Positions 1 to 64,000 of a stretch of DNA of 64,000 nucleotides are shown here, in pieces. The first letter of the stretch is position 1. Every line of letters starts with the position of its first letter. Both the position numbers and the translations under genes were made by a program. Origin of the DNA: Planctomycetota bacterium. GTDB taxonomy: Bacteria > Planctomycetota > MHYJ01 > WSZJ01. The notes below the pieces were generated by a model, which saw only the letters and a program-made list of their open reading frames with translations, did not search any database and was not told the origin of the DNA. The DNA is taken from contig JBBTCT010000009.1 of assembly GCA_038060895.1 (NCBI GenBank), positions 304,082 to 368,081 on the forward strand. The letters are read 5' to 3'.

Positions 1-885
1 GAAGTCGCCTGGAAGGACGAGGCCGGCGCGGTCCGGAGCGAGCGGGCGAAATCGCTTCTCGACTGCTCCGGGATGAAATGCCTGCTCGGGAAAAAACTCG
101 GGCTCCGCAAGGCCATTCCCGGAATGACGAAGGTCGCGATCTTCGCACACTACGAAAACGTCGTGCTTCCGGAAGCGGACAGGGCCGGCAATACCGAGAT
201 CGTCGCGGCGGAGGATGCCTGGTTCTGGCTGATCCCGATGACGATCGAACCCGGCGGCCGCAACACGTGCAGCGTCGGCGTCGTGATCGACCGCGCGATC
301 CGGGACGGATGGCGCGGAGAACCGCTGGACCTGATGGAGCAGCTCTTCGACGCATCTTCCGTCGTGCGCGAGCGCCTCGCGCCGGCGAGGCGATTGACGC
401 CGGCTCACGTCGAAGCCGATTTCTCATACCGTTGCGATCCCGGCTTCGGGACGGGCTGGTCGCTCATCGGCGACGCGGCCGCGTTCCTCGACCCGATCTT
501 CTCGACCGGGTTCTTTCTCTCGCAGAGGCACGCCGTCGAGGCCGCCGAGTCCATCGTGCGGGCACTTTCGAAACGCGATCGAGTCACCGCTGCGGATCTC
601 GCCCGGCCTGCGAAGAATCTGTTCCAGAGCGTCGGCACCTACACGCGTTTCGTCCGCGCCTTCTACACCCAGGCGTGGTACGACATTTTCCTCTCCGACG
701 CGAAGAGCCCGAGAGTCCGCAAGGCGGTTGTTCGAGTGCTTGCCGGCGACGTCTCGGGCATGAATTTCTACCTGTGGACGTTCTTCGCGATCCTGTGGGC
801 CCAGAAGAAGTGGGGAATCCAGCCGGTCGTGAAGCGGCCGCGCGTCACGGACGCCCTTGAACTTCACTCGCCTGCGCGATCCTGA
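1..885 (+). CDS. FAD-dependent halogenase-like oxidoreductase (tryptophan halogenase/geranylgeranyl reductase superfamily), 5' truncated by window edge
   Basis: Frame open from base 1 (EVAWKD...LLDCSG); WFWLIP (WxWxIP) and IGDAAAFLDPIFSTG motifs. Confidence 0.75.
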   Translation, partial: EVAWKDEAGAVRSERAKSLLDCSGMKCLLGKKLGLRKAIPGMTKVAIFAHYENVVLPEADRAGNTEIVAAEDAWFWLIPMTIEPGGRNTCSVGVVIDRAIRDGWRGEPLDLMEQLFDASSVVRERLAPARRLTPAHVEADFSYRCDPGFGTGWSLIGDAAAFLDPIFSTGFFLSQRHAVEAAESIVRALSKRDRVTAADLARPAKNLFQSVGTYTRFVRAFYTQAWYDIFLSDAKSPRVRKAVVRVLAGDVSGMNFYLWTFFAILWAQKKWGIQPVVKRPRVTDALELHSPARS

Positions 886-2066
886 CTCACCCGGGGCTCC
901 TTCGACACGCGCGCCGCCCTGCGCTTCAGCCCTTCGAGCAGCAGTGAAGGCGTGTCCTTCGCGATCGTCACCGGCCCTTCCACTTCCGGGCCCACCATGA
1001 ATTCAAATCGCCCCTTCGACTGAAGCAGCGCCTCGTAGAAGACTTCTTCGCCCAGTTCCCCGTTCGCCTCGGCATGCCGGATCGAGCCTGCCGTGAACTG
1101 AATGTAGTACGTCCGGTCCGGGGTTTGCAGCCGCAGCACTCCCGTCTTTCTCGCGCCGTGCAGGATGCCCATCAGGTCCCCGACCGGAAGGGACTCCACC
1201 TCTCCCGCAAGGCCGCGCTCGACGGCCTTGCGGTCGTCCGCCTTCTGGAAACGACGCGCCCGCTCGGTTGCGATGTTGCGAAACGAGTAGAAAAGGACCG
1301 GGTGGCGTTTTCGTAAATCGTCAACCGTTGCGGCCACTTGCGTCGAGAGCCAGACTTCGCCTTCGGCGCGCAGCGTCAGGGCCGTGAACGGGAAGCCGCC
1401 GAAGGTCGCTTCGGCCAGAAACTGTCCCGGTCCGAGGCGGTACTCGAGCTCGATCCCGTCGGCCCGGATTTCCGACACCATGACGCTTCCGGATTCGATC
1501 CAGTGAAGCGGAGCTCCGGCGTGGAGCTCCATGGTGCCGCCCGGTTTCAGGTACGCGGACTTTGCGCCTTTCCGGAGCTCGGACTCGGCCGCGCCCATCG
1601 CTGCCGCAGGCAGCTGTACCCGGGCGGGCGGTTCGTTCGCGAGGATGCGGAATCGAGTCGTCGGCGAAGGCGCCCGCTTCCGGTTTGCAATCGCCTTCTT
1701 TTCAATCTCGACCAGCGCCTGCAGGAGCATTTCGGGATCGACGGGCTGCGGCATGTACTGGGTTGCCCCGCAGGATTTCGCGGCCTTCTCCTGCGCGGGG
1801 GTTGGCGGTCCGACGGCGATGAAGCCGATGTGCGCGAAGCCCGGGACCGCGCGCAGTTGCTGGATGAGGTCGCTGGCGCCGACGGTCGCCTGTTCCCACT
1901 CGCAGACGATGGCATCGACGTTGAATTCTTCGCGACGCAGGAGTTCCATTGCCGCGTGGCCGTTTCCGGCTTCCAGCACGTTTTCGGACGCGTGACCGCC
2001 GTCCGCGAGCCACCCGCGGACCTTCTTTCTGAACGAAGCGAGCTTGTCGACGACCAGGATGCGCAT
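864..2066 (-). CDS. Atypical response-regulator-like protein: REC + cNMP-binding-like + DUF4388 (paralog 1)
   Basis: Start reassigned to ATG 2066 (MRILVVDK, receiver beta1); central WIESGSV...GPGQFLAE cNMP-fold signature; C-terminal G.VESLPV.DL...KTGVLRL...G.F.F DUF4388 pattern. Confidence 0.75.
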   Translation of the reverse strand: MRILVVDKLASFRKKVRGWLADGGHASENVLEAGNGHAAMELLRREEFNVDAIVCEWEQATVGASDLIQQLRAVPGFAHIGFIAVGPPTPAQEKAAKSCGATQYMPQPVDPEMLLQALVEIEKKAIANRKRAPSPTTRFRILANEPPARVQLPAAAMGAAESELRKGAKSAYLKPGGTMELHAGAPLHWIESGSVMVSEIRADGIELEYRLGPGQFLAEATFGGFPFTALTLRAEGEVWLSTQVAATVDDLRKRHPVLFYSFRNIATERARRFQKADDRKAVERGLAGEVESLPVGDLMGILHGARKTGVLRLQTPDRTYYIQFTAGSIRHAEANGELGEEVFYEALLQSKGRFEFMVGPEVEGPVTIAKDTPSLLLEGLKRRAARVSKEPRVSQDRAGE

Positions 2067-2217
2067 GTCCGACCCCCAGGTGCCAGGCCCGTCGCCGAAT
2101 AGCATGAATGAACGGCGGCTTCGAGCTGTCGATGCGCCGCTATCGTCGCACACGGATCAAGGTCGAACAAGCGAAGCGGTTGCCTCGCAAGCACCCCGCG
2201 GCATTCATTTCGCCGCT

Positions 2218-3471
2218 TCAAGCATCCGGCGGAATGCCTTCGTCGCGCCTCTTGAGTCCCTGCATGATCACGAAGTTCGCGTCGCCCAGCACGGAGTGAG
2301 GGCCCTGCAGGTTGGCCTGGGGGCTGAAGGAGAACCGGCCGCCGGCCCAGGTGCAGATTCGGAAGATGACGGCGTCGCCCTGGCGGCTGCCGCACTCCGC
2401 GTGCTTGAGAACGCCCGCGTAGAGGTGGAGCAGGGCGCTCTCGCCGGCGCTGTCGACGCGGAGGATCCCGGTTTTCTTCGTCGCGACCATCATCTGGATC
2501 AGGTCGGGGAACGAAAGCGACTCGAGGGACCCGTTCATCCCGCCCGCGGCCGATTCGTCGGGCATGTCTCCCACGGCATTGTTGCGGTGGCGCTCGGTCG
2601 TGATCGTCTTGAAATAGTGGGTCAGGATCGGCAGCCGTTGCATCGTCTGGGCGACCGCCTCGGCCTCCTGCCACCCGAGAATCGTCAGCGGTGACTCCGT
2701 CACGGCGCGCAGCTCAAGGAGCTTCTCTCCCACGAACGCCGCCTCGCCGAAAAACCGCCCTGGCGTCGCCCGGTATTCGACAACAGTTCCGTCTTCCCGC
2801 GTTTCGCGGACGAAGATCGTCCCCTGCTCCACCCAGTACAGCCTGTTGAGAAACGCCCCGGCCGCGATTACGGCGCCCAGCTTGCTGTACTTGCCGAGTT
2901 TTCCGGCCGAGCGAAGTTCCTGCGCAATCGTCGATGACAGCTTCGTTGACTGCGGCCGCTGCGAGGCCGCTTCCTGAAACCTCCGCCGCGTGTCGTCGGT
3001 GCGCGGCTTGAGCGTGCGCTGGACCGCCGAGAGCGCGCTCAGAAGCGTGACCGGGGTCACCGGCTTCACCAGGACCTCGTTCGCCCCGACGCTCCTTGCT
3101 TCGCGGAGCGCCGCCGGATCGTTACCGCACATCGCGATGAACCCGACGCGCGCCGTCTCAGGTTTCGAACGAAGCTGCTGCAGGAGTTCCACCGCGTTCA
3201 CGGACTCGTCGTCAAATTCGGCGACAACGACGTCGATGTTGAACTGCTCGTGCACGATCAGTTCCAGCGACTCTTCGCCCGTCGAGGCCTCAAGAACGTC
3301 GTCGGCCTTTGCGCCAATCTCGGTGATCCAGCCCTTCATCTTCGCTCGCCACGAGGCCAGGTTGTCCACGAGGAGGACACGCAGAAGCGCAACCGCCGGC
3401 TTGTTGATCTGCGGCGAATCGCTCACTCGCGGCTTCCCCGGTTTCCAGTGGCGCGGCGGCAGGTCGCTCAT
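2218..3471 (-). CDS. Atypical response-regulator-like protein: REC + cNMP-binding-like + DUF4388 (paralog 2)
   Basis: RVLLVDN...LVKP receiver; LYWVEQGTI...PGRFFGE; GSLESLSFPDLIQMMVATKKTGILRV. Confidence 0.78.
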   Translation of the reverse strand: MSDLPPRHWKPGKPRVSDSPQINKPAVALLRVLLVDNLASWRAKMKGWITEIGAKADDVLEASTGEESLELIVHEQFNIDVVVAEFDDESVNAVELLQQLRSKPETARVGFIAMCGNDPAALREARSVGANEVLVKPVTPVTLLSALSAVQRTLKPRTDDTRRRFQEAASQRPQSTKLSSTIAQELRSAGKLGKYSKLGAVIAAGAFLNRLYWVEQGTIFVRETREDGTVVEYRATPGRFFGEAAFVGEKLLELRAVTESPLTILGWQEAEAVAQTMQRLPILTHYFKTITTERHRNNAVGDMPDESAAGGMNGSLESLSFPDLIQMMVATKKTGILRVDSAGESALLHLYAGVLKHAECGSRQGDAVIFRICTWAGGRFSFSPQANLQGPHSVLGDANFVIMQGLKRRDEGIPPDA

Positions 3472-4628
3472 CGCACCAGCTTCCGCGCGAGCCGCTGCGC
3501 CCCGCGCATGATCAGGCCTGCCGTGTCGACCGTGACGCTTCGAGCGCCCGGAATCTCCGGGCCGACGTAGAACTCGAAGGAGCCTGAATCGCGTGACATG
3601 GCGCGGTCGACGATCGTTTCTCCCACGAGCCCCAGTCCCTCGGCGTGGACAATCCGCCCTTCCACAAACTGCACGAACAGCATTCCTTCGCGCCCGTCGA
3701 GACGAAGAACTCCCGTCCGCTTGGCGCCGTGAAGAACCTGAAACAGGTCGAGCACAGGGAGGCTCTCCACCGTCCCTGACAGTCCTTTTTCGGCAGATTG
3801 GCCGGTCCGGGAATAGAGACTGAGACGAAGCGTCGAGAGGTTGCGAAGGTAATAGAACAGGAAGGGGCTCGCGGCGATCGCCCGGCGGACTGTGTCCGCA
3901 TCCTGGGAGCAGAGCCAGGAATCGCTTTCGGCGACGGCATCAAAGGAACGATACGAAGCGCCGCCGAAGGGAGCTTCGGCGAAGAACTCCTCCGGACCGG
4001 CCCTGTACGACGCTTCTGCTCCGCCGTCGCGAGTCTCGCGGATCCCGATCGTGCCGCGTTCAACCCACCACAGTCGTGTTCCCATCGGCGCCACGGGGAC
4101 GTGCGTGCCGGCGTGAATCTCCGCGTGCCGCGCATTGCGCCGAAGCGCTTCCCAGAGTTCCGGGGACAGCGGTGCGGGTTTCTCCGATGGCGCATCGACA
4201 GCGAGCATCCGGAAGCGCGCGGTATTGGAGGCTCCGGCGGCCGGCTTCGCCTGCGCGCGGCGCTTCTCGAGCGCCACGAGCTTCTGCATCAGCAGTTCGG
4301 GCCGGATCGGGTGGCCGATGGCGTCGGCGGCGCCCTCGGACAGCGCTTTCTCCCGTGCGCGCGAGTCGAAATCGCCGTGAGCAAGGAAATCGACGGCGGC
4401 GCCGGCCAGCCTGCGGACTTCGCGCGCAAGGGATGCCCCATCGACCCTCAGGTCCAGCCAGTCGCAGAGGACGACGTCGATCGAGAAGTCCAGCTGGCGC
4501 AGAAGCTCAAGGGCGGCGACGCCGTCCTCGCATTCGAGGACATTCGCCGCGGAGTACCCGCCCTGGACGAGCCAGCCGCGGAGTTTCTGCCGCTGTCCCC
4601 ACACTTTATCGACGATGAGAAGGCGCAC
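3468..4628 (-). CDS. Atypical response-regulator-like protein: REC + cNMP-binding-like + DUF4388 (paralog 3)
   Basis: GTG start; RLLIVDK...VVLCDW; LWWVERGTI...GPEEFFAE; GTVESLPVLDLFQVLHGAKRTGVLRL; stop overlaps start of paralog 2. Confidence 0.78.
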   Translation of the reverse strand: MRLLIVDKVWGQRQKLRGWLVQGGYSAANVLECEDGVAALELLRQLDFSIDVVLCDWLDLRVDGASLAREVRRLAGAAVDFLAHGDFDSRAREKALSEGAADAIGHPIRPELLMQKLVALEKRRAQAKPAAGASNTARFRMLAVDAPSEKPAPLSPELWEALRRNARHAEIHAGTHVPVAPMGTRLWWVERGTIGIRETRDGGAEASYRAGPEEFFAEAPFGGASYRSFDAVAESDSWLCSQDADTVRRAIAASPFLFYYLRNLSTLRLSLYSRTGQSAEKGLSGTVESLPVLDLFQVLHGAKRTGVLRLDGREGMLFVQFVEGRIVHAEGLGLVGETIVDRAMSRDSGSFEFYVGPEIPGARSVTVDTAGLIMRGAQRLARKLVR

Positions 4629-4691
4629 GATGCAGGGAATGATGTCACATCCATGGCAAGTGAGACAAGTCCCGCCACTCGGTCCGGGCGC

Positions 4692-5597
4692 CTAGACCCG
4701 GACCGCCCACCTCATCCTCGCCGACCAGCTCCGACGGTTTGCTCCCTCTTCTTCCTCCGAAGGCCGGACCGCATCGGCCGAAATCTCCGAGTACAGGCCC
4801 CGAGCGTGACCTTCCTTGAAACTCGTCTTCACGAGGCGGTCTTCGCCGCTGTGGAACGAGATGATCGCCGCGCGTCCTCCGGGGCGAAGGCAGGAGGGAA
4901 GGAAGGCGAGAAGAGCCTGGAGATTCTCGAGCTCGCGATTCACGATCATCCGCACGGCCTGGAACGCGAGCGCCGCAGGATGGAGCCGGCCCCATCCCCG
5001 CTTCGGCACCACGATTCCCTTGGCCTGGCAGACGAGCGAGACCAGACGCGCCGTGGTGTCCACGGGACGCTGCACGCGCGCCGTTGCGATCGTCCGCGCA
5101 ATCGCGACAGCGTCGGGTTCGTCCCCGAGTTCCCGGAGCGCCTGGGCGAGCCGCGCCTCGGGAATCTCCGCCAGCACGTCCGCGGCCGTCTTCCCGCGCG
5201 TCGGGTCCATCCTCATGTCCAGTTTCGCGGGCCGGATGAACGAAAACCCGCGCTTCGCCCGGTCGATCTGCGTCGAAGAGACGCCCAGGTCCGCGACGAG
5301 GGCGTCCACTCCGGTAAGACTGAGCGAGGCAAGCGCGGTCGCGAGTCCGGCGAAGTTCGCGTGAATGAGATCGAAGCGCAGTTTCGTCTTCGCAAGTTCG
5401 GATTGAGCCTCGGCCAGGTTTTCCGGATCGAGGTCGAGACCGATCAGCCGGCCGTTTTTCCCGGCGGCTTTGAGAAGCGGGACCGCGTGGCCCCCGACTC
5501 CGACCGTGACGTCGGCCACGACGTCGCCGCGCTTCACTTTCAGCGCCTCGCGCACTTCTTCGAGGAGGACCGGCACATGAAGTGATTCGGTTTTCAC
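4692..5597 (-). CDS. rsmH: 16S rRNA (cytosine(1402)-N4)-methyltransferase RsmH (MraW)
   Basis: HVPVLLEEV, DVTVGVGGH, DLGVSSTQID, LDMRMD, ISFHSGEDRLVK motifs; GTG start at 5597 overlaps upstream TGA (GTGA). Confidence 0.93.
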   Translation of the reverse strand: MKTESLHVPVLLEEVREALKVKRGDVVADVTVGVGGHAVPLLKAAGKNGRLIGLDLDPENLAEAQSELAKTKLRFDLIHANFAGLATALASLSLTGVDALVADLGVSSTQIDRAKRGFSFIRPAKLDMRMDPTRGKTAADVLAEIPEARLAQALRELGDEPDAVAIARTIATARVQRPVDTTARLVSLVCQAKGIVVPKRGWGRLHPAALAFQAVRMIVNRELENLQALLAFLPSCLRPGGRAAIISFHSGEDRLVKTSFKEGHARGLYSEISADAVRPSEEEEGANRRSWSARMRWAVRV

Positions 5598-6742
5598 GGG
5601 CGGCAGCGAAGAAGGGTCATGAGGGCGAACGCGGTGCCGTAGGGCTTGTGGAAGTCCCAGATCGCGTTGTAATCCCACCAGCAACCGTCGTCTTCCTGGT
5701 GTTTGCGGATGACGTCGCTGAGCTTCGCGGCGAACGGCGCGCGCTCCGCAGCGGGGAGGCGGGCGAGAAGCCGGGCGGCGTAATAGTGGCCGTAATAGTA
5801 AAAGTACCCGCTGACCGCGTAATAGGCCTCGTGGGGGACCGGGCGCTTGCGGCCGCACTCCAGGAAGCCCTGCAGCTTGAAAAGGTCGTCCAGCCCGCGG
5901 CGCGCATCGTCGAGCGAGACCTTGGGCGAGTTCCATGCGAGTAACGCCTCGTTGCAGCACTGCGTCCTGCCGATGCTGCCCTGGGGCAGGTTGACCGGAT
6001 GAAGCGGCCGGTAGCGGTGGCCCCACGCATAGAGGTACGCGTTGTTCCCCAGGCGGCACTTCTCCACGATGCGCACGCACGGTTTGATGAGAACGTCCGG
6101 CACCGGGATTCCGGCATCGACGGCGTCTCGGAATGCGACGAGTCCCGACGCCGTCGTGAAACTCGTCGGCGGATACCCCGGTGTCTGAGAGCGCGTCGCG
6201 AAGTCGTAGTACATCCAGCCGCCGTAGGCGCTCTGGTATCTCTTCAGGAGATCAATGTGCCCGGCAGCCGCTTCGCGCAGCTTCGCGGCCCAGGCAGGAT
6301 CGACTTCCTGTCGGGCGGCGAGCGCCAGCGCCTGGACTGCGTAGAGATCGCCCCAGACGTTGTAGATTTCGTCCTGGTCCCCGCGGCGCAACTTCACGGA
6401 CTCCTCCACCAGCCACTTCTCCGCCTTCCGGGCGGCCTCCATCGAAGCGGGGGAGCCCTCTTCCCGGAGAGCCAGCGCGCATAGCCCGGTCGTCCCGACC
6501 TTGAACGCGAACTGGGCGCTCGGAATGCTCCCGTAAATGTCGTATCCCCATGTCACGCAACCTGTTCCCCAGTACCCGCCCGGCTTCTGGTTCGCGATGA
6601 GCCAGCGGGCGCCGTCGGCGATCGCGGACTCCAGGGGGCGGGAGCGCACCGGAAGTTCGTCGGGGGGGACGGGCTGCGGCGGAGGTGGGGCAGAGCATCC
6701 CGCGGCGAATGCGAGCAGGACCGCGATCGCGGGGCGCTTCAT
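5594..6742 (-). CDS. Lipoprotein with prenyltransferase/squalene-oxidase-repeat (alpha/alpha barrel) fold
   Basis: Start ATG 6742 MKRPAIAVLLAFAAG-C lipobox; QKPGGYW, QSAYGGW, QEDDGCWWD QW-like repeats; YFYYYGHYYAA; clear paralog of 6739-7926. Confidence 0.72.
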   Translation of the reverse strand: MKRPAIAVLLAFAAGCSAPPPPQPVPPDELPVRSRPLESAIADGARWLIANQKPGGYWGTGCVTWGYDIYGSIPSAQFAFKVGTTGLCALALREEGSPASMEAARKAEKWLVEESVKLRRGDQDEIYNVWGDLYAVQALALAARQEVDPAWAAKLREAAAGHIDLLKRYQSAYGGWMYYDFATRSQTPGYPPTSFTTASGLVAFRDAVDAGIPVPDVLIKPCVRIVEKCRLGNNAYLYAWGHRYRPLHPVNLPQGSIGRTQCCNEALLAWNSPKVSLDDARRGLDDLFKLQGFLECGRKRPVPHEAYYAVSGYFYYYGHYYAARLLARLPAAERAPFAAKLSDVIRKHQEDDGCWWDYNAIWDFHKPYGTAFALMTLLRCRP

Positions 6743-7926
6743 TCCGCCCCGGCGTCGCGGCATCGCTTCAGGATCAGGATGGCGTAAGCGGTGCCGTAGG
6801 GCTTGTGGAAATCCCACATGCCGAAGTCCCACCACGAGCCGTCTTCCTCCTGGTGGGGCCGGATCGTGTCGGAAAGTTTTTTCGCGTAGACCCTGGCGTC
6901 CTCGGCAGGGATGAGCGACAGGATCCGCGCGGCGTAGTAGTGGCCGAAGTAGTAGAAGTACCCGGCGACGGCGTAGTAGGCCTCGTGAGGGTAGGGGCGC
7001 TTGCGCCCGCACTCGAGGTAGAGCTGCAATTTGAACAGGCGTTCAAGGCCGGCGGTCAGGTCTTTCGCCGGGACCGCATGCGAGCCCCATTCCGTCAACG
7101 CGTCGTTTCCCGCCTGGGTCCGGCCCAGCGACCCGGCCGGACGGTTGATCTCGTGCATCGGGCTGTAACGCCAGTCGTACGAATACAGGTACGCATTCTC
7201 CGGGGTGCGGCATTTCTCCAGCAGCCGCACGGCTCCCTTCGACAGCTTCTCCGGCACCGGAAGCCCCGCGTCCTTCGCCTCCTTGAGCGCAACCAGTCCC
7301 GCGGCCGTGCCGAATGCGGTCGGCTCCATCGACGGATGCTGTGTGAGGTACGCGAAATCGTAGTAGTTCCAGCCTCCGAACGTCGTCGCGTAGCGATCCA
7401 GCAGATCCAGGTGCTCCAGCGCGCCCTTTCTGAGCGCCTCCAGCCTCACAGGGTCGGCCTCCGCCTTGATCGCGGCCGCCAGCGCCTGCAGCCCGTACAT
7501 GTGTCCCCACACGTTGTAGATCTCGTCCTGCGAAGCGCGCCGGACCCGGAGACCGGGGCCGACGAGCCAGTCCTCTCCCCGCCTGCCCGCTGCCATCGCT
7601 TCGGACTTCTGCGGTTCAGGCAGAATTCCTGAAGCGGCCGCCTCGCGGAGCGCCAGGGAGCAGAGCGCAGTCGTGGCGACCTTGAACGCCATGTGCGATC
7701 CCGGCGCCGAGGCGTAGATATCCCAGCCGAGCGGCCGGCAGCCCGTCCCCCAGTAGCCGCCTTTTTCCTGGGACTTCAGCAGGAAGGCGACTCCTTCCCG
7801 CATCGACGCGTCCAGAGCGCGAGTACGAACCGGCTGCTGCTCGAGGGGCAGCGGCTTCGGCGGCTCGGGGGCCGAAGAGCAGCCCGCGAACGAAGCGGTG
7901 ACCAGAAGGAGAGCGAGGCGTCGCAT
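6739..7926 (-). CDS. Lipoprotein with prenyltransferase/squalene-oxidase-repeat fold (paralog)
   Basis: Start ATG 7926 MRRLALLLVTASFAG-C lipobox; QEKGGYW, FGGWNYY, QEEDGSWWD repeats; start overlaps upstream stop (TAATG). Confidence 0.72.
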   Translation of the reverse strand: MRRLALLLVTASFAGCSSAPEPPKPLPLEQQPVRTRALDASMREGVAFLLKSQEKGGYWGTGCRPLGWDIYASAPGSHMAFKVATTALCSLALREAAASGILPEPQKSEAMAAGRRGEDWLVGPGLRVRRASQDEIYNVWGHMYGLQALAAAIKAEADPVRLEALRKGALEHLDLLDRYATTFGGWNYYDFAYLTQHPSMEPTAFGTAAGLVALKEAKDAGLPVPEKLSKGAVRLLEKCRTPENAYLYSYDWRYSPMHEINRPAGSLGRTQAGNDALTEWGSHAVPAKDLTAGLERLFKLQLYLECGRKRPYPHEAYYAVAGYFYYFGHYYAARILSLIPAEDARVYAKKLSDTIRPHQEEDGSWWDFGMWDFHKPYGTAYAILILKRCRDAGAE

Positions 7927-9347
7927 TACTTTTTCAGCGCGTTCTGCAGGATCGTCTCCCCGCCTTTCAGCCCGGCCTTCACCTCGTGCCACTGACCGTT
8001 GTTCATTCCCAGCGTGATCTCGACCACCTTCTCTTTTCCGCCTTCCATCACCCAGACCGCCGGCTTGCCGTTCTCGACGCCGACAGCGCTCGCCGGGACC
8101 AGGACCACGTCCTTGAGGTCCGCGACTGCGATCGACACTTTGCACTTCATCCCCGGCACCACCGACTCCGCCGCCGACGAAAGCTGCAGTTTGGCCGCGA
8201 TCACGCCGCCGGAAGGAACCGGCGAGATTTCGGACAGCGTCGCTTCCAGTTTCTTGTCCTGCGAGCCGAGCGCGGCGACGGTCGCCTTCTGTCCGACCTT
8301 TGCCTGCATCGCGCGGTCCTCGGGGATCGCGACGCGCGCCATCTTTGCGCCGGACGGGATCACGGTCAGCACGACCACGTTGGCGCCGACCTTTTCGCCC
8401 GTGCGATACGCCTTGAGGAGCTCATCATTCGTGGACCAGTTGCCGCCCGCGAGCTGGCCGTAGATCGCCCAGCCGTCAATCGAGGAGGTAATGGTCAGCT
8501 TGTCGCCGTCTCTCTTCAGCTTTTCCAGCGCTTCTACCTGCTGCTCCCGCGCCGCCGTCGCACGCACTTTCTGCGCGTCGCGCTGCACTTTCCCGTTGGC
8601 CACGTTCGACTCCGTCTGCGCCAGGCCTACCTTCGACTGCTCGACCGCGCGCTCTACCTGGATCTTGCGGCGCGGGTACTCCCAGTCCGGCGTCTTCTTC
8701 GAGGACGCACGGCGCATCTCGAGGAAAATCTTCGAGTTCTCCAGCGAACGCTTCGCACGGTCCCGGACGATGTCCGCCGTGTCCGTCGTCAGTTCCTCGC
8801 TCTTGTACATCTTCTCCAGCTGCTCCAGCTCCTGCGCCTGGTCCTTCACGTTGTCCTCGTAGTTCTTCAGGCCGAGCTCGTTGTACTTCAGCATGTGCGG
8901 GCCGTCGATCGTGTTGAAGTACTCCAGCTCCTTTTCCGATTCCAGCACGGCGTCCTTCGAGTTCGCCAGCGTCAGGGAGTCCTGCTTGTCCCCCCAGGCG
9001 CACGAGTCGCTCGCCGCTTTCAGACCCGCATCCGCCGCGCGCAGCTCGTTCTCGGCCGCCGCAACCGCTCTCTGCCAGGGCGCCGGATCGAACTGCAGCA
9101 CCACGTCGCCTTTCTTCACCGCCGCGCCGTGCGAAGCGATCTTGGAGATCGAGAGTTCGCCTCCGTAACCGTCCGGCCGGAACTTCGCCTCGAACAGTTC
9201 GGGCGAGTCGTACGAGCCGTCCAGGTCAAGCGTCACGGCAAGCGGACCACGCGCGACCGAGTGCGTCGGCCGGGCGTCCTCGGAGTAAGCCGCGATCAGG
9301 GTCCCAAGGGCGAAGACGGGGGCGAGGGCGAAGGACAGGCGCTTCAT
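7926..9347 (-). CDS. HlyD/RND-type periplasmic adaptor (membrane fusion protein) with long coiled coil
   Basis: Signal peptide; G..VKKGDVVLQFD lipoyl-half motif; long helical hairpin; PGMKCKVSI...VLVPASAV...EVKAGLKGGE C-terminal MFP pattern. Confidence 0.8.
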   Translation of the reverse strand: MKRLSFALAPVFALGTLIAAYSEDARPTHSVARGPLAVTLDLDGSYDSPELFEAKFRPDGYGGELSISKIASHGAAVKKGDVVLQFDPAPWQRAVAAAENELRAADAGLKAASDSCAWGDKQDSLTLANSKDAVLESEKELEYFNTIDGPHMLKYNELGLKNYEDNVKDQAQELEQLEKMYKSEELTTDTADIVRDRAKRSLENSKIFLEMRRASSKKTPDWEYPRRKIQVERAVEQSKVGLAQTESNVANGKVQRDAQKVRATAAREQQVEALEKLKRDGDKLTITSSIDGWAIYGQLAGGNWSTNDELLKAYRTGEKVGANVVVLTVIPSGAKMARVAIPEDRAMQAKVGQKATVAALGSQDKKLEATLSEISPVPSGGVIAAKLQLSSAAESVVPGMKCKVSIAVADLKDVVLVPASAVGVENGKPAVWVMEGGKEKVVEITLGMNNGQWHEVKAGLKGGETILQNALKK

Positions 9348-9487
9348 CGTGGATTCTCCCGTGAGTGTTGTGGGTTCGGTCGAGCGCGGCAGGCTACCAA
9401 GAGCGGGAGCGACCGGAGAAGCAACTTCGCAGAGCGCGGGAGAACTCGCGCGACTCGGACTGCGTCGGCCTGGCCACGGTCATGGAC

Positions 9488-9802
9488 TCAGGATTCAGGT
9501 TCCATGGAAAAAGTCAGCGGCCAACCGGCTCCTCGCGCCATGGAGTGCGCCTGCTCGATGTGGAATTCAGCCTGCTCCCGGGACTCGACCTTCACGAGGG
9601 CGACCCCCTTGAAGTGAGCCTCGAGCATCACCTTCGCCGAGGAAAGGAAGCCGAGTTTCCAGACTTCCTGGAGCACTTTGGTCACGTACTCCATCGGCGT
9701 GACGTCGTCGTTATGGATGAGAACGCGCCACAACGGCGCCAGCCGCGTCTCGACGTGTTCCTTCGGGACGCTGCGGACCGCAGGGGCGGCTGTCGGCGGC
9801 AT
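9488..9802 (-). CDS. clpS: ATP-dependent Clp protease adaptor ClpS
   Basis: WRVLIHNDDVTPMEYV, MLEAHFKGVA, PLTFSMEPE; start reassigned to ATG 9802. Confidence 0.93.
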   Translation of the reverse strand: MPPTAAPAVRSVPKEHVETRLAPLWRVLIHNDDVTPMEYVTKVLQEVWKLGFLSSAKVMLEAHFKGVALVKVESREQAEFHIEQAHSMARGAGWPLTFSMEPES

Positions 9803-9845
9803 GGATGCATTGTCGGAGCCGGAGCCCGGTCGCGGCAACCGGGAA

Positions 9846-11108
9846 CTATTTCAGGACGGGAAGCGACACGGCAAGCGGTTTGCCGTCGCGAAGCAGCTTC
9901 AGCTGCACGGACTTGCCCGCCTCGCGGGTGAATCGGAACCAGGTCTGGAAGTGCTGGTGCGACCTGAAGTCGGAAACACCGTCCACGGCGAGCAGGATGT
10001 CCCCCTTCTGCACGCCTGCCTTCCGGGCGCTGCGGCCGGTTTCCGCGCGCTCTCCCCAGTCGATCAGGTAGGAGATCCGGATGGCGAAGGCGTCCGGTGC
10101 GAGCCCGAGTTTTTTCTTTTCGTCCGCCGGGAGATCACCGCCGCCGAAACCGGGATCGGGTTTCAGCAGCCACATCGCCGGGCGCCACGAATACTCCAGC
10201 GGCGTCGAGGCTTTCCAGCCTTCAGACAGGACGATCTTCGCCGGGCGCTCGTCCTGGCCGCGCGCGAACATGACCTCGATCGTTCCCCCCGACGGCGGGG
10301 TGTTGTGGAGAACCCATTGCACGTCCGGTTCCGTGCTCACCCTCGCTCCATTTACGCTGACCAGGCGATCGCCCGCGGACAACCCGGCGATCGCCGCAGC
10401 CGAGTCCTTCGTCACTTCTTTCAGGACGGCGGGATTCGCCGGGTCCAGGCGCAGGCCGAGTTTGTCGGGAAGCGGCCAGATCCACTTTCCCTCGGGCGTC
10501 CACGTCCGGTCGCTCATCGACTGCTCGCGCATCGCCTCCGTCGCCATGTGGCAGTGAAAACACGAGATCTCCTTGTTCTTCTTGAGCCGCTCCGCGAAAA
10601 CCGGGATCTCCTCGATCGGGAGAGGCGCCGTCGCTTCGCGCACCTTTCCGGAAGCGCGGTAGGCTTCGTCCTCCTTCAGACCCGCGGACAGGAGATGCGT
10701 CAGGGCCTCCATCGACAACCGGGCGTCCGCGGATTCCCAGCTTCGACCGCCGTAACGGTGGTAAATGGTGCCGTCCGCATTCATGAGCAGCGCCGCGAAC
10801 GTGAGATCCCAGTCGAACACGTAGGTGTTGAGATCCACGCCTTTCATATTCGTCACCCGGACGCACACCCAGGCTTTCGCGGCGTCACGGAACCCCTGCG
10901 GCGGACGGACGACCTGCCCGTCGAACCCGGAACAGTCTTTTCAGGATTCGCAGCGAAAGACGACCAGCATCGGCCGCCCGGACTTCCGGGACTCCTCGCG
11001 CGCCGCAGCCAGGTCCGTGAGCCACGGAAAATCTTCTCCCCCCGCGGAAGCGGGACGCAGGAGCGCAAGGGCGAGCAGGGAAGCTGCGAGAGCGAGGCGG
11101 GATCGCAT
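9846..11108 (-). CDS. Thioredoxin-fold/PDZ domain protein, probable selenoprotein (in-frame TGA at codon 56)
   Basis: Manual translation from ATG 11108 (AAGGAG upstream): signal peptide, W.TDLAAAREESRKSGRPMLVVFRCES-TGA-KDCSGFD, in frame with the 340-aa ORF; two PDZ-like segments; CFHCH motif. Confidence 0.85.
10904..10922 (-). promoter_or_regulatory. Putative bacterial SECIS hairpin
   Basis: GACGGGC-AGGTC-GTCCGTC on minus strand; apical loop starts 25 nt after the TGA at 10941-10943; loop resembles the E. coli fdhF AGGUCU loop. Confidence 0.6.
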
Positions 11109-11115
11109 GCGGCCG

Positions 11116-12249
11116 CTACTCCTTGTGACGCTGCCAGTTCTCGAAGAGCGCGATGAACTCCGGGTCGCGCTTCCTCAGATTCTCGTGGTCGATCTTACCG
11201 CTCCGGGTCATCAGCACGTAGGCCAGTTCCTCTGGCGCCAGGCGCATGTCCCGCCTGGCGTTCTCAAACCACTCCATGCTCGTCTGCGCCGCGGCCTGCA
11301 GGTCCTCGACCTTGGGCCTCCGCGAACGCTCGAATTCGGCCAGCGCGGCGGGGACATTGCCGGTCCGTTCCATCGCTTCGAACAGCGCGATCGAATCCTC
11401 GAAGGCGAGGCGCGTGCCGGAACCGATCGAAAAGTGCGCGGTGTGAAGCGCGTCGCCGATGAGGACGGTGTTGCCGTGGACCCAGCGCCGGTTCTTCACC
11501 ACGTTGAAATTCAGCCACGCGGACTTGTTCGACATCAACGCCGCCCCCCTCAGGTCGTCCGCGAACACGCCCTGCAGGTACTTCCGCGTCTCCGCTTCGT
11601 CCTTCCTGTCCATCCCCGCTTTCTTCCACGTTTCCGGGTCCGTCTCAACGATGAAGGTGCTGGTCGCGGTGTCGAACTTATAGGCGTGCGCGATCCAGAG
11701 TCCGTCGGAGTTCTCGCGGAAGATGAGCGTGAGTCCGTGGAAGAGCGTATTGGCGCCGTACCAGATGTACTTGTTGGGGCGGACGTCGATGGAGGGGCCG
11801 AATTCTGTGGCATAGGTGCGCCGCACCGTGGAATTCAGGCCGTCGGCGGCGACCACCATGTCGTAACCGGCCCACTGGGAGGGCTGGGTCAGTTCGGTCT
11901 GGAAGCGGACGTCCACGCCGGCGTCGATGCAGTGTTTCTGGAGGATCTGCAGGATCGAGAGTCGGCGGATTCCGGCGAAGCGGTTGCCGCGGATCGAGAT
12001 CTTGCGGCCCTTGTGGACGATGTCGACGTTGTCCCACATCTGGAATGTGGAGGTGATGTCGCGCCACGAGGGTTCGTCGTTGTCCTTGAGGTAGTTCTGG
12101 GTCTTGTCGTTGAAGACGACTCCCCATCCGAATGTGGCGTCGGGGGCGTTGCGCTCGGCGACGCGGATGTCCCAGTCATTGTGCTTCTTCTTCGCGAGGA
12201 GCGAGAAGTACAGGCCGGCCGGGCCGCCGCCGAGGACGAGGATTCTCAT
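11116..12249 (-). CDS. FAD-dependent monooxygenase (similar to N-terminal domain of salicylyl-/anthraniloyl-CoA monooxygenase)
   Basis: GGGPAGLY, ERNAPDATFGWGVVF, DMVVAADG, GDALHTAHFSIGSGTRLAFED. Confidence 0.85.
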   Translation of the reverse strand: MRILVLGGGPAGLYFSLLAKKKHNDWDIRVAERNAPDATFGWGVVFNDKTQNYLKDNDEPSWRDITSTFQMWDNVDIVHKGRKISIRGNRFAGIRRLSILQILQKHCIDAGVDVRFQTELTQPSQWAGYDMVVAADGLNSTVRRTYATEFGPSIDVRPNKYIWYGANTLFHGLTLIFRENSDGLWIAHAYKFDTATSTFIVETDPETWKKAGMDRKDEAETRKYLQGVFADDLRGAALMSNKSAWLNFNVVKNRRWVHGNTVLIGDALHTAHFSIGSGTRLAFEDSIALFEAMERTGNVPAALAEFERSRRPKVEDLQAAAQTSMEWFENARRDMRLAPEELAYVLMTRSGKIDHENLRKRDPEFIALFENWQRHKE

Positions 12250-12347
12250 GCGCGTAGCGTATCGAAGTCCGCCCGCGGCTTACAGGAATTGGAAATCGGC
12301 CAGGCAGGCGCCTTAACCGGACGGCTGCAGGATCTTGACTTCCGTTC

Positions 12348-13007
12348 CTAGGCTCTCGCCTCGCTGCTGAACAACGCCCTGTAGGTGAAACTCGCCGCCA
12401 CGGCGCCGATCGCGGGGCCGAGAAGGTAGACCACCGGGTCGGGGCAGCACTTGCTCGCGAAAATCCCCGTCCCGAGCCACCGCGCCTGGTTCATGGCGGC
12501 GCCTGTGACCGGCCCGCCCATCAGGATGTCCATGCAGACCGTGAGGCCGATGCCGAATCCGCCGATCTTCGGTGCGTTCTTGTCCACCGCCGTGCCGAGA
12601 ACCGCGGTCAGGAGGAAAAACGTCAGCGCCGCTTCAACCAGGATCCCGATTCCGACGGAAGTCTTGTCGAGGTGCGGGGTGGCGCCCAGAAGATCGGCGC
12701 CGCTGAAAATGGATTTGAGGAGCAGGCCCGCGACGAAAGCTCCCGCGCACTGGGAAATCCAGTAGGGGATCGCTTCGCCGATCTTCATCTTGCCGATCGA
12801 GAGCAGCCCGAGCGTGACGGAAGGGTTGAATTGTCCGCCCGAAATGTGGCCCATCGCCGAAATCATCGTCGCCAGCGCCAGACCGTGTGCGATCGCGATC
12901 GCCAGCAGGCTGTTCCCGCCGTTCAGGATCGCCCCGCCGCCGATGAACGTCAGCGCAAATGTCCCGATCAGTTCCGCGACGCACGCCCCCATCAGCTTCT
13001 TGTCCAT
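12348..13007 (-). CDS. MIP family channel (aquaporin) with variant NPA boxes
   Basis: AELIGTF, ISGGQFNPSVT, GPVTGAAMNQARW; six hydrophobic segments. Confidence 0.9.
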   Translation of the reverse strand: MDKKLMGACVAELIGTFALTFIGGGAILNGGNSLLAIAIAHGLALATMISAMGHISGGQFNPSVTLGLLSIGKMKIGEAIPYWISQCAGAFVAGLLLKSIFSGADLLGATPHLDKTSVGIGILVEAALTFFLLTAVLGTAVDKNAPKIGGFGIGLTVCMDILMGGPVTGAAMNQARWLGTGIFASKCCPDPVVYLLGPAIGAVAASFTYRALFSSEARA

Positions 13008-13049
13008 GCGCTTCAGTTTCCTTATCTCGGGTTGCGAAGTCCGGGAATC

Positions 13050-14207
13050 CTATGCCCTCGCCCGTTCCTCGACCACTTTTGAAAGCGCCTCCTTGACCAA
13101 CCGGTCCACTTCCAGCCCTTTCTCAGCTTCCGCCGCCTTCTCCGGCGAGCTGGCCGTGGCCGGGGCGCGCGGCATGAGGAAGGAGCAGCAGTCGTCGTGA
13201 GGAAGGTTGCTGATGTCGAAGGTAAAGATGCGGCGGGCGGTGTCGATGATTTCCTGCTTGTCCATGCCGATGAGCGGGCGAAGGACGGGGATCGTGGCGA
13301 CGGCGTTGATGGTCTCGAGGTTTGTGAGGGTCTGGGAAGCGACCTGGCCGAGCGAGTCGCCGGTAACGAGCGCGTGGGCGTCCTCGCGGCGGGCGATGGC
13401 TTCGGCGATGCGGGTCATGAAGCGCCGGTAGAGGATGATGCGGAATTCCTGCGGGGAGTTGGTGACGATTTCCTGCTGGATGGGAGCGAACGGCACGAGG
13501 TGAAGGCGCGCGGTGCCCTGCCAAGGCTCGAGTTTCTGGGAGAGTTCGCGGACTTTGTCGAGCGAAGCCTGGGACGTGAAGGGCATGGAATGAAAATGGA
13601 CGAAGCTCGTGCGGCAGCCGCGGCGGATCATGCGCCAGGCGGCGACGGGGGAGTCGATGCCGCCCGAGAGAAGGGTGACGACGCGGCCGGCCGTGCCGGC
13701 GGGGAGACCGCCGGGGCCGGGCTCTTTGCGGAAGTAGGCGTAGAAGTCCTTGTTCACGACCTCGACGAATATTTCGAGGTCCGGGGACTCCAGGTCCACG
13801 GTGGTTCCCGGGATCAACTTCTGCACGAACGCGCCGAGCCGGCGGTTCATCTGCTCGGACGTGAGCGGGTACTCCTTGTTCATGCGGCGGCAGCGGCAGG
13901 CGAAGGACTTCACGTTCATTGAGGGCAACTCCGCCGCGAGGAGAGCCTCGAGAGCGTCCATTTCGGCCTTGAGGACGTGAATGCGCGCGAAGTAGGAGAT
14001 GCCGAATACGCACGAGAGGCGCCGGCGGACTTCGTCCCACGGGGCGGCTTCGGGGAGGCTGAGCAGGATTCGGCCCGGCTGGCGACGGATCTTGAGTTCG
14101 CCCAGCGGCGCAAGCAGGCGCTTGGCGTTTTCGGCCAGGCGGATCTCAAAATAGGGGCGATTCTTGCCCTTGAGGCCGAGTTCGGCGTAGTGGAGGACGA
14201 TTTGCAT
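13050..14207 (-). CDS. thiI: tRNA 4-thiouridine synthase ThiI (no rhodanese domain)
   Basis: HYAELGLKGKNR, THUMP region, PP-loop LLSGGIDSPVA, GQVASQT, RPLIGMDKQEI, DDCC. Confidence 0.93.
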   Translation of the reverse strand: MQIVLHYAELGLKGKNRPYFEIRLAENAKRLLAPLGELKIRRQPGRILLSLPEAAPWDEVRRRLSCVFGISYFARIHVLKAEMDALEALLAAELPSMNVKSFACRCRRMNKEYPLTSEQMNRRLGAFVQKLIPGTTVDLESPDLEIFVEVVNKDFYAYFRKEPGPGGLPAGTAGRVVTLLSGGIDSPVAAWRMIRRGCRTSFVHFHSMPFTSQASLDKVRELSQKLEPWQGTARLHLVPFAPIQQEIVTNSPQEFRIILYRRFMTRIAEAIARREDAHALVTGDSLGQVASQTLTNLETINAVATIPVLRPLIGMDKQEIIDTARRIFTFDISNLPHDDCCSFLMPRAPATASSPEKAAEAEKGLEVDRLVKEALSKVVEERARA

Positions 14208-14368
14208 TGTGGGAGGAAGTCTATAACAGGAGTGGAAGCGGAAAGCGAGGTGGAAGGGTTGGCCCGCAGGGCTGGCCAGTCCATTTCATCTCAGCTTTTC
14301 TGTGAACCTCATTCAAACCTCACGCGATCAAGGTGGTACAGCGCCGAAGTACGAAAGGACCTACTGTC

Positions 14369-15616
14369 ATGACATGCGACGCAACTCGTTCACAGCTAAC
14401 GGATTATGTTAAAAACGAGCTGACGAGAGCCGAAGCCGATGACGTCGCCGCTCACCTCAATACCTGCGAAAATTGCCGATCCAACGAGGCCGAAATTCGA
14501 AAGAATTTCGGCCTTCTTCGTTTGGCAACGGCTCCCAAGCCCCCCGACGCTCTCTGGGCCCGGATTTCCGCTTCTGTTGATGAGATCGAAGCCGGCAGGG
14601 GGCTGGAAGTGGCCGCAAGGCCAGCCGCGTGGGTCTGGCGGGGGATGGCCATCGCCGCGACCCTCCTCATTACCATCTCTGCCGTCATGCTGTTCAATCA
14701 CACCGGACGCCCCGATGCTCCGGCCGTTGCCCGCCTGGATCTGCTCGGACCGGGAGTCACGATTTACCGTATGACAGGTACGGACCGCCAGCCGATGAAA
14801 CAAGGCAGCACGCTGGCGCAAGGCGAGACACTCGTCATGGACCCAGGAGCGGCTGCAATTTTTACGATCCAGGGCGTCGGAAAGTTCAGGGTTGCGGGCG
14901 GCTCCACGCTTCGTATCACAGGCCCCCGCGCCATTCAGCTGGAAAAAGGCGAACTCATCGCCGACATCAACCCGGGCGGCAAAGGTTTTGAGATTTCGGC
15001 GCCGCAGGCAAGCGCCATCGTCCTCGGAACCCTCTTTCGCGTCAGCGCCGCCGGCGAGCGCACTTCGCTGACCGTCGCCCGGGGAAGCGTCAGATTCAGC
15101 AATTCATCCGGTGCCGTCGACGTGAAGGCCGGATATCAGTCGGCCGCGCTCGCAGGAAAGTCTCCCGCGGCCCCCCTTGAACTCGCCGCCGATGCCGCCG
15201 ACTGGGATCTCTTCCGGTCCGTCGCACCCGCCCCGCGCGTCGAACTCTCGATCGAAGCGGCGACCGCGGGAAAGCCGGTGCACTTCCAGATTACGCTCAG
15301 TTCCGACGCGCCGACGGACATCGAGGCGGGCGTCACGGAGCGCACCTACGTCATCCTCACGCTCGAAGACCCGACCGGCGCCCGCCGACTGGTCCGCCTT
15401 GCGGCCGGGGATCTCACCGCGTCCTGCGACGGGCAGGTCGTGAATGGCCTCGCTTCCATCGATCGCGAAAAGAGACTCGTCCTCAAGGGCGAATTGCGCG
15501 GGCTCGCCGCGGACGGAACGTGGCGCGTCAGCGCGCTCTTCGCCAGCGGCGGCCGCGAGGACTCGTGGGCCGGTTATTCCGAATCGCAGACCATGGCGAT
15601 CGAGGTGAAGCGGTGA
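14369..15616 (+). CDS. Zinc-finger anti-sigma factor with transmembrane helix and FecR domain
   Basis: Start ATG 14369 after AAAGGA; HLNTCENC ZAS motif; TM segment; LEKGE...VLGTLFRV...VARGSV FecR pattern. Confidence 0.8.
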   Translation: MTCDATRSQLTDYVKNELTRAEADDVAAHLNTCENCRSNEAEIRKNFGLLRLATAPKPPDALWARISASVDEIEAGRGLEVAARPAAWVWRGMAIAATLLITISAVMLFNHTGRPDAPAVARLDLLGPGVTIYRMTGTDRQPMKQGSTLAQGETLVMDPGAAAIFTIQGVGKFRVAGGSTLRITGPRAIQLEKGELIADINPGGKGFEISAPQASAIVLGTLFRVSAAGERTSLTVARGSVRFSNSSGAVDVKAGYQSAALAGKSPAAPLELAADAADWDLFRSVAPAPRVELSIEAATAGKPVHFQITLSSDAPTDIEAGVTERTYVILTLEDPTGARRLVRLAAGDLTASCDGQVVNGLASIDREKRLVLKGELRGLAADGTWRVSALFASGGREDSWAGYSESQTMAIEVKR

Positions 15617-15683
15617 ACCGATCCGTGGCTGGCGGCGTCCATTCCAGTAGCATCCGGCACTTCATTGAAACCCGGAGGAACTG

Positions 15684-17795
15684 ATGGACCTGTCGCCAAT
15701 CCTGGGGAAGATCGAATCGGTTCGCGGCCGCGCGCGGCAGCTTGTGACGCTGGACGGCGCGTGCCGCGTGGCGCTCGTGGTGCTGGTCGCGGCGCTTTTC
15801 TCGTTCTGCATCGACTTTTTCATTCCGAAATTGCCGCTCGGCGTCCGCGCCACCGTCCTGATCGCCGGCCTCGCGGCGGCCGGGTTCGCGGCCTGGCGCT
15901 ACGTCGTCACGCCGCTCTCGGTCAAACTCTCGGATGACGACCTCGCGCTTTGCGTCGAGCAGCAGTTCCCCGACTTGCAGGACCGGCTGATCAGCGCGAT
16001 CCAGCTCAACCGGCAGCGCGGCGAATTCTCGCGCTTCAATTCGCCCGAACTCGTCGACGCCCTCGTGAAAGACGCCATGAACGAAGCGGCGCCCCTGGAC
16101 TTCTCGCCGGTGCTGCTCCCCGCGGGCCCGATGAAGATTGCAGCGGGGACGGCGGCGGCGGTTCTGGTAGCGGGAGCCTTGGCGATCTGGCAGTTCGATG
16201 CCGTGAAGACCTGGGCCGCGCGCCTCTTCAGCGATTCGGTTCAGTGGCCGAAGAAGACGCGGATCGTCGTGCTGGAGCCTTCGGGCAACCCCGTGACCGT
16301 GGCCAAGGGCGACGACCTGCGAGTCGAGGTCGAGACGCAGGGGTCCGTGCCCCGCAAGGCGCTGATTCACTATCGCTTCTCCGGCCAGGGTGAGCCGATC
16401 TCCCGGCCGATGCGCGCCGGTTCGAAGGGCAACTGGCTCTTCGATTTCTCGAAGGTCATCGAGCCGATGGAGTTCTGGATCGAGGCCGGCGACGACGAGA
16501 CGCTTCCCGTGACGGTGCAGGTGCTGAACCCGCCGACGGTCGAGCGGATCACGCTTCTCTATGACTACCCGGACTACACGCAGCTCAAGGACACGGACCC
16601 GTCGGCGCCGGTTGAGGACGGGAATATCGTGGCGCCGCCCGGGACGCACGTGACGGTGACGGCGCAGGCGAACCTCGACATTTCGAAGGCGAAGGCGGTG
16701 TTCGGGAGACGGGGCGAGGAAGACATGCGCGAGCTGGTGGTGAAGAACGACGCGCAGGGCCGGCCGCGGATGGTGGTGGCGGAGATCGACGTGCTGGCAA
16801 ACACGCAATACGCGATCTGGCTGCAGGCGACCAACGGGCTGCAGACGAATTCGCCGGTGCGGTACTCGATCAAGGCGATCGAGGACAGGCCGCCGGAAAT
16901 CAAGATCAGCGAGCCCAACCTCGACAAGTTCTGCACGGTGCAGGCCCGGATCCCGATCCGGTTTGCGACTTCGGACGACTTCGGCGTGATGAAGCTCGAA
17001 CTGATGATCAAGACCAACGACGCCAAGCGGCCCGAGCAGACCGTGGCCCTGGACGCGTTCAACACCGAGAGCTACCCGTCGAAGAAGATCGACACCGAGT
17101 ACTTCTTCGACATGACCGAGTTCGGCGCCAAGGAAGGCATGGTCATCCAGTACCAGATCGTCGCTCGCGACGGCCGCGAAATCCCGAAGGCGAACGAAAC
17201 GCGGTCGAGGCTCTTCCAGTTCACCGTGATCAAGCGCGACGACCTGCTGAAGAAGATGGAGGACCGCCTGGCTCGGATCCGCGAGGAACTGCAGCGCGTG
17301 ATCCAGTTCCAGGACGGCGGACGCGGGGAAGTGTCGCGCCTGATGGATGCGGTCGGTACGAAAGACATGCTCAGCGCGGTCGAGCGGCAGGCCGTCAACG
17401 GCGCCGCGGGGAACCAGCGCCGCATCACGCAGCACATGGAGCGCATCACGCACGAGTTCGACGAGATCGTCCGCGACATGCGCTACAACAAGCTCCTCGA
17501 GGGCGGCTCCGAAGCCCGCCTCAAGAAGCCCGGCGACCTGCTCCATGGCGTCACCGAGTACAAGTCGCCCGAAGTCGCGACGCTTCTCGGCTCCGCCGCC
17601 AGCGTCGGGCAGGCGAAAGATCGCATGAACAAATTGCAGGACACTTCCATTAAGCAGGAAGACATCCTCACCGACCTGACCACCGTCCTGGCTCTCCTGA
17701 CCGAGTACGAGACCTACCTGGAGGTTGTGCGCTACGTGCGCGAGCTGCTCCAGAAGGTCAAGGGGAACCTCGACGAAATGAGACGCACCAAGTAA
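15684..17795 (+). CDS. Membrane-anchored DUF4175-like protein (TM helices, Ig-like beta domains, coiled coil)
   Basis: GGAGG RBS; three N-terminal hydrophobic segments; E..FPDLQDRLISAIQL; DRPPEI...SDDFGV motif; helical C-terminus. Confidence 0.7.
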   Translation: MDLSPILGKIESVRGRARQLVTLDGACRVALVVLVAALFSFCIDFFIPKLPLGVRATVLIAGLAAAGFAAWRYVVTPLSVKLSDDDLALCVEQQFPDLQDRLISAIQLNRQRGEFSRFNSPELVDALVKDAMNEAAPLDFSPVLLPAGPMKIAAGTAAAVLVAGALAIWQFDAVKTWAARLFSDSVQWPKKTRIVVLEPSGNPVTVAKGDDLRVEVETQGSVPRKALIHYRFSGQGEPISRPMRAGSKGNWLFDFSKVIEPMEFWIEAGDDETLPVTVQVLNPPTVERITLLYDYPDYTQLKDTDPSAPVEDGNIVAPPGTHVTVTAQANLDISKAKAVFGRRGEEDMRELVVKNDAQGRPRMVVAEIDVLANTQYAIWLQATNGLQTNSPVRYSIKAIEDRPPEIKISEPNLDKFCTVQARIPIRFATSDDFGVMKLELMIKTNDAKRPEQTVALDAFNTESYPSKKIDTEYFFDMTEFGAKEGMVIQYQIVARDGREIPKANETRSRLFQFTVIKRDDLLKKMEDRLARIREELQRVIQFQDGGRGEVSRLMDAVGTKDMLSAVERQAVNGAAGNQRRITQHMERITHEFDEIVRDMRYNKLLEGGSEARLKKPGDLLHGVTEYKSPEVATLLGSAASVGQAKDRMNKLQDTSIKQEDILTDLTTVLALLTEYETYLEVVRYVRELLQKVKGNLDEMRRTK

Positions 17796-17823
17796 CGAAA
17801 CCGGGGGCCAGAAGGAGATCGCC

Positions 17824-20814
17824 ATGCGCAGATTCGCCGGACTCATCAGCACGGGGCTCGCCCTGTGCGTTCTCGTCACCGCGCATCTGTACGCGGACGA
17901 CCAGGGCGGGAACGCCAATCGCGTCGTGCTCGAACGCGAGAAGGAGATCGAGAAGCGAGTTAACGACCTGAAGGACAAGATGAAGCGCGTCGCCGATGGG
18001 CTCCAGGAGAAAGAACCCGAGGCGGCCGCGCGGCTCTACGCCGCTGGCCAGGCACTCCAGGGATCGCTTCTTGAGGAAGACATCAGGAAGGTCATCGCCA
18101 ACATCGCCGAGGCCAAGATGGGAACGGCGATCGAGCAGCAGGAAGAGATCGTGAGCGACCTCCAGGTGATTCTCGACATTCTCGAGAACCGGAACAACGA
18201 GGGCGACCTGAAGAAGAAGCTCGAGGCGATCCGGAAATTGATCGCCGAGCTGAAAGGAATCCAGAAGGAACAGAACGACACCACCAAGAAGACCGAAGAG
18301 ATGAACAAAGAGCGGGAGCAGGACACCGCCGAGATGAAGGAGAAGCTCGACGCCGCGATCAAGGAACAGCAGGCGCTCGAGGACACGCTCAAACAAAATG
18401 ACACAGCCGGGATGGAAAAGGACATCGAGGCGGCGAAGAAGGAGCTCGAAGCGCTCAAGGCCGAGCAGGACAAGCTTCAGAACGAGACGAAGGACGCGCA
18501 GTCGAAGGAAGTGCGCGACCTGGCCGACGCGGTCAAGGGCCTGAAGGACGTCATCAAGAAACAGGAAGACGCGATTGCGAAGGCGAAGGCGTCCGCCGAA
18601 GGCGCGCAGACGACGAAGGAAGCGATCGAAGCCATCGAGAAGATCCAGAAAGAACAGGAAGCGATCCAGAAGCGCACGAAGGAAGCCGCCGACGAGGATT
18701 CAGCGCAGAAGATGGGTTCGATCCAGAAAGCGCAGGAGAAGAACTCGAAGGACACGGCGCGCGCCGGCGAGAAGCTGGACGGCATGCCGGAGACAAAGGG
18801 TTCGAACGAGGCGAAGAAGGCGCTCTCCGACGCGAAGAAGGCGATGGACCGGGCTGCCAAGGACCTCGAGGACGAGACGCCCGGCCTCGCGCAGCAGAAC
18901 GAGCAGAAGGCCTCCGACGCGCTCGAGAAGGCGAAGCAGGCCCTGAAGGACGAGATGGCCAATGCCGAGAAGAATCGCGAGCAGGATCTGGCCGACCAGG
19001 CCAAGGCGCAGGGCGATCTGAAGGAAGCGACGCAGAAGCTCGCCGACCAGATGTCCAAGGTCGGTGAGGAATCGGCCAGCAAGCCCACCAAGGACGCCCT
19101 CAAGGAAGCCGGCGAGAAGACCAAGGGTGCTTCCGGCGACATGAAGAAGGCCGAGCAGGAACTGGGCCAGAAGAACCCGTCGGGCGCCAAGTCGAACCAG
19201 GACCAGGCGCTCAGTTCGCTCAACCAGGCGAAGGAGAAGCTGGAGCAGCTCGAGGCCCAGCTTGCGCAGAAGGACGCCAAGGCGATGAGCGAGGTCGCCA
19301 AAAAGCAGCAGAACCTGCAGGACAAGGCGAACGAGCTGGCCAAGCAGCTGCACGAGATGGGGCAGAAGTCCGGCGAGAACGGCGACATGAAGAAGGCCGC
19401 GGACCAGGCTTCCAAGTCGACCAAGAGCGCCAGCCAGGAGATGGGCGACGCTTCCCAGAAGATGAGCGACGGCAAGTCGTCCGAGTCGCAGGACAACCAG
19501 CAGCAGGCGAGCAAAGATCTGCAGAAGGCCGCCGACGCGCTGGACAAGATGAAGAAGGCGCTGGCCGCTTCGAAGGAAGGCCAGGAAAAGAAGGCGAAGG
19601 AAGTCGCCGACAAGCAGGCTGAGCTCGAGAAGAAGATGAAGGACCTGGCCGAGAAGATGGAAGAAGTGGCCAAGAAGAACGCAGACAAGGATCCGCAGGG
19701 CGCCGCTTCGATGAGCAAAGCCGGCCAGAAGACCGACCAGGCTTCCGGCGAGATGAAGAAGGCCGGGAAGCAGATGGAGCAGAAGGACAACGAGAGCGCG
19801 CAGGCGAACCAGGCGCAGGCCAAGAAGGCGCTGGAAGAAGCCAAGAAGGAGCTGGAGAAGCTGAGCCAGCGCGAGTTGACGGAGGAGCAGAAGCGCCGGC
19901 TCGAGCAGTTGAAGGAACGTCAGCGGAAGATCGAAGAGCAGCTGAAAAAGATGCAGGAGAATGCTGCGAAGGTGCCGGAGAAGAAGTCGGCGGCGTCGCT
20001 CGGAGAGGCGTCGAAGTCGGCCGGGCAGACGGGGCAGAGCCAGCAGAAGCAGGATACGCAGAAGTCGCAGGAGGACAGCGAGAAGACGGAAGAAGACATG
20101 CAGAAGGCGCTGGAGGACCTGGAAGAAGCGGAGCGGCAGTACGCGCAGCAGCTGCAGGAAGAGCAGCTCCAGCAGATGGAGAACAAGCTGAGGGAGCTGG
20201 TGGAGAAGCAGCAGCGCATCAACGATGAAACGCGCCGGCTGGATGCGATCAAGGTGAAGGAGGGCGATCTCGACCGCAAAGGCCAGATGGATGTGCGCAA
20301 GATCAAGAACGAGCAGGAAGAGCTGAAGAAGCAGTCGGAGGAAGTCCGGGCCAAGACCGAGGAGGAGAAGTCGACTGTCGCGGAGTGGATCCTCGAGACG
20401 TGCCGTGACGACATGGGGGCCATCGCCGAGGAGCTCGGGAAGCAGGAAGTCGGCGAGTACACGCAGGAACTGCAGCTGGACGTGCTCACGCGGCTGAAGG
20501 AGCTCGTGCAGGCGCTCGAGAAGGAGCGCCAGCGCCGCAAGAAGAAGCAGCAGCAGCAGGGCGGAGGCGGCGGTGGCGGCGGGCCGCTGATCCCGGACGT
20601 GGCCGAGCTCAAGCTCCTGAAGACCATGCAGGTTTCGCTCAAGAAGAAGACGGAGCGCTTCTCGGCCGAATCGACGAAGGAAGCGCACAAGGAGCTGGAT
20701 CCCGTGCAGAAGGCCATTCTTGCCCGGCTCCGTGCGGAGCAGGGGCATATCGCTGAGCTCACCCGTGAATTCACGGACAAAATCAAAGAGAAAATGCAGG
20801 GAGGCGGGAAATAA
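17824..20814 (+). CDS. Secreted very long coiled-coil protein (K/E/Q-rich, DUF4175-like C-terminal repeats)
   Basis: AAGGAG RBS; signal peptide; repeated M..A...L....A..NQ.QA helical units; QQQQGGGGGGGPLIPDVAELKLLK near C-terminus. Confidence 0.75.
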   Translation: MRRFAGLISTGLALCVLVTAHLYADDQGGNANRVVLEREKEIEKRVNDLKDKMKRVADGLQEKEPEAAARLYAAGQALQGSLLEEDIRKVIANIAEAKMGTAIEQQEEIVSDLQVILDILENRNNEGDLKKKLEAIRKLIAELKGIQKEQNDTTKKTEEMNKEREQDTAEMKEKLDAAIKEQQALEDTLKQNDTAGMEKDIEAAKKELEALKAEQDKLQNETKDAQSKEVRDLADAVKGLKDVIKKQEDAIAKAKASAEGAQTTKEAIEAIEKIQKEQEAIQKRTKEAADEDSAQKMGSIQKAQEKNSKDTARAGEKLDGMPETKGSNEAKKALSDAKKAMDRAAKDLEDETPGLAQQNEQKASDALEKAKQALKDEMANAEKNREQDLADQAKAQGDLKEATQKLADQMSKVGEESASKPTKDALKEAGEKTKGASGDMKKAEQELGQKNPSGAKSNQDQALSSLNQAKEKLEQLEAQLAQKDAKAMSEVAKKQQNLQDKANELAKQLHEMGQKSGENGDMKKAADQASKSTKSASQEMGDASQKMSDGKSSESQDNQQQASKDLQKAADALDKMKKALAASKEGQEKKAKEVADKQAELEKKMKDLAEKMEEVAKKNADKDPQGAASMSKAGQKTDQASGEMKKAGKQMEQKDNESAQANQAQAKKALEEAKKELEKLSQRELTEEQKRRLEQLKERQRKIEEQLKKMQENAAKVPEKKSAASLGEASKSAGQTGQSQQKQDTQKSQEDSEKTEEDMQKALEDLEEAERQYAQQLQEEQLQQMENKLRELVEKQQRINDETRRLDAIKVKEGDLDRKGQMDVRKIKNEQEELKKQSEEVRAKTEEEKSTVAEWILETCRDDMGAIAEELGKQEVGEYTQELQLDVLTRLKELVQALEKERQRRKKKQQQQGGGGGGGGPLIPDVAELKLLKTMQVSLKKKTERFSAESTKEAHKELDPVQKAILARLRAEQGHIAELTREFTDKIKEKMQGGGK

Positions 20815-20816
20815 CC

Positions 20817-21530
20817 ATGAACATCATCACGAACGTGCTGCGTTTCGCGACGGCCGGCGCCCTGGCGGCGGCCCTGATGGTCCCGGCGTGGGCGGACGAC
20901 GAGGAATTCCCGGACGGTCCCGCGGCGGAAGGCGAAGAGGCTCTTCCGGGCTCGGACGAGGAGGAGATGGAGGAGGCGGAGATCGACCCGCTGAAGACGC
21001 TCGACGAGATCATCTCGAAGATGAAGGACGCGGAGTCTTCCCTGGCCCAGGCGGGATCGTGGAAGGCGACCGACAAGCAGGGAAACGTCATCGAGGAGAT
21101 CGAGAAGCTGGTGAATGCAAAGGATCTGCAGGACAAGGCGATCCGCGAGATGGAGAAGATTTTCACCGGGTCGAAGGAAGGGCAGGGCCAGGCGGTCGAG
21201 GGGCTGGAGAAACTGATCAAGGCGGCGAAGGAGCAGGAGGGGCAGGGCGAGGGGAAAGAGCAGCAGAAGAAGAAAGAGCAGCAGCAGAAGCAGCCCGGGC
21301 AGCAGAAGCCGAACAAGCCGTCGAACCCGGCGCAGCAGCCCTACAATCCTTCCGGCAATCCGGAGACTGGCGCCCGCGAGCGGACAGGCGAATTGACCGA
21401 ACGGTGGGGAAGCCTTCCTGATAGACTGAGAGACGAAATCAGCCAGGCCGACGACGAGTTCAGGAGCACGAAAGGGACGTATCGCGAGAAGCTGATGGAG
21501 TACAGCCGGCTCCTCGGGGCGTCCGAATAA
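20817..21530 (+). CDS. Secreted hypothetical protein (acidic N-terminus, Q/K linker, WG.LP.R.R...YREKL.EY C-terminus)
   Basis: Signal peptide ending AWA; 2 bp downstream of previous stop; collinear with 21589-22290. Confidence 0.75.
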   Translation: MNIITNVLRFATAGALAAALMVPAWADDEEFPDGPAAEGEEALPGSDEEEMEEAEIDPLKTLDEIISKMKDAESSLAQAGSWKATDKQGNVIEEIEKLVNAKDLQDKAIREMEKIFTGSKEGQGQAVEGLEKLIKAAKEQEGQGEGKEQQKKKEQQQKQPGQQKPNKPSNPAQQPYNPSGNPETGARERTGELTERWGSLPDRLRDEISQADDEFRSTKGTYREKLMEYSRLLGASE

Positions 21531-21588
21531 TAGAGTGAACGAGGTGCACCCGTCGGGCGTCTAACCAGCAGGAATCGGAGGAACGACC

Positions 21589-22290
21589 ATGAGATGGAAC
21601 CTGGTGCTGAGCGGAGTCCTTTCGCTGGGATTGTCGTTCCCGGCCTTTGCGGACCCCGGAGAGGAATTCCCGGAGGGGCCGAAGGGTGAAGAAGAGGCGC
21701 TGCCGGGAAGTGACGAAGAGGAGATGGAAGAGGAACAAATCGATGTGCTGGGCACGCTGGAGACGATCGTCGGCGATATGAAGGATGCTGAAAAGAGCCT
21801 CGCCGACATCAACGGCTGGAAGGCGACGGATGCGCAGGGCAACGCGATCGACGACGTGAAGCGACTGATCGACGCCCAGGACCTGCAGAAGAAGGCGATC
21901 GACGACATGTCCCGTATCTTCGAAGGCGGCAAGAACGAGCAGGAAGCCGCTGTCCAGGGCCTCGAAAAGCTGATCAAGGCCGCGAAGGAAGGCGACTGAG
22001 GGGGCAGCTGCTCCGACAAGAAAACCTCCCAGGCTGGGAGCAAGCAGAAGACGCCGAAGAATGCGAATCCCAAGACTGCCAGCAATCCTGCGACCGCGCC
22101 CTACAACCCGAGCGGATCGCACGACGACACGCCGCTGGTCGACCGCACTTCAGAACTCAAGGATCGCTGGGGAAACCTGCCCGATCGCCTCCGCGACGAG
22201 CTCAGCCAGGCCGACGATGACTTCCGCAACGTCAAGGGCGACTACCGCGAGAAGCTTCTCGAGTACTCGAAGATGTTGAGCCAGGAGTAG
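21589..22290 (+). CDS. Tandem paralog of 20817-21530 with in-frame TGA (21997-21999); candidate selenoprotein, 233 aa (alternative: nonsense pseudogene)
   Basis: Reading through TGA gives GD-U-GGSCSDKK...SNPATAPYNPSG...RWGNLPDRLRDELSQADDDFRNVKGDYREKLLEYSKMLSQE-TAG, matching the paralog C-terminus. Confidence 0.65.
22026..22040 (+). promoter_or_regulatory. Putative bacterial SECIS hairpin
   Basis: CTCCC-AGGCT-GGGAG; loop begins about 31 nt after the TGA. Confidence 0.45.
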
Positions 22291-22311
22291 CAGACCCAGA
22301 AGGCCAGCGCC

Positions 22312-22348
22312 GCCCGCGCGGATCCTTCGGGACTGCGCGGGCTTTTTT
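22312..22348 (+). terminator. Rho-independent terminator
   Basis: GCCCGCGCGG-A-TCC-TTCG-GGA-CTGCGCGGGC followed by TTTTTT. Confidence 0.85.
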
Positions 22349-22374
22349 GCAGGCCGCATTTAAGGAACGCAACA

Positions 22375-23454
22375 GTGTCCCTCTTCGATCGCCGCAGCTT
22401 CCTCACCCGCTCCCTTGGACTCGCCGCCCTGCCGTTCGCGGGGGCCGCTTCACGCGCCCTCGGCGAAGACAAGCCGGCCGAGCCGCCGCCGGTTGAGCGC
22501 AAGAACCTGATCACCGAAGGGCAGATTGCGGCGACGCGGAAGGGGCTGGAGTACCTGCGGAAGGTGCAGGACAGCAAGAAGGGCTCGTGGGGAGGAAGCG
22601 TGCAGGTCGCGGTGACGTCGCTGGCCGGGTGTGCGTTTCTGGCGGAGGGGCACCAACCGGGGCGCGGCAAGTACGGCGAATGTGTGCAGAAGGCGATCAA
22701 TTACATCCTGAACTGCAGCAAGAGTTCGCGTAAGGGATACATCTCGGAGCCGGCGGGGGACCAGTCGCGGATGCACGGCCATGGGTTCGCGTCGATGTTC
22801 CTGGGTGAGGCTTACGGGATGATGAAGATGGACGACGACACCCGGACGAAGATGGAGAGCGCGATCAAGAAGGCGGTCGGGATCATCGCCTACTCTCAGA
22901 CGCAACTCGGCGGATGGGGATATGTGCCGGAGCCGACCTACGACGAGGGCTCGGTCACGGTGGCGGAAGTCATGGCGCTCCGCTCCTGCCGCAATGCCGG
23001 CTTCCAGGTCGACAAGAAAGTGATCGAGAAGGGCATCGGGTACCTCAAGAAGTCGGCCAACCCGGACGGTTCGTTCAAGTACTCCCTTCAGGGAGGAGGC
23101 GGTGGCGGCACGTTCCCGCTCACGGCGGGCGCCGTGGCCTCGATGCAGCTCTTCGGCGAATACGAAGCCAAGGAAGTCAAGAAGGGGCTGGAGTTCCTGA
23201 AGAAGAACCGGCAGAACCAGGTCGGCGGGAACTGGGGCCACAAGTTCTACGGCAACCTGTACTCGACGATGGCGGCGTACTACGCGGGAGGGCAGTTCTG
23301 GGAGGACTGGTTCCCGACGATGCGGGACGAGTACATCAAGACGCAGCAGGGGGACGGCTCCTGGCAGGGAGAATACGACGGCACGTACTGCACCGCGTTC
23401 GCGGTCCTGACGCTGGCCGTTCCTTACCAGTACCTCCCAATTTTTCAGGCTTGA
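22375..23454 (+). CDS. Tat-exported prenyltransferase/squalene-oxidase-repeat protein
   Basis: DRRSFL twin-arginine signal; MHGHGFA, QTQLGGWGY, ANPDGSFKY, QQGDGSW repeats; ends YLPIFQA. Confidence 0.8.
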   Translation: MSLFDRRSFLTRSLGLAALPFAGAASRALGEDKPAEPPPVERKNLITEGQIAATRKGLEYLRKVQDSKKGSWGGSVQVAVTSLAGCAFLAEGHQPGRGKYGECVQKAINYILNCSKSSRKGYISEPAGDQSRMHGHGFASMFLGEAYGMMKMDDDTRTKMESAIKKAVGIIAYSQTQLGGWGYVPEPTYDEGSVTVAEVMALRSCRNAGFQVDKKVIEKGIGYLKKSANPDGSFKYSLQGGGGGGTFPLTAGAVASMQLFGEYEAKEVKKGLEFLKKNRQNQVGGNWGHKFYGNLYSTMAAYYAGGQFWEDWFPTMRDEYIKTQQGDGSWQGEYDGTYCTAFAVLTLAVPYQYLPIFQA

Positions 23455-23475
23455 GAAAAGCCTGGAGACCCATCG

Positions 23476-24717
23476 ATGCTTCCAGCCCGGAGCCTTCTGC
23501 TGTTGTTCCTGGGCGCCTCCTTTGTTTGCGCCGATCCACCGGACCCCGCGAAGGCTCCTTACCCGGCGCGGCGCGAGAGGCTGCAGAAGCACCTGGGAAA
23601 AGGGCTGGCACTTGTGCCGGCGGCTCCCGCCGCGGAGCACTTCCGCCAGGACAATGACTTCTGGTACCTGACCGGGCTTGACTGGCCCGACGCTGTCCTT
23701 GCCATGACCAGGGAGGGGGCGTGGCTCTTCGAAGGAGACGGCACGCGGGCGGCACCGGAAGGCTTCGCGGAAGTCACCCCTGTCAGTCAGCTGAAACTCG
23801 CTGCGGGACGGTACTTCACGGAGGGGCTCTGGATGCCGGGAGGCCGCTACGAGTTCTACTCGACGTTCAACTCGCCGGGCGAGAAGCGGGAGTTCGGCGA
23901 TCCTTTTGGCCAGTCGGAATGGCGCGAGGGCTGGGTGCGGAAGATGAAAGAGAAGCTGGACTATCCGGACGTGCAGGGGCTGGAGTCGCGGCTGGCGCGA
24001 ATGCGGCTGGTGAAAGACGACGTGGAACTGGGGCTCCTGCGACAGGCGCTCAAGATCACGGGGGATTCCCTGATAGCGGCGATGGCGAAGGCGACTCCCG
24101 GGATGAAGGAACGGGAATTCCAGGTGTTGCTGGAGCAGGGATACCTGGACGGGGGAGCGGAGTGGCTTGCGTTTCCGTCCATTGTCGGAAGCGGAATGAA
24201 CGGGACCATGGTGCACTACACGGAAAACGGGGAGCAGCTGGACCGGAACGAGCTGGTCGTGGTGGACACGGGGGCGGAGTTCGGCATGTATGCCGCCGAT
24301 GTGACGCGGACATTTCCTGCTTCCGGCAAATTTACGAAGCGGCAGCGTGAGGTCTACGAAGCGGTGCTGGCCGCGCAAAAGGCGGGGATTGCGGCGATCA
24401 AACCAGGCACGACACTCTTGCAAGTGGACGCCGTGGCCCGCCGGACACTGGACGATCTCGGGTTTGCCGGAAAGATGCCGCATTTGACGGGGCACTGGGT
24501 GGGGATGCAGGTCCATGACGTCGGGAGTTACGCGACGCGGCTGGAGCCGGGAATGGTCGTCACCGTCGAACCGGGCGTGTACCTCGCGGACGAAGGAATC
24601 GGCGTCCGGATCGAGGACGTGTTCGTGGTGACGAAGGACGGCGCGGAGAATCTCTCGGCGTGGATCCCGAAGTCCATCGACGAAATTGAAAAACTCGCGG
24701 GCTCAGCCGTAAAGTGA
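23476..24717 (+). CDS. Xaa-Pro aminopeptidase (M24B family), with signal peptide
   Basis: FRQDNDFWYLTG, DTGAE..YAADVTRT, HLTGHWVGMQVHD, TVEPGVY, GVRIED. Confidence 0.9.
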   Translation: MLPARSLLLLFLGASFVCADPPDPAKAPYPARRERLQKHLGKGLALVPAAPAAEHFRQDNDFWYLTGLDWPDAVLAMTREGAWLFEGDGTRAAPEGFAEVTPVSQLKLAAGRYFTEGLWMPGGRYEFYSTFNSPGEKREFGDPFGQSEWREGWVRKMKEKLDYPDVQGLESRLARMRLVKDDVELGLLRQALKITGDSLIAAMAKATPGMKEREFQVLLEQGYLDGGAEWLAFPSIVGSGMNGTMVHYTENGEQLDRNELVVVDTGAEFGMYAADVTRTFPASGKFTKRQREVYEAVLAAQKAGIAAIKPGTTLLQVDAVARRTLDDLGFAGKMPHLTGHWVGMQVHDVGSYATRLEPGMVVTVEPGVYLADEGIGVRIEDVFVVTKDGAENLSAWIPKSIDEIEKLAGSAVK

Positions 24718-25343
24718 AGATGTCGCGGTGGAGAGTCGGGGCGTTTTTCGCCGCCTGCGCGATGACGGCGCTCGCTCTTCCCGCGGACGCGGCAGTGTCG
24801 CAATGGTTCGAGGCTCACCGTCAGGGCGGGCTGAATGCGGCCGTCCTGGGCACGACCAACGCGTGGACGCTGGGCGCGTTCGTCTGGATCACCTGTGCCG
24901 GGCTGGCGTTCGTGAAGAAATGGCAGCAGTCGCTGATCGTGGGCGCGACGACCGGCGCCTCCCTCGCCATCGGATCGCTCGTGAAAATCGTCGTCAACCG
25001 GGATCGCCCCTACAAGTCGCTCGAGGATTTCGTCGCGCTGACCGTCGCCCACGACGCGTCGTTTCCGAGCAACCACACCAACGGCGCATTCGCAGCAGCC
25101 ATCGTCCTGTCCGCTTTCCTGCCCCGCCTGCGCCCCGCGTTCTACCTGTTCGCAGCCGGGGTCGCGCTCACGCGACTCTATGTCGGCGTCCACTTCTTCT
25201 CCGACGTCTGCGGAGGTATCGCTCTCGCCCTGCTGTCTTCGTCCGTGGCGCTGGGGATTGCAGAAGCGAAGGGGCTGTTGCCCGCGAAGGCGGGGGAGTT
25301 GAAGGAGGAAGTCGGCACGGAAGCGGCGCCGGAGTCGGAATAG
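24714..25343 (+). CDS. PAP2-family membrane phosphatase
   Basis: KIVVNRDRP, SFPSNH, TRLYVGVHFFSDV. Confidence 0.85.
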   Translation: MKMSRWRVGAFFAACAMTALALPADAAVSQWFEAHRQGGLNAAVLGTTNAWTLGAFVWITCAGLAFVKKWQQSLIVGATTGASLAIGSLVKIVVNRDRPYKSLEDFVALTVAHDASFPSNHTNGAFAAAIVLSAFLPRLRPAFYLFAAGVALTRLYVGVHFFSDVCGGIALALLSSSVALGIAEAKGLLPAKAGELKEEVGTEAAPESE

Positions 25344-25396
25344 CCCGCAGGGTCCTGATCGCGCCCCTGAGTTCCTTCCAGTATCATCCGGACCCC

Positions 25397-26422
25397 ATGG
25401 CCGCCCCCCCTTTCCCCCGAATCCCCCTGCGTTTCCGGGAGATCCTGGTCGAGAAGCCCTGGGGCGGACGCCGGCTTGCTGCAGCGTTGGGAAAACCGCT
25501 TCCTGCCAAAAAAAACATCGGTGAGTCCTGGGAAGTCGCCTGCCGCGAAGGCGCGGTTTCCGTGGTGGCCGACGGGCCGTTCAAGGGCAAGTCTCTTCGT
25601 GCCCTGCTGGAGAAGTTTCCCGTCGAAATCCTCGGCCGCGACATCGCCGGAGGGTGGCGCGGGAACTTCCCTCTTCTCGTGAAGATAATCGACGTCGCGT
25701 CCCCGATGTCCATCCAGGTCCACCCGAGCGACGAATTCGCGGCGATTGCGGAGGGAGAAGGCGTCCCCGGCAAGATCGAGGCCTGGATCGTGCTCGCCAC
25801 CGGGCCAAAGGCGCGGCTGTACAAGGGGCTGGTTCCCGGGATGACCCGCGAAAAGTTCTCCGCGGCCCTGGCCAAAGGAGAAGCCGGCAGTTGCATGAAC
25901 GTTTTCCCGCTCTCGGAAGGGGACATCATCCTGATGCCGCCCGGGACCGTTCACGCCGCGGAAGACGTGACGTTCGCCGAATTCCAGCAGAACTCCGACA
26001 CGACTTATCGCCTGTGGGACTGGGGGAGAGGCGGAAGATCGCTTCAGCTCGAGAAGGGTCTCTCGGCGATCGACTGGCACACGACCGGGCTGGCGAAGTG
26101 CAAGTCGGCGGAAGTGCGGGAGAATCTGCGGACGTACGAGATGATGAAAGTGAAGCGCGGAACCGGGAAGGGCAAGAGGGAAGTGCTGGTCTGGTGCGGT
26201 CGGTTCGTCCTCGAGTCGCTCACGCTTGCCGGGAAGGCTTCCTGGTCCGGGGACCCGACGCGGTTTTACGTCTTCATGGCGGTGGAGGGGCAGGGGGAGT
26301 TCGTCGTCGCCGGAAAGTCGCACAAGTGGAAGAAAGGGCAGACGTTCCTGATGCCTGCGGCGCTCGGGGAATACGAAATCAAGACTCGCGGCGGGAGGCT
26401 CCTCTGGTGCTACGTTCCGTGA
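25397..26422 (+). CDS. manA: Mannose-6-phosphate isomerase, class I (cupin)
   Basis: EKPWGGRRL, IGESWE, FPLLVKIID, SIQVHP, GKIEAW, PGTVHA, EFQQNSDTTYRLWDWGR; start ATG 25397. Confidence 0.88.
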   Translation: MAAPPFPRIPLRFREILVEKPWGGRRLAAALGKPLPAKKNIGESWEVACREGAVSVVADGPFKGKSLRALLEKFPVEILGRDIAGGWRGNFPLLVKIIDVASPMSIQVHPSDEFAAIAEGEGVPGKIEAWIVLATGPKARLYKGLVPGMTREKFSAALAKGEAGSCMNVFPLSEGDIILMPPGTVHAAEDVTFAEFQQNSDTTYRLWDWGRGGRSLQLEKGLSAIDWHTTGLAKCKSAEVRENLRTYEMMKVKRGTGKGKREVLVWCGRFVLESLTLAGKASWSGDPTRFYVFMAVEGQGEFVVAGKSHKWKKGQTFLMPAALGEYEIKTRGGRLLWCYVP

Positions 26423-27594
26423 ACCTTCGCGCGTGCTGCGCGGCTTCGTTTCCCGGGGCGCTGGACTTCGCCCGCCGCCTCGTGCGGACTCCTTCGATGC
26501 CCGGCGAAGAGAAAGCGATGGCGCGGCTCGTGGCACGGGAGATGACGGATCTCGGGTATGACTCGGTGGAGCAGGATCGCGCGGGAAACGTCGTGGGGAC
26601 GATTCGCGGAGGGGGAGGGCCGGTCCTGATGCTCAACGGGCACATGGACCACGTGTCGCCGGGCGAGGACAAGGCGTGGCGGCGAGGGGGACCGTTTTCG
26701 GGCGCCATCGACGGCGGGAGGTTGTGGGGGCGCGGCGCGACGGACATGAAGGGCGCGCTCGCCATGATGGTGTACGCCGGGGGCGCGTTGAAGCGGTGCG
26801 GCGTGATACCGGACGGAGACGTCGTCGTGGCAGCCGTGGTGATGGAGGAGACGGGTGGTTTGGGGACGCGGTTCCTGCTGCGCAAGGGACGCAGGCCCGA
26901 CCTGTGCGTGATCGGAGAGCCGACGGATGGGCAGGTGCGGATCGGGCATCGGGGGCGCATGGCCGTGTGGGTCACGTTCCGGGGCAAGGCGGGGCATGCT
27001 TCGATGCCCAGGCTTGCGAGGAACCCGAACTACGCCGCTGCGCGCTTCCTCGCTAAACTGGAAAAGGCCGTGGCGAAGCTGCCCGTGCACGCGCTTCTCG
27101 GTCCCTCCACGATTGCCCCGACCCTGGTGCAGGTGGACGCAACTTCTTCCAACGTGATCCCGGGAGTGACGAAGGTGTTCCTGGACTGGAGGACGACGGT
27201 GGAGTGCCCCGCGGATGCCGGGCGCTGGCTCAAAAAAAACATCGGTGGATTCTTCGAGGTCGATCTTCCCTCGAAGGACTATCGTTCCTGGACCGGCTAC
27301 GAGGAAAGGGGAGTCTCGACAACGCAGGCGGGGTTTGAGACGGAGCGGGGGCATGCGCTGGTCCATCGCGTGTCCGCGGCGGTCCGGGCCTCAACGGGAC
27401 GCTCCCCGCGCGTCGGCATCTGGAAGTTCGCAACGGACGGGCGCTTGACGAGTGCGGCAGGGATCCCCACCGTGGGGTATTCTCCAGCAGAGGAAGCGGG
27501 ATGCCACGTGACGGACGAGTCGGTGGAAGTGAAGAAACTGAGGTCGGGCCTGGAGGCGTACGCACGGATGGCGGCGTTCACGCAAGAGTCATGA
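26419..27594 (+). CDS. M20 family metallo-hydrolase (ArgE/DapE/YgeY-like)
   Basis: NGHMDHV, GRGATDMKG, VMEE, IGEPT, GHAS, C-terminal H; GTG start overlaps upstream TGA. Confidence 0.85.
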   Translation: MNLRACCAASFPGALDFARRLVRTPSMPGEEKAMARLVAREMTDLGYDSVEQDRAGNVVGTIRGGGGPVLMLNGHMDHVSPGEDKAWRRGGPFSGAIDGGRLWGRGATDMKGALAMMVYAGGALKRCGVIPDGDVVVAAVVMEETGGLGTRFLLRKGRRPDLCVIGEPTDGQVRIGHRGRMAVWVTFRGKAGHASMPRLARNPNYAAARFLAKLEKAVAKLPVHALLGPSTIAPTLVQVDATSSNVIPGVTKVFLDWRTTVECPADAGRWLKKNIGGFFEVDLPSKDYRSWTGYEERGVSTTQAGFETERGHALVHRVSAAVRASTGRSPRVGIWKFATDGRLTSAAGIPTVGYSPAEEAGCHVTDESVEVKKLRSGLEAYARMAAFTQES

Positions 27595-27655
27595 AGCGAT
27601 TTCCCGGCTTTCACCTCCTGTTGGCGAGAATTGCCGGCTTCATTCGGAATTCACC

Positions 27656-28252
27656 ATGATTCGCCCGTCCGAAATCACCTGGCGCAACGGCCTGATCATC
27701 CCGATCGGCGTGGGTTGGCTCGCCATTGCGCGGCCGGAGAAACTTCCGCCGTGGGTGCTTGCCCTCGGCGCCGGCCTGACGGTCGCCGGGCTTGCCATGC
27801 GTCTCTGGAGCGCCGGCTGTCTCATCAAGAACGACAAGCTCTCGACCGGCGGCCCGTACCGCTTTCTTCGCGACCCCATGTACTTCGGCTCGATGCTGTG
27901 CGTCACGGGCCTGCTCACCGCAGCCGGGAATTTCGGAATGCTTGTCGCGTTCCACGTCGTCTTTCACCTCTTCGTGATGCCCCGCAAACAGCGGCAGGAA
28001 GGGCAGCGGCTCCTGCGGCGCTTCGGCACCGATTACGCCAACTACGTCGTCTCGGTGAGCAGCCTGGTTCCGCGCCTGGTGCCCTATGACTCAAAGGAAC
28101 CGACCGAGTTCGATTTCAAGCATGCGCTGGTGCGGAACCACGAGTGGGGGATCTGGATGCTCGTGCTGGCCGTCGGCGCAGTGCTCGCGGCGAAGGCGGC
28201 CGGACTGACGCCTTGGCTGAAGCTGCCCTGGCAGGCGCCCTGGTGGCTATAG
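27656..28252 (+). CDS. Isoprenylcysteine carboxylmethyltransferase/PEMT-family membrane methyltransferase
   Basis: LSTGGPYRFLRDPMYFG; L.RRFG.DY..Y...V..LVPR. Confidence 0.75.
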   Translation: MIRPSEITWRNGLIIPIGVGWLAIARPEKLPPWVLALGAGLTVAGLAMRLWSAGCLIKNDKLSTGGPYRFLRDPMYFGSMLCVTGLLTAAGNFGMLVAFHVVFHLFVMPRKQRQEGQRLLRRFGTDYANYVVSVSSLVPRLVPYDSKEPTEFDFKHALVRNHEWGIWMLVLAVGAVLAAKAAGLTPWLKLPWQAPWWL

Positions 28253-28256
28253 GGCT

Positions 28257-28372
28257 CAGAGCGTGAACAAAATCCGGCGGATCAGGCTGCGTCGGCCCAG
28301 CCATCACTATTCGCAGGGTTCTTATTTTTCGGGCCGACTCCGCCCGACCCGCCAGATTTTGTTCACGCCCTG
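28257..28372. repeat. 116-bp imperfect inverted-repeat element (42-bp arms, 32-bp spacer); MITE-like or structured RNA
   Basis: Arms 28257-28298 and 28331-28372 match at 36/42 positions; ends CAG(A/G)GCGTGAACAAAATC; lies between convergent genes. Confidence 0.75.
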
Positions 28373-28420
28373 CGGAAAAGGACAATGACTTGATCAGCGC
28401 GGACCGCCCGGCCCGTCCCA

Positions 28421-29683
28421 TCAGGATGTCGGAAGCGCCGCGCGGTCCTTCATGGCGGCGCGCCACGCTCCCAGCGTCGCCGCGAGGCACGCGAACATTG
28501 GCAGGCCGATCGCTCGCGTCCAGGGATGGACGATTCCAAGCTCGAGCAGGACCGTTGTGAAGAGCCACCTGCGGAATTCCGGGTCCTGGCGGCGGTCTAG
28601 CAGGCAGACCACCGACGGAAGGATCACCGCGAGGTGAAATGTCCACGCGACCGGCGAGACGAAGGTTGTGACGGCGCAGAGCAGCCCTGCCTCGGGAAGC
28701 GACATGGCTTCACCGTTGCGGCGAGCCAGGAATGCCAGGAGGCACAGGATGGCGAGCGGCAGCTGAAGCGCGCGGACGATCCATGCGACCGTCCCCGGCG
28801 ACAGATTCGTGAGATTGACCTGGAAGGGCTTGCTGCTCTTCCCGGCATTCACATCCATGAAGACCCGTGCGGCCCATGCGTGGAGCGACTGGTTGTTGTA
28901 CCGGACGGACTCGCGGAGTTCGAAGAACCTGGAGCCGGTTGTGGAAGCGCTTTCGCTGAGCCACCGTTCGTGAAGTTCCCGGGACCTCGAGGCTCCCCAG
29001 ACCGGGACGGCCAGCGCGCAGAGAAGTACGAAGGCCGCGGCGCAGGCGGCGGCGGCGGCCCAGCGCCTCTTCATGAGGAAGTACACCCCGACGATTGCCG
29101 GCGTGACCTTGATTGCCGCCGCGAGACCGGCCAGCGCCCCCCCGATCCACGGCCTCGTCCGGGCGAGGTCGACAGCCGCCAGCGAGAGCGCAAGTGTCAC
29201 GATGCCGATCTGGCCCATCGTGAATGCATCCGCCCAGAATACCGCGGTCGCAATCAGGACTGCGAGGGCGTCCCCGGAATCGAGCGGCCGCTCGCGGCCC
29301 GAAAGCCGGAAGGCGCACTTCAGTGAGAAGAGCAGCGCGGCGAACGAAAAGCAGTGCCAGAGGAGACAGGAGGCGTCCATCGGGAGGAGAGCGAAGGGAG
29401 CCATGAGGATGCCGAAGAACGGCAAGTAGCGAGTTACTGCCGAGTCCGTCTCCAGGTCATCCAGCTTGACCGGCCCGGTTTTGCGAAGTCCGGGGAACAT
29501 CAGCCGGTCGGCTTCCGGGCCCGGGATCCGCTCGTAGGGATCATGCCCGTCCAGGACGGCGCGGCCCGCGCGCCAGAATCCGTCATAGTCGGTCTTGAGG
29601 GTGTAGACGCGGCGGACGGACTGGAAAGCGGTGAAGAGGAAAAGGAGAGCGTACGCTGCGACGAAGGCGCGGCGCGAAGTCAT
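28421..29683 (-). CDS. Glycosyltransferase family 87 (DUF2029) membrane protein
   Basis: DYDGFWRAGRAVLDGHDPY, YLPFFGILMAPFALLP, GQIG, AAAIKVTP, NQSL, SPVAW; ATG overlaps ATPase stop. Confidence 0.82.
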   Translation of the reverse strand: MTSRRAFVAAYALLFLFTAFQSVRRVYTLKTDYDGFWRAGRAVLDGHDPYERIPGPEADRLMFPGLRKTGPVKLDDLETDSAVTRYLPFFGILMAPFALLPMDASCLLWHCFSFAALLFSLKCAFRLSGRERPLDSGDALAVLIATAVFWADAFTMGQIGIVTLALSLAAVDLARTRPWIGGALAGLAAAIKVTPAIVGVYFLMKRRWAAAAACAAAFVLLCALAVPVWGASRSRELHERWLSESASTTGSRFFELRESVRYNNQSLHAWAARVFMDVNAGKSSKPFQVNLTNLSPGTVAWIVRALQLPLAILCLLAFLARRNGEAMSLPEAGLLCAVTTFVSPVAWTFHLAVILPSVVCLLDRRQDPEFRRWLFTTVLLELGIVHPWTRAIGLPMFACLAATLGAWRAAMKDRAALPTS

Positions 29684-32031
29684 CGGGTGTCCTCGCAGCA
29701 TTCCGCGGTGTGCTCCCGCATCAGCCTGAGCCCGTTGAAAATCACAAGGAGGGAGACGCCGACGTCCGCGACGACGGCCATCCAGAGGTTGGCGAGGCCT
29801 GCGGAGGCGAGGACGAGGAACGCGGCTTTGAACGCGACCGACAGCACAATGTTCTGTGCGATGACGCGAGTCGCCAGGCGGCCGAGGCGGACGGCAAAGG
29901 GGAGCTGGCGCAGGTCGGGGGACATGAGGGCAACGTCGGCGGCCTCGAGGGCGACATCGGAGCCGGCGGCGCCCATGGCGATGCCCACGTCGGAGGCGGC
30001 GAGCGCCGGGGCGTCGTTTACCCCGTCGCCGACCATGGCCAGACGGCCATGAAGCGCGCGAAGCGCGGCGACGGCTGCCAGCTTGTCCTGCGGAAGGAGG
30101 CCCGAGCGAATCTCGTCCAGGCCGAGCGATGAGGAGGCGGCGCGCGCCGCCGCTTCGGAGTCACCGGTCAGCATCGAAACGCTGGTGATTCCCGCGCTGC
30201 GCAGTCCGCGGATGGCCGCTGAGGCGTGGTCGCGGACCCTGTCTGCGAACGCCAGGACTCCGACGGGGCCTTCGGAAGTGGCGAGCACGGCGCACGTACG
30301 GCCTTCGGCCTCGAATCGCGCGACTGCGGCCTCCGCCGGACCGGCCGGGAATCCCTTTTCCCGCAACAACCTGAGCGAGCCGAACAGGTGCTCGACGCCG
30401 CCGATGTCAACGCGGGCGCCGAGCCCCGGGATTGCCTCGTAGAGTTTGGCGCCTTCAGGGCGGATTTCCTCGCCGTGGGCGCGGGCGACGACGGCTTTCG
30501 AAAGCGGGTGCTCCCCGGCGAGCGCGGCGACCGCAGCGCGGCGCAGCAACTCCTCTTCGGAGACGCCGAACGCCACTACCGCCGAAACTTCGAACGCGCC
30601 TTCCGTCAGTGTGCCCGTCTTGTCAAACGCGACGGCTCGCACGCGGCCGAGCGCTTCGAGCGCGGCGCCGCCCTTGAAGAGAACCCCGCGGCGCGACGCG
30701 GAGGAGATGGCGGCAAGGATCGTGACGGGCGTGGAAAGGATGAGGGCGCACGGACACGAGACGACGAGAAGAGTGAGCGCGCGGCCGAGCCACGGGGTCC
30801 ACGCGGCGCCGAGGGCCAGGGGGGGGATGACGGCGACGCCTGCTGCGAGCAGGAAGACGACGGGCGTGTAGACGCGCGCGAAGCGGTCCACGAAGCGCTG
30901 CGACGGCGCTCGGCGGGACTGGGCCTTCTCGACGAGATCGACGATGCGGTTGACGGTCGCGTCGGCGACCGCGCGCGTGACGCGGATCTCCAGCGCGCCG
31001 CGGCCGTTCAAGGTCCCGGCGTAGACAGCGGATCCCTGCGACTTCTCGACGGGCGCCGCCTCTCCCGTGATGAACGCTTCGCTCACGGACGATTCGCCCG
31101 TGGCGACAAGCCCATCGGCGGGGAAGCGTTCGCCGGGCCTGACAAAGACGATCATGCCGGGGGTGAGTTCTCCGACGGGGATGCGTTCCTCGCGCCCGTC
31201 GCGCCGGACCGTCGCATCGCGCGGAGCGAGTTCGACCAGTGCGCGGATGGCTTCGCGTGCGCGCCCGAACGTCAGGGCTTCCAGCAGGGTTCCGACGGAG
31301 AACAGGAACATGGCGGTTGCGGCTTCCGCCCAGTCCCCGAGTGCCGCAGCTCCTGCGCAGGCCGTGCTCATGAGGAGGAACATGTCGAAGGACCGGGACT
31401 TCCATGCCATTCGCAGGCCCCGGACCATTGCCGGGAGGCCGCAGAGCGCGAGGGAGGCGGCGAAGCAAGCGACGGATGCGGAGGGGAAGCGGGTCCACTG
31501 GAAGGCGAAGCCCGCGGCCAGGGGAGCGGCGGCGAGCGCCGGGGGAAGGACGGCGGAGCGTGGGAGGCGGGGCGCGGTGGCCGCCCTGCCGGCCTCAGCG
31601 CGGCCGGGCGGGCGGTCGGAAACGCCGTAGCCAAGCCGGCGGATCTCCTCGGCTACGCGCGGGCCCGCGTCGCGCTCCGCGTCCGCCACGAGCCGGCCGG
31701 CCCCGAAATCGACCTCAGCCCAGGCGACACCCTGCACGCGCATGACCGCCTTCGAGATGCCGACGCCGCACCCAGGGCAGTCCATTCCGCTCACGTACCA
31801 CGTCCCGTGCCACGCCTTCTCGGCGATCGCCCGGGCAACCGATCGGGCTTCCTCCGAAAGCCGCTCGCGCGTCCAGGCGGATTCGTCGAACTCCACCGCC
31901 AGCGCCTCGGCATCCGCGTCGACCCGTGCCTCGCGGACGCCGGGAAGCGTCCGAATCGAGGCGACGAGCTCGCCCTCGCAGCGTCCGCAGCGGGAAGCGA
32001 TGAGCGCGGGGAGGGGGAAAACGGTGTTCAT
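29680..32031 (-). CDS. cadA: Heavy-metal-translocating P1B-type ATPase (Zn/Cd/Pb, CadA/ZntA type)
   Basis: N-terminal CGRC and GMDCPGC metal-binding domains, TGEA, SCPCAL, DKTGT, GDGVNDAP, TM Lys and ADVG. Confidence 0.92.
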   Translation of the reverse strand: MNTVFPLPALIASRCGRCEGELVASIRTLPGVREARVDADAEALAVEFDESAWTRERLSEEARSVARAIAEKAWHGTWYVSGMDCPGCGVGISKAVMRVQGVAWAEVDFGAGRLVADAERDAGPRVAEEIRRLGYGVSDRPPGRAEAGRAATAPRLPRSAVLPPALAAAPLAAGFAFQWTRFPSASVACFAASLALCGLPAMVRGLRMAWKSRSFDMFLLMSTACAGAAALGDWAEAATAMFLFSVGTLLEALTFGRAREAIRALVELAPRDATVRRDGREERIPVGELTPGMIVFVRPGERFPADGLVATGESSVSEAFITGEAAPVEKSQGSAVYAGTLNGRGALEIRVTRAVADATVNRIVDLVEKAQSRRAPSQRFVDRFARVYTPVVFLLAAGVAVIPPLALGAAWTPWLGRALTLLVVSCPCALILSTPVTILAAISSASRRGVLFKGGAALEALGRVRAVAFDKTGTLTEGAFEVSAVVAFGVSEEELLRRAAVAALAGEHPLSKAVVARAHGEEIRPEGAKLYEAIPGLGARVDIGGVEHLFGSLRLLREKGFPAGPAEAAVARFEAEGRTCAVLATSEGPVGVLAFADRVRDHASAAIRGLRSAGITSVSMLTGDSEAAARAASSSLGLDEIRSGLLPQDKLAAVAALRALHGRLAMVGDGVNDAPALAASDVGIAMGAAGSDVALEAADVALMSPDLRQLPFAVRLGRLATRVIAQNIVLSVAFKAAFLVLASAGLANLWMAVVADVGVSLLVIFNGLRLMREHTAECCEDTR

Positions 32032-32342
32032 GGGTGTGCCGCGTGGCGGAGTCCCTGTTTCAGGACCGTGGCGACGTGGGCGTCAGAGAGCGCGTACCAC
32101 ACCACCCGGCCGTCGCGGCGCGCAGTGACGATCCGGCGGTCGCGCAGTTTCGAGAGCTGGTGGGAAAGCGCTGAAATGCTGCACCCGAGGGAAGCGGCCA
32201 GGTCCGTGACGCGGGACTCGCGGGAGCGCATGAGCGCGCACAGCAGGCGCAGCCGGGTGCGGTCGGCAAGCGCGGAGAAAATGCGTTCGGCGTCACGGAG
32301 AACTCGAGAGGACGGCGCATGGACGGGGCGTCGGATGCTCAT
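32028..32342 (-). CDS. ArsR/SmtB family metal-sensing repressor
   Basis: FSALADRTRLRLL, SALSHQLSKLR, RRDGRVVWY; alpha5 site D-A-H-x10-H-x2-H. Confidence 0.9.
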   Translation of the reverse strand: MSIRRPVHAPSSRVLRDAERIFSALADRTRLRLLCALMRSRESRVTDLAASLGCSISALSHQLSKLRDRRIVTARRDGRVVWYALSDAHVATVLKQGLRHAAHP

Positions 32343-32379
32343 GAACCGGATTGTCCCGGGAGGCCGGCAGCACGTCAAA

Positions 32380-32410
32380 TGAATTGTTGATCAATTGTTC
32401 AAGTATTCAA
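32380..32410. promoter_or_regulatory. Putative ArsR/SmtB operator
   Basis: AT-rich patch upstream of arsR with near-palindrome TTGATCAATTGTTCAA (32387-32402), resembling TGAA-N6-TTCA SmtB/CzrA boxes. Confidence 0.6.
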
Positions 32411-32430
32411 TGAACTGCCGGCATGCCCGG

Positions 32431-33291
32431 CTACCTCCACTTCCGGACGATTCCCTCCGCGCCCCCCGCGAGCAGCAGGTCGGCCGCACCCCGGGCCGCC
32501 TCTTCCGGCCCGCTTCCCACGGCCTCCGCCCGCAGCCCGGCGAGGTCCGCCCGAAGCCACAGCTTTCCGCTCCGCCACGAAGCGTGCGCCCCCAGCGGCG
32601 TCCGGCAGCCTGCCCCGAGCAGCCGGAATAGCGCACGCTCGGCATCGACGGCGGCGTGAACGGCGGCGTCGTCGATCCCGGAGGCCAGCGCTTCCTCCCC
32701 GGCGCGCGTCTCCACGGCGAGCGCCGCCTGTCCCGCGGGCGGGATCAGGTCGTCGAGAGGGATCATCTCCGCGATCCTCCCGTCGAGCGCAAGCCGCCTC
32801 AAACCCGCGAATGCCATGAGAAGCGCTTCGAAATCTCCGGCATCCAGTTTCCGGACCCGGGTATCCACGTTTCCGCGTACTGGAACGGCGCGCAGGGCGG
32901 GAAAGCGTCGGGCGAGCCAGTCCTGGCGGCGGGGGCTGGAGGTGGCGACACGGGAGCCCGGGGTAAGAGCGGCCAGCGGGCGGCCCAGGACGGCGTCGCG
33001 AGGGTCTTCGCGCTCCGGGACCGCCGCCAGCGACAGCCCGGCGGCCGTCCGGGACGGAAGGTCTTTCAGCGAATGCACGGCGACGTCGATCCGGCGGTCG
33101 AGAAGCGCCTCTTCGAGCTCCCTGGTGAAGACCCCGACACCGATCTGTTCCACCGGGAGGTCCTGCGAAGCGTCGCCGCTGGACCGGATTACGATGGTTT
33201 CTACTGTTGCGCCGGCGGCCTCGAGCCGCCCTCGCACGCCGGCCGCCTGCGCCCTCGCAAGCGCGCTTCCGCGAGTCCCCAGCCGGATCAC
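32431..33291 (-). CDS. hemC: Hydroxymethylbilane synthase (porphobilinogen deaminase)
   Basis: IRLGTRGSALARAQ, GVFTRELE, AVHSLKDLP, TSSPRR, RGNVDTR, GAGCRTP; GTG start overlaps hemA stop. Confidence 0.93.
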   Translation of the reverse strand: MIRLGTRGSALARAQAAGVRGRLEAAGATVETIVIRSSGDASQDLPVEQIGVGVFTRELEEALLDRRIDVAVHSLKDLPSRTAAGLSLAAVPEREDPRDAVLGRPLAALTPGSRVATSSPRRQDWLARRFPALRAVPVRGNVDTRVRKLDAGDFEALLMAFAGLRRLALDGRIAEMIPLDDLIPPAGQAALAVETRAGEEALASGIDDAAVHAAVDAERALFRLLGAGCRTPLGAHASWRSGKLWLRADLAGLRAEAVGSGPEEAARGAADLLLAGGAEGIVRKWR

Positions 33292-34307
33292 AGCTCCTGT
33301 TGCGCCGTGGACCACGCGCGCGCCTCCTGCTCGACCATGCGACGGCCCTCGTCGAGCTTCGCGCGGCGGCCGGCCGCGTTCCGCTCGACAACGCTTTTCA
33401 GGTCGTCGATGTTGTAGACGTACAGGTCGGGGATGCGTTCTGCCGCGTCCTCCACGTTCCGCGGGACCCCGATATCCACGACAAACATCGGCGTTCCTCC
33501 TCGCTCGGCCATCGCAGCCCGCAGCATGCCGGCGGTGATGAGCGGTCTTTCCACCGAAGCGCAGGCGACGACGATGTCGGCGTCGCCCAGCGCCCGGGGC
33601 AGGGCCTCGAGGGAAAGGGGCGAGGCGCCCAGCCTCTCCGCGACCGCCGCGGCACGTTCCTCCGTCCTGTTCGCGATCGTCACGCGCAGCACGCCGCGGT
33701 CGCGCAGGCAGCGCGCCGTCAGCTCGCCGGTTTCGCCCGCCCCGAGAACGAGCACTCGCTTCTGCTTCAATTCGCGGAAAACCTTCTCCGCAAGCTCGAC
33801 CGCGACGCTTGCGACGGAGAGCTTTCCCTCCGCAATCCGAGTTCGCGTATGGACTGCCTTGGCGACGTTGAACGCCTTCTGGAACAGCCTGTGAAACAGC
33901 TTCCCGACGCTCCCCGCTTCCGTCGCGATCCGGTACGCGTCCTTCACCTGGGCGAGGATTTCCGTTTCGCCGACGATCATCGAGTCGAGCGAGGAGGCGA
34001 CGGAGAACAGGTGCGAGACCGCTTTTTCGCCGCGGAGGTCGTAGACGAACGGCTGAAGCGCGCCGGGGGGGAGGCCGCTGCGGGAGGCGATGAGGGACAC
34101 GGCGCGCGGCGCCGCGGCCTCCGGGTTCCCGGCCATCCAGGCTTCCACCCGGTTGCACGTCGAGATCAGGAGCGCCTCTTCGACGGACGGCTTTTCACGG
34201 AGCTGCGCGAGGAACCGCGCCGCTTCCTGTGCCGGCACCGCGACTTTTTCGCGCATCTCGACGGGTGCGTTGCGGTGATTGAGGCCGATGACCTGGATCT
34301 CGGTCAC
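33288..34307 (-). CDS. hemA: Glutamyl-tRNA reductase (short form, about 339 aa)
   Basis: GLNHRNAPVEMRE, ISTCNRVE, SLDSMIVGE, LGAGETG, DIGVPRNV; GTG start at 34307. Confidence 0.92.
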   Translation of the reverse strand: MTEIQVIGLNHRNAPVEMREKVAVPAQEAARFLAQLREKPSVEEALLISTCNRVEAWMAGNPEAAAPRAVSLIASRSGLPPGALQPFVYDLRGEKAVSHLFSVASSLDSMIVGETEILAQVKDAYRIATEAGSVGKLFHRLFQKAFNVAKAVHTRTRIAEGKLSVASVAVELAEKVFRELKQKRVLVLGAGETGELTARCLRDRGVLRVTIANRTEERAAAVAERLGASPLSLEALPRALGDADIVVACASVERPLITAGMLRAAMAERGGTPMFVVDIGVPRNVEDAAERIPDLYVYNIDDLKSVVERNAAGRRAKLDEGRRMVEQEARAWSTAQQEL

Positions 34308-35128
34308 GGGTGGTGGACTCCCGTGCCGAGGATGGAAGCGCCGAACAGGGTGAAAGCGGCGACGGCGAACGACCAGATCGACATCCGGGCGGCGGAGCGG
34401 CCGTGGTAACCGCGGGTGAAGCGCATGGCGACGAGCCCGCCGTAGCAGAGCCATGTGACGAGGCCGCCCAGGGCGCGTCCGTCGTCCAGGAACGGCTTGT
34501 CGAGGAGAACGGCGCGCGTCAGGCCGAAGGCAATTCCGACGGTGAGCAGGACGAATCCGGCCATGACGGAAGAGGAGTTGACGGCGTTTGCGGCCTCGAG
34601 GGAGGGAAGGGCGGAGACGAGAGGCCCCGATGCGTGGTGTTTGAGCAGGCGTTCCTGGAGCAGGTAGATCGCGCCGGTCGCAAATGCGAGCAGGAACGCG
34701 GCATACGCGAGGGCCACGAGAGCGATGTGAAAAGGGGTAATGGCGCTGTCCGGGACGGCCGCAGGCGCGGTGTGGAACATGCGCAGGTAGGGCGTTCCAG
34801 AAACGGCGACGGCGAGCGGCGAAACCGCGGCCGTGATGGCGGGCATCTCGAAGCGGACATCGACGGCGAGCGCGGCGACGGCGGCAAGCGCCGCGGCGAA
34901 AACGCAGGCTTCGAACAGGTGGAACATCGGGCAGGCGTGCGTGCGCGCCGCGGCGTGGACGAGAAACGCCCCGTGTGCGAGGACGCCCACCGCGGTGAAG
35001 ATCCGGATGAAGTGCGGGAGCGAGTCGCGCCGGGCGAGCAGGGCGCCCAGTGCGGCCGCGCCCGCCGTCGCGTAGGCGATCAGCCCGAACCAGAACATCA
35101 CGAGCTCGGCGGCGGCGTAGGGGGCCAT
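34304..35128 (-). CDS. ccsA: Cytochrome c biogenesis CcsA/HemX-like membrane protein
   Basis: Multiple TM helices; FHI, YLLQERLLK...LPSLE, G.HGR..A..S, C-terminal H; between sirC-like gene and hemA. Confidence 0.72.
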   Translation of the reverse strand: MAPYAAAELVMFWFGLIAYATAGAAALGALLARRDSLPHFIRIFTAVGVLAHGAFLVHAAARTHACPMFHLFEACVFAAALAAVAALAVDVRFEMPAITAAVSPLAVAVSGTPYLRMFHTAPAAVPDSAITPFHIALVALAYAAFLLAFATGAIYLLQERLLKHHASGPLVSALPSLEAANAVNSSSVMAGFVLLTVGIAFGLTRAVLLDKPFLDDGRALGGLVTWLCYGGLVAMRFTRGYHGRSAARMSIWSFAVAAFTLFGASILGTGVHHP

Positions 35129-35697
35129 CAGCGGCGCTTCTTTCGGCCGCGTGCCAGCGCGCGGAGAATCCGCCGCCGCTTCCCGGGTGGAACGCCCCGG
35201 GCGCGCAGCTCGATCCGCTTCCGCTTCACCCTCTCCGCAAGCGCAACCCATCCTCCCGCCAACAGGGCCTTGATCTCGCGCTTCAGCTTCGCCCCGACTG
35301 CCGGAGCTGCGCCGTTTGTCGAGACGGCGACCGCGACGGTGCCCTCCCGAAGCGCTGCGGGGACATGAAAGTCGCACCCAGCCGGGTCGTCGCACACGTT
35401 CACCAGGATTCCCCTGGCGCGACAGATATTCATCACGGCGGCATTGACCGCCCGGTCGTCGCTCGCCGCGAACGCGACCGACGCGCCCCGCAGGTGTGCG
35501 GCGCGGTAGGGTTCGTCCACGCGGCCGACCGGCAGGCTTTCGAACCCGCGTGCGAATCTCGGAGCGACTACCGTGATGACGGCGCCGGCCCGGACAAGCG
35601 CGCGCGTTTTTCTGAGCGCGACCTGCCCACCGCCGATGACAACGACTGGCCGGCCGCGGAGGTTCAGGAAAACAGGGTAGAGCGTGTTCGTGGACAT
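35128..35697 (-). CDS. Precorrin-2 dehydrogenase/sirohydrochlorin ferrochelatase (SirC/CysG N-terminal/Met8p)
   Basis: YPVFLNL, VIGGGQVALRK, VNVCDDPAGCDFHVPA, VSTNGAAP. Confidence 0.9.
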   Translation of the reverse strand: MSTNTLYPVFLNLRGRPVVVIGGGQVALRKTRALVRAGAVITVVAPRFARGFESLPVGRVDEPYRAAHLRGASVAFAASDDRAVNAAVMNICRARGILVNVCDDPAGCDFHVPAALREGTVAVAVSTNGAAPAVGAKLKREIKALLAGGWVALAERVKRKRIELRARGVPPGKRRRILRALARGRKKRR

Positions 35698-35751
35698 GGG
35701 GTCGAAGAGCGATCTTAGACCCTTCGGCCGAAGGTGGATAGCCGACCTTTC

Positions 35752-35779
35752 TTGCCCGCGCCCTTCCGGCGTCTAGAAT
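35752..35779 (+). promoter_or_regulatory. Sigma70-type promoter for leaderless tsaC-phosphatase/rpiB transcript
   Basis: TTGCCC-N16-TAGAAT-N6-ATG with no Shine-Dalgarno sequence. Confidence 0.6.
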
Positions 35780-35785
35780 GTTGCC

Positions 35786-36847
35786 ATGGGTGACACGCGC
35801 GTCTTCCCGCTCTCCAGGGCGGTCTTTCAACCCGACGACCTGGCGGAGCCCGCGCGTATTCTGGCGGCCGGGGGGCTCGTCGCGTTTCCGACCGAAACCG
35901 TCTATGGCCTGGGGACCAATGCCGAGCGGGGCGCAAGCGTGACGCGGCTCCTCGAAGTCACGCGCAGCCCCGCGGACCGCCGGCTCACGCTCCATCTCTC
36001 CCAGATCTGGGAGCTCGACCGCTGGGTCCGCGACATCCCGCCTGCCGTCCGCCGACTCACCCGCCGATTCTGGCCCGGACCGCTGACCATCGTCCTCCGC
36101 TGCTCCGACGGCGAGACGCGCGGCTTCCGAATTCCAGCCGACGAGGTCGCCCGCGAACTCCTCAAGCTCGCCGCCGTTCCCGTCGTCGCCACGAGCGTGA
36201 ACGCCGCGGAAGCGCCCCCGATCAACGACCCCGCGACGATCCTGAAGCACTTCGGCGGCCAGATTGACGCGGTCGTCGATGGCGGCCCCGCACGTTTCGC
36301 GAGACAGTCCACGGTTGTCGAAGTTGACGAGAAGGGCTGTCGTGTCTCGCGCGAGGGAGTTGTGCCTCGAGTCGAGATCGAGGAAGCATGCCGGCGACGG
36401 ATCCTCTTCGTCTGCTCGGGCAACACGTGCCGTTCTCCCATGGCGGAGGTCCTGATGCGCCGGGCACTGGCGCTGCGCCTTGGCGTGGGCGAGGACAAGG
36501 TGGAGGACAAGGGATACTCCGTGGAATCCGCCGGCGCTGGCGCTTCCGCGGGAGCCCCGATGGCCGAGGACGCAGCGCGTGTGCTTGAGGAGATGGGCTG
36601 CCGGGTTCGCGAGAGGAAGTCACGCCCGCTGACTGCGGACATGGTGCGCGAGGCGGACCACGTCTACGCCATGACGAGGGCGCACCTGTCGCGCGTGATC
36701 GAGATGGCGCCCGAGGCTGCCGGGCGGGCCCGAAGGCTGGATTCTGCGCGAGACATCGAGGACCCCGTGGGGGCCGGCGTGGAAGCGTACCGTGCCGCAG
36801 CCAAACAGATCCGCAAGGCCCTGGAGGGGGTGGTGAAATCGCTATGA
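35786..36847 (+). CDS. Fusion: TsaC/Sua5/YrdC-family domain + low-molecular-weight protein (arginine) phosphatase
   Basis: AFPTETVYGL, FWPGPLT, GFRIP, STVV; then LFVCSGNTCRSPMAE and IEDPVG. Confidence 0.88.
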   Translation: MGDTRVFPLSRAVFQPDDLAEPARILAAGGLVAFPTETVYGLGTNAERGASVTRLLEVTRSPADRRLTLHLSQIWELDRWVRDIPPAVRRLTRRFWPGPLTIVLRCSDGETRGFRIPADEVARELLKLAAVPVVATSVNAAEAPPINDPATILKHFGGQIDAVVDGGPARFARQSTVVEVDEKGCRVSREGVVPRVEIEEACRRRILFVCSGNTCRSPMAEVLMRRALALRLGVGEDKVEDKGYSVESAGAGASAGAPMAEDAARVLEEMGCRVRERKSRPLTADMVREADHVYAMTRAHLSRVIEMAPEAAGRARRLDSARDIEDPVGAGVEAYRAAAKQIRKALEGVVKSL

Positions 36848-37287
36848 AAATCGCAATCGGATCGGATCACGCCGGGTTCCGGGCAAAAGAGGCGCTGAAG
36901 GGGTCGCTGGTGTCGGCGGGGCACCAGGTCGAGGATCTCGGGACGAAATCCGAAGATTCGTGCGACTACACCGATTTTTCGTTCGCGGTGGCGGAGAGGG
37001 TCGCGAAGGGCGGCGCCGAGCGTGGAGTGATCCTCTGCGGAACCGGCATCGGGTCGGCGATCGCCGCGAACAAGGTCAAAGGGATCCGCGCCGCGCTGGT
37101 CCACGATGGATTCACGGCCGAGATGAGCCGTCGGCACAACGACGCCAACGTGCTCGTTCTTGGCGCCCGAGTCCTGGCCGAGGAACGAATCAAGGACCTC
37201 GCGAAGATCTGGATCGAGACGCCTTTCGACGGCGGACGGCACGAGAGGCGCGTCGGGAAGATCGGGGCGTACGAGAAGAGCTGCTGA
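36844..37287 (+). CDS. rpiB: Ribose-5-phosphate isomerase B
   Basis: IAIGSDHAG, CGTGIG, ANKVKGIRAA, RHNDANVL, FDGGRHERRV. Confidence 0.96.
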   Translation: MKIAIGSDHAGFRAKEALKGSLVSAGHQVEDLGTKSEDSCDYTDFSFAVAERVAKGGAERGVILCGTGIGSAIAANKVKGIRAALVHDGFTAEMSRRHNDANVLVLGARVLAEERIKDLAKIWIETPFDGGRHERRVGKIGAYEKSC

Positions 37288-37325
37288 GCCGGGCCGCAAC
37301 CGGTGGAATCAATGCTGACTCACCA

Positions 37326-37676
37326 CTAGGCCCTGGCCGGCGCCTTGTCCAGCTCTGAAAGTGCCCGGCGCACCGCTTCAAGGCGGTCTGCCTTTCGCCT
37401 TGACGCGTCCGCCGCCCGTTTCAGGAGTTCGGCCGCTCGGGACTCCTCCATGCCACTGAGCTGTCCGGCGTAGCGCGCGGCGGTCTCCCAGGCAGGCCGG
37501 GTCGTCGGCAGCAGGTCGCGAAGGCTCTTTTCGAACAGGAGCCGGCGGTAGACCTGAAGCGCCTCGCGCCGGGCGGATTCTCCGGCGAGGACGCTGGCGG
37601 AGAGGAAGAGCGCGAGCAGGGCGCCGAGGGAGGCGCAGGCGACTGTCCAGGCGATATCGGGGAAGGGGAGGATCAT
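37326..37676 (-). CDS. Small hypothetical membrane protein
   Basis: 116-aa ORF with N-terminal hydrophobic helix filling the gap between rpiB and the acyl-CoA dehydrogenase. Confidence 0.5.
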   Translation of the reverse strand: MILPFPDIAWTVACASLGALLALFLSASVLAGESARREALQVYRRLLFEKSLRDLLPTTRPAWETAARYAGQLSGMEESRAAELLKRAADASRRKADRLEAVRRALSELDKAPARA

Positions 37677-37761
37677 GGCGGAGTTTCTTTCCCCTCAACG
37701 GGTATATCGGGAAGAACGGCGCGCGGGCTTGAGTTGCTTGTCTGCAGGTCCGGAGGTTGAG

Positions 37762-38934
37762 TTAGGTGTAGGCCGCCAGCCCCGTAGCCGCCTGCCCCAG
37801 AACCAGCGTATGGATGTCGTGCGTCCCTTCGTACGTCTTCACGCTCTCGAGATTCATCATGTGACGGATGACCGGGTACTCGTCGATGATCCCGTTCGCT
37901 CCGTGCAGGTCCCGCGCCAGCCGGGCGATGTTGAGCGCGATCTCCACGTTGTTTCTCTTCGCGAGCGAGACCTGCTCCGGCTTCAGCTTCTTCTGGTCCT
38001 TGAGTTGCGCGAGCCTGAGGCAAAGGCACTGGGCCTTCGTGATTTCGGTGAGCATGTAGGCGAGCTTTTCCTGGTTAAGCTGGAAAGCGCCGATAGGCCG
38101 GTCGAACTGGATTCGGGTCTTCGCGTAGTTCACGCTCGAGTCGTAACACGCCATCGCGGCGCCGATGGCGCCCCAGGCAATCCCGTAGCGCGCCTGCGTC
38201 AGGCAGGAAAGGGGCCCCTTCAGCCCTTTGACGTCAGGGAAGACGCAGTCCTCCGGAATGGCGCAATCGCTGAAGATGAGTTCCCCCGTGATCGAGGCTC
38301 GCAGGCTCCACTTGTTGTGAGTCTCTTTCGTTGTGAACCCCGGCGTCCCTTTTTCGACAAGGAACCCGCGAATCTGGTCCTCTTCGTCTTTCGCCCAGAC
38401 CACCGCGATGTCAGCCACGGACGCGTTCGTGATCCACATCTTCGCGCCGTTCAGGATCCACTTGCCGCCCTTTCTCTTCGCCCTCGTGATCATCCCGCCC
38501 GGATTCGAGCCGTGGTCCGGCTCCGTCAAACCGAAACACCCGATCTTCTTTCCGTGCGCCATCGGAGGAAGCCACTTCTTCCTGTGCTCTTCCGTCCCGT
38601 ACGTCCAGATCGGCCACATGCACAGGGACGTCTGGACGCTCGCGAACGACCGAAGCCCCGAATCTCCCCGCTCCAGCTCCTGCAGGATCAGGCCGTAGGC
38701 CGTCGCGTTCATTCCGGCGCAGTCGTACCCCTGGATCGGCGCCCCCAGCAGGCCCAGCTCCGCCATCTCGGGAATCAGGTTTTCCGGAAAGGTCCCGGCG
38801 CGGTTGTGCTGCTCGATGACGGGCATGAAGCGCCGCGACACCCATTCGCGGACCGTGTCCCGCACGGCGCGCTCTTCCTCCGTCAGCAGCTCGTCGAGCT
38901 GGTAGAAGTCGATTCCAGTGAACGGCGCTGTCAT
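37762..38934 (-). CDS. gcdH: Acyl-CoA dehydrogenase, glutaryl-CoA dehydrogenase type
   Basis: ELERGDSGLRSFASVQ, GCFGLTEPDHGSNP, SLRASITG, ARYGIAWG, TYEGTHDIH. Confidence 0.88.
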   Translation of the reverse strand: MTAPFTGIDFYQLDELLTEEERAVRDTVREWVSRRFMPVIEQHNRAGTFPENLIPEMAELGLLGAPIQGYDCAGMNATAYGLILQELERGDSGLRSFASVQTSLCMWPIWTYGTEEHRKKWLPPMAHGKKIGCFGLTEPDHGSNPGGMITRAKRKGGKWILNGAKMWITNASVADIAVVWAKDEEDQIRGFLVEKGTPGFTTKETHNKWSLRASITGELIFSDCAIPEDCVFPDVKGLKGPLSCLTQARYGIAWGAIGAAMACYDSSVNYAKTRIQFDRPIGAFQLNQEKLAYMLTEITKAQCLCLRLAQLKDQKKLKPEQVSLAKRNNVEIALNIARLARDLHGANGIIDEYPVIRHMMNLESVKTYEGTHDIHTLVLGQAATGLAAYT

Positions 38935-39049
38935 CGGACGCCCCTTCCTTGATGAATGGCATTAAACATCTTTGAGATCCCGCCCGGTCACTCGCGGGAG
39001 GGAGGAAGTGTGCGGGGCGGCGCGCGTCGAGTCAACAACCCCTGCGAAC

Positions 39050-42000
39050 CTACCAGTCGTAGTAGTCGTAGTAGTCCTGCTGGGCGATGGCCGGGTCGTA
39101 GAGCCGGGCGCCGGGATTCGCGTCAAGCCACTCGATCCACTTTGCGGCGCGCGCGAAGGGAGGATCGCCCATCCGGTTTTCGCGCCTGGTCATGGAAGCG
39201 AGCGCGGCGACCGCTTCTTCCCGGACCACCGCGTCCTCGTCGTCGGTCAGCGGAGCCAGCAGCAAGGCCGAGGCGCGGGTAGGGGCGTAGCGGAGCGCGC
39301 GCAGGGCGGCGAGGCGGCGATCGGGGTCTGCCGAGGCGGCTGACTCCCCGAGGCGCGCGATGGCGCCGGCGTCCTCCAGGCGGGCGAGGGCGGCGAGCAT
39401 CCTGAGGCGCGTGTCCTCGGAGGGTTCGGCGCCCTCCGAAGCGTGAAGCGCGGCGACGGCGAGTCTCTTCGCGGGTCCGGCGGCGCGACTGATGGCGGTA
39501 GCCGCGGCGGCTCGCACGAGCGGGTCGGGGCGGCCGAGGAGCGGTATGAGGTTCGGGAGAGAGTCGGGGCCAAGGCGGGAGGTGAGGGCTTCGGTGGCAA
39601 TTTCGTCGCCGGAGGCGCCGCGGAACGCGGCGGCGGCGAGCAGGGAAAAGCCCTCGGCCGTGGGCTCCGTCTGAAAGGTCCTCGACGCCGAGAGACGGTC
39701 GACCCAGGACGCGCCGGCAAATTCGTCCTGCATCGGCCCGCTCGCCGTGCGCATGCTCGCCGGAACTTCGTCCGCTGAAGTCGGATCGACATAGCGGCCG
39801 ATCGCGGCGCGAAGGTCGAGCAGCGCTTCACGGCCCTGCTCGTCCCAGGCGGCTTCGTCGAGGATTGCAATGGAGAGCTGAAGCCAGCTGACTCGAATTC
39901 GAAAAGGCTCGATCTGTTCGCGGTGATGGCCGGCGAGTTGCCAGGCGCGGAGCAGGCTGCGAACCAGGGTGACGCGGTTCCCAGGCAGGAGCTCGAGAGC
40001 GGTGCTTCGGAGCCATGTCGGACCGTTCATGAGGCGATCGTGGATGTCCGGGAGGTCGCCGATCCAGGCCCGCGCCGCGACCGCGGCATCGGCCAGCGAA
40101 GGATCGGACGCGAGCGATGCCAGAAGTGCAGGAGTGGCGTTTCGCAGGGACTGGGAACCGAAATTCTGAACGAGAATGCGGGCTTTCTCAAGCGCGCCCG
40201 CTTCAAGCCGGCGCAGGGTGGCTCGCACGAGAGCATCGGCGACGGCGCGCGGAAGCGGGGCTCTCCACGCAAGGCCGCCGTTCTGGACGGCGTAGACCAG
40301 CGCGGCCTCGGCCGGATCTCCTTCCTGGGCGGCGAGATCCACGATTGCTTCTGCTGCTCCCTCGCTCCCCCAGCGGCTGGCCAGGAGGGAAGCGATGGCG
40401 TATCCGCGTATCGGCATGTCGGCGTTTCGGGCGGCGGCCGAGAGCAACCGGCAGCCCGGGGGGCCGCTGGCGGCGACGTGAGCGCACCACGCTGGCCAGC
40501 TCGCGACCTGCAGGTTCTCGAACTGCCGGATCAACATCCAGAGAAGCGCCGGTTCGCCGGTGTTGTAAATCGAATCCCGGACGTCGTCGGAAACGAACCG
40601 GTTCGCATGCGCGACTTTCAGCACGAGCGCGCGGTCTCCCCGCTGGAATATCGAGCGCGCCGCATCTGCGTTCAGAGGCGCCAGCGAGTCGGCCGTGCGC
40701 CGCAGCCGCGTCAGCGCGTAGCCCCGTGGCCGTGTCCACGCTTCACCCGGCCGGAGTTCGTCCTCGACGGGAAGGAGTTCCGGCGCCCGCCATCGTGCGA
40801 ATTCGCGCGCGCTTTCGGCGACCTCGGAGTCGTCGTCGTCGATCAGGGGCCGCGCTCTCTCCAGCAATTCCGGCCTGTGATCCATGTCATCCCACGCGCC
40901 CGGGAGAAGCGCCGATGCGTACCAGCGGTCGCCCGGGTCAGGCGACGCCGAGAGCCTCTTCCATTTGTGCCAGGGCACGCGGTAGGCATACCAGTCAAGC
41001 CAGGGGCGCGAGTCGAGTCCCTCGTCGAACTCGATTCCACCGCGCAATCCCAGGTCGATCACGCGCCGGGCGTTCGCGGCCGCAGCGCCCAGGTCCGGGT
41101 CCGACTCGAGCTCGAGGAGGGCGTCGTGGCCGTCGGGGCCCATGGAAGCGAGCATCTCCACGGCGAGAGTGGCCATGGCGCTGCTGGTGCGTCCGGCGGC
41201 GACAATTTCCCTGGCGGCCCATGCGACCTCGACCGGTGTGCAGAGACCCAGGGGCGAATCGACGGCGATGCGGGCCGCGCGCGCGAGCCTGCGGAAATGC
41301 TCGATCCTGTCGCGTGGCTCCTCGTCCCACCAGGCCTCGAGGTAATCGGTGAGCCGTTCCTCCGCCATTTCCCGGATTTCGTTCTCAGGGTCGTCCAGGA
41401 GCGCCGCGGCGCGCGCAAATCCTTCTGCCTCGCCGCAGGCGCGATTCAGCGCAACCAGCCTCGCATTCGATCGTGGTGAATTCGCCAGCTCTTCAAGCGC
41501 GGAAGGCGAGAGATCCCCTGACCAGTCGTCGGTTTCAAACGACTCGGCGAGCGCTTTCGCCCCGGCGTTGCGCACAAGCCTGGGAGCGTCGTGTCCGAAG
41601 CCGACCGGGATTCCCGCCGGCCGGCGCGCGCTCCAGGAAAGCCACGCAGCCTGCACCATGCGGGGCCGCCGCGGCTCCTCTGCCATGTTAGACAGGATGT
41701 CGAACCTCAGGACGGGATCGTCGGGAAGCGGAGGAAGGTCCTCAGGCCCACGCGCGATGTCGATGGCGGCGTTCCAGAGACCCGGCAGGACCAGGGGGTC
41801 CTTTTCGACGGAAACTGCCGCGCATATTTCGACGGACTGGCGCCAGTTCCCCTGAAGTTGAACAACCTGCGCGGCCGCGCGCCGTACTTCCCGGTTTCCG
41901 TCGCGCAGCCGAGCCGCGGCCAGTCGCGCCCAGCCGGCGTCGCGTGGAGGCGCAACCGCCAGAACTCGGAGCAAGCCCTGCACCTCGGCTTCCGGGCGCG

Positions 42001-42376
42001 CGGTCAGCACGCGATTGATCGCAGCCTCGGTCCGATAGGAGCCTGCCAGGACCATGAGCGCGACCGCTTCCGCTACCTCCACCGCCGTGCCGGTCTCGAG
42101 GACGAGCAGCGGTTCGAGGTCCACGAGGCGACACTCCGGATCCCACTTTCGCGCCGCAACGACAAGCGCGGCGGCGCCGGAAACGCCGCTGTCCGGCGAG
42201 GCAACAGCGGATGCAAGCGGCAGGGCCGCCTCCGGACCGGCCCGACGAAGCGCTTCCCGCGCGGCCCTGCGCGATTGGGCCGTTCCGCCGGCCAGCTCAC
42301 GGCATCGGGAATCCCAGTCCTCGCCGAAAGCGGCAAGCGGGGCGGCCAGAAGTATGACCAACGCGGCGGCGCGCAC
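39050..42376 (-). CDS. Secreted HEAT-repeat (alpha-solenoid) protein, paralog A
   Basis: Signal peptide; L.D....VR..AA..L units at both ends; W..W...N C-terminal motif; GTG start. Confidence 0.7.
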   Translation of the reverse strand: MRAAALVILLAAPLAAFGEDWDSRCRELAGGTAQSRRAAREALRRAGPEAALPLASAVASPDSGVSGAAALVVAARKWDPECRLVDLEPLLVLETGTAVEVAEAVALMVLAGSYRTEAAINRVLTARPEAEVQGLLRVLAVAPPRDAGWARLAAARLRDGNREVRRAAAQVVQLQGNWRQSVEICAAVSVEKDPLVLPGLWNAAIDIARGPEDLPPLPDDPVLRFDILSNMAEEPRRPRMVQAAWLSWSARRPAGIPVGFGHDAPRLVRNAGAKALAESFETDDWSGDLSPSALEELANSPRSNARLVALNRACGEAEGFARAAALLDDPENEIREMAEERLTDYLEAWWDEEPRDRIEHFRRLARAARIAVDSPLGLCTPVEVAWAAREIVAAGRTSSAMATLAVEMLASMGPDGHDALLELESDPDLGAAAANARRVIDLGLRGGIEFDEGLDSRPWLDWYAYRVPWHKWKRLSASPDPGDRWYASALLPGAWDDMDHRPELLERARPLIDDDDSEVAESAREFARWRAPELLPVEDELRPGEAWTRPRGYALTRLRRTADSLAPLNADAARSIFQRGDRALVLKVAHANRFVSDDVRDSIYNTGEPALLWMLIRQFENLQVASWPAWCAHVAASGPPGCRLLSAAARNADMPIRGYAIASLLASRWGSEGAAEAIVDLAAQEGDPAEAALVYAVQNGGLAWRAPLPRAVADALVRATLRRLEAGALEKARILVQNFGSQSLRNATPALLASLASDPSLADAAVAARAWIGDLPDIHDRLMNGPTWLRSTALELLPGNRVTLVRSLLRAWQLAGHHREQIEPFRIRVSWLQLSIAILDEAAWDEQGREALLDLRAAIGRYVDPTSADEVPASMRTASGPMQDEFAGASWVDRLSASRTFQTEPTAEGFSLLAAAAFRGASGDEIATEALTSRLGPDSLPNLIPLLGRPDPLVRAAAATAISRAAGPAKRLAVAALHASEGAEPSEDTRLRMLAALARLEDAGAIARLGESAASADPDRRLAALRALRYAPTRASALLLAPLTDDEDAVVREEAVAALASMTRRENRMGDPPFARAAKWIEWLDANPGARLYDPAIAQQDYYDYYDW

Positions 42377-42516
42377 CGGCTGAGTATACCGCCGGCAGTA
42401 TTCCCGTCCGGAGCGTTCCGAAGGTCACCTGCGCCCCATCGTGGCCCGCCATCGCTTACGACGCGCTCAAGCTCCTCGAACTCGCAGAAATCCGACATCG
42501 ACCGATGCTCACGTTC

Positions 42517-45500
42517 TCAGTTGCCCTGTTCGATCCGGAACTCGGTCCCCGGATTCTCCGCAAGCCATCTCTTCCAGTCCCGGACCGCCCAGGGCGTGCA
42601 TTCCGGCGCAAATTCGCGGAGCGTCATCCGCTGAAGCGCGGCGTGAGCAGCATCACGCACCGGGAAGTCGGCGTCTTCGGCAAGGGTGGCGAGAACACCC
42701 GCGGCGTTGGTTCCCGGCGCATGTTCGAGGGCCCGGGCCGCGGCGAGCCTGTCGTCGGCGTCCGTCGAAGACGCCAGCGCGCACAGCGCTTCGAGCCCCG
42801 CCGGGTCATTCAGCCGGACGAGGGCCGCGAGCTTGGCCGAACGGGCGGCCCGGTCCGATTCGCCCTCCAGCGAGATCCGAAGCGCGGCGCAGGCAAATCG
42901 CGGGGCAAACCCCCCGAGCCTGCCGATTCGCTTCGCCGCGGACTGCCGGACGCCGGGGGGAGCTGCATTGAGAAGCGGGACCAGGCGGGGAATCGCATCG
43001 GGACCGAGACGAGGAATGACGGCGTTGAGCGCGACCTCGTCGCCGGTGTCGCCACGGAACGCCGCGGCGCAGAGGGCGAAGAATCCGGGAGACGGTTCCT
43101 TTGACATGGACGACGAGACGGCCCGATTGCGGCGGAGCATGGAATTCCCGTCAAACTCGACGGGAGCGACAACTTCAAACATCCTCCAGGACGTCGTGGG
43201 CGTGAAGATCGGGGCGTAGTACCAGCGCCGTGCGAGACGTCTCAGCTGGAGCAGCGAGTCGCGCCATTCAGCTTCGTCGGCGGCGAAGGAGAGCAGGGCC
43301 AGGTCAGTCAATTCGCCGGATCGCTGCAGCGCCCAGGTCTCGGAAGAATCGTTGAGGCTCCCGCAGGTGAGCCACGACCACGTCGCGAGGCGGATCGATT
43401 TCAGGCTCCGCGCGGGCAGGCGTGAAAGCCCGCGAGAGCGGGAATTCCGGTCGCCCGCGAGGATCTGGACTTCCGGCGAAACGGCAGGTGAAAACTCGAG
43501 GCCGTACGTCCGGGCGATCGAGGAAATGGCAGGGTCTCTGGCAAGGGCGGCCCGTGAGTCGCTGGAAGCGCGCGAAATGGACTCGCCCAGCGTGGCCACC
43601 AGAGATTCCAGCTCGGCAGGACTGCCGCCGTCCGCGGCTGTGCGCAAGAGGACCGAGGCGATGGAGTCGGCCATGCGCGGAGTGAAGGGCTGTCTATTGC
43701 GGCCGGGCGCCGCCCGAAGGGACTCCCGGAGGAGCTTTCGCTCTTCTTCCACGGCTGACGCCGCCATCGCTTCCACGATCGGTTCCGAAAAGGGATCGGC
43801 CCAGGGGCGGGAGAGCAGGGAAGCGAGCGCAACGGTGCGGACTTTGGGGCTGGCATCGCGTGCGATTGCGGCGACGACGCGGGCCCCCTCCTGAGAACAG
43901 GAAGCCAGAGCGGAGAACCACGGCGCGCTAAGAGGAGCTTCCAGATCCGCCAACCGTGGGAGCAGGATCGGGAGCAGGCCGGCTTCGCCTCCCGGCGCGA
44001 TGAGGGCCAGTTCGGTCCCTGCCTGGTCGAATCGTCCGGCGCGCACTGCCGCCAGCACGAGCGCGCGGTCGCCGTGCGTGACGAGGAGGGAGGCCTTTTG
44101 CCGGTCCAGGACGACGCCAGGGGCCAGCGCGGCGCGCAGACGCGAAAGGACGTAGGGACGCGGGCGGCTCCAGGCCTCCCGGTAATCGATGTCCTCGCGC
44201 TCGGGCAATTGCTCAGGAGCCTGGCTCGCGAGGAATGCGATCGCCGGCTGGCTCACGGCTGCATCCTGCGCCTCCGCCAGCCTTCGAACGTCGGCGGCCG
44301 TCTCGTGGCGCACATCGAGTCGGTCCCAGGCGTCGCTCATCATCGCCCCTGCGAGTTGCCTCTCCTCGGCTTCCTCGGATCGCACGAGCCTCCGCCAGCC
44401 CTCCATGTCCACGCCGTCAAGCCACCCGGACCTCACGCGGGGCGCACTTTCCATTCCGCGTCCGAAGCTGACGCCTTGCGGCGGGATTCTGAACTCGAGC
44501 AACCGCCGCACTCTCTTCGCCGCGTCTCCCAGTTCCTTGTCCGCTTCCAGCTCCTTGAGGGCCGCCATCGTCCGGGCTCGCGCGATCCAGTATGCCGGGT
44601 AGGCAATCATGGCTCCCGACGAGGATGAGAGCCCTGCCTCGAGAAGGGCTCGCACCGCCCACTCAACTTCTTGCGTCTCCCCCAGGCCCGCGGCTGAATC
44701 GATCAGAATACGCGCGGCGGCGCCGATTCGGGCGAGAGCCGCACGACGCTCCGATTCGGGCTTCTGCTCGTTGGCGCGATCCCAGCGCTCCAGCGCCCCC
44801 AACGCGGCCTGGCGGACTCCGAAGTCGGGATCTGAAAGGAAGAGTGAGACCCGGGCAACCTCAACAGGGGAGAGCTCGTCGTTGACGGCCACTGACCATC
44901 GCGCCTGCCGGCTCGGCGAATCGGAGAGCTCTGAGCGCAGGCCCAGCGGCAAAGGACGCGGCCCGTATTGCGCCGGCAATTCTTCGACGTACGACGCCGT
45001 CCCGATCAGGCGCAGCAATCGCGAAGGCTCGTCCCAGAATGCCGGGGGAATCGTGGCAGGCCTGCGCTTTTCCAGGGCCCGCCACGCGGCCGCGCGCAAG
45101 TCGGATGAAGGGCCGCCGGCCATCCACCCAAGCACCGTCGAAAACTCTTCGGGGTCGAGCGGAAGGGCGGGCAACTCGGCCGGGGAGCCGGACGTCCAGA
45201 TGAGCACAGACCACAGCTGGGACCGGATCTCTCGATCAGTTTCGCGATCCAGCGCCAGCCGGATGTCGCCTATCTGCTCGCGCCCCGCCTGCGCCGCAAG
45301 CGCCATCGCGGCCGCAGAGCGGACTTCGCGCGCGGGATTTCGAAACTCCCGAAGAGCCTCGCGGGCCCAGCCCCGGTCCCGGGCGGCGGAACCGTTTCCC
45401 AGGCACCGCACGCAGGCAGCGCGGTCCGCGGGTGCACAGGCCTCGAGGATGCGACGCACCGCGAGACCCGACACCGCCGATCCGAATCCGATGAGCCGCC

Positions 45501-45801
45501 CGAGCGCGATCAGTCGCTTCCCGATCTCCGGCGATGCCACCTCGCCAAATACCTCCACGTCCGCGACCTTCGCTTCCGGGTCCCATCGCCTCGCCTCCCG
45601 GACCGCCCGCGCCAGGCCTCCGACTTCCACCTGTGCCGTCTCCAGCGCTTCGTCCGCCTCGGGCCCTGCCTTGCGAAGCGCTTCGATCGCAGCGGACCGC
45701 TCGCTTGCCGATTCGGAAGCGAGTTGCCGGCAGAGACTGACGAGATCTTCTGCGCGAGCGGGCAGCGCCAGCAGGAAAAGGGCAGCGAGAGCGCGGCGCA
45801 T
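42517..45801 (-). CDS. Secreted HEAT-repeat (alpha-solenoid) protein, paralog B
   Basis: Signal peptide; collinear with paralog A (RWDPE..DLE/DVE, EAW.RPR.Y.L.RLR, AAFRG..GDE.A, WL..NPG). Confidence 0.7.
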   Translation of the reverse strand: MRRALAALFLLALPARAEDLVSLCRQLASESASERSAAIEALRKAGPEADEALETAQVEVGGLARAVREARRWDPEAKVADVEVFGEVASPEIGKRLIALGRLIGFGSAVSGLAVRRILEACAPADRAACVRCLGNGSAARDRGWAREALREFRNPAREVRSAAAMALAAQAGREQIGDIRLALDRETDREIRSQLWSVLIWTSGSPAELPALPLDPEEFSTVLGWMAGGPSSDLRAAAWRALEKRRPATIPPAFWDEPSRLLRLIGTASYVEELPAQYGPRPLPLGLRSELSDSPSRQARWSVAVNDELSPVEVARVSLFLSDPDFGVRQAALGALERWDRANEQKPESERRAALARIGAAARILIDSAAGLGETQEVEWAVRALLEAGLSSSSGAMIAYPAYWIARARTMAALKELEADKELGDAAKRVRRLLEFRIPPQGVSFGRGMESAPRVRSGWLDGVDMEGWRRLVRSEEAEERQLAGAMMSDAWDRLDVRHETAADVRRLAEAQDAAVSQPAIAFLASQAPEQLPEREDIDYREAWSRPRPYVLSRLRAALAPGVVLDRQKASLLVTHGDRALVLAAVRAGRFDQAGTELALIAPGGEAGLLPILLPRLADLEAPLSAPWFSALASCSQEGARVVAAIARDASPKVRTVALASLLSRPWADPFSEPIVEAMAASAVEEERKLLRESLRAAPGRNRQPFTPRMADSIASVLLRTAADGGSPAELESLVATLGESISRASSDSRAALARDPAISSIARTYGLEFSPAVSPEVQILAGDRNSRSRGLSRLPARSLKSIRLATWSWLTCGSLNDSSETWALQRSGELTDLALLSFAADEAEWRDSLLQLRRLARRWYYAPIFTPTTSWRMFEVVAPVEFDGNSMLRRNRAVSSSMSKEPSPGFFALCAAAFRGDTGDEVALNAVIPRLGPDAIPRLVPLLNAAPPGVRQSAAKRIGRLGGFAPRFACAALRISLEGESDRAARSAKLAALVRLNDPAGLEALCALASSTDADDRLAAARALEHAPGTNAAGVLATLAEDADFPVRDAAHAALQRMTLREFAPECTPWAVRDWKRWLAENPGTEFRIEQGN

Positions 45802-45892
45802 GGGTGGATTATAAGGCCAGGAGGACCCTGATGTTCAGCCACAGTATCCGAACGGAAATTGAGATCCCAGGTTCAATCGGGCCTGGCGGAAT

Positions 45893-46666
45893 CTATGCGC
45901 CGCCCCCGCCTTCGACCTCGGGTCTGTCCAGAATCGATGCGCTGATGTAATCCCGGTTCATCCGCGCGATGAATTCCACGCCGATCGACTTCGGACAGGC
46001 CGCTTCGCATTCCCGCGTGTTCGTGCAGTTCCCGAATCCTTCCTTGTCCATCTGGCGCACCATTTTCTGGGCGCGGGAGGCGCGCTCCGGCTGACCCTGC
46101 GGCAGGAGTCCGAGGTGGGAAACCTTCGCGGCCGTGAAGAGCATGGCGCTTGCGTTCGGGCACGCCGCGACGCAGGCCCCGCAGCCGATGCAGGCTGCCG
46201 CGTCCATCGCCAGGTCCGCGGACTTCTTTGAAATGGGCGATGAGTTCGCTTCAGGCGCATTTCCCGTGTTCACACTGATGAATCCGCCGGCCGCGATCAC
46301 GCGGTCGAATGCCGCGCGATCGACGGCAAGGTCCCGGACGACCGGAAACGCGCCGGCCCGGAAGGGTTCGAGAACGATCTCGTCGCCGTCCTTGAACGAG
46401 CGCATATGAAGCTGGCAGGTCGTGGTCGCGGGTTTCGGGCCGTGAGGAATTCCGTCGATGACGATTCCGCACATCCCGCAGATTCCTTCGCGGCAGTCAT
46501 GATCGAACGCCACCGGGTCCTCGCCTTTTTCGATCAGGCGCTCGTTCAGGACGTCCAGCATCTCAAGGAACGACATCTCCGGGCTCGCGTCCGGGACGTC
46601 GTAGGTCACCATTTTCCCCGCCTCTCGCGGTCCTCTCTGGCGCCAGATGTGCAGCTTCAGCTTCAT
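45893..46666 (-). CDS. sdhB: Succinate dehydrogenase/fumarate reductase iron-sulfur subunit
   Basis: [38 protein letters not shown]; start ATG 46666 overlaps sdhA stop. Confidence 0.95.
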
Positions 46667-48579
46667 TATTTGTAGCTCCGCTGCGTGGGATGGACGATCT
46701 CGAACGTCAGGGGCTCCTTGTGTAATTCCGCTTTCTGCCCGGCGCCTTTCCACTCCCACGCGCCGACATACGCGAATTTGTCGTCGTCGCGCCTTGCTTC
46801 GCCTTCCGGAGTCTGGAATTCTTCCCGGAAGTGCCCGCCGCAGGATTCGTTTCGATGCAGGGCGTCGGTGCAAGTGAGCTCGCCGAATTCGAGGAAATCG
46901 GCGACGCGGCCGGCCTTTTCGAGCTGCTGGTTGAATTCATCCCCCGCTCCCGTGACCGCCAGGTTCTTCCAGAACTCTTCCCGCAATTCGGGGATCCGTT
47001 GAAGGGCCTTCTGCAGCCCGGCGGCATTTCGACCCATGCCGCAGTGATCCCACATGATCTTGCCCAGTTCCCGGTGGAAGGAGTCGGGGGAGCGCTTTCC
47101 CCGGATGGCGAGCAACCTGGCAACCCGGCCTGCGACTTCTTCCAGAACCGACTTGCAGGCAGCGTTGTCGGGCTCGATCTTTTCCAGTTTCGAGCTGGCC
47201 AGGTAGTGGCCGATGGTGTAGGGGAGGATGAAGTACCCGTCCGCGAGCCCCTGCATGAGCGCGGAAGCGCCGAGCCGGTTTGCGCCGTGGTCGCTGAAGT
47301 TCGCTTCGCCGAGTACGAACAACCCCGGCACGTTGGACATCAGGTTGTAGTCAACCCACAACCCGCCCATCGTGTAGTGAATGGCAGGGTAAATGCGCAT
47401 CGGGAGCTTGTAGGGGTTTTCGTCCGTGATGCGCTCGTACATCTCGAACAGATTTCCGTACTTGTCGGAAATGGTCTTCTCGCCCAGGCGCTTGATTGCG
47501 TCGCCGAAGTCGAGGTAAACGCCCAGCCCTCCAGGCCCGACCCCGCGTCCTTCGTCGCACGCGGCCTTTGCAGCGCGCGACGCCACGTCGCGAGGCACGA
47601 GATTTCCGAAAGACGGGTACCGGCGCTCCAGGTAGTAGTCGCGCTCGCCCTCCGGGATCTGCTGGGGAGACCGCTTGTCCCCCTTCTGCACCGGCACCCA
47701 GATGCGCCCGTCGTTGCGCAGCGATTCGCTCATCAGCGTCAGTTTCGACTGGTATTCGCCGCTGACCGGGATGCAGGTCGGATGGATCTGCGTGTAGCAC
47801 GGGTTCGCCATCAGCGCGCCGCGCCGGTGCGCCCGCCAGATCGCGGAAACGTTGCAATGCTTCGCGTTGGTCGAGAGGAAAAAGAGATTTCCGTAACCGC
47901 CTGTCGCGAGGCAGACCGCGTCTCCGGTGTGGACGTCGACCTTGCCCGTGACAAGGTGACGCGTCACGATTCCGCGCGCCGCGCCGTTGACGAGGATCAG
48001 GTCGAGCATCTCCGTGCGCGGAAACATCTCCACGTTCCCGAGCCCGATCTGCCGCTCCAGGGCCTGGTACGCGCCGAGCAGGAGCTGCTGACCCGTCTGT
48101 CCCCTCGCGTAGAAAGTCCGGCTGACCTGGGTCCCGCCGAAAGACCGGTTCGCCAGCAGCCCGCCGTACTCGCGCGCAAACGGCACCCCTTGGGCGACGC
48201 ACTGGTCGATGATGCCGACCGAAATCTCCGCGAGCCGGTGCACGTTTGCTTCGCGCGCCCGGTAGTCCCCGCCCTTCACCGTGTCGTAAAACAGCCGGTG
48301 CACCGAGTCGCCGTCGTTGCAGTAATTCTTCGCCGCGTTGATGCCGCCCTGCGCGGCGATCGAGTGCGCCCGCCGCGGGCTGTCCTGGAAACAGTACGCC
48401 TTCACCTTGTACCCCAGTTCGGCCATCGAAGCGGCCGCCGAAGCCCCCGCGAGCCCCGTTCCCACGACCAGCACGGTGTACTTGCGTTTGTTCGCCGGGT
48501 TCACCAGCTTCATGTCGAAGCGGTGCTTTTCCCACTTCTGCGCCATCGGCCCGGACGGGATGTTGGATTTGAGTTCCAT
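46666..48579 (-). CDS. sdhA: Succinate dehydrogenase/fumarate reductase flavoprotein subunit
   Basis: [44 protein letters not shown]; start ATG 48579. Confidence 0.96.
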
Positions 48580-49253
48580 TACTTGAGGATCCCCAACATG
48601 ACGGAGACCGGGATCGAGATGTAGCCGACGGCGATGGCGGAAGCGATGGCGATGGAGGCAAAGCGCAGCGTGGGCGTGTACTTCGGGTGGTTGACCCCGA
48701 ACGTCTGGCACATCGACCAGAGCCCGTGGGACAGGTGCTGCGCAAGCATCAGCATCGCGACGATGTAGACGAGCGAGACGGCCTTGTTCTGGAACGCCGT
48801 GACGACGTTGGCGTAAACGTCGTCGGGGTTGAAGTTCGAGTGAGCGTGACCCGTCGTGAAATGCAGCAGGTGATAGACGGCATAAATCAGGATGAGCGGC
48901 CCGCTCACCATCATGGTGCGCGCTGCGTAATCCGCTTCGCGCCAGCGACGCACCTGGTATTTCACGGGGCGAGCGGCCTTGTTCTCCAGGGCCAGCCGGA
49001 TCGCCGTTGCCACATGCAGGAGCACGATCACCAGGAGGCCGAGCCTCGCCCCCCACAGGACCAGGGGCTTGCTCTTGATCATGTGCCCGTACTCGGTCAG
49101 GGCGTGCTTGTCGGGGAGGAAAACCTGCAGGTTTCCAAGGAGGTGCACAACCACGAAGCCGAAGAGCATGAGCCCCGTGGTCGCCATGACGCCCTTCTTG
49201 CCAATCGAGGAGCGCAGGAAGTCTCTCACCCAGCAGCCCGTCGATCCGCCCAT
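48579..49253 (-). CDS. sdhC: Succinate dehydrogenase cytochrome b subunit (single-anchor type)
   Basis: [34 protein letters not shown]; five TM segments. Confidence 0.92.
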
Positions 49254-49467
49254 GGCGCGACTCCAAGGTGTCCCGCGCCGACCGCGGGAGAAAAACGAGT
49301 TTCAGCGGCGGTCCGGCATTTGTCAAATTCCATGGGACGCCGGAAGTTTCGCAGAGCGTCATTTTCCTCTATTCCCGCGAATCGCCGGGATGCGGGAGAA
49401 CGCGCTTTCTCCCTCGATTGGGTGTCACGCTGTAGCATCCGCGGTTCACCTCGTGACTGGAGCCGCC

Positions 49468-50085
49468 ATGCGCCTCTTCTGCGCTGTCGATACCGATCCG
49501 GCGCTCCACGCTTTGCTTGCCCAGGCCATCGAGACCCTTCGCCGCAGCGACCCGGATGCGAAGTGGACGACCTCCCCGCAATGGCATGTGACACTCAAGT
49601 TCCTGGGCGAAGTCGGCACCCTGGCCTTGCCGGAAATCCTCGACCTCCTCTCGCGCGAGGCTGCAGCCGCTGCTCCTGCGCCCCTCCGCCTGAACGGGGT
49701 CGGCGTCTTTGGGGGCCTGAAACCTCGAATCGTTCTCGCGAAAGTCGAAGATCCGGCCGGCATCCTGGCGCAGCTCGCCGGCGTTCTGGATCGCGGGCTC
49801 AGACCCCTCGGTTTCCACCCGGACAACCACCTTTTCAGTGCGCACGTGACCCTGGCGCGCACCCGGTCCGACCGGAATGCTCGGGCGCTTCTCGAGGAGA
49901 TTCGCGGCGCGCAGGGCATTCTCCGTGGAGATTGGACTGCCCGGGAAGTCGTCCTGTACCAGTCGATCCTGAAGCCAGGCGGCGCCGAGTATTCGGCCAT
50001 TCTCCGGGCGCCCCTGGGCCCTGGAAAACTTCCGGACAACCGGAACCCGCGGCGGGCCGCCGTAAGAGGCGACCTGCGCCGCTGA
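49468..50085 (+). CDS. thpR: RNA 2',3'-cyclic phosphodiesterase (2H phosphoesterase)
   Basis: [36 protein letters not shown]; immediately upstream of recA. Confidence 0.92.
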
Positions 50086-50183
50086 GCCGACGGAATATTC
50101 GCTCGCCCTCGCCGCATGTTTTCTCGCGGCCTGAAAGCGCGGAGTCCGGTAGTCTGTCGCAATCCTCTTCACGGAAACCTCTC

Positions 50184-51215
50184 ATGTCCGAGACTGCCAA
50201 GCCCGACGCGAAGCGCACAGCCCTTCAGGCGGCGATATCCCAGATTGAGAAACAGTTCGGCCGCGGGGCGATCATGCGGCTTGGCGCGGAGCCGAAGCTG
50301 GTCGTGAACGGAATTTCGACGGGATCGCTGACGCTGGATCTCGCCCTGGGAGGCGGGGGGATACCCCGTGCGCGTGTGAGCGAGATCTTCGGTCCGGAGG
50401 CGAGCGGCAAGACGACCGTCTGCCTTCACCTCGCCGCGAACGCGCAGAAACATGGCGGGACCGCGGCGTTCATCGACGCGGAACACGCGCTCGACCCGGT
50501 GTATGCGAAGAAAATCGGGGTCGACGTCGGGTCGCTCCTTCTCTCGCAGCCCGACAACGGCGAGCAGGCCCTCGAGATCGCCGACCTGCTCGTGCGCTCC
50601 AACTCCGTGGATCTCATCGTCATCGATTCGGTCGCCGCGCTTGCTCCTCGCGTCGAGCTGGAAGGAGAGATGGGCGACCAGCACGTCGGCCTTCAGGCCA
50701 GGCTGATGAGCCAGGCGCTCCGGAAACTCACCGGCTCCCTCGGGAAGTCGAACACCGCCATCGTTTTTACCAACCAGATCCGGGAAAAAATCGGCGTCAT
50801 GTACGGGAATCCCGAGACGACCCCTGGCGGAAGAGCCCTCAAGTTCTACGCATCCGTTCGCATCGAGACCCGGCGCATTACCTCCATCAAGGACGGGGAG
50901 AACGTGATCGGAAACCGCAGCAAGGCGACGATCGTCAAAAACAAGCTGGCTCCGCCGTTCCGGAAAGCGGAGTTCGATATCATTTTCGGGAAGGGAATAT
51001 CGCGGGAAGGCGATGTGCTCGAACTCGGCGAGATGCACAAAGTCCTCACGAAGAGCGGGACCTGGTTCAACTTCGGAGAGACGCGGCTGGGGCAGGGAAG
51101 AGACAAGGCGAGGGAATTTCTCGAGCAGAACGCGGACGTGATGAAGCAGATCGAAGAAGCGATCAAGAAGGCGGTTCTGGCGCCGGCGCCGGCGACCGCA
51201 AAGGACGAGGGGTAA
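50184..51215 (+). CDS. recA: Recombinase RecA
   Basis: [54 protein letters not shown]. Confidence 0.98.
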
Positions 51216-51375
51216 GGGCTGGCGCCGGATTGGAAGGCGACGCTTCAAAGCCGGCAGCCGTGCTGTTTCCCGCCTGCCCGCCGACCTGAATTTCGAACCT
51301 GATCGCCGCCCGGTTGTTATTCTCTTCGCCCCGAAGGTGACGCCGTACTCCCCCTTCTATAATCGAGCTGCTGAA

Positions 51376-54009
51376 ATGAAGGCCTCCGAAGTCCGGTCGC
51401 GGTACCTGAAATTCTTCGAGAAGAAGGGCCACACCGTCGAGAAGTCCGACTCGCTGGTGCCGGAGAACGACCCTACGGTGCTCTTCACGGGCGCCGGGAT
51501 GAACCAGTTCAAGGACATGTTTCTGGGCAAGGGGAACAAGCCGTACAAACGGGCGACGACGTCTCAGAAGTGCCTCCGGACGGGCGACCTCGAGAACGTG
51601 GGCAAAACCCCGAGCCACCAGACGTTTTTCGAGATGCTCGGCAACTTTTCCTTTGGCGACTACTTCAAGGCGGATGCGATTCCGTGGGCGTGGGAATTCG
51701 TGACGAAGGAGCTGGGCATCGACCCGGCTCGCCTGACGGTGACCGTGTACGAGGACGACCAGGAGGCGTACGACCTGTGGGCGAGAATCATCCCGAAGGC
51801 GAAGCTGTTCCGGGGTGATGCGAAGGACAACTTCTGGCCTGCGAACGCGCCGAAAGACGGCCCGAACGGGCCTTGTGGACCGTGCAGCGAGATTTATTAC
51901 GACCGGGGAGCGAAGTACGGGTGCTCGCCCGACGATTGCGGGCCGCTCTGCACGAAGTGCAAGCGTCACATTGAGATCTGGAATCTCGTTTTCACGCAGT
52001 TTGACCGGCAGGACGGGGGAGTCCTTGCCCCGCTTCGAAATAAAAACATCGACACGGGCATGGGCCTCGAACGGACCGTCGCGACACTTCAGGGAGTCCC
52101 GACGAATTTCGACACCGACCTGTTCGCGCCGATCCTCCGGCGGATCGAGGAAATCACCGGAAAGGTTTATTCCCAGGAGGGCGACGACACCTCCCGCTTC
52201 CGCAGAATCGCGGACCATGCGAGGGCGATGACGTTTGTGATCTGTGACGGCATCGCGCCGGGAAACGAAGGCCGGGAGTACGTCCTGCGCCGCATTATCC
52301 GCCGCGCTTCCGACGACGGCCAGCGCATGGGGATGCGCGAAGCGTGGCTCTTCCGCCTCGTCCCTGCAGTCGGCGAGTCGATGGGGGAGGCGTACCCGGA
52401 AATCGTCGCGCGGCGCGAGAACATCGCGAGGATCGTGAAGGCGGAGGAAGAGCAGTACGCGGCCACACTGGAGGCGGCGACGGGGATCATCGACCGCGAG
52501 ATCTCCAGTCTCCGGGAGTCGAAATCGCTGAAATTCTCCGGCGAAGTCGCCTTCGACCTGCACCAGACGCACGGCCTCCCGATCGACCAACTCACCGAAA
52601 TCCTCAAGGAAAAGAAGATCGCGGTGGACCGCAAGCGGTACGACGCGCTGATGGAGGAGCACCGCAAGAAGAGCCACGCGACGGCCGGCGGGGACGTCTT
52701 CGCGGTCGGGCCGCTTGGAAAGATCAAGCCGACAGTCGCGCCGACGAAATTCGGGGGATACGACCTCCTCCAGGCGACTGCGGTGGTCAAGGCGATCATC
52801 GTCGGCAACGAGGTCGTCGACGGCGCCGGCCCGGAGACCGTTGTTCGCGTCGTCCTGGACCAGTCGCCCTTCTACGCGGAGAGCGGCGGGCAGGTTGGCG
52901 ACATGGGACTGCTGAAGGGCGACGGGGTCGAGGTGCGGATCGACGAGACGAGAAAGATGGAGGGCTACTGGCTGCACGGCGGCAAAGTCCTGCGGGGGAC
53001 GCTGCGCCCCGGATTGCAGGTCGAGGCCCAGGTGGACATGGACCGCAGGTGGGCGATTCAGCGCAACCACACCGGCACCCACATTCTCCATAACGCGCTC
53101 CGAACGATCCTCGGCAGGCACGTCGAGCAGGCGGGCTCGCTCGTGGCGCACGACCGGCTGCGATTCGACTTCAGCCATTTTCAGGCGCTCACCCGCGACG
53201 AGATTCGCCGGATCGAGAACTACGTGAACGAACGGATCATGGAAAACGCGCCGGTGACCTGGCGCGAGATGCCGATGGCGGAAGCGCGGAAGCTGGGCGC
53301 GCTCATGTTTTTCGCTGACAAATACGGCGACGTCGTTCGGGTCGTGTCGGTCGGCGACTGGTCGCGGGAACTCTGCGGCGGGACGCACGTCCCGGCGGCG
53401 GGAACGATCGGGTATTTCCACGTGGTGAGCGAGGGCTCGGTAGCGGGCGGCACGCGCCGGATTGAAGCGGTGACCGGGATGGGCGCGGTGGCGCACGCGC
53501 TTCAGGTCGAGGATCGCGTCAACGCCGCTGCGGCGATGCTCAATACTCCGGCGGCGAAGCTGCCGAACCGGATCCAGGAGGTTCTCGACGAACTGCAGCA
53601 GCTCAGGCGGGAGCAGGAAAAGTCCCGTCGTGCGGCGGCGGCGGACGAAGCGGGCGGGCTTCAGTCGAAGGGATTTGCCGTGGGGACGGAGAAGGCCGTG
53701 GTCGAGCTCCTCCAGGACAAGTCCGCAGACGATTTGCGGTCGATGATCGACAAGCTCGTCAAGGAGGAGAAGATCGCCGTCGCGGCGCTGGGAAGCGTCT
53801 TCGACGGCAAGCCGGTGCTCGTCATCGGCGTCCGGCAGGACTTGACGTCGAAACTCGACGCGGGCGCCATTGCGAAGGAAGCCGGTAAGGCGATGGGGGC
53901 CGGCGGCGGCGGGAAAAAGGATCTGGCGACCTGCGGCGGGAAGGACCCGGCGAAGGTGCCGGCGGGCCTGGAGGCTGCGAAAGCCGCGATCCGGAAGTCC
54001 ATGGCGTAG
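51376..54009 (+). CDS. alaS: Alanine--tRNA ligase
   Basis: FTGAGMNQFK, TFFEMLGNFSFGDYFK, IDTGMGLER, NHTGTHILH, ELCGGTH, GGGGK; start ATG 51376. Confidence 0.98.
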   Translation: MKASEVRSRYLKFFEKKGHTVEKSDSLVPENDPTVLFTGAGMNQFKDMFLGKGNKPYKRATTSQKCLRTGDLENVGKTPSHQTFFEMLGNFSFGDYFKADAIPWAWEFVTKELGIDPARLTVTVYEDDQEAYDLWARIIPKAKLFRGDAKDNFWPANAPKDGPNGPCGPCSEIYYDRGAKYGCSPDDCGPLCTKCKRHIEIWNLVFTQFDRQDGGVLAPLRNKNIDTGMGLERTVATLQGVPTNFDTDLFAPILRRIEEITGKVYSQEGDDTSRFRRIADHARAMTFVICDGIAPGNEGREYVLRRIIRRASDDGQRMGMREAWLFRLVPAVGESMGEAYPEIVARRENIARIVKAEEEQYAATLEAATGIIDREISSLRESKSLKFSGEVAFDLHQTHGLPIDQLTEILKEKKIAVDRKRYDALMEEHRKKSHATAGGDVFAVGPLGKIKPTVAPTKFGGYDLLQATAVVKAIIVGNEVVDGAGPETVVRVVLDQSPFYAESGGQVGDMGLLKGDGVEVRIDETRKMEGYWLHGGKVLRGTLRPGLQVEAQVDMDRRWAIQRNHTGTHILHNALRTILGRHVEQAGSLVAHDRLRFDFSHFQALTRDEIRRIENYVNERIMENAPVTWREMPMAEARKLGALMFFADKYGDVVRVVSVGDWSRELCGGTHVPAAGTIGYFHVVSEGSVAGGTRRIEAVTGMGAVAHALQVEDRVNAAAAMLNTPAAKLPNRIQEVLDELQQLRREQEKSRRAAAADEAGGLQSKGFAVGTEKAVVELLQDKSADDLRSMIDKLVKEEKIAVAALGSVFDGKPVLVIGVRQDLTSKLDAGAIAKEAGKAMGAGGGGKKDLATCGGKDPAKVPAGLEAAKAAIRKSMA

Positions 54010-54076
54010 AACCGCGTTCGTCCGGACCTTGGACGCAGCCGGATCCGGCGATAGGATAGCCGGCTGATCCGCATCT

Positions 54077-57000
54077 ATGAACCGCGCCACCCTCGACTCC
54101 TTCGAAGCACTCTTCCTCTCCGTCGGCCAGCGCCTCGGGCATTTCTCGGCGCGCGAGGCAGGCGATGCGAGCGAGGCCGCCGAACGCCTTTCCCGGTCCG
54201 GGCACCCCGTTCCGATCGAGGCCCTCGTCGCGTCTCTCGGGATGGCTGATGAGGCTGCGGTTGAAGCGATCGCGGCCGCGATCGGGGAGGCCGAATTCCA
54301 GTGCGCGTCGTGCGCTGCGACGCTTTCCGGCAAGGACCTTTCGAAAAAACGCGTGGTGAAGTGTCCGCGATGCGGCGAGGCCGGAGTGGAACGCGCCGGG
54401 CGCGGCGTCACGAAGGCGCCGTCGGTCCGGATCTCCGCACGGCCGGGACCGCAGGCCGCGGCTGCCGCCGCTTCGAAAGAAGCATTGCTGAACGGCAGGG
54501 CATTCGAGGATCTGAGGCGCATCAAGATCCCGGTTGAAGCGGAGGCGAAGGCCGAGGCGGGAGACCCGCTTCTTGGAAAGGTCTTCGGGCGCTACCGGGT
54601 CAAGGAACTCCTCGGGATCGGCGGCTGGGGCAACGTCTATCTCGCCGAGTCCGAGGGACGCGAGTTCGCGATCAAGGTCCTTCGCCTCGAGCTCGGGAAA
54701 TCCGCCGATCACCTCGATCGCTTCATGACCGAAGCCCGGATCACCGCCTCCCTCGAACACGCGGTGATCCGGCGCACCGTCGATATCGGCAAGCACCACG
54801 GGTACCACTACATGGCGATGGAGTACGTGGACGGCGCGAGCCTTCACGCGATCGTCACGGCCAACGGTCCGCTGCCCGCGGCGCTCGCGGCCCAGGTCGC
54901 CGTCCGCATCGCCGAGGCCCTGCAGTTCGCGGCGCGGCGAGGCGTCGTGCACCGCGACATCAAGCCGCGCAACGTGCTCATCTCGCGTTCCGGGGAAGTC
55001 AAGCTCACGGACTTCGGTCTCGCCAAGATGATGCTCGACGGGTCGAGCATGACCGGCACGGGCGCCGTGCTCGGCACACCGGAATTCATGAGTCCCGAGC
55101 AGTTCGACGGCGCCCGCGCCGACCAGCGATCCGACATCTACTCCCTCGGCTGCACCCTGTTCTTCACGCTCACGGGCCACGCGCCTTTCGAGGGGCCCGA
55201 CTTCTCCACGCTCATGCGGCGCCACAAGTCGGGCCTCCCGCCTTCGCCACTTCGATTCAATCCTGAAGTCCCGAGTTCGATTTGTTCCGTCCTGTCTCGC
55301 ATGCTCGAGAAGAGCCCGTCGCGCCGATTCCAGGACTACGACGGAATCCTGGAAGAACTGTCTGACCCGGGGGAAAAGGGATCGACTCCCGCAAAAATGG
55401 GCCGGAAGGAGGCGCAAGGACTGGAAGAAGCGTGGATGGACGAGGAGCGGGTGAAGCGGTGCGCGGAAGTGCAGGCGGTCTTCTCGGCGGAAGGAATGGC
55501 GCCGCCGCCGCGCTGGCACGTACTTCAGGGGCTGGGTTACGCCAGCGGGGACGAGAAGGAGAAGGACGACGGATTTTTCGCGCAGCCGATCGTGTTGAGG
55601 TGCGACGGGTGCGGACGCTCGTTCAAATTCAAGGCGCCGCTGAGGGGCGAGCTGGCGTGCCCCTCCTGCCGCGGGGTCGCGATGAGTCACGCCCACTTCG
55701 CCGTGGACCGGCACGCCTGTTTCCTCGTCCTCAGGATCGGGGACAAGGGGTCGGCTTCGGCGGCGGGAAGAGACGACCTGGTGCGCCTGGCGGGCATCGC
55801 TTGCCAGTCGGGGGCGCACAACGTCGTGCTCGACCTGAGCGCGTGCGCTGCGTTCCCTTCCGAATTGATCGGGCCGCTGCTGCGCCTGCGGGAGACGCTG
55901 ACTGCTGACCGCGTGGCGCCCGTGCTGCTGGCGTCGCCGAAGGGAGTCAAAGCGATCAAGGCTCGCGGGCTGCACGAGTTCTTCCTGTCGTTCTCCTCGG
56001 AAAAAGAGGTCGTCGAACACATCGACGCGGCTAGCCTGTGCCCCCATGTCCGGTTTTTCCTCTGCGCCGTGCGCGGGCAGCTCGCGGACCCGGAGGAGAA
56101 GATCACCGAGAATCTCGGTCGCAGCGTTCACTCCTGCATAGACCGCGCGGCCTTCGACGAGTTCTACCCCGTCGTTCGCGACGCTCTTCGCAAGAGCGAT
56201 GCCCGACAGGCCCGTGCCGCGTGCGCGACTCTCGGCCGCAGGCTGGCGAAAGTGCCGTGCCTGCAGGCCGCCGCGAAGAAGGTCCGCGACCTCGCAGAAG
56301 ACGCGATCCGGCTCTCGCTCGAGCATTCCGCCCAGGGACACCTCGCCCGCGGGCGCACAGACCGGGCCAGAGTGGCCGCAAAGGAAGCGCTTGCCGCATT
56401 CCCCGATTCCCCGGTCGCCGCCGACGTCCTCGCGCAGATCGCTCTTCAGGAGGGCCGGCCTTCCGAGGCTGCAGGGCACTTCGAGGCCGCCGCCCGCGGA
56501 GCACCGTCACCGGTCGAATACCGGCTCAGCGAAGCCGCCGCTCTGCAGCGCGCCGGAGACACGGCGGGCGCACTCAAGTGCCTCGACGACATTCTCGCGG
56601 ATGACCCTTCACATTTCCGCGCCGCACATTTCAAGGGGACCCTTCACTTTTCGCGGGGCGAGTACGAAGCGGCCCTGGAGTCGTTCGACCGGGCGCTGGA
56701 AATCCAGCCGCAGAGCGCCGACGTGCACCTGTGGCGGGGAAAGGCCAACCATCGCCTGGACAATCTGCAGGACAGCCTGCGGGATTTTGTGCGGGCCAAC
56801 AGGATCGAGCCGCGGCGCCCGCGAACGCTCGCGAATTGCGGCGCCATCTGTGCGCGGCTCGGCCGTCACAAAGAAGCGATTGCATTTCTGCGCAGCGCGA
56901 TTCACCTGAACCCTTCGCTTTCCGGTCCCCGGTACAGCCTCGCCTGCTCACTTTCCGCGACAGGCGATTTCGAGAACTCGCTCGCGGCGCTTCGGGAGGC

Positions 57001-57142
57001 GGTCGCTGCGGGGTGGAACAATCGCGAACTCGCTTCACGGGACCTCTTGCTCAAGCCATTGCGGGAGCATGCGACGCTCGGCGGCGAATTCCTGTCGGTG
57101 CTCGCGAACATGCCGTCGCAGGGCGAGACCGAAGATTACTGA
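54077..57142 (+). CDS. Hanks-type Ser/Thr protein kinase with Zn-ribbons, STAS-like domain and TPR repeats
   Basis: GIGGWGNVY, AIKV, HRDIKPRN, DFGLA, GTPEFMSPEQ; two CxxC..CxxC ribbons; VVLDLS..FPSELIG; TPRs. Confidence 0.88.
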   Translation: MNRATLDSFEALFLSVGQRLGHFSAREAGDASEAAERLSRSGHPVPIEALVASLGMADEAAVEAIAAAIGEAEFQCASCAATLSGKDLSKKRVVKCPRCGEAGVERAGRGVTKAPSVRISARPGPQAAAAAASKEALLNGRAFEDLRRIKIPVEAEAKAEAGDPLLGKVFGRYRVKELLGIGGWGNVYLAESEGREFAIKVLRLELGKSADHLDRFMTEARITASLEHAVIRRTVDIGKHHGYHYMAMEYVDGASLHAIVTANGPLPAALAAQVAVRIAEALQFAARRGVVHRDIKPRNVLISRSGEVKLTDFGLAKMMLDGSSMTGTGAVLGTPEFMSPEQFDGARADQRSDIYSLGCTLFFTLTGHAPFEGPDFSTLMRRHKSGLPPSPLRFNPEVPSSICSVLSRMLEKSPSRRFQDYDGILEELSDPGEKGSTPAKMGRKEAQGLEEAWMDEERVKRCAEVQAVFSAEGMAPPPRWHVLQGLGYASGDEKEKDDGFFAQPIVLRCDGCGRSFKFKAPLRGELACPSCRGVAMSHAHFAVDRHACFLVLRIGDKGSASAAGRDDLVRLAGIACQSGAHNVVLDLSACAAFPSELIGPLLRLRETLTADRVAPVLLASPKGVKAIKARGLHEFFLSFSSEKEVVEHIDAASLCPHVRFFLCAVRGQLADPEEKITENLGRSVHSCIDRAAFDEFYPVVRDALRKSDARQARAACATLGRRLAKVPCLQAAAKKVRDLAEDAIRLSLEHSAQGHLARGRTDRARVAAKEALAAFPDSPVAADVLAQIALQEGRPSEAAGHFEAAARGAPSPVEYRLSEAAALQRAGDTAGALKCLDDILADDPSHFRAAHFKGTLHFSRGEYEAALESFDRALEIQPQSADVHLWRGKANHRLDNLQDSLRDFVRANRIEPRRPRTLANCGAICARLGRHKEAIAFLRSAIHLNPSLSGPRYSLACSLSATGDFENSLAALREAVAAGWNNRELASRDLLLKPLREHATLGGEFLSVLANMPSQGETEDY

Positions 57143-57221
57143 CGATCGGCTCAAGCCGGATCGGGAAACGGCCGAAATGGACTGTCGAAGGCCGTGAGTT
57201 TCCTCCGTGAAGGCCGCCCGC

Positions 57222-59117
57222 ATGAAAATCTTCGCGCTGTTCGCCGCGTTCTGCGCCATGGCCTCCAGTGTTTTCGCGCAGGGGCACCCCGAGTGGGACG
57301 CGCGCGCGCTGGTCCACCTTCTGGCCGACGAGGACTCACGGATTCGCGACGCCGCAGAAGAGGAACTGTCGAAGCGGGGGCGGTCGGTTGAAGCGCTGGT
57401 TGAAGAGGCCCTCGGAAGGCAGGCCCTGGACGCGGAAGCCAAGGCGCGGCTGTCGCTGCTTCAGGGGCGCCTGAAGCGAATTCGACTGGGGAAGACTCGC
57501 CTGGATCGCGAGGCCGAAATTGCGATTCCGGGCGGCGAAGCGGCACTTCTGGCGTTCGGCTGCGACGGCAAGAGGTTGGCGGGTGTGAGCGCGTCGGGGC
57601 GAGTTGCAGTGTGGGCGTCGTCGGGGGAGTTGCTGACGGCCTTCGACGTGCCGGTGAGCCCGGAGGCCCTTGCTCTGGGTCGCTCCGGAAACAGGATTGC
57701 CGTCGCTGGTGGATCACTTGTCGCGTTGGCTGACATTTCCGATCTCGCTCATCCTGTCGTGACGACCGTGGAAGTCGATTCGCAGGTCCGCGACGAGGAT
57801 GCGCTCGCGATCATCGCCCTGGGAAATGACGGACTGACCTTTGTCCCCAGGCCTGCCGGGTGGTTCATCTATTTCCTGGCCTCTCCTTCCGGAAACCGCG
57901 CGGCCTGGGGCTCGCGGGAGGGGATGTTCGCCGCGGATCTCGGGCATCCGGAGGGTTCACCTTCACCGGAGCGCCCACCGGGCTGGGGGCTGCTGGGGCT
58001 GAGCGACTCAGGCGAATTCGCCTGCGCCGCGGGTCGGTCGCTTTGGATTCGTGGCCGCCTTGTTACCGAGTGTTCGCGGGAATCGGCGGCTTCTCCAGGC
58101 GCAGATGCCGTCGCTTCCACCACGATCCTGGGAAGAATCGAAGTGTGGACCGCAGACGGTCAGCCGGCGTGGTCGAGGATGCTCCCGGGGCCTGCGAGTC
58201 GCCTGGCCCTCGCACCGGGCGGGGCGACGGCCGTCGTTTCCGTGGTGAACCGGGGAGTTTTCCTGCTGACGGCGACCGATCAGATCCCGCTTTCCGGTCT
58301 CGCGGCGCCTTGCGACAGCCTCTTCTTCACAGGCGACTCGCGATTCCTCGTTGCTTCGGGCCGCGCGACCGTTGTGCTCGATACCGCGACCGGAAACGTA
58401 CGCGAACTTCCATTGAGATCGTCCTCATCAGCGGCATGGGGACGAGGGGACGAATTCGTTGCGTGCACCCGGCAAGGTCTTCGAAAGTGGTCCTCGTTGC
58501 GGAGCACCGACGAAGGTCCCGTGACTCTGGGCGAGACTGGGCCGTGGATCGAAGTCCAGCCCTCCCCGGCCGGTAACGCAGTGGCGTTTGTCCGCGATGA
58601 TCTCACCGCCGGACTTGCCACGGAAGATGGGAGCGTGCGGGAACTGGGAGGCGGGTTCGAGCCCGGAAGTCTCCGCTGGAGTCCGGACGGCGCTTCCATT
58701 CTCGCCGCGACCTACGAAGGCAGGCTCAGAATTACCCTGTTCGACGCCGTCGGCGCAAAGGTCTCTTCCGAGCCCTCCGAGTGGTCCTACACCCGGGCTC
58801 TGGCCTGGTCGCCGGACGGACGCAGGGTGGCGTGGGCGTCGAAGCGAGATGCGCGATTTGCCGAGTCGTGCGACCTGGCGGCGGGGGTGTCCCTCGGCGA
58901 AAACGTAGCCTGGCTCGGTTTCCTCGACGACGGAGTTCTTCTCTCGCTCGACGGCGATCGCCGCACGTTCCGGTTCCACCAGCTCCCGGATCCGGAGCCT
59001 GCAGGCGCACGCGTCCCGTGCGACGCGCCGATCCGGCGGGTGGCTCTCTCCCCGGATCGCCATCGCCTTGCCCTCTCGGACGACTCCCGCATTTTCCTCG
59101 TCCGGATCGAGCGTTGA
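57222..59117 (+). CDS. Secreted beta-propeller (WD40-like) protein with short N-terminal helical domain
   Basis: Signal peptide; LADEDSRIRDAAEEEL; repeated LAWSPDG/LRWSPDG/ALSPD blades. Confidence 0.72.
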   Translation: MKIFALFAAFCAMASSVFAQGHPEWDARALVHLLADEDSRIRDAAEEELSKRGRSVEALVEEALGRQALDAEAKARLSLLQGRLKRIRLGKTRLDREAEIAIPGGEAALLAFGCDGKRLAGVSASGRVAVWASSGELLTAFDVPVSPEALALGRSGNRIAVAGGSLVALADISDLAHPVVTTVEVDSQVRDEDALAIIALGNDGLTFVPRPAGWFIYFLASPSGNRAAWGSREGMFAADLGHPEGSPSPERPPGWGLLGLSDSGEFACAAGRSLWIRGRLVTECSRESAASPGADAVASTTILGRIEVWTADGQPAWSRMLPGPASRLALAPGGATAVVSVVNRGVFLLTATDQIPLSGLAAPCDSLFFTGDSRFLVASGRATVVLDTATGNVRELPLRSSSSAAWGRGDEFVACTRQGLRKWSSLRSTDEGPVTLGETGPWIEVQPSPAGNAVAFVRDDLTAGLATEDGSVRELGGGFEPGSLRWSPDGASILAATYEGRLRITLFDAVGAKVSSEPSEWSYTRALAWSPDGRRVAWASKRDARFAESCDLAAGVSLGENVAWLGFLDDGVLLSLDGDRRTFRFHQLPDPEPAGARVPCDAPIRRVALSPDRHRLALSDDSRIFLVRIER

Positions 59118-59154
59118 GGGCCGATTCCGGCCCCCGTCAACCCCGGTCGGCTCC

Positions 59155-59183
59155 TTGACTTCCATCCACAGCCTCAATAGACT
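59155..59183 (+). promoter_or_regulatory. Sigma70-type promoter of rpmF-plsX-fabH-fabD
   Basis: TTGACT-N17-TAGACT, 30 nt upstream of the rpmF ATG. Confidence 0.75.
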
Positions 59184-59213
59184 GCGCCGCTCTTCTTCGA
59201 CTCAAAGGGACCC

Positions 59214-59393
59214 ATGCCCAACCCAAAACGCAAATTTTCCAGGTCGAGGACCCGCAAGAAGCGGACCCACGACCGGCACAAGCTGCCCAAGCTGACGCTC
59301 GCTGAATGCCCGCGCTGCCACCAGAAGCGGCGGCCGCACCGCGTGTGCGGCAATTGCGGGTTTTACGACGGCGAACCGGTCATCAAGCTGTAG
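59214..59393 (+). CDS. rpmF: 50S ribosomal protein L32 (Zn-binding form); absent from ORF track
   Basis: Manual translation MPNPKRKFSRSRTRKKRTH...CPRC...PHRVCGNCGFYDGEPVIKL, 59 aa, directly upstream of plsX. Confidence 0.96.
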   Translation: MPNPKRKFSRSRTRKKRTHDRHKLPKLTLAECPRCHQKRRPHRVCGNCGFYDGEPVIKL

Positions 59394-59396
59394 CGC

Positions 59397-60368
59397 ATGA
59401 AGCTCGCCCTCGACGCAATGGGCGGCGATCACGCACCTGCGGAAGTGGTGCGCGGGGCGGTGGAGTATGCGCGGACGGCTCCTGAGGACGTCGTGCTGCT
59501 GGTCGGGATCGCGGACAAGGTGCAGCCGCTGCTGGCGGGCGCGCCGCCGAACGTGGTGTTCGTGCCCTGCACCCAGGTCATCGAAATGGGAGAGCACCCG
59601 GCGAAGTCGCTCAAGGAGAAGCGCGACAGCTCCATCGTCAAGTGCGTCGGGATGTGTACGGCGGGGAAGGCCGACGCGTTTATCGGCGCAGGAAACACGG
59701 GGGCGTGCGTCGGCGGCAGCCTCTTCCTGATGGGACATCTCCCCGGCGTTCTCAAGGCCGGGATCGCGACGCCTCTTCCGATGCGCGGCGGCGAATGCAC
59801 GGTCATCGACGCCGGGGCGAACATCGCGCCGAAGCCGCAGCACATGCTCCAGTACGCGCTGATGGGAGCCATCCACGCGAAGGTGAGGGGGATTTCGGAA
59901 CCACGGGTCGGGATTCTCAACATCGGCGAAGAGGACGACAAGGGGACGGAGTTGGTGCAGCAGGCGCGTGACCTGATCAAGAAGACCGATTTGCGTTATG
60001 TCGGCTTCCTGGAACCGACGGCGATTGCCGAGGGCGCCGCCGACGTGGTGGTCGCGGACGGGTTTGCCGGGAACATCCTGCTCAAGGCGTTCGAGGGGAT
60101 GGGCGAACTGCTGCTGCAGCACTACGAGAAGAGCGGGCTGACGGGCGAACTGTTCGAGAAGACGTCGAAGCGCGCCCGGGAGTTCGCGGACTTTGCTTCG
60201 TACGGGGGAGCACCCCTGCTCGGCACGAAGGGTGTGACGATTATTGCGCACGGCCGTTCGAAGGCCACGGCGATTTCCAACGCACTTCGCCGCGGGTCCG
60301 CCTGCGCGCGCGAGAAAATCGTCGAGAAGATCGCTGCAGAGATCCTGAAGTACCCGATGAGCGCCTGA
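59397..60368 (+). CDS. plsX: Phosphate acyltransferase PlsX
   Basis: ALDAMGGDHAP, AGNTGA, DAGAN, LNIGEEDDKG, DGFAGN, GGAPLLG, HGRS. Confidence 0.95.
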   Translation: MKLALDAMGGDHAPAEVVRGAVEYARTAPEDVVLLVGIADKVQPLLAGAPPNVVFVPCTQVIEMGEHPAKSLKEKRDSSIVKCVGMCTAGKADAFIGAGNTGACVGGSLFLMGHLPGVLKAGIATPLPMRGGECTVIDAGANIAPKPQHMLQYALMGAIHAKVRGISEPRVGILNIGEEDDKGTELVQQARDLIKKTDLRYVGFLEPTAIAEGAADVVVADGFAGNILLKAFEGMGELLLQHYEKSGLTGELFEKTSKRAREFADFASYGGAPLLGTKGVTIIAHGRSKATAISNALRRGSACAREKIVEKIAAEILKYPMSA

Positions 60369-60373
60369 AACCC

Positions 60374-61363
60374 ATGACACAACTCGTCAAGGTCGGCATC
60401 GCTGGAACCGGGTCGTACGTCCCGGAGAAGGTGATGACCAACAACGACTACGCGAAGTTCCTCGATACGTCCGACGAATGGATTCGCGAACGCACAGGAA
60501 TCCGCGAGCGGCGCTTCGCTCCCGAAGGGATGGCGACGTCCCACATGGCGGAAGCCGCGGCGAAGAAGGCGATGGAGTCCGCGAACGTGGCGCCCGAGGA
60601 CATCGACCTGATCATTTGCGGGACGGTGACGCCGGACAACATGTTCCCGTCCACGGCGTGCCACCTGCAGCACCGTCTGGGTTGCGTGAAGGCTGCGGCG
60701 TTCGACCTGTCGGCCGCTTGCACCGGATTCATCTACAGCCTTGCGGTCGGCTGGAACATGGTGCGCACGGGCGCGATGAAAAACGTGCTCGTCATCGGCG
60801 CTGAAAAGCTCTCGATGCTGCTGAACATGCAGGACCGAACCAGCTGCATCCTCTTCGGCGACGGCTCGGGCGCGGCGGTCGTGCGCCCCTCCGACAACGC
60901 CAGCGAGATTCTCTTCTCGAGCCTCCACTCCCTCGGCGGCACCGAGGACATCATGAGCCTGCCGGCTGGCGGAAGCGCGATGCCCGCTTCGCATGCCAGC
61001 GTGGACGGTAAGTACCACTACCTGCGGATCAAGGGTCGCGAGGTGTTCAAGTTCGCAGTGACGAAGATGGTGGAGCAGGTGGAGATGTGTGCGGAGAAGT
61101 GCGGGGTGCCGGTGTCGAAGATTGCGACGATCATCCCGCACCAGGTGAACCTGCGCATCCTGGAGTACGCCAGCGAGAAGCTGAACTACCCGCTGGACCG
61201 GATGATGATCAACATCGACAAGTACGGCAACACGAGCGCGGCGAGCGTGCCGATCGCGTTGGACGAGGCTGTGCGGTCGGGGCGTGTGAAGCGAGGGGAC
61301 CTGGTGGTGATGGTGGCGTTCGGGGCCGGGCTGACGTGGGGGAGCGTTGCGGTGAGGTACTGA
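60374..61363 (+). CDS. fabH: 3-oxoacyl-ACP synthase III
   Basis: DTSDEWIRERTGI, AACTGF, LFGDG, PHQVN, YGNTSAAS, FGAGLTWG. Confidence 0.96.
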   Translation: MTQLVKVGIAGTGSYVPEKVMTNNDYAKFLDTSDEWIRERTGIRERRFAPEGMATSHMAEAAAKKAMESANVAPEDIDLIICGTVTPDNMFPSTACHLQHRLGCVKAAAFDLSAACTGFIYSLAVGWNMVRTGAMKNVLVIGAEKLSMLLNMQDRTSCILFGDGSGAAVVRPSDNASEILFSSLHSLGGTEDIMSLPAGGSAMPASHASVDGKYHYLRIKGREVFKFAVTKMVEQVEMCAEKCGVPVSKIATIIPHQVNLRILEYASEKLNYPLDRMMINIDKYGNTSAASVPIALDEAVRSGRVKRGDLVVMVAFGAGLTWGSVAVRY

Positions 61364-61446
61364 TCAAGACCGGAGATTGGAGTCGGGAGTTTTGATTAAT
61401 CGGCCGCCTGCGGGGCGGCCGCAATTGTTTTCAGGAGAGGCGAGCA

Positions 61447-62373
61447 ATGAAGACCGCGGTGCTGTTCCCCGGGCAGGGCGCGCAGGGCATTGGCATGGGA
61501 AAAGATCTGTTCGAGAAGTCTGCCGCGGCGAGACGGACGTTCGAGGAAGCGAACGCGATTCTCGGGATCGACCTTGCGAAGATCTGCTTCGAGGGGCCCG
61601 AGGAGACCCTGAACCGGACCGACACCTGCCAGCCTGCGATTCTCGTGCACTCGATCGCGGCGATCCGCGCCCTGGAAGAGAAGGGCGCGGCCCTGAAGGC
61701 GGACGTCGCGGCAGGGCTTTCGCTGGGCGAATATACCGCCCACGTTTTCGCCGGATCGATCGCGTTCGCCGACGCGGTCAGGCTGGTCAGGAAGCGCGGC
61801 GAAGCGATGCAGGCGGCGTGCGAGGCGAAGGCGAGCACGATGGCGACGGTGCTCGGGCTCGATCTCGGGAAACTGCGCGAGGCGGTCGCGGAGGCCGCTT
61901 CCAGGGGAATCGTCGTGGTGGCGAACATCCTCGGTCCCGGGCAGGCGGCGATCAGCGGGGAGACCGGTGCGGTAGAGGCGGCGGGCGAAGCGGCGAAGAA
62001 GATGGGAGCGAAGCGGGTCGTGATGCTGAAAGTCGCGGGAGCGTTCCATTCGCCCCTGATGGCGCCGGCGGTGGAAGCGCTGAAGGCGGCGCTCGCGAAC
62101 GCAGAAATAAAAACATCGGTCATCCCGGTCGTCAGCAACGTGACTGCGGCGCCCGTCTACGAGCCCGGGAAGATCCGCGAACTCCTCGGCCGCCAGGTCG
62201 GGGAGCCCGTCCTCTGGGAGGAATCCAACCGCCGCATGGGCGCGGACGGCGTGAAGCGCTTCGTTGAGGCCGGCCCCGGGAAGGTGCTGACGGGCCTGGC
62301 GCGCAAGATCGTTGACGGCAGCGAAACGGTGAACGTCGAGGGCTGGGCGAATGTCGAGGCCTGGACGGGCTAA
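61447..62373 (+). CDS. fabD: Malonyl-CoA:ACP transacylase
   Basis: FPGQGAQ, QPAI, GLSLGEY, RGEAMQ, AGAFHS, GPGKVLTGL. Confidence 0.95.
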   Translation: MKTAVLFPGQGAQGIGMGKDLFEKSAAARRTFEEANAILGIDLAKICFEGPEETLNRTDTCQPAILVHSIAAIRALEEKGAALKADVAAGLSLGEYTAHVFAGSIAFADAVRLVRKRGEAMQAACEAKASTMATVLGLDLGKLREAVAEAASRGIVVVANILGPGQAAISGETGAVEAAGEAAKKMGAKRVVMLKVAGAFHSPLMAPAVEALKAALANAEIKTSVIPVVSNVTAAPVYEPGKIRELLGRQVGEPVLWEESNRRMGADGVKRFVEAGPGKVLTGLARKIVDGSETVNVEGWANVEAWTG

Positions 62374-63389
62374 ATCGTCCCGTTCGCGATCGCCCCCCGG
62401 ATCCACGGGATCACCTCGTCCAGCATCGTCTCGAGCGGCGTCGCCGCCTCGAAACCCAGCAGCCGCTTCGCCTTCCCGACGTCCGGCGACCGCAACGCAA
62501 CGTCGTGTTCGAACGGGGCGTCGCTGACGGACCGGAACGGCTTGTCACCATGGACCTTCTTCCAGATTGCCCGGGCCAGCTCCAGGACCGTGGTCGATCG
62601 TTCCGTGGAGATGTTGAAATCCTCGTTCAGCGCCGCGGGATGTTCCATGCACGCTCGAATGCCCTTCGCCAGATCGCCCCCGTACGTGTAGTGGCGAACC
62701 TGGGTCCCGGAGCCGAGGATGTGGAGAGGATCCTGTCCCCGGAGGACTTTCTGGACCAGGTCCGGCACGACGTGGCTCATTGCCAGCTTCAGGTTGCCGC
62801 TGGGGATTTCGCGGCCGCCGAGGGCGCGACCCTCGCCGGTGCCGACGCAATTGAAGGGACGGATGATGGTGAAGGGGAGCCCGTGCTGCGCGTGGGCGCC
62901 GCGGGCGAAGTACTCGCAGGCAAGCTTCTGGAAGCCGTAGGTGCTGGCGGGCGGGGGACACTCGCGAAGGTGCGATTCCGGCGTCGGGAATTTCGTGGCG
63001 CGCTCGAAGACCATCGAGGAACTCATTACGTTGATCTTGCGGAGCTTCCGGTTCTGGAACGCCCAGATTGCCGCGTCGAAGTGCGCTGCGGTAATTCGCT
63101 CGTTTTCGGCGAGGAGGTCATAGGCGTACTCGTGAAAGTAGGAGATGCCCCCGATGCGGGCCGCGGAAGCCACCAGCTGGTCGCAATCGGAGACCAGGTC
63201 CTTGAGGAGGTCCGCGGACTTCACGTCACCCTCGACGAGCCGATAGTTCGGGTTCCCGTCGTAGGATTTGCGGACGCGCCCGTACTTCGAGAAGTTGTCG
63301 ACTCCGACGACGGAATGCCCGGCAGCCAGCAGCTCTTCCACCAGGTAACCGTTGATGAACCCGGCGGAGCCGGTGACGAGGACTTTCAT
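62370..63389 (-). CDS. NAD-dependent epimerase/dehydratase (nucleotide-sugar, extended SDR)
   Basis: VTGSAGFING, SSSMV, YGFQK, RPFN; start ATG 63389 overlaps upstream stop. Confidence 0.9.
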   Translation of the reverse strand: MKVLVTGSAGFINGYLVEELLAAGHSVVGVDNFSKYGRVRKSYDGNPNYRLVEGDVKSADLLKDLVSDCDQLVASAARIGGISYFHEYAYDLLAENERITAAHFDAAIWAFQNRKLRKINVMSSSMVFERATKFPTPESHLRECPPPASTYGFQKLACEYFARGAHAQHGLPFTIIRPFNCVGTGEGRALGGREIPSGNLKLAMSHVVPDLVQKVLRGQDPLHILGSGTQVRHYTYGGDLAKGIRACMEHPAALNEDFNISTERSTTVLELARAIWKKVHGDKPFRSVSDAPFEHDVALRSPDVGKAKRLLGFEAATPLETMLDEVIPWIRGAIANGTI

Positions 63390-64000
63390 CCGCGCGGCTC
63401 CGGCGGCGCGAGGCACCCCCAGACGTCCTCGACAATTTTCCCCGCCGGGATCCGCAGCCCGCGGTACTCGCGATGGGGGACGCCGACCACGATCACGTCG
63501 CTCTTCCCGACGACGTCTTCCAGGGGAAGATACGCGGGACCCTTCAGGTAAGGATCGTGGGTCACGACCTCCCGGGCCTCGAGCATCAGCAATTTTCGCA
63601 GCTTGAAGCAGAGGGAATCGCGCGTGTCGTCGCAGTCAGCCTTGAAGGTCATGCCGAGAATCCCGACGCGCTTGTTGCCCAGGTCCGTGCGCCGCTTCAG
63701 GCAATTGACGATGAACTGAGGCTGTCCTTCGTTGACCAGCATGGCCGCGTGGCCCAGGAAGAAATTGTTATTGGCGAACGCGGCGAGCTGCATCGTGTCC
63801 TTGAGCAGGCACGGTCCCGCGGCAAGGCCTGGCCGCGGCATCGCCTCGGTGCGCGGGTAGTGCCACGTCGTTGCGCGGTGGACCTGGGCAAAATCCACGC
63901 CGGCGTCCGTCGCAAGCATGTGGAACTGGTTCGCGATCGCAAAGGTGATGTATCGGTAGCAATTGCACATCAATTTCGCCAGCTCCGCTTCCAGCGGCTT
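63386..64000 (-). CDS. Nucleotide-sugar dehydrogenase (UDP-ManNAc/UDP-glucose dehydrogenase family), N-terminus outside window
   Basis: EAELAKL, FAIANQ, AAGPCLLKD, LGMTFKADCDDTRDS. Confidence 0.88.
   Translation of the reverse strand, partial: KPLEAELAKLMCNCYRYITFAIANQFHMLATDAGVDFAQVHRATTWHYPRTEAMPRPGLAAGPCLLKDTMQLAAFANNNFFLGHAAMLVNEGQPQFIVNCLKRRTDLGNKRVGILGMTFKADCDDTRDSLCFKLRKLLMLEAREVVTHDPYLKGPAYLPLEDVVGKSDVIVVGVPHREYRGLRIPAGKIVEDVWGCLAPPEPRG

Follow-up and report, generated by a model that had tools for sequence, protein, structure and literature searches.

Does the TGA at positions 21997–21999 of the analysed stretch of DNA (the window, 64,000 nucleotides) end a short gene, or does it stand for an amino acid inside a longer one? 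An open reading frame of 136 amino acids on the forward strand (21589..21999) stops at this codon. The frame is broken solely there and continues to a TAG at 22288–22290, as the preliminary description of the window had stated, so that read-through gives 233 residues with the TGA as codon 137. That description had proposed insertion of selenocysteine (Sec) into a member of a new family, a proposal that is supported by the Sec machinery, conservation, dN/dS, a SECIS-like hairpin and independent contigs. On this sequence evidence the UGA is in all likelihood decoded as Sec (U137), and the gene (21589..22290, forward strand) very probably encodes one 233-residue Sec protein of an uncatalogued family with a proposed accessory redox or metal loop.

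The gene has a tandem twin (20817..21530, forward strand) of 237 amino acids that contains neither Cys nor Sec. BLASTP aligned the twin with residues 17 to 230 of the read-through product, across the TGA, at 121 identities in 215 positions (56%, E 8e-69), which confirms the previously noticed likeness of the C-terminal part to the upstream paralogue; the lengths given for the two proteins (233 and 237 amino acids) agree with the translations. The only Cys of either protein (Cys141, 22009..22011) follows the TGA by four codons and would be the partner of Sec137 in a U-G-G-S-C motif, and the twin reads E-Q-E-G-Q-G-E-G at this site, again as described. A second gene with an in-frame TGA, which had been put forward as support for Sec decoding, was not recovered: two composition-filtered six-frame scans of the window returned the Sec site alone, bar a trivial gene–gene junction at 23452.

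Gene callers treat the TGA as the end of the gene, 14 of 30 homologues in the database have 136–137 amino acids and finish there, and the source genome is an assembly of 47 contigs with 86.5% completeness. All this would fit a recent nonsense mutation, or an assembly or sequencing error, in a duplicated gene whose product is a 136-residue stub or nothing. However, a TGA occupies the same column in five of five genus-level orthologues, whose proteins are 65–85% identical (dS 0.6–1.3), and is found in 33 distinct linkers of the wider family. The codon is also unchanged in a contig from an independent DNA run (X3) and in three RNA-library contigs that bridge it (X8, X9 and X10), although the latter are no proof of transcription because DNA can occur in such libraries. 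The X3 data leave 20923–20975 and 21612–21664 uncovered and the RNA libraries most of the twin, gaps that carry no meaning because both data sets consist of contigs. Lastly, the sequence past the TGA is under purifying selection, with dN/dS of 0.11–0.32 after the TGA versus 0.12–0.38 before it (10 pairs from five orthologues, dS 0.6–1.3), and relaxed selection was not seen. Taken against these observations, a mutation or error has next to no probability.

By these ratios the C-terminal half is constrained as strongly as the N-terminal half, which bears on a further reading, namely that the UGA mainly serves as a regulated stop, with a functional 136-residue half and a minor, selenium-dependent full-length form. 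Sec insertion in bacteria competes with termination, and the N-terminal half shows no less conservation than the rest, both of which such regulation would accommodate. It would not account for the equal constraint on the C-terminal half, where the last about 50 codons have dN/dS of 0.12–0.36 in the five orthologues, nor for the location in this half of the most conserved motif of the family, nor for relatives with a Cys pair, which make the full-length form only. We consider a mainly regulatory stop improbable.

To return to Sec decoding, the family is present in 32 of 41 related genomes, and ten match rows in this set contain an in-frame TGA. Nine of these rows were inspected (the row of G013, with one in-frame TGA, was left out), and in all nine the TGA lies at the end of the helix. 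SelA is encoded in all nine genomes, and both the TGA and the Cys forms are absent from the four SelA-less genomes among the 41. All loci were found with the most conserved motif of the family as the search pattern, and three collections yielded 146 distinct linkers, of which 33 contain Sec, eight a Cys pair, six a single Cys and 99 neither, counts that, like the Mann–Whitney P value for the folding z scores given below, overstate independence because the sequences are related. The 33 Sec linkers divide into UxxxxU (15, with U at the second position too), UxxxxC (12), UxxxC (5) and CxxxxU (1, L134). Either member of a [U/C]-x3-4-[U/C] pair can be Cys in place of Sec in relatives, and homologues with Cys aligned to the UGA (P0003, L020, L021, L106, L115, L151 and L156) join the TGA-bearing orthologues in bearing out the expectation of TGA or Cys at this column; in P0003, which is 64% identical, C-x3-C occupies the place at which the closely related P0024 and P0026 end. 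Several members have extra Cys residues (U-x4-C-x2-C, also with other spacers, and C-x-C-x2-C-x2-C). The same module occurs with UxxC or CxxU in four genomes of another order, all four with SelA, and three of the four sites pass the SECIS model described below. For distant genomes we used a profile (A5), since the twin as a single query had failed to find the module in one of the two examined. As far as these sequences reach, the family is found only in Planctomycetota and is widespread there.

Read-through with an amino acid other than Sec (Trp, Gly, Cys or Arg, through a near-cognate or suppressor tRNA or an altered code) would by itself fit purifying selection downstream of the TGA, and nothing more specific speaks for it. 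TGA is an ordinary stop within the family as well, for example at the end of the G001 orthologue, and Cys is the sole residue that replaces the presumed Sec in relatives. The genome also encodes the complete Sec machinery, as a check of the sel genes showed: SelA (448.7 bits), SelB (wing domain, 76.2 bits), tRNA-Sec (71.7 bits, anticodon TCA) and SelD (364 bits), the last with an in-frame TGA of its own at the known N-terminal loop. Together with the hairpins that follow the UGA sites, these findings make incorporation of another amino acid highly improbable.

Such a SECIS-like hairpin, already noticed in the preliminary description as a 15-nucleotide stem and loop, lies at 22026..22040 on the forward strand, 32 nucleotides past the UGA. 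It has a 6-bp stem, a 3-nucleotide loop (G-G-C) and a folding energy of −8.0 kcal/mol, and it passes the published bacterial SECIS model (bSECIS; PMC13188914, Fig 2 legend). Across the family the model is passed by 40 of 46 distinct UGA sites (six fail) versus one of 75 homologous sites in Sec-free copies, one of eight Cys-pair sites and four of 151 random in-frame sites. The 57 nucleotides past the UGA have a mean z of −1.82 (n = 32) versus −0.28 (n = 75) for the equivalent stretch of Sec-free copies. In the alignment of the five orthologues of the genus, 97.1% of cells pair (26–45% in slid controls) and three pairs have changed on both sides, which supplies the compensatory changes expected of a functional stem; in the U-x4-U group a stem stays paired through a swap of the encoded peptide from P-N-G to G-N-P. 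The 49 nucleotides past the TGA in the window show no folding advantage over shuffled sequences (z −0.36; of 200 shuffles, 63 equal or better), and we did not use folding energy as evidence for the window sequence because it falls within the shuffle range. The hairpin is supported by comparison with relatives, not by its own energy. An Rfam scan of 21900–22400 (E ≤ 10) returned no SECIS family and two sRNA matches at chance level only. An intrinsic terminator follows only past the TAG, as had been described (22312..22348, forward strand; hairpin 22312–22342, −30.5 kcal/mol, z −3.08, then six T at 22343–22348).

From N- to C-terminus, the protein consists of a signal peptide, an acidic stretch, two long helices with the [Sec/Cys]-x3-4-[Sec/Cys] pair at the end of the second, a Q/K/P-rich linker with a conserved N-P-A-x-x-P-Y and a C-terminal helix with W-G-x-L-P. 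The predicted signal peptide (21589..21651, forward strand) comprises 21 residues with a putative cleavage site after A-F-A, before D, and AF2 places a helix at residues 4–15; the protein is presumably exported. The AF2 model has further helices at 53–75, 97–136 and 199–232 and disorder at 137–189 (pLDDT 65.5, pTM 0.28); Sec137 may accordingly lie where a helix ends, at its C-terminal side, and a disordered linker begins, a tentative placement because the model is of low confidence.

Searches for a known family gave no assignment. No Pfam or NCBIfam model exceeds its cut-off for the family, and NCBIfam returned no family at E ≤ 0.01. For Metal_resist (PF13801, CpxP/Spy/ZraP type), weak matches occur in three of 24 members, all below the cut-off (best E 0.00091); the twin scores 19.3 bits over residues 9–79, which include the signal peptide, versus a cut-off of 29.2. 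The family is also unlike thioredoxin-fold oxidoreductases, in which C/U-x-x-C/U opens a helix: there is no match to a Pfam family of the thioredoxin clan, the pair spacing is x3–x4, and the model, albeit of low confidence, contains helices only and has the pair follow one of them. A profile search of the PDB (A4) found designed helical bundles and coiled coils only (best E 0.00054), which reflects shared composition and not homology, and in the ESM Atlas the nearest clusters of the twin are unnamed Planctomycetota “hypothetical proteins” (scores 0.91–0.92). The earlier picture, in which a UxxxC site lies on a flexible linker and the protein is neither a thioredoxin nor a known oxidoreductase, is thus upheld by the Pfam and NCBIfam results and the AF2 model.

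The closest systems share single features with the family. The UGSC-containing family (NF041046; PMC13188914, Table 1) likewise consists of small predicted selenoproteins with Sec followed by G, S and C, is known from sequence alone and is presumed to have a redox role. Its motif, however, is U-G-S-C (UxxC), whereas the window gene has U-G-G-S-C and other members have U-x4-C/U, and neither NF041046 nor any other NCBIfam model gave a match at E ≤ 0.01; the family described here also differs in its signal peptide, long helices and disordered linker. TsoB (NF045694), a rhodanese/DsbD fusion-like double selenoprotein with a UxxxxU motif (PMC13188914, Table 1), shares the U-x4-U spacing of 15 of the 33 distinct Sec linkers, but there is no sequence match to it and no rhodanese or DsbD domain, and the pair follows a helix, on a flexible loop. 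DUF4175 (PF13779) is weakly similar in three of 24 members (best E 0.00015), and the nearest Pfam-bearing ESM Atlas cluster (score 0.76) has DUF4175 in 16% of its members; the family nevertheless scores below the gathering cut-off, with 15.7 bits for the twin versus 27.3 and no match for the Sec protein. For DUF4175, whose function is not known, we found no recorded selenoprotein members and no paper containing both terms. No counterpart of the family appears among the 119 listed in the 2026 inventory of prokaryotic selenoproteins, a review that makes no mention of Planctomycetota (PMC13188914). An earlier “hypothetical” candidate is listed for planctomycete P1 (PMC4807772, Table S9).

The gene is part of a run on the forward strand that begins with an anti-sigma-like protein (zf-HC2 and FecR by domain search, 14333..15616). 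A 703-residue DUF4175-like protein follows (15684..17795), with PF13779 at 28.9 bits (cut-off 27.3) and counterparts upstream in L052, L055, L056 and L058, and then a 996-residue coiled-coil protein (17824..20814), with PF13779 below the cut-off at 24.9 bits, which tblastn places directly upstream of the family in L042–L064. Downstream lies a prenyltransferase/squalene-cyclase-like protein of 359 amino acids with a twin-arginine-like leader (22375..23454), a homologue of which is found just downstream in most of 50 genome_contigs loci, including long-form Phycisphaerae loci. The order conserved across the phylum is DUF4175-like protein, coiled coil of about 1,000 residues, Sec family and prenyltransferase-like protein, with the Sec gene as the second of the tandem pair. 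A P-type ATPase gene lies at 29680–32031, 7 kb off on the opposite strand.

It had been suggested that the cell keeps Sec-bearing and Sec-free versions side by side. The tandem twin agrees with this, and of 23 two-copy loci 17 have the order Sec-free then Sec and three Sec-free then Cys pair, with the caveat that at least three genomes have the Sec copy alone and that the pair is gone from close relatives. Besides the twin, the pair is missing from the second copies in G003 and G005, from P0018–P0020 and from 99 of the 146 linkers, and in some lineages (L026) the two copies are almost the same apart from the loop. Our phylogeny is a quick tree, from which we did not infer the order of events. 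Having no Cys at all, the twin does not serve as a sulfur-based reserve for the site. In this it differs from Sec/Cys isoform pairs such as FmdB/FwdB, which are described as expressed according to selenium supply (PMC4807772): a Sec gene and a Sec-free paralogue in one genome are common to both cases, but here the copies are in tandem and the twin offers no chemical substitute at the site.

What might the pair do? The SelA/SelB/tRNA-Sec system would decode the UGA under the direction of the hairpin at 22026–22040. The selenol/thiol pair on its flexible loop could then close into a small selenylsulfide ring, or a diselenide in U-x4-U members, whose role would be that of a redox-switchable or buffering site or of a soft-metal clamp. 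Because twins, close relatives and many lineages do without it, the pair would be accessory to a structural envelope protein and not an enzyme active site. That the pair forms some sort of redox or metal site is probable. Given such a site, we infer that a reversible redox loop is quite possible, metal or metalloid binding somewhat doubtful and an inter-chain staple unlikely.

That the pair is instead a ligand site for soft metals or metalloids (Cu(I), Hg, As, Cd) is suggested by members with a third or fourth Cys, in which a further CxxC resembles metal ligation, by the weak PF13801 matches and by the 2026 inventory, which lists selenoproteins that have Sec or Cys in pairs and are predicted to bind metals (PMC13188914, Table 1). 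The PF13801 matches are sub-threshold and include the signal peptide, however, the loci compared contain no conserved metal-handling gene in the cluster, and the P-type ATPase is both distant and on the other strand; we regard a dedicated metal site as doubtful.

Some coiled-coil proteins of the extracellular matrix are locked by Cys pairs where the coil ends. The family resembles them in having a Cys-like pair directly after a long helix, in a protein predicted to be exported, an analogy of function only, without homology. The Sec-Cys or Sec-Sec pair could be a non-catalytic, structural or switchable staple that links the chains of an exported coiled-coil scaffold internally or to one another, which we consider rather unlikely; a selenylsulfide or diselenide would hold in reducing, anoxic groundwater and soil where disulfides open. 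With such a staple, selenocysteine would for the first time have a structural role in an envelope protein of bacteria. On this reading, a single SECIS hairpin, 37 and 22 nucleotides away from the respective UGAs, would act for both of them in U-x4-U members.

Whichever role applies, the family would extend the list of 119 selenoprotein families, and its public records systematically end at the UGA, as 14 of the 30 database homologues do. Its traits are unusual in that the protein is predicted to be exported, is helical and partly disordered and not thioredoxin-like, often has two Sec five positions apart and adjoins a twin free of Sec and Cys. Why a cell pays the cost of Sec for a non-enzymatic loop and whether one SECIS serves two UGAs thereby become testable questions, and the family would provide a chemical handle on a conserved, uncharacterised envelope gene cluster of the Planctomycetota.

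The Sec gene (21589-22290, forward strand) starts with an ATG at 21589 that is preceded by a G-G-A-G-G ribosome-binding site, and with read-through of the in-frame TGA at 21997-21999 it encodes 233 residues up to the TAG at 22288-22290. As stated in the preliminary description, translation showed that the frame is open past the TGA (Sec137) and that the only Cys of the read-through protein lies four codons 3' of it (Cys141, 22009-22011). The directly upstream neighbour, a tandem paralogue of 237 residues (the "twin", 20817-21530, forward strand), contains no Cys at all. Read-through product and twin have 121 identities in 215 positions (E 8e-69), and because the alignment spans residues 17-230 the likeness of the two proteins, also proposed earlier, extends well beyond the TGA. 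A 15-nt hairpin is indeed found at 22026-22040, and only 3' of the TAG does a strong terminator with a run of six T behind it follow (-30.5 kcal/mol, z -3.08). The claim of a second in-frame TGA gene was not confirmed: two six-frame scans of the window with a codon-position composition filter yielded, besides the Sec gene, only a trivial junction of two genes at 23452.

The TGA is not an assembly error, because it is carried unchanged by a contig from an independent DNA run of another study (X3, covering 21889-22039 with zero differences) and by contigs from three metatranscriptome libraries of an aquifer study, all of which bridge it (X8, 21894-22279; X9, 21659-22161; X10, 21896-22148). No edited form of the TGA is present in the three RNA-library contigs, which are free of differences except for one C>T at 22100 in X10 (depth 2.3). 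This variant alters the Pro171 codon of a conserved P-Y motif at its second base and is seen neither in X8 nor in X9, both covering the base; X3 does not extend to it. Transcription of the Sec gene is no more than likely, since these are contigs and RNA libraries may contain DNA. The TGA occupies the same column in five genus-level orthologues (own genome, G002, G006, G001 and L093), whose 10 pairs (dS 0.6-1.3) gave dN/dS values of 0.12-0.38 upstream of the TGA, 0.11-0.32 downstream and 0.12-0.36 for the last ~50 codons. Purifying selection on the downstream frame is therefore the same as on the upstream frame. In the G001 orthologue (L013:1501-2205), TGA encodes Sec at codon 138 and also serves as the actual stop.

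Homologues of the Sec protein ("the family") were found in 32 of the 41 related genomes searched, ten rows containing a TGA inside the match. Nine of these were inspected (the G013 row was left out), and in all nine the TGA directly follows the conserved end of the second long helix. Four same-genus genomes read U-G-G-S-C or U-G-S-S-C at this site, whereas the motifs of more distant genomes are U-S-S-G-C, U-x4-C-x2-C (in three of them) and U-G-G-G-S-U; Cys forms at the homologous site of other genomes read C-G-G-G-S-C and C-A-N-G-A-C. Of the 30 homologues in the protein database, none is named beyond "hypothetical protein" and all come from Planctomycetota MAGs; 14 are 136-137 residues long and end exactly at the TGA place. 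The full-length database protein P0003 (64% identical) has C-Q-G-S-C at the Sec site, where its nearest relatives P0024 and P0026 are truncated. A one-genome-per-species scan added 50 loci, all titled Planctomycetota (Planctomycetia, Brocadiia or Phycisphaerae labels), and a metagenome scan a further 80. Profile searches of six-frame translations in which TGA did not end the frame yielded a pooled set of 146 distinct sequences for the linker, the predicted disordered stretch after the second long helix. Sec occurs in 33 of them (UxxxxU 15, UxxxxC 12, UxxxC 5, CxxxxU 1), and the remainder have a Cys pair (8), a single Cys (6) or neither (99). Sec and Cys thus interchange at both pair positions, as is classically seen in true selenoproteins.

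The published bacterial SECIS (bSECIS) consensus, as given in its figure legend (PMC13188914, Fig. 2), comprises a 4-16 bp stem, an apical loop of 3-9 nt in which the first or second nucleotide is G and the next one G or U, a UGA-to-loop distance of 16-37 nt and a free energy of -7.5 kcal/mol or lower. The Sec-gene hairpin (6 bp, loop G-G-C, spacing 32, -8.0 kcal/mol) passes this model in the form stated there. Coded without bulges for wide application, the model was passed by 40 of 46 distinct Sec-UGA sites, by 1/75 Sec-free and 1/8 Cys-pair copies at the homologous place and by 4/151 random in-frame places of the same Sec genes. The 57 nt past the UGA fold with a mean z of -1.82 (n=32) versus -0.28 in Sec-free copies (n=75), a comparison whose p-value overstates independence because the sequences are related. 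Covariation, another proposed check, was evident in a 7-bp structure of the five genus orthologues: 97.1% of cells pair, compared with 26-45% in a slid-partner control, and three pairs changed on both sides. Genes with U-x4-U have two hairpins past the first UGA, the second UGA lying within the stem of the first hairpin. The arms of this first hairpin are exchanged between subgroups with pairing retained, the peptide reading P-N-G versus G-N-P; two hairpins and arm swap are seen in L148, L131, L152, L028 and other U-x4-U loci (alignment A3). With distances of 37 nt to the first UGA and 22 nt to the second, the other hairpin (5 bp, loop of 4 nt starting with G-G) is within range of both. Counting against a SECIS function, the window's own 49 nt past the UGA are no stabler than shuffles (z -0.36), six of the 46 Sec-UGA sites fail the model and no Rfam family matches the hairpin.

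The window's organism is able to insert selenocysteine. Its genome (5.4 Mb, 47 contigs) encodes SelA (448.7 bits), a SelB-specific wing domain (76.2 bits), tRNA-Sec (71.7 bits; ARAGORN likewise calls tRNA-SeC, anticodon TCA) and SelD (364 bits). SelD (locus L172, G000:C2:48628-49548, reverse strand) is itself a selenoprotein with an in-frame TGA at the known N-terminal loop and serves as internal positive control; the 6-bp hairpin after its UGA has the same G-G-C loop as that of the Sec gene, at a shorter distance (starting 14 nt past the UGA). Among the 41 related genomes SelA is present in 37, including all nine inspected TGA-form genomes, and in the four SelA-less genomes the family is either unmatched or represented by members that lack both TGA and Cys. 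In G034, which has a Cys-pair form (locus L020), a weak SelA-like match scores 57.8 bits versus >380 bits in most relatives; as this genome is only 88% complete, absence of SelA cannot be concluded. Sec insertion at 21997-21999, the central claim of the preliminary description, is thus borne out: the UGA is conserved, relatives have Cys, the hairpin fits the SECIS model, the genome encodes the machinery and selection constrains the frame past the UGA.

A May 2026 review compiled 119 families of prokaryotic selenoproteins and gave an identifier from Pfam, NCBIfam, TIGRFAM, CDD or PANTHER for each of them (PMC13188914). The Sec protein matches none of them (Table 1), and the word Planctomycetes is absent from the main text. 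Nearest by motif are the UGSC-containing family and TsoB, a UxxxxU double selenoprotein, but neither shows a sequence match. The available part of the deep-Sep paper adds nine families, none like this one, and a full-text literature search gave no paper that combines selenoprotein with DUF4175. Among the papers listed on Planctomycetes/Planctomycetota selenoproteins, selenoproteome, SECIS and diselenide/periplasm, titles and abstract openings contain nothing on the family, which survey supplements might list under a generic name. An unnamed "hypothetical" Sec candidate from a marine planctomycete, whose Rhodopirellula relative has Cys instead (PMC4807772 Table S9), could be a member. Set against the listed families, we rate the family as new among the bacterial selenoproteins that depend on a SECIS.

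No Pfam or NCBIfam model matches the family at cut-off. The N-terminus resembles a signal peptide ending A-F-A, and the protein would be exported. An AF2 model (86 sequences) is all-helical at low confidence (pLDDT 65.5, pTM 0.28), with helices 53-75, 97-136 and 199-232; because the second ends at 136 and residues 137-189 are without structure, Sec137 is predicted to cap the long helix C-terminally at the start of the flexible linker. The conserved cluster order is a DUF4175-like protein, a ~1000-residue coiled-coil protein, one or two family copies and a prenyltransferase/squalene-cyclase-like protein with a twin-arginine-like leader. That the pair lies where a long helix ends, and that the protein has coiled-coil neighbours, argues for an inter-chain staple, the least probable of the three candidate roles (the other two are given below). 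Elsewhere in the window, two more squalene-cyclase-like (alpha/alpha toroid) proteins adjoin a MraW-type methylase (4692-8145, reverse strand), thus making three toroid proteins; the cluster is directly preceded, on the opposite strand, by genes for a MIP-family channel and ThiI (tRNA 4-thiouridine / thiamine sulfur transfer; 12348-14207, reverse); and an ArsR-like reading frame (~32100-32400, reverse) is located just upstream of a heavy-metal P-type ATPase with HMA domain (29680-32031, reverse), in which no in-frame TGA was seen.

In Phycisphaerae and Planctomycetia-labelled genomes the family is reduced to its C-terminal module (helix, loop, linker, W-G-x-L-P helix), which terminates a long protein; the downstream gene is the same. 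Using a profile built from 25 long-form modules (A5), the module was detected in every one of 81 genomes sampled from a second order, that of the L085 genome (record titled Aureliella sp.), at 1 to 6 matches per genome. Among the 150 matches listed, four contain one in-frame TGA each. In the regions fetched, which were selected for this flag and so give no frequency, the TGA is once more located at the helix end (U-x2-C in L205, C-x2-U in L206-L208), where best-hit paralogues in other genomes have C-x2-C; the bSECIS model accepts three of these four sites, and all four genomes encode SelA (one partial at a contig end). The classical CxxU/UxxC spacing favours a redox-type site in this branch. 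For the family, we propose that the Sec137 pair would sit on a flexible loop and may close into a small Se-S or Se-Se ring. A reversible redox loop, favoured because CxxU/UxxC forms exist, is tentatively the most likely role; soft-metal binding, for which the additional CxxC of some members argues, is somewhat less probable.

Two-copy loci mostly have a Sec-free followed by a Sec copy (17), more rarely Sec-free then Cys-pair (3), Sec-free twice (2) or the reverse order (1). The twin lacks Cys and is thus not a sulfur back-up, and in at least three genomes (L048, L050, L053) the Sec copy is alone, directly after the coiled-coil gene. Of the genomes in the window's genus, G003 and G005 carry a second copy that lacks both Sec and Cys, and a single copy is seen in G007. 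One clade has an additional third paralogue, more divergent, after the Sec copy (segments L054_+2_1922, L130_+2_437 and L104_+0_377). In a quick tree the Sec/Cys label requires at least 10 changes, and the Sec copies of L026, L130, L114 and L059 group with their own twin. The L026 copies (G025; 736-1380 and 1426-2088) have nearly identical N-terminal halves and differ essentially in the loop (S-D-S-Q-S-Q in the twin, U-G-G-S-S-C-K-S-C in the Sec copy), suggesting gene conversion that spared the loop. Together, these groupings point to gene conversion or repeated duplication, for which a quick tree implies no order of events. Across loci and tree, the Sec/Cys pair is thus an accessory of the family that has been kept and lost repeatedly.
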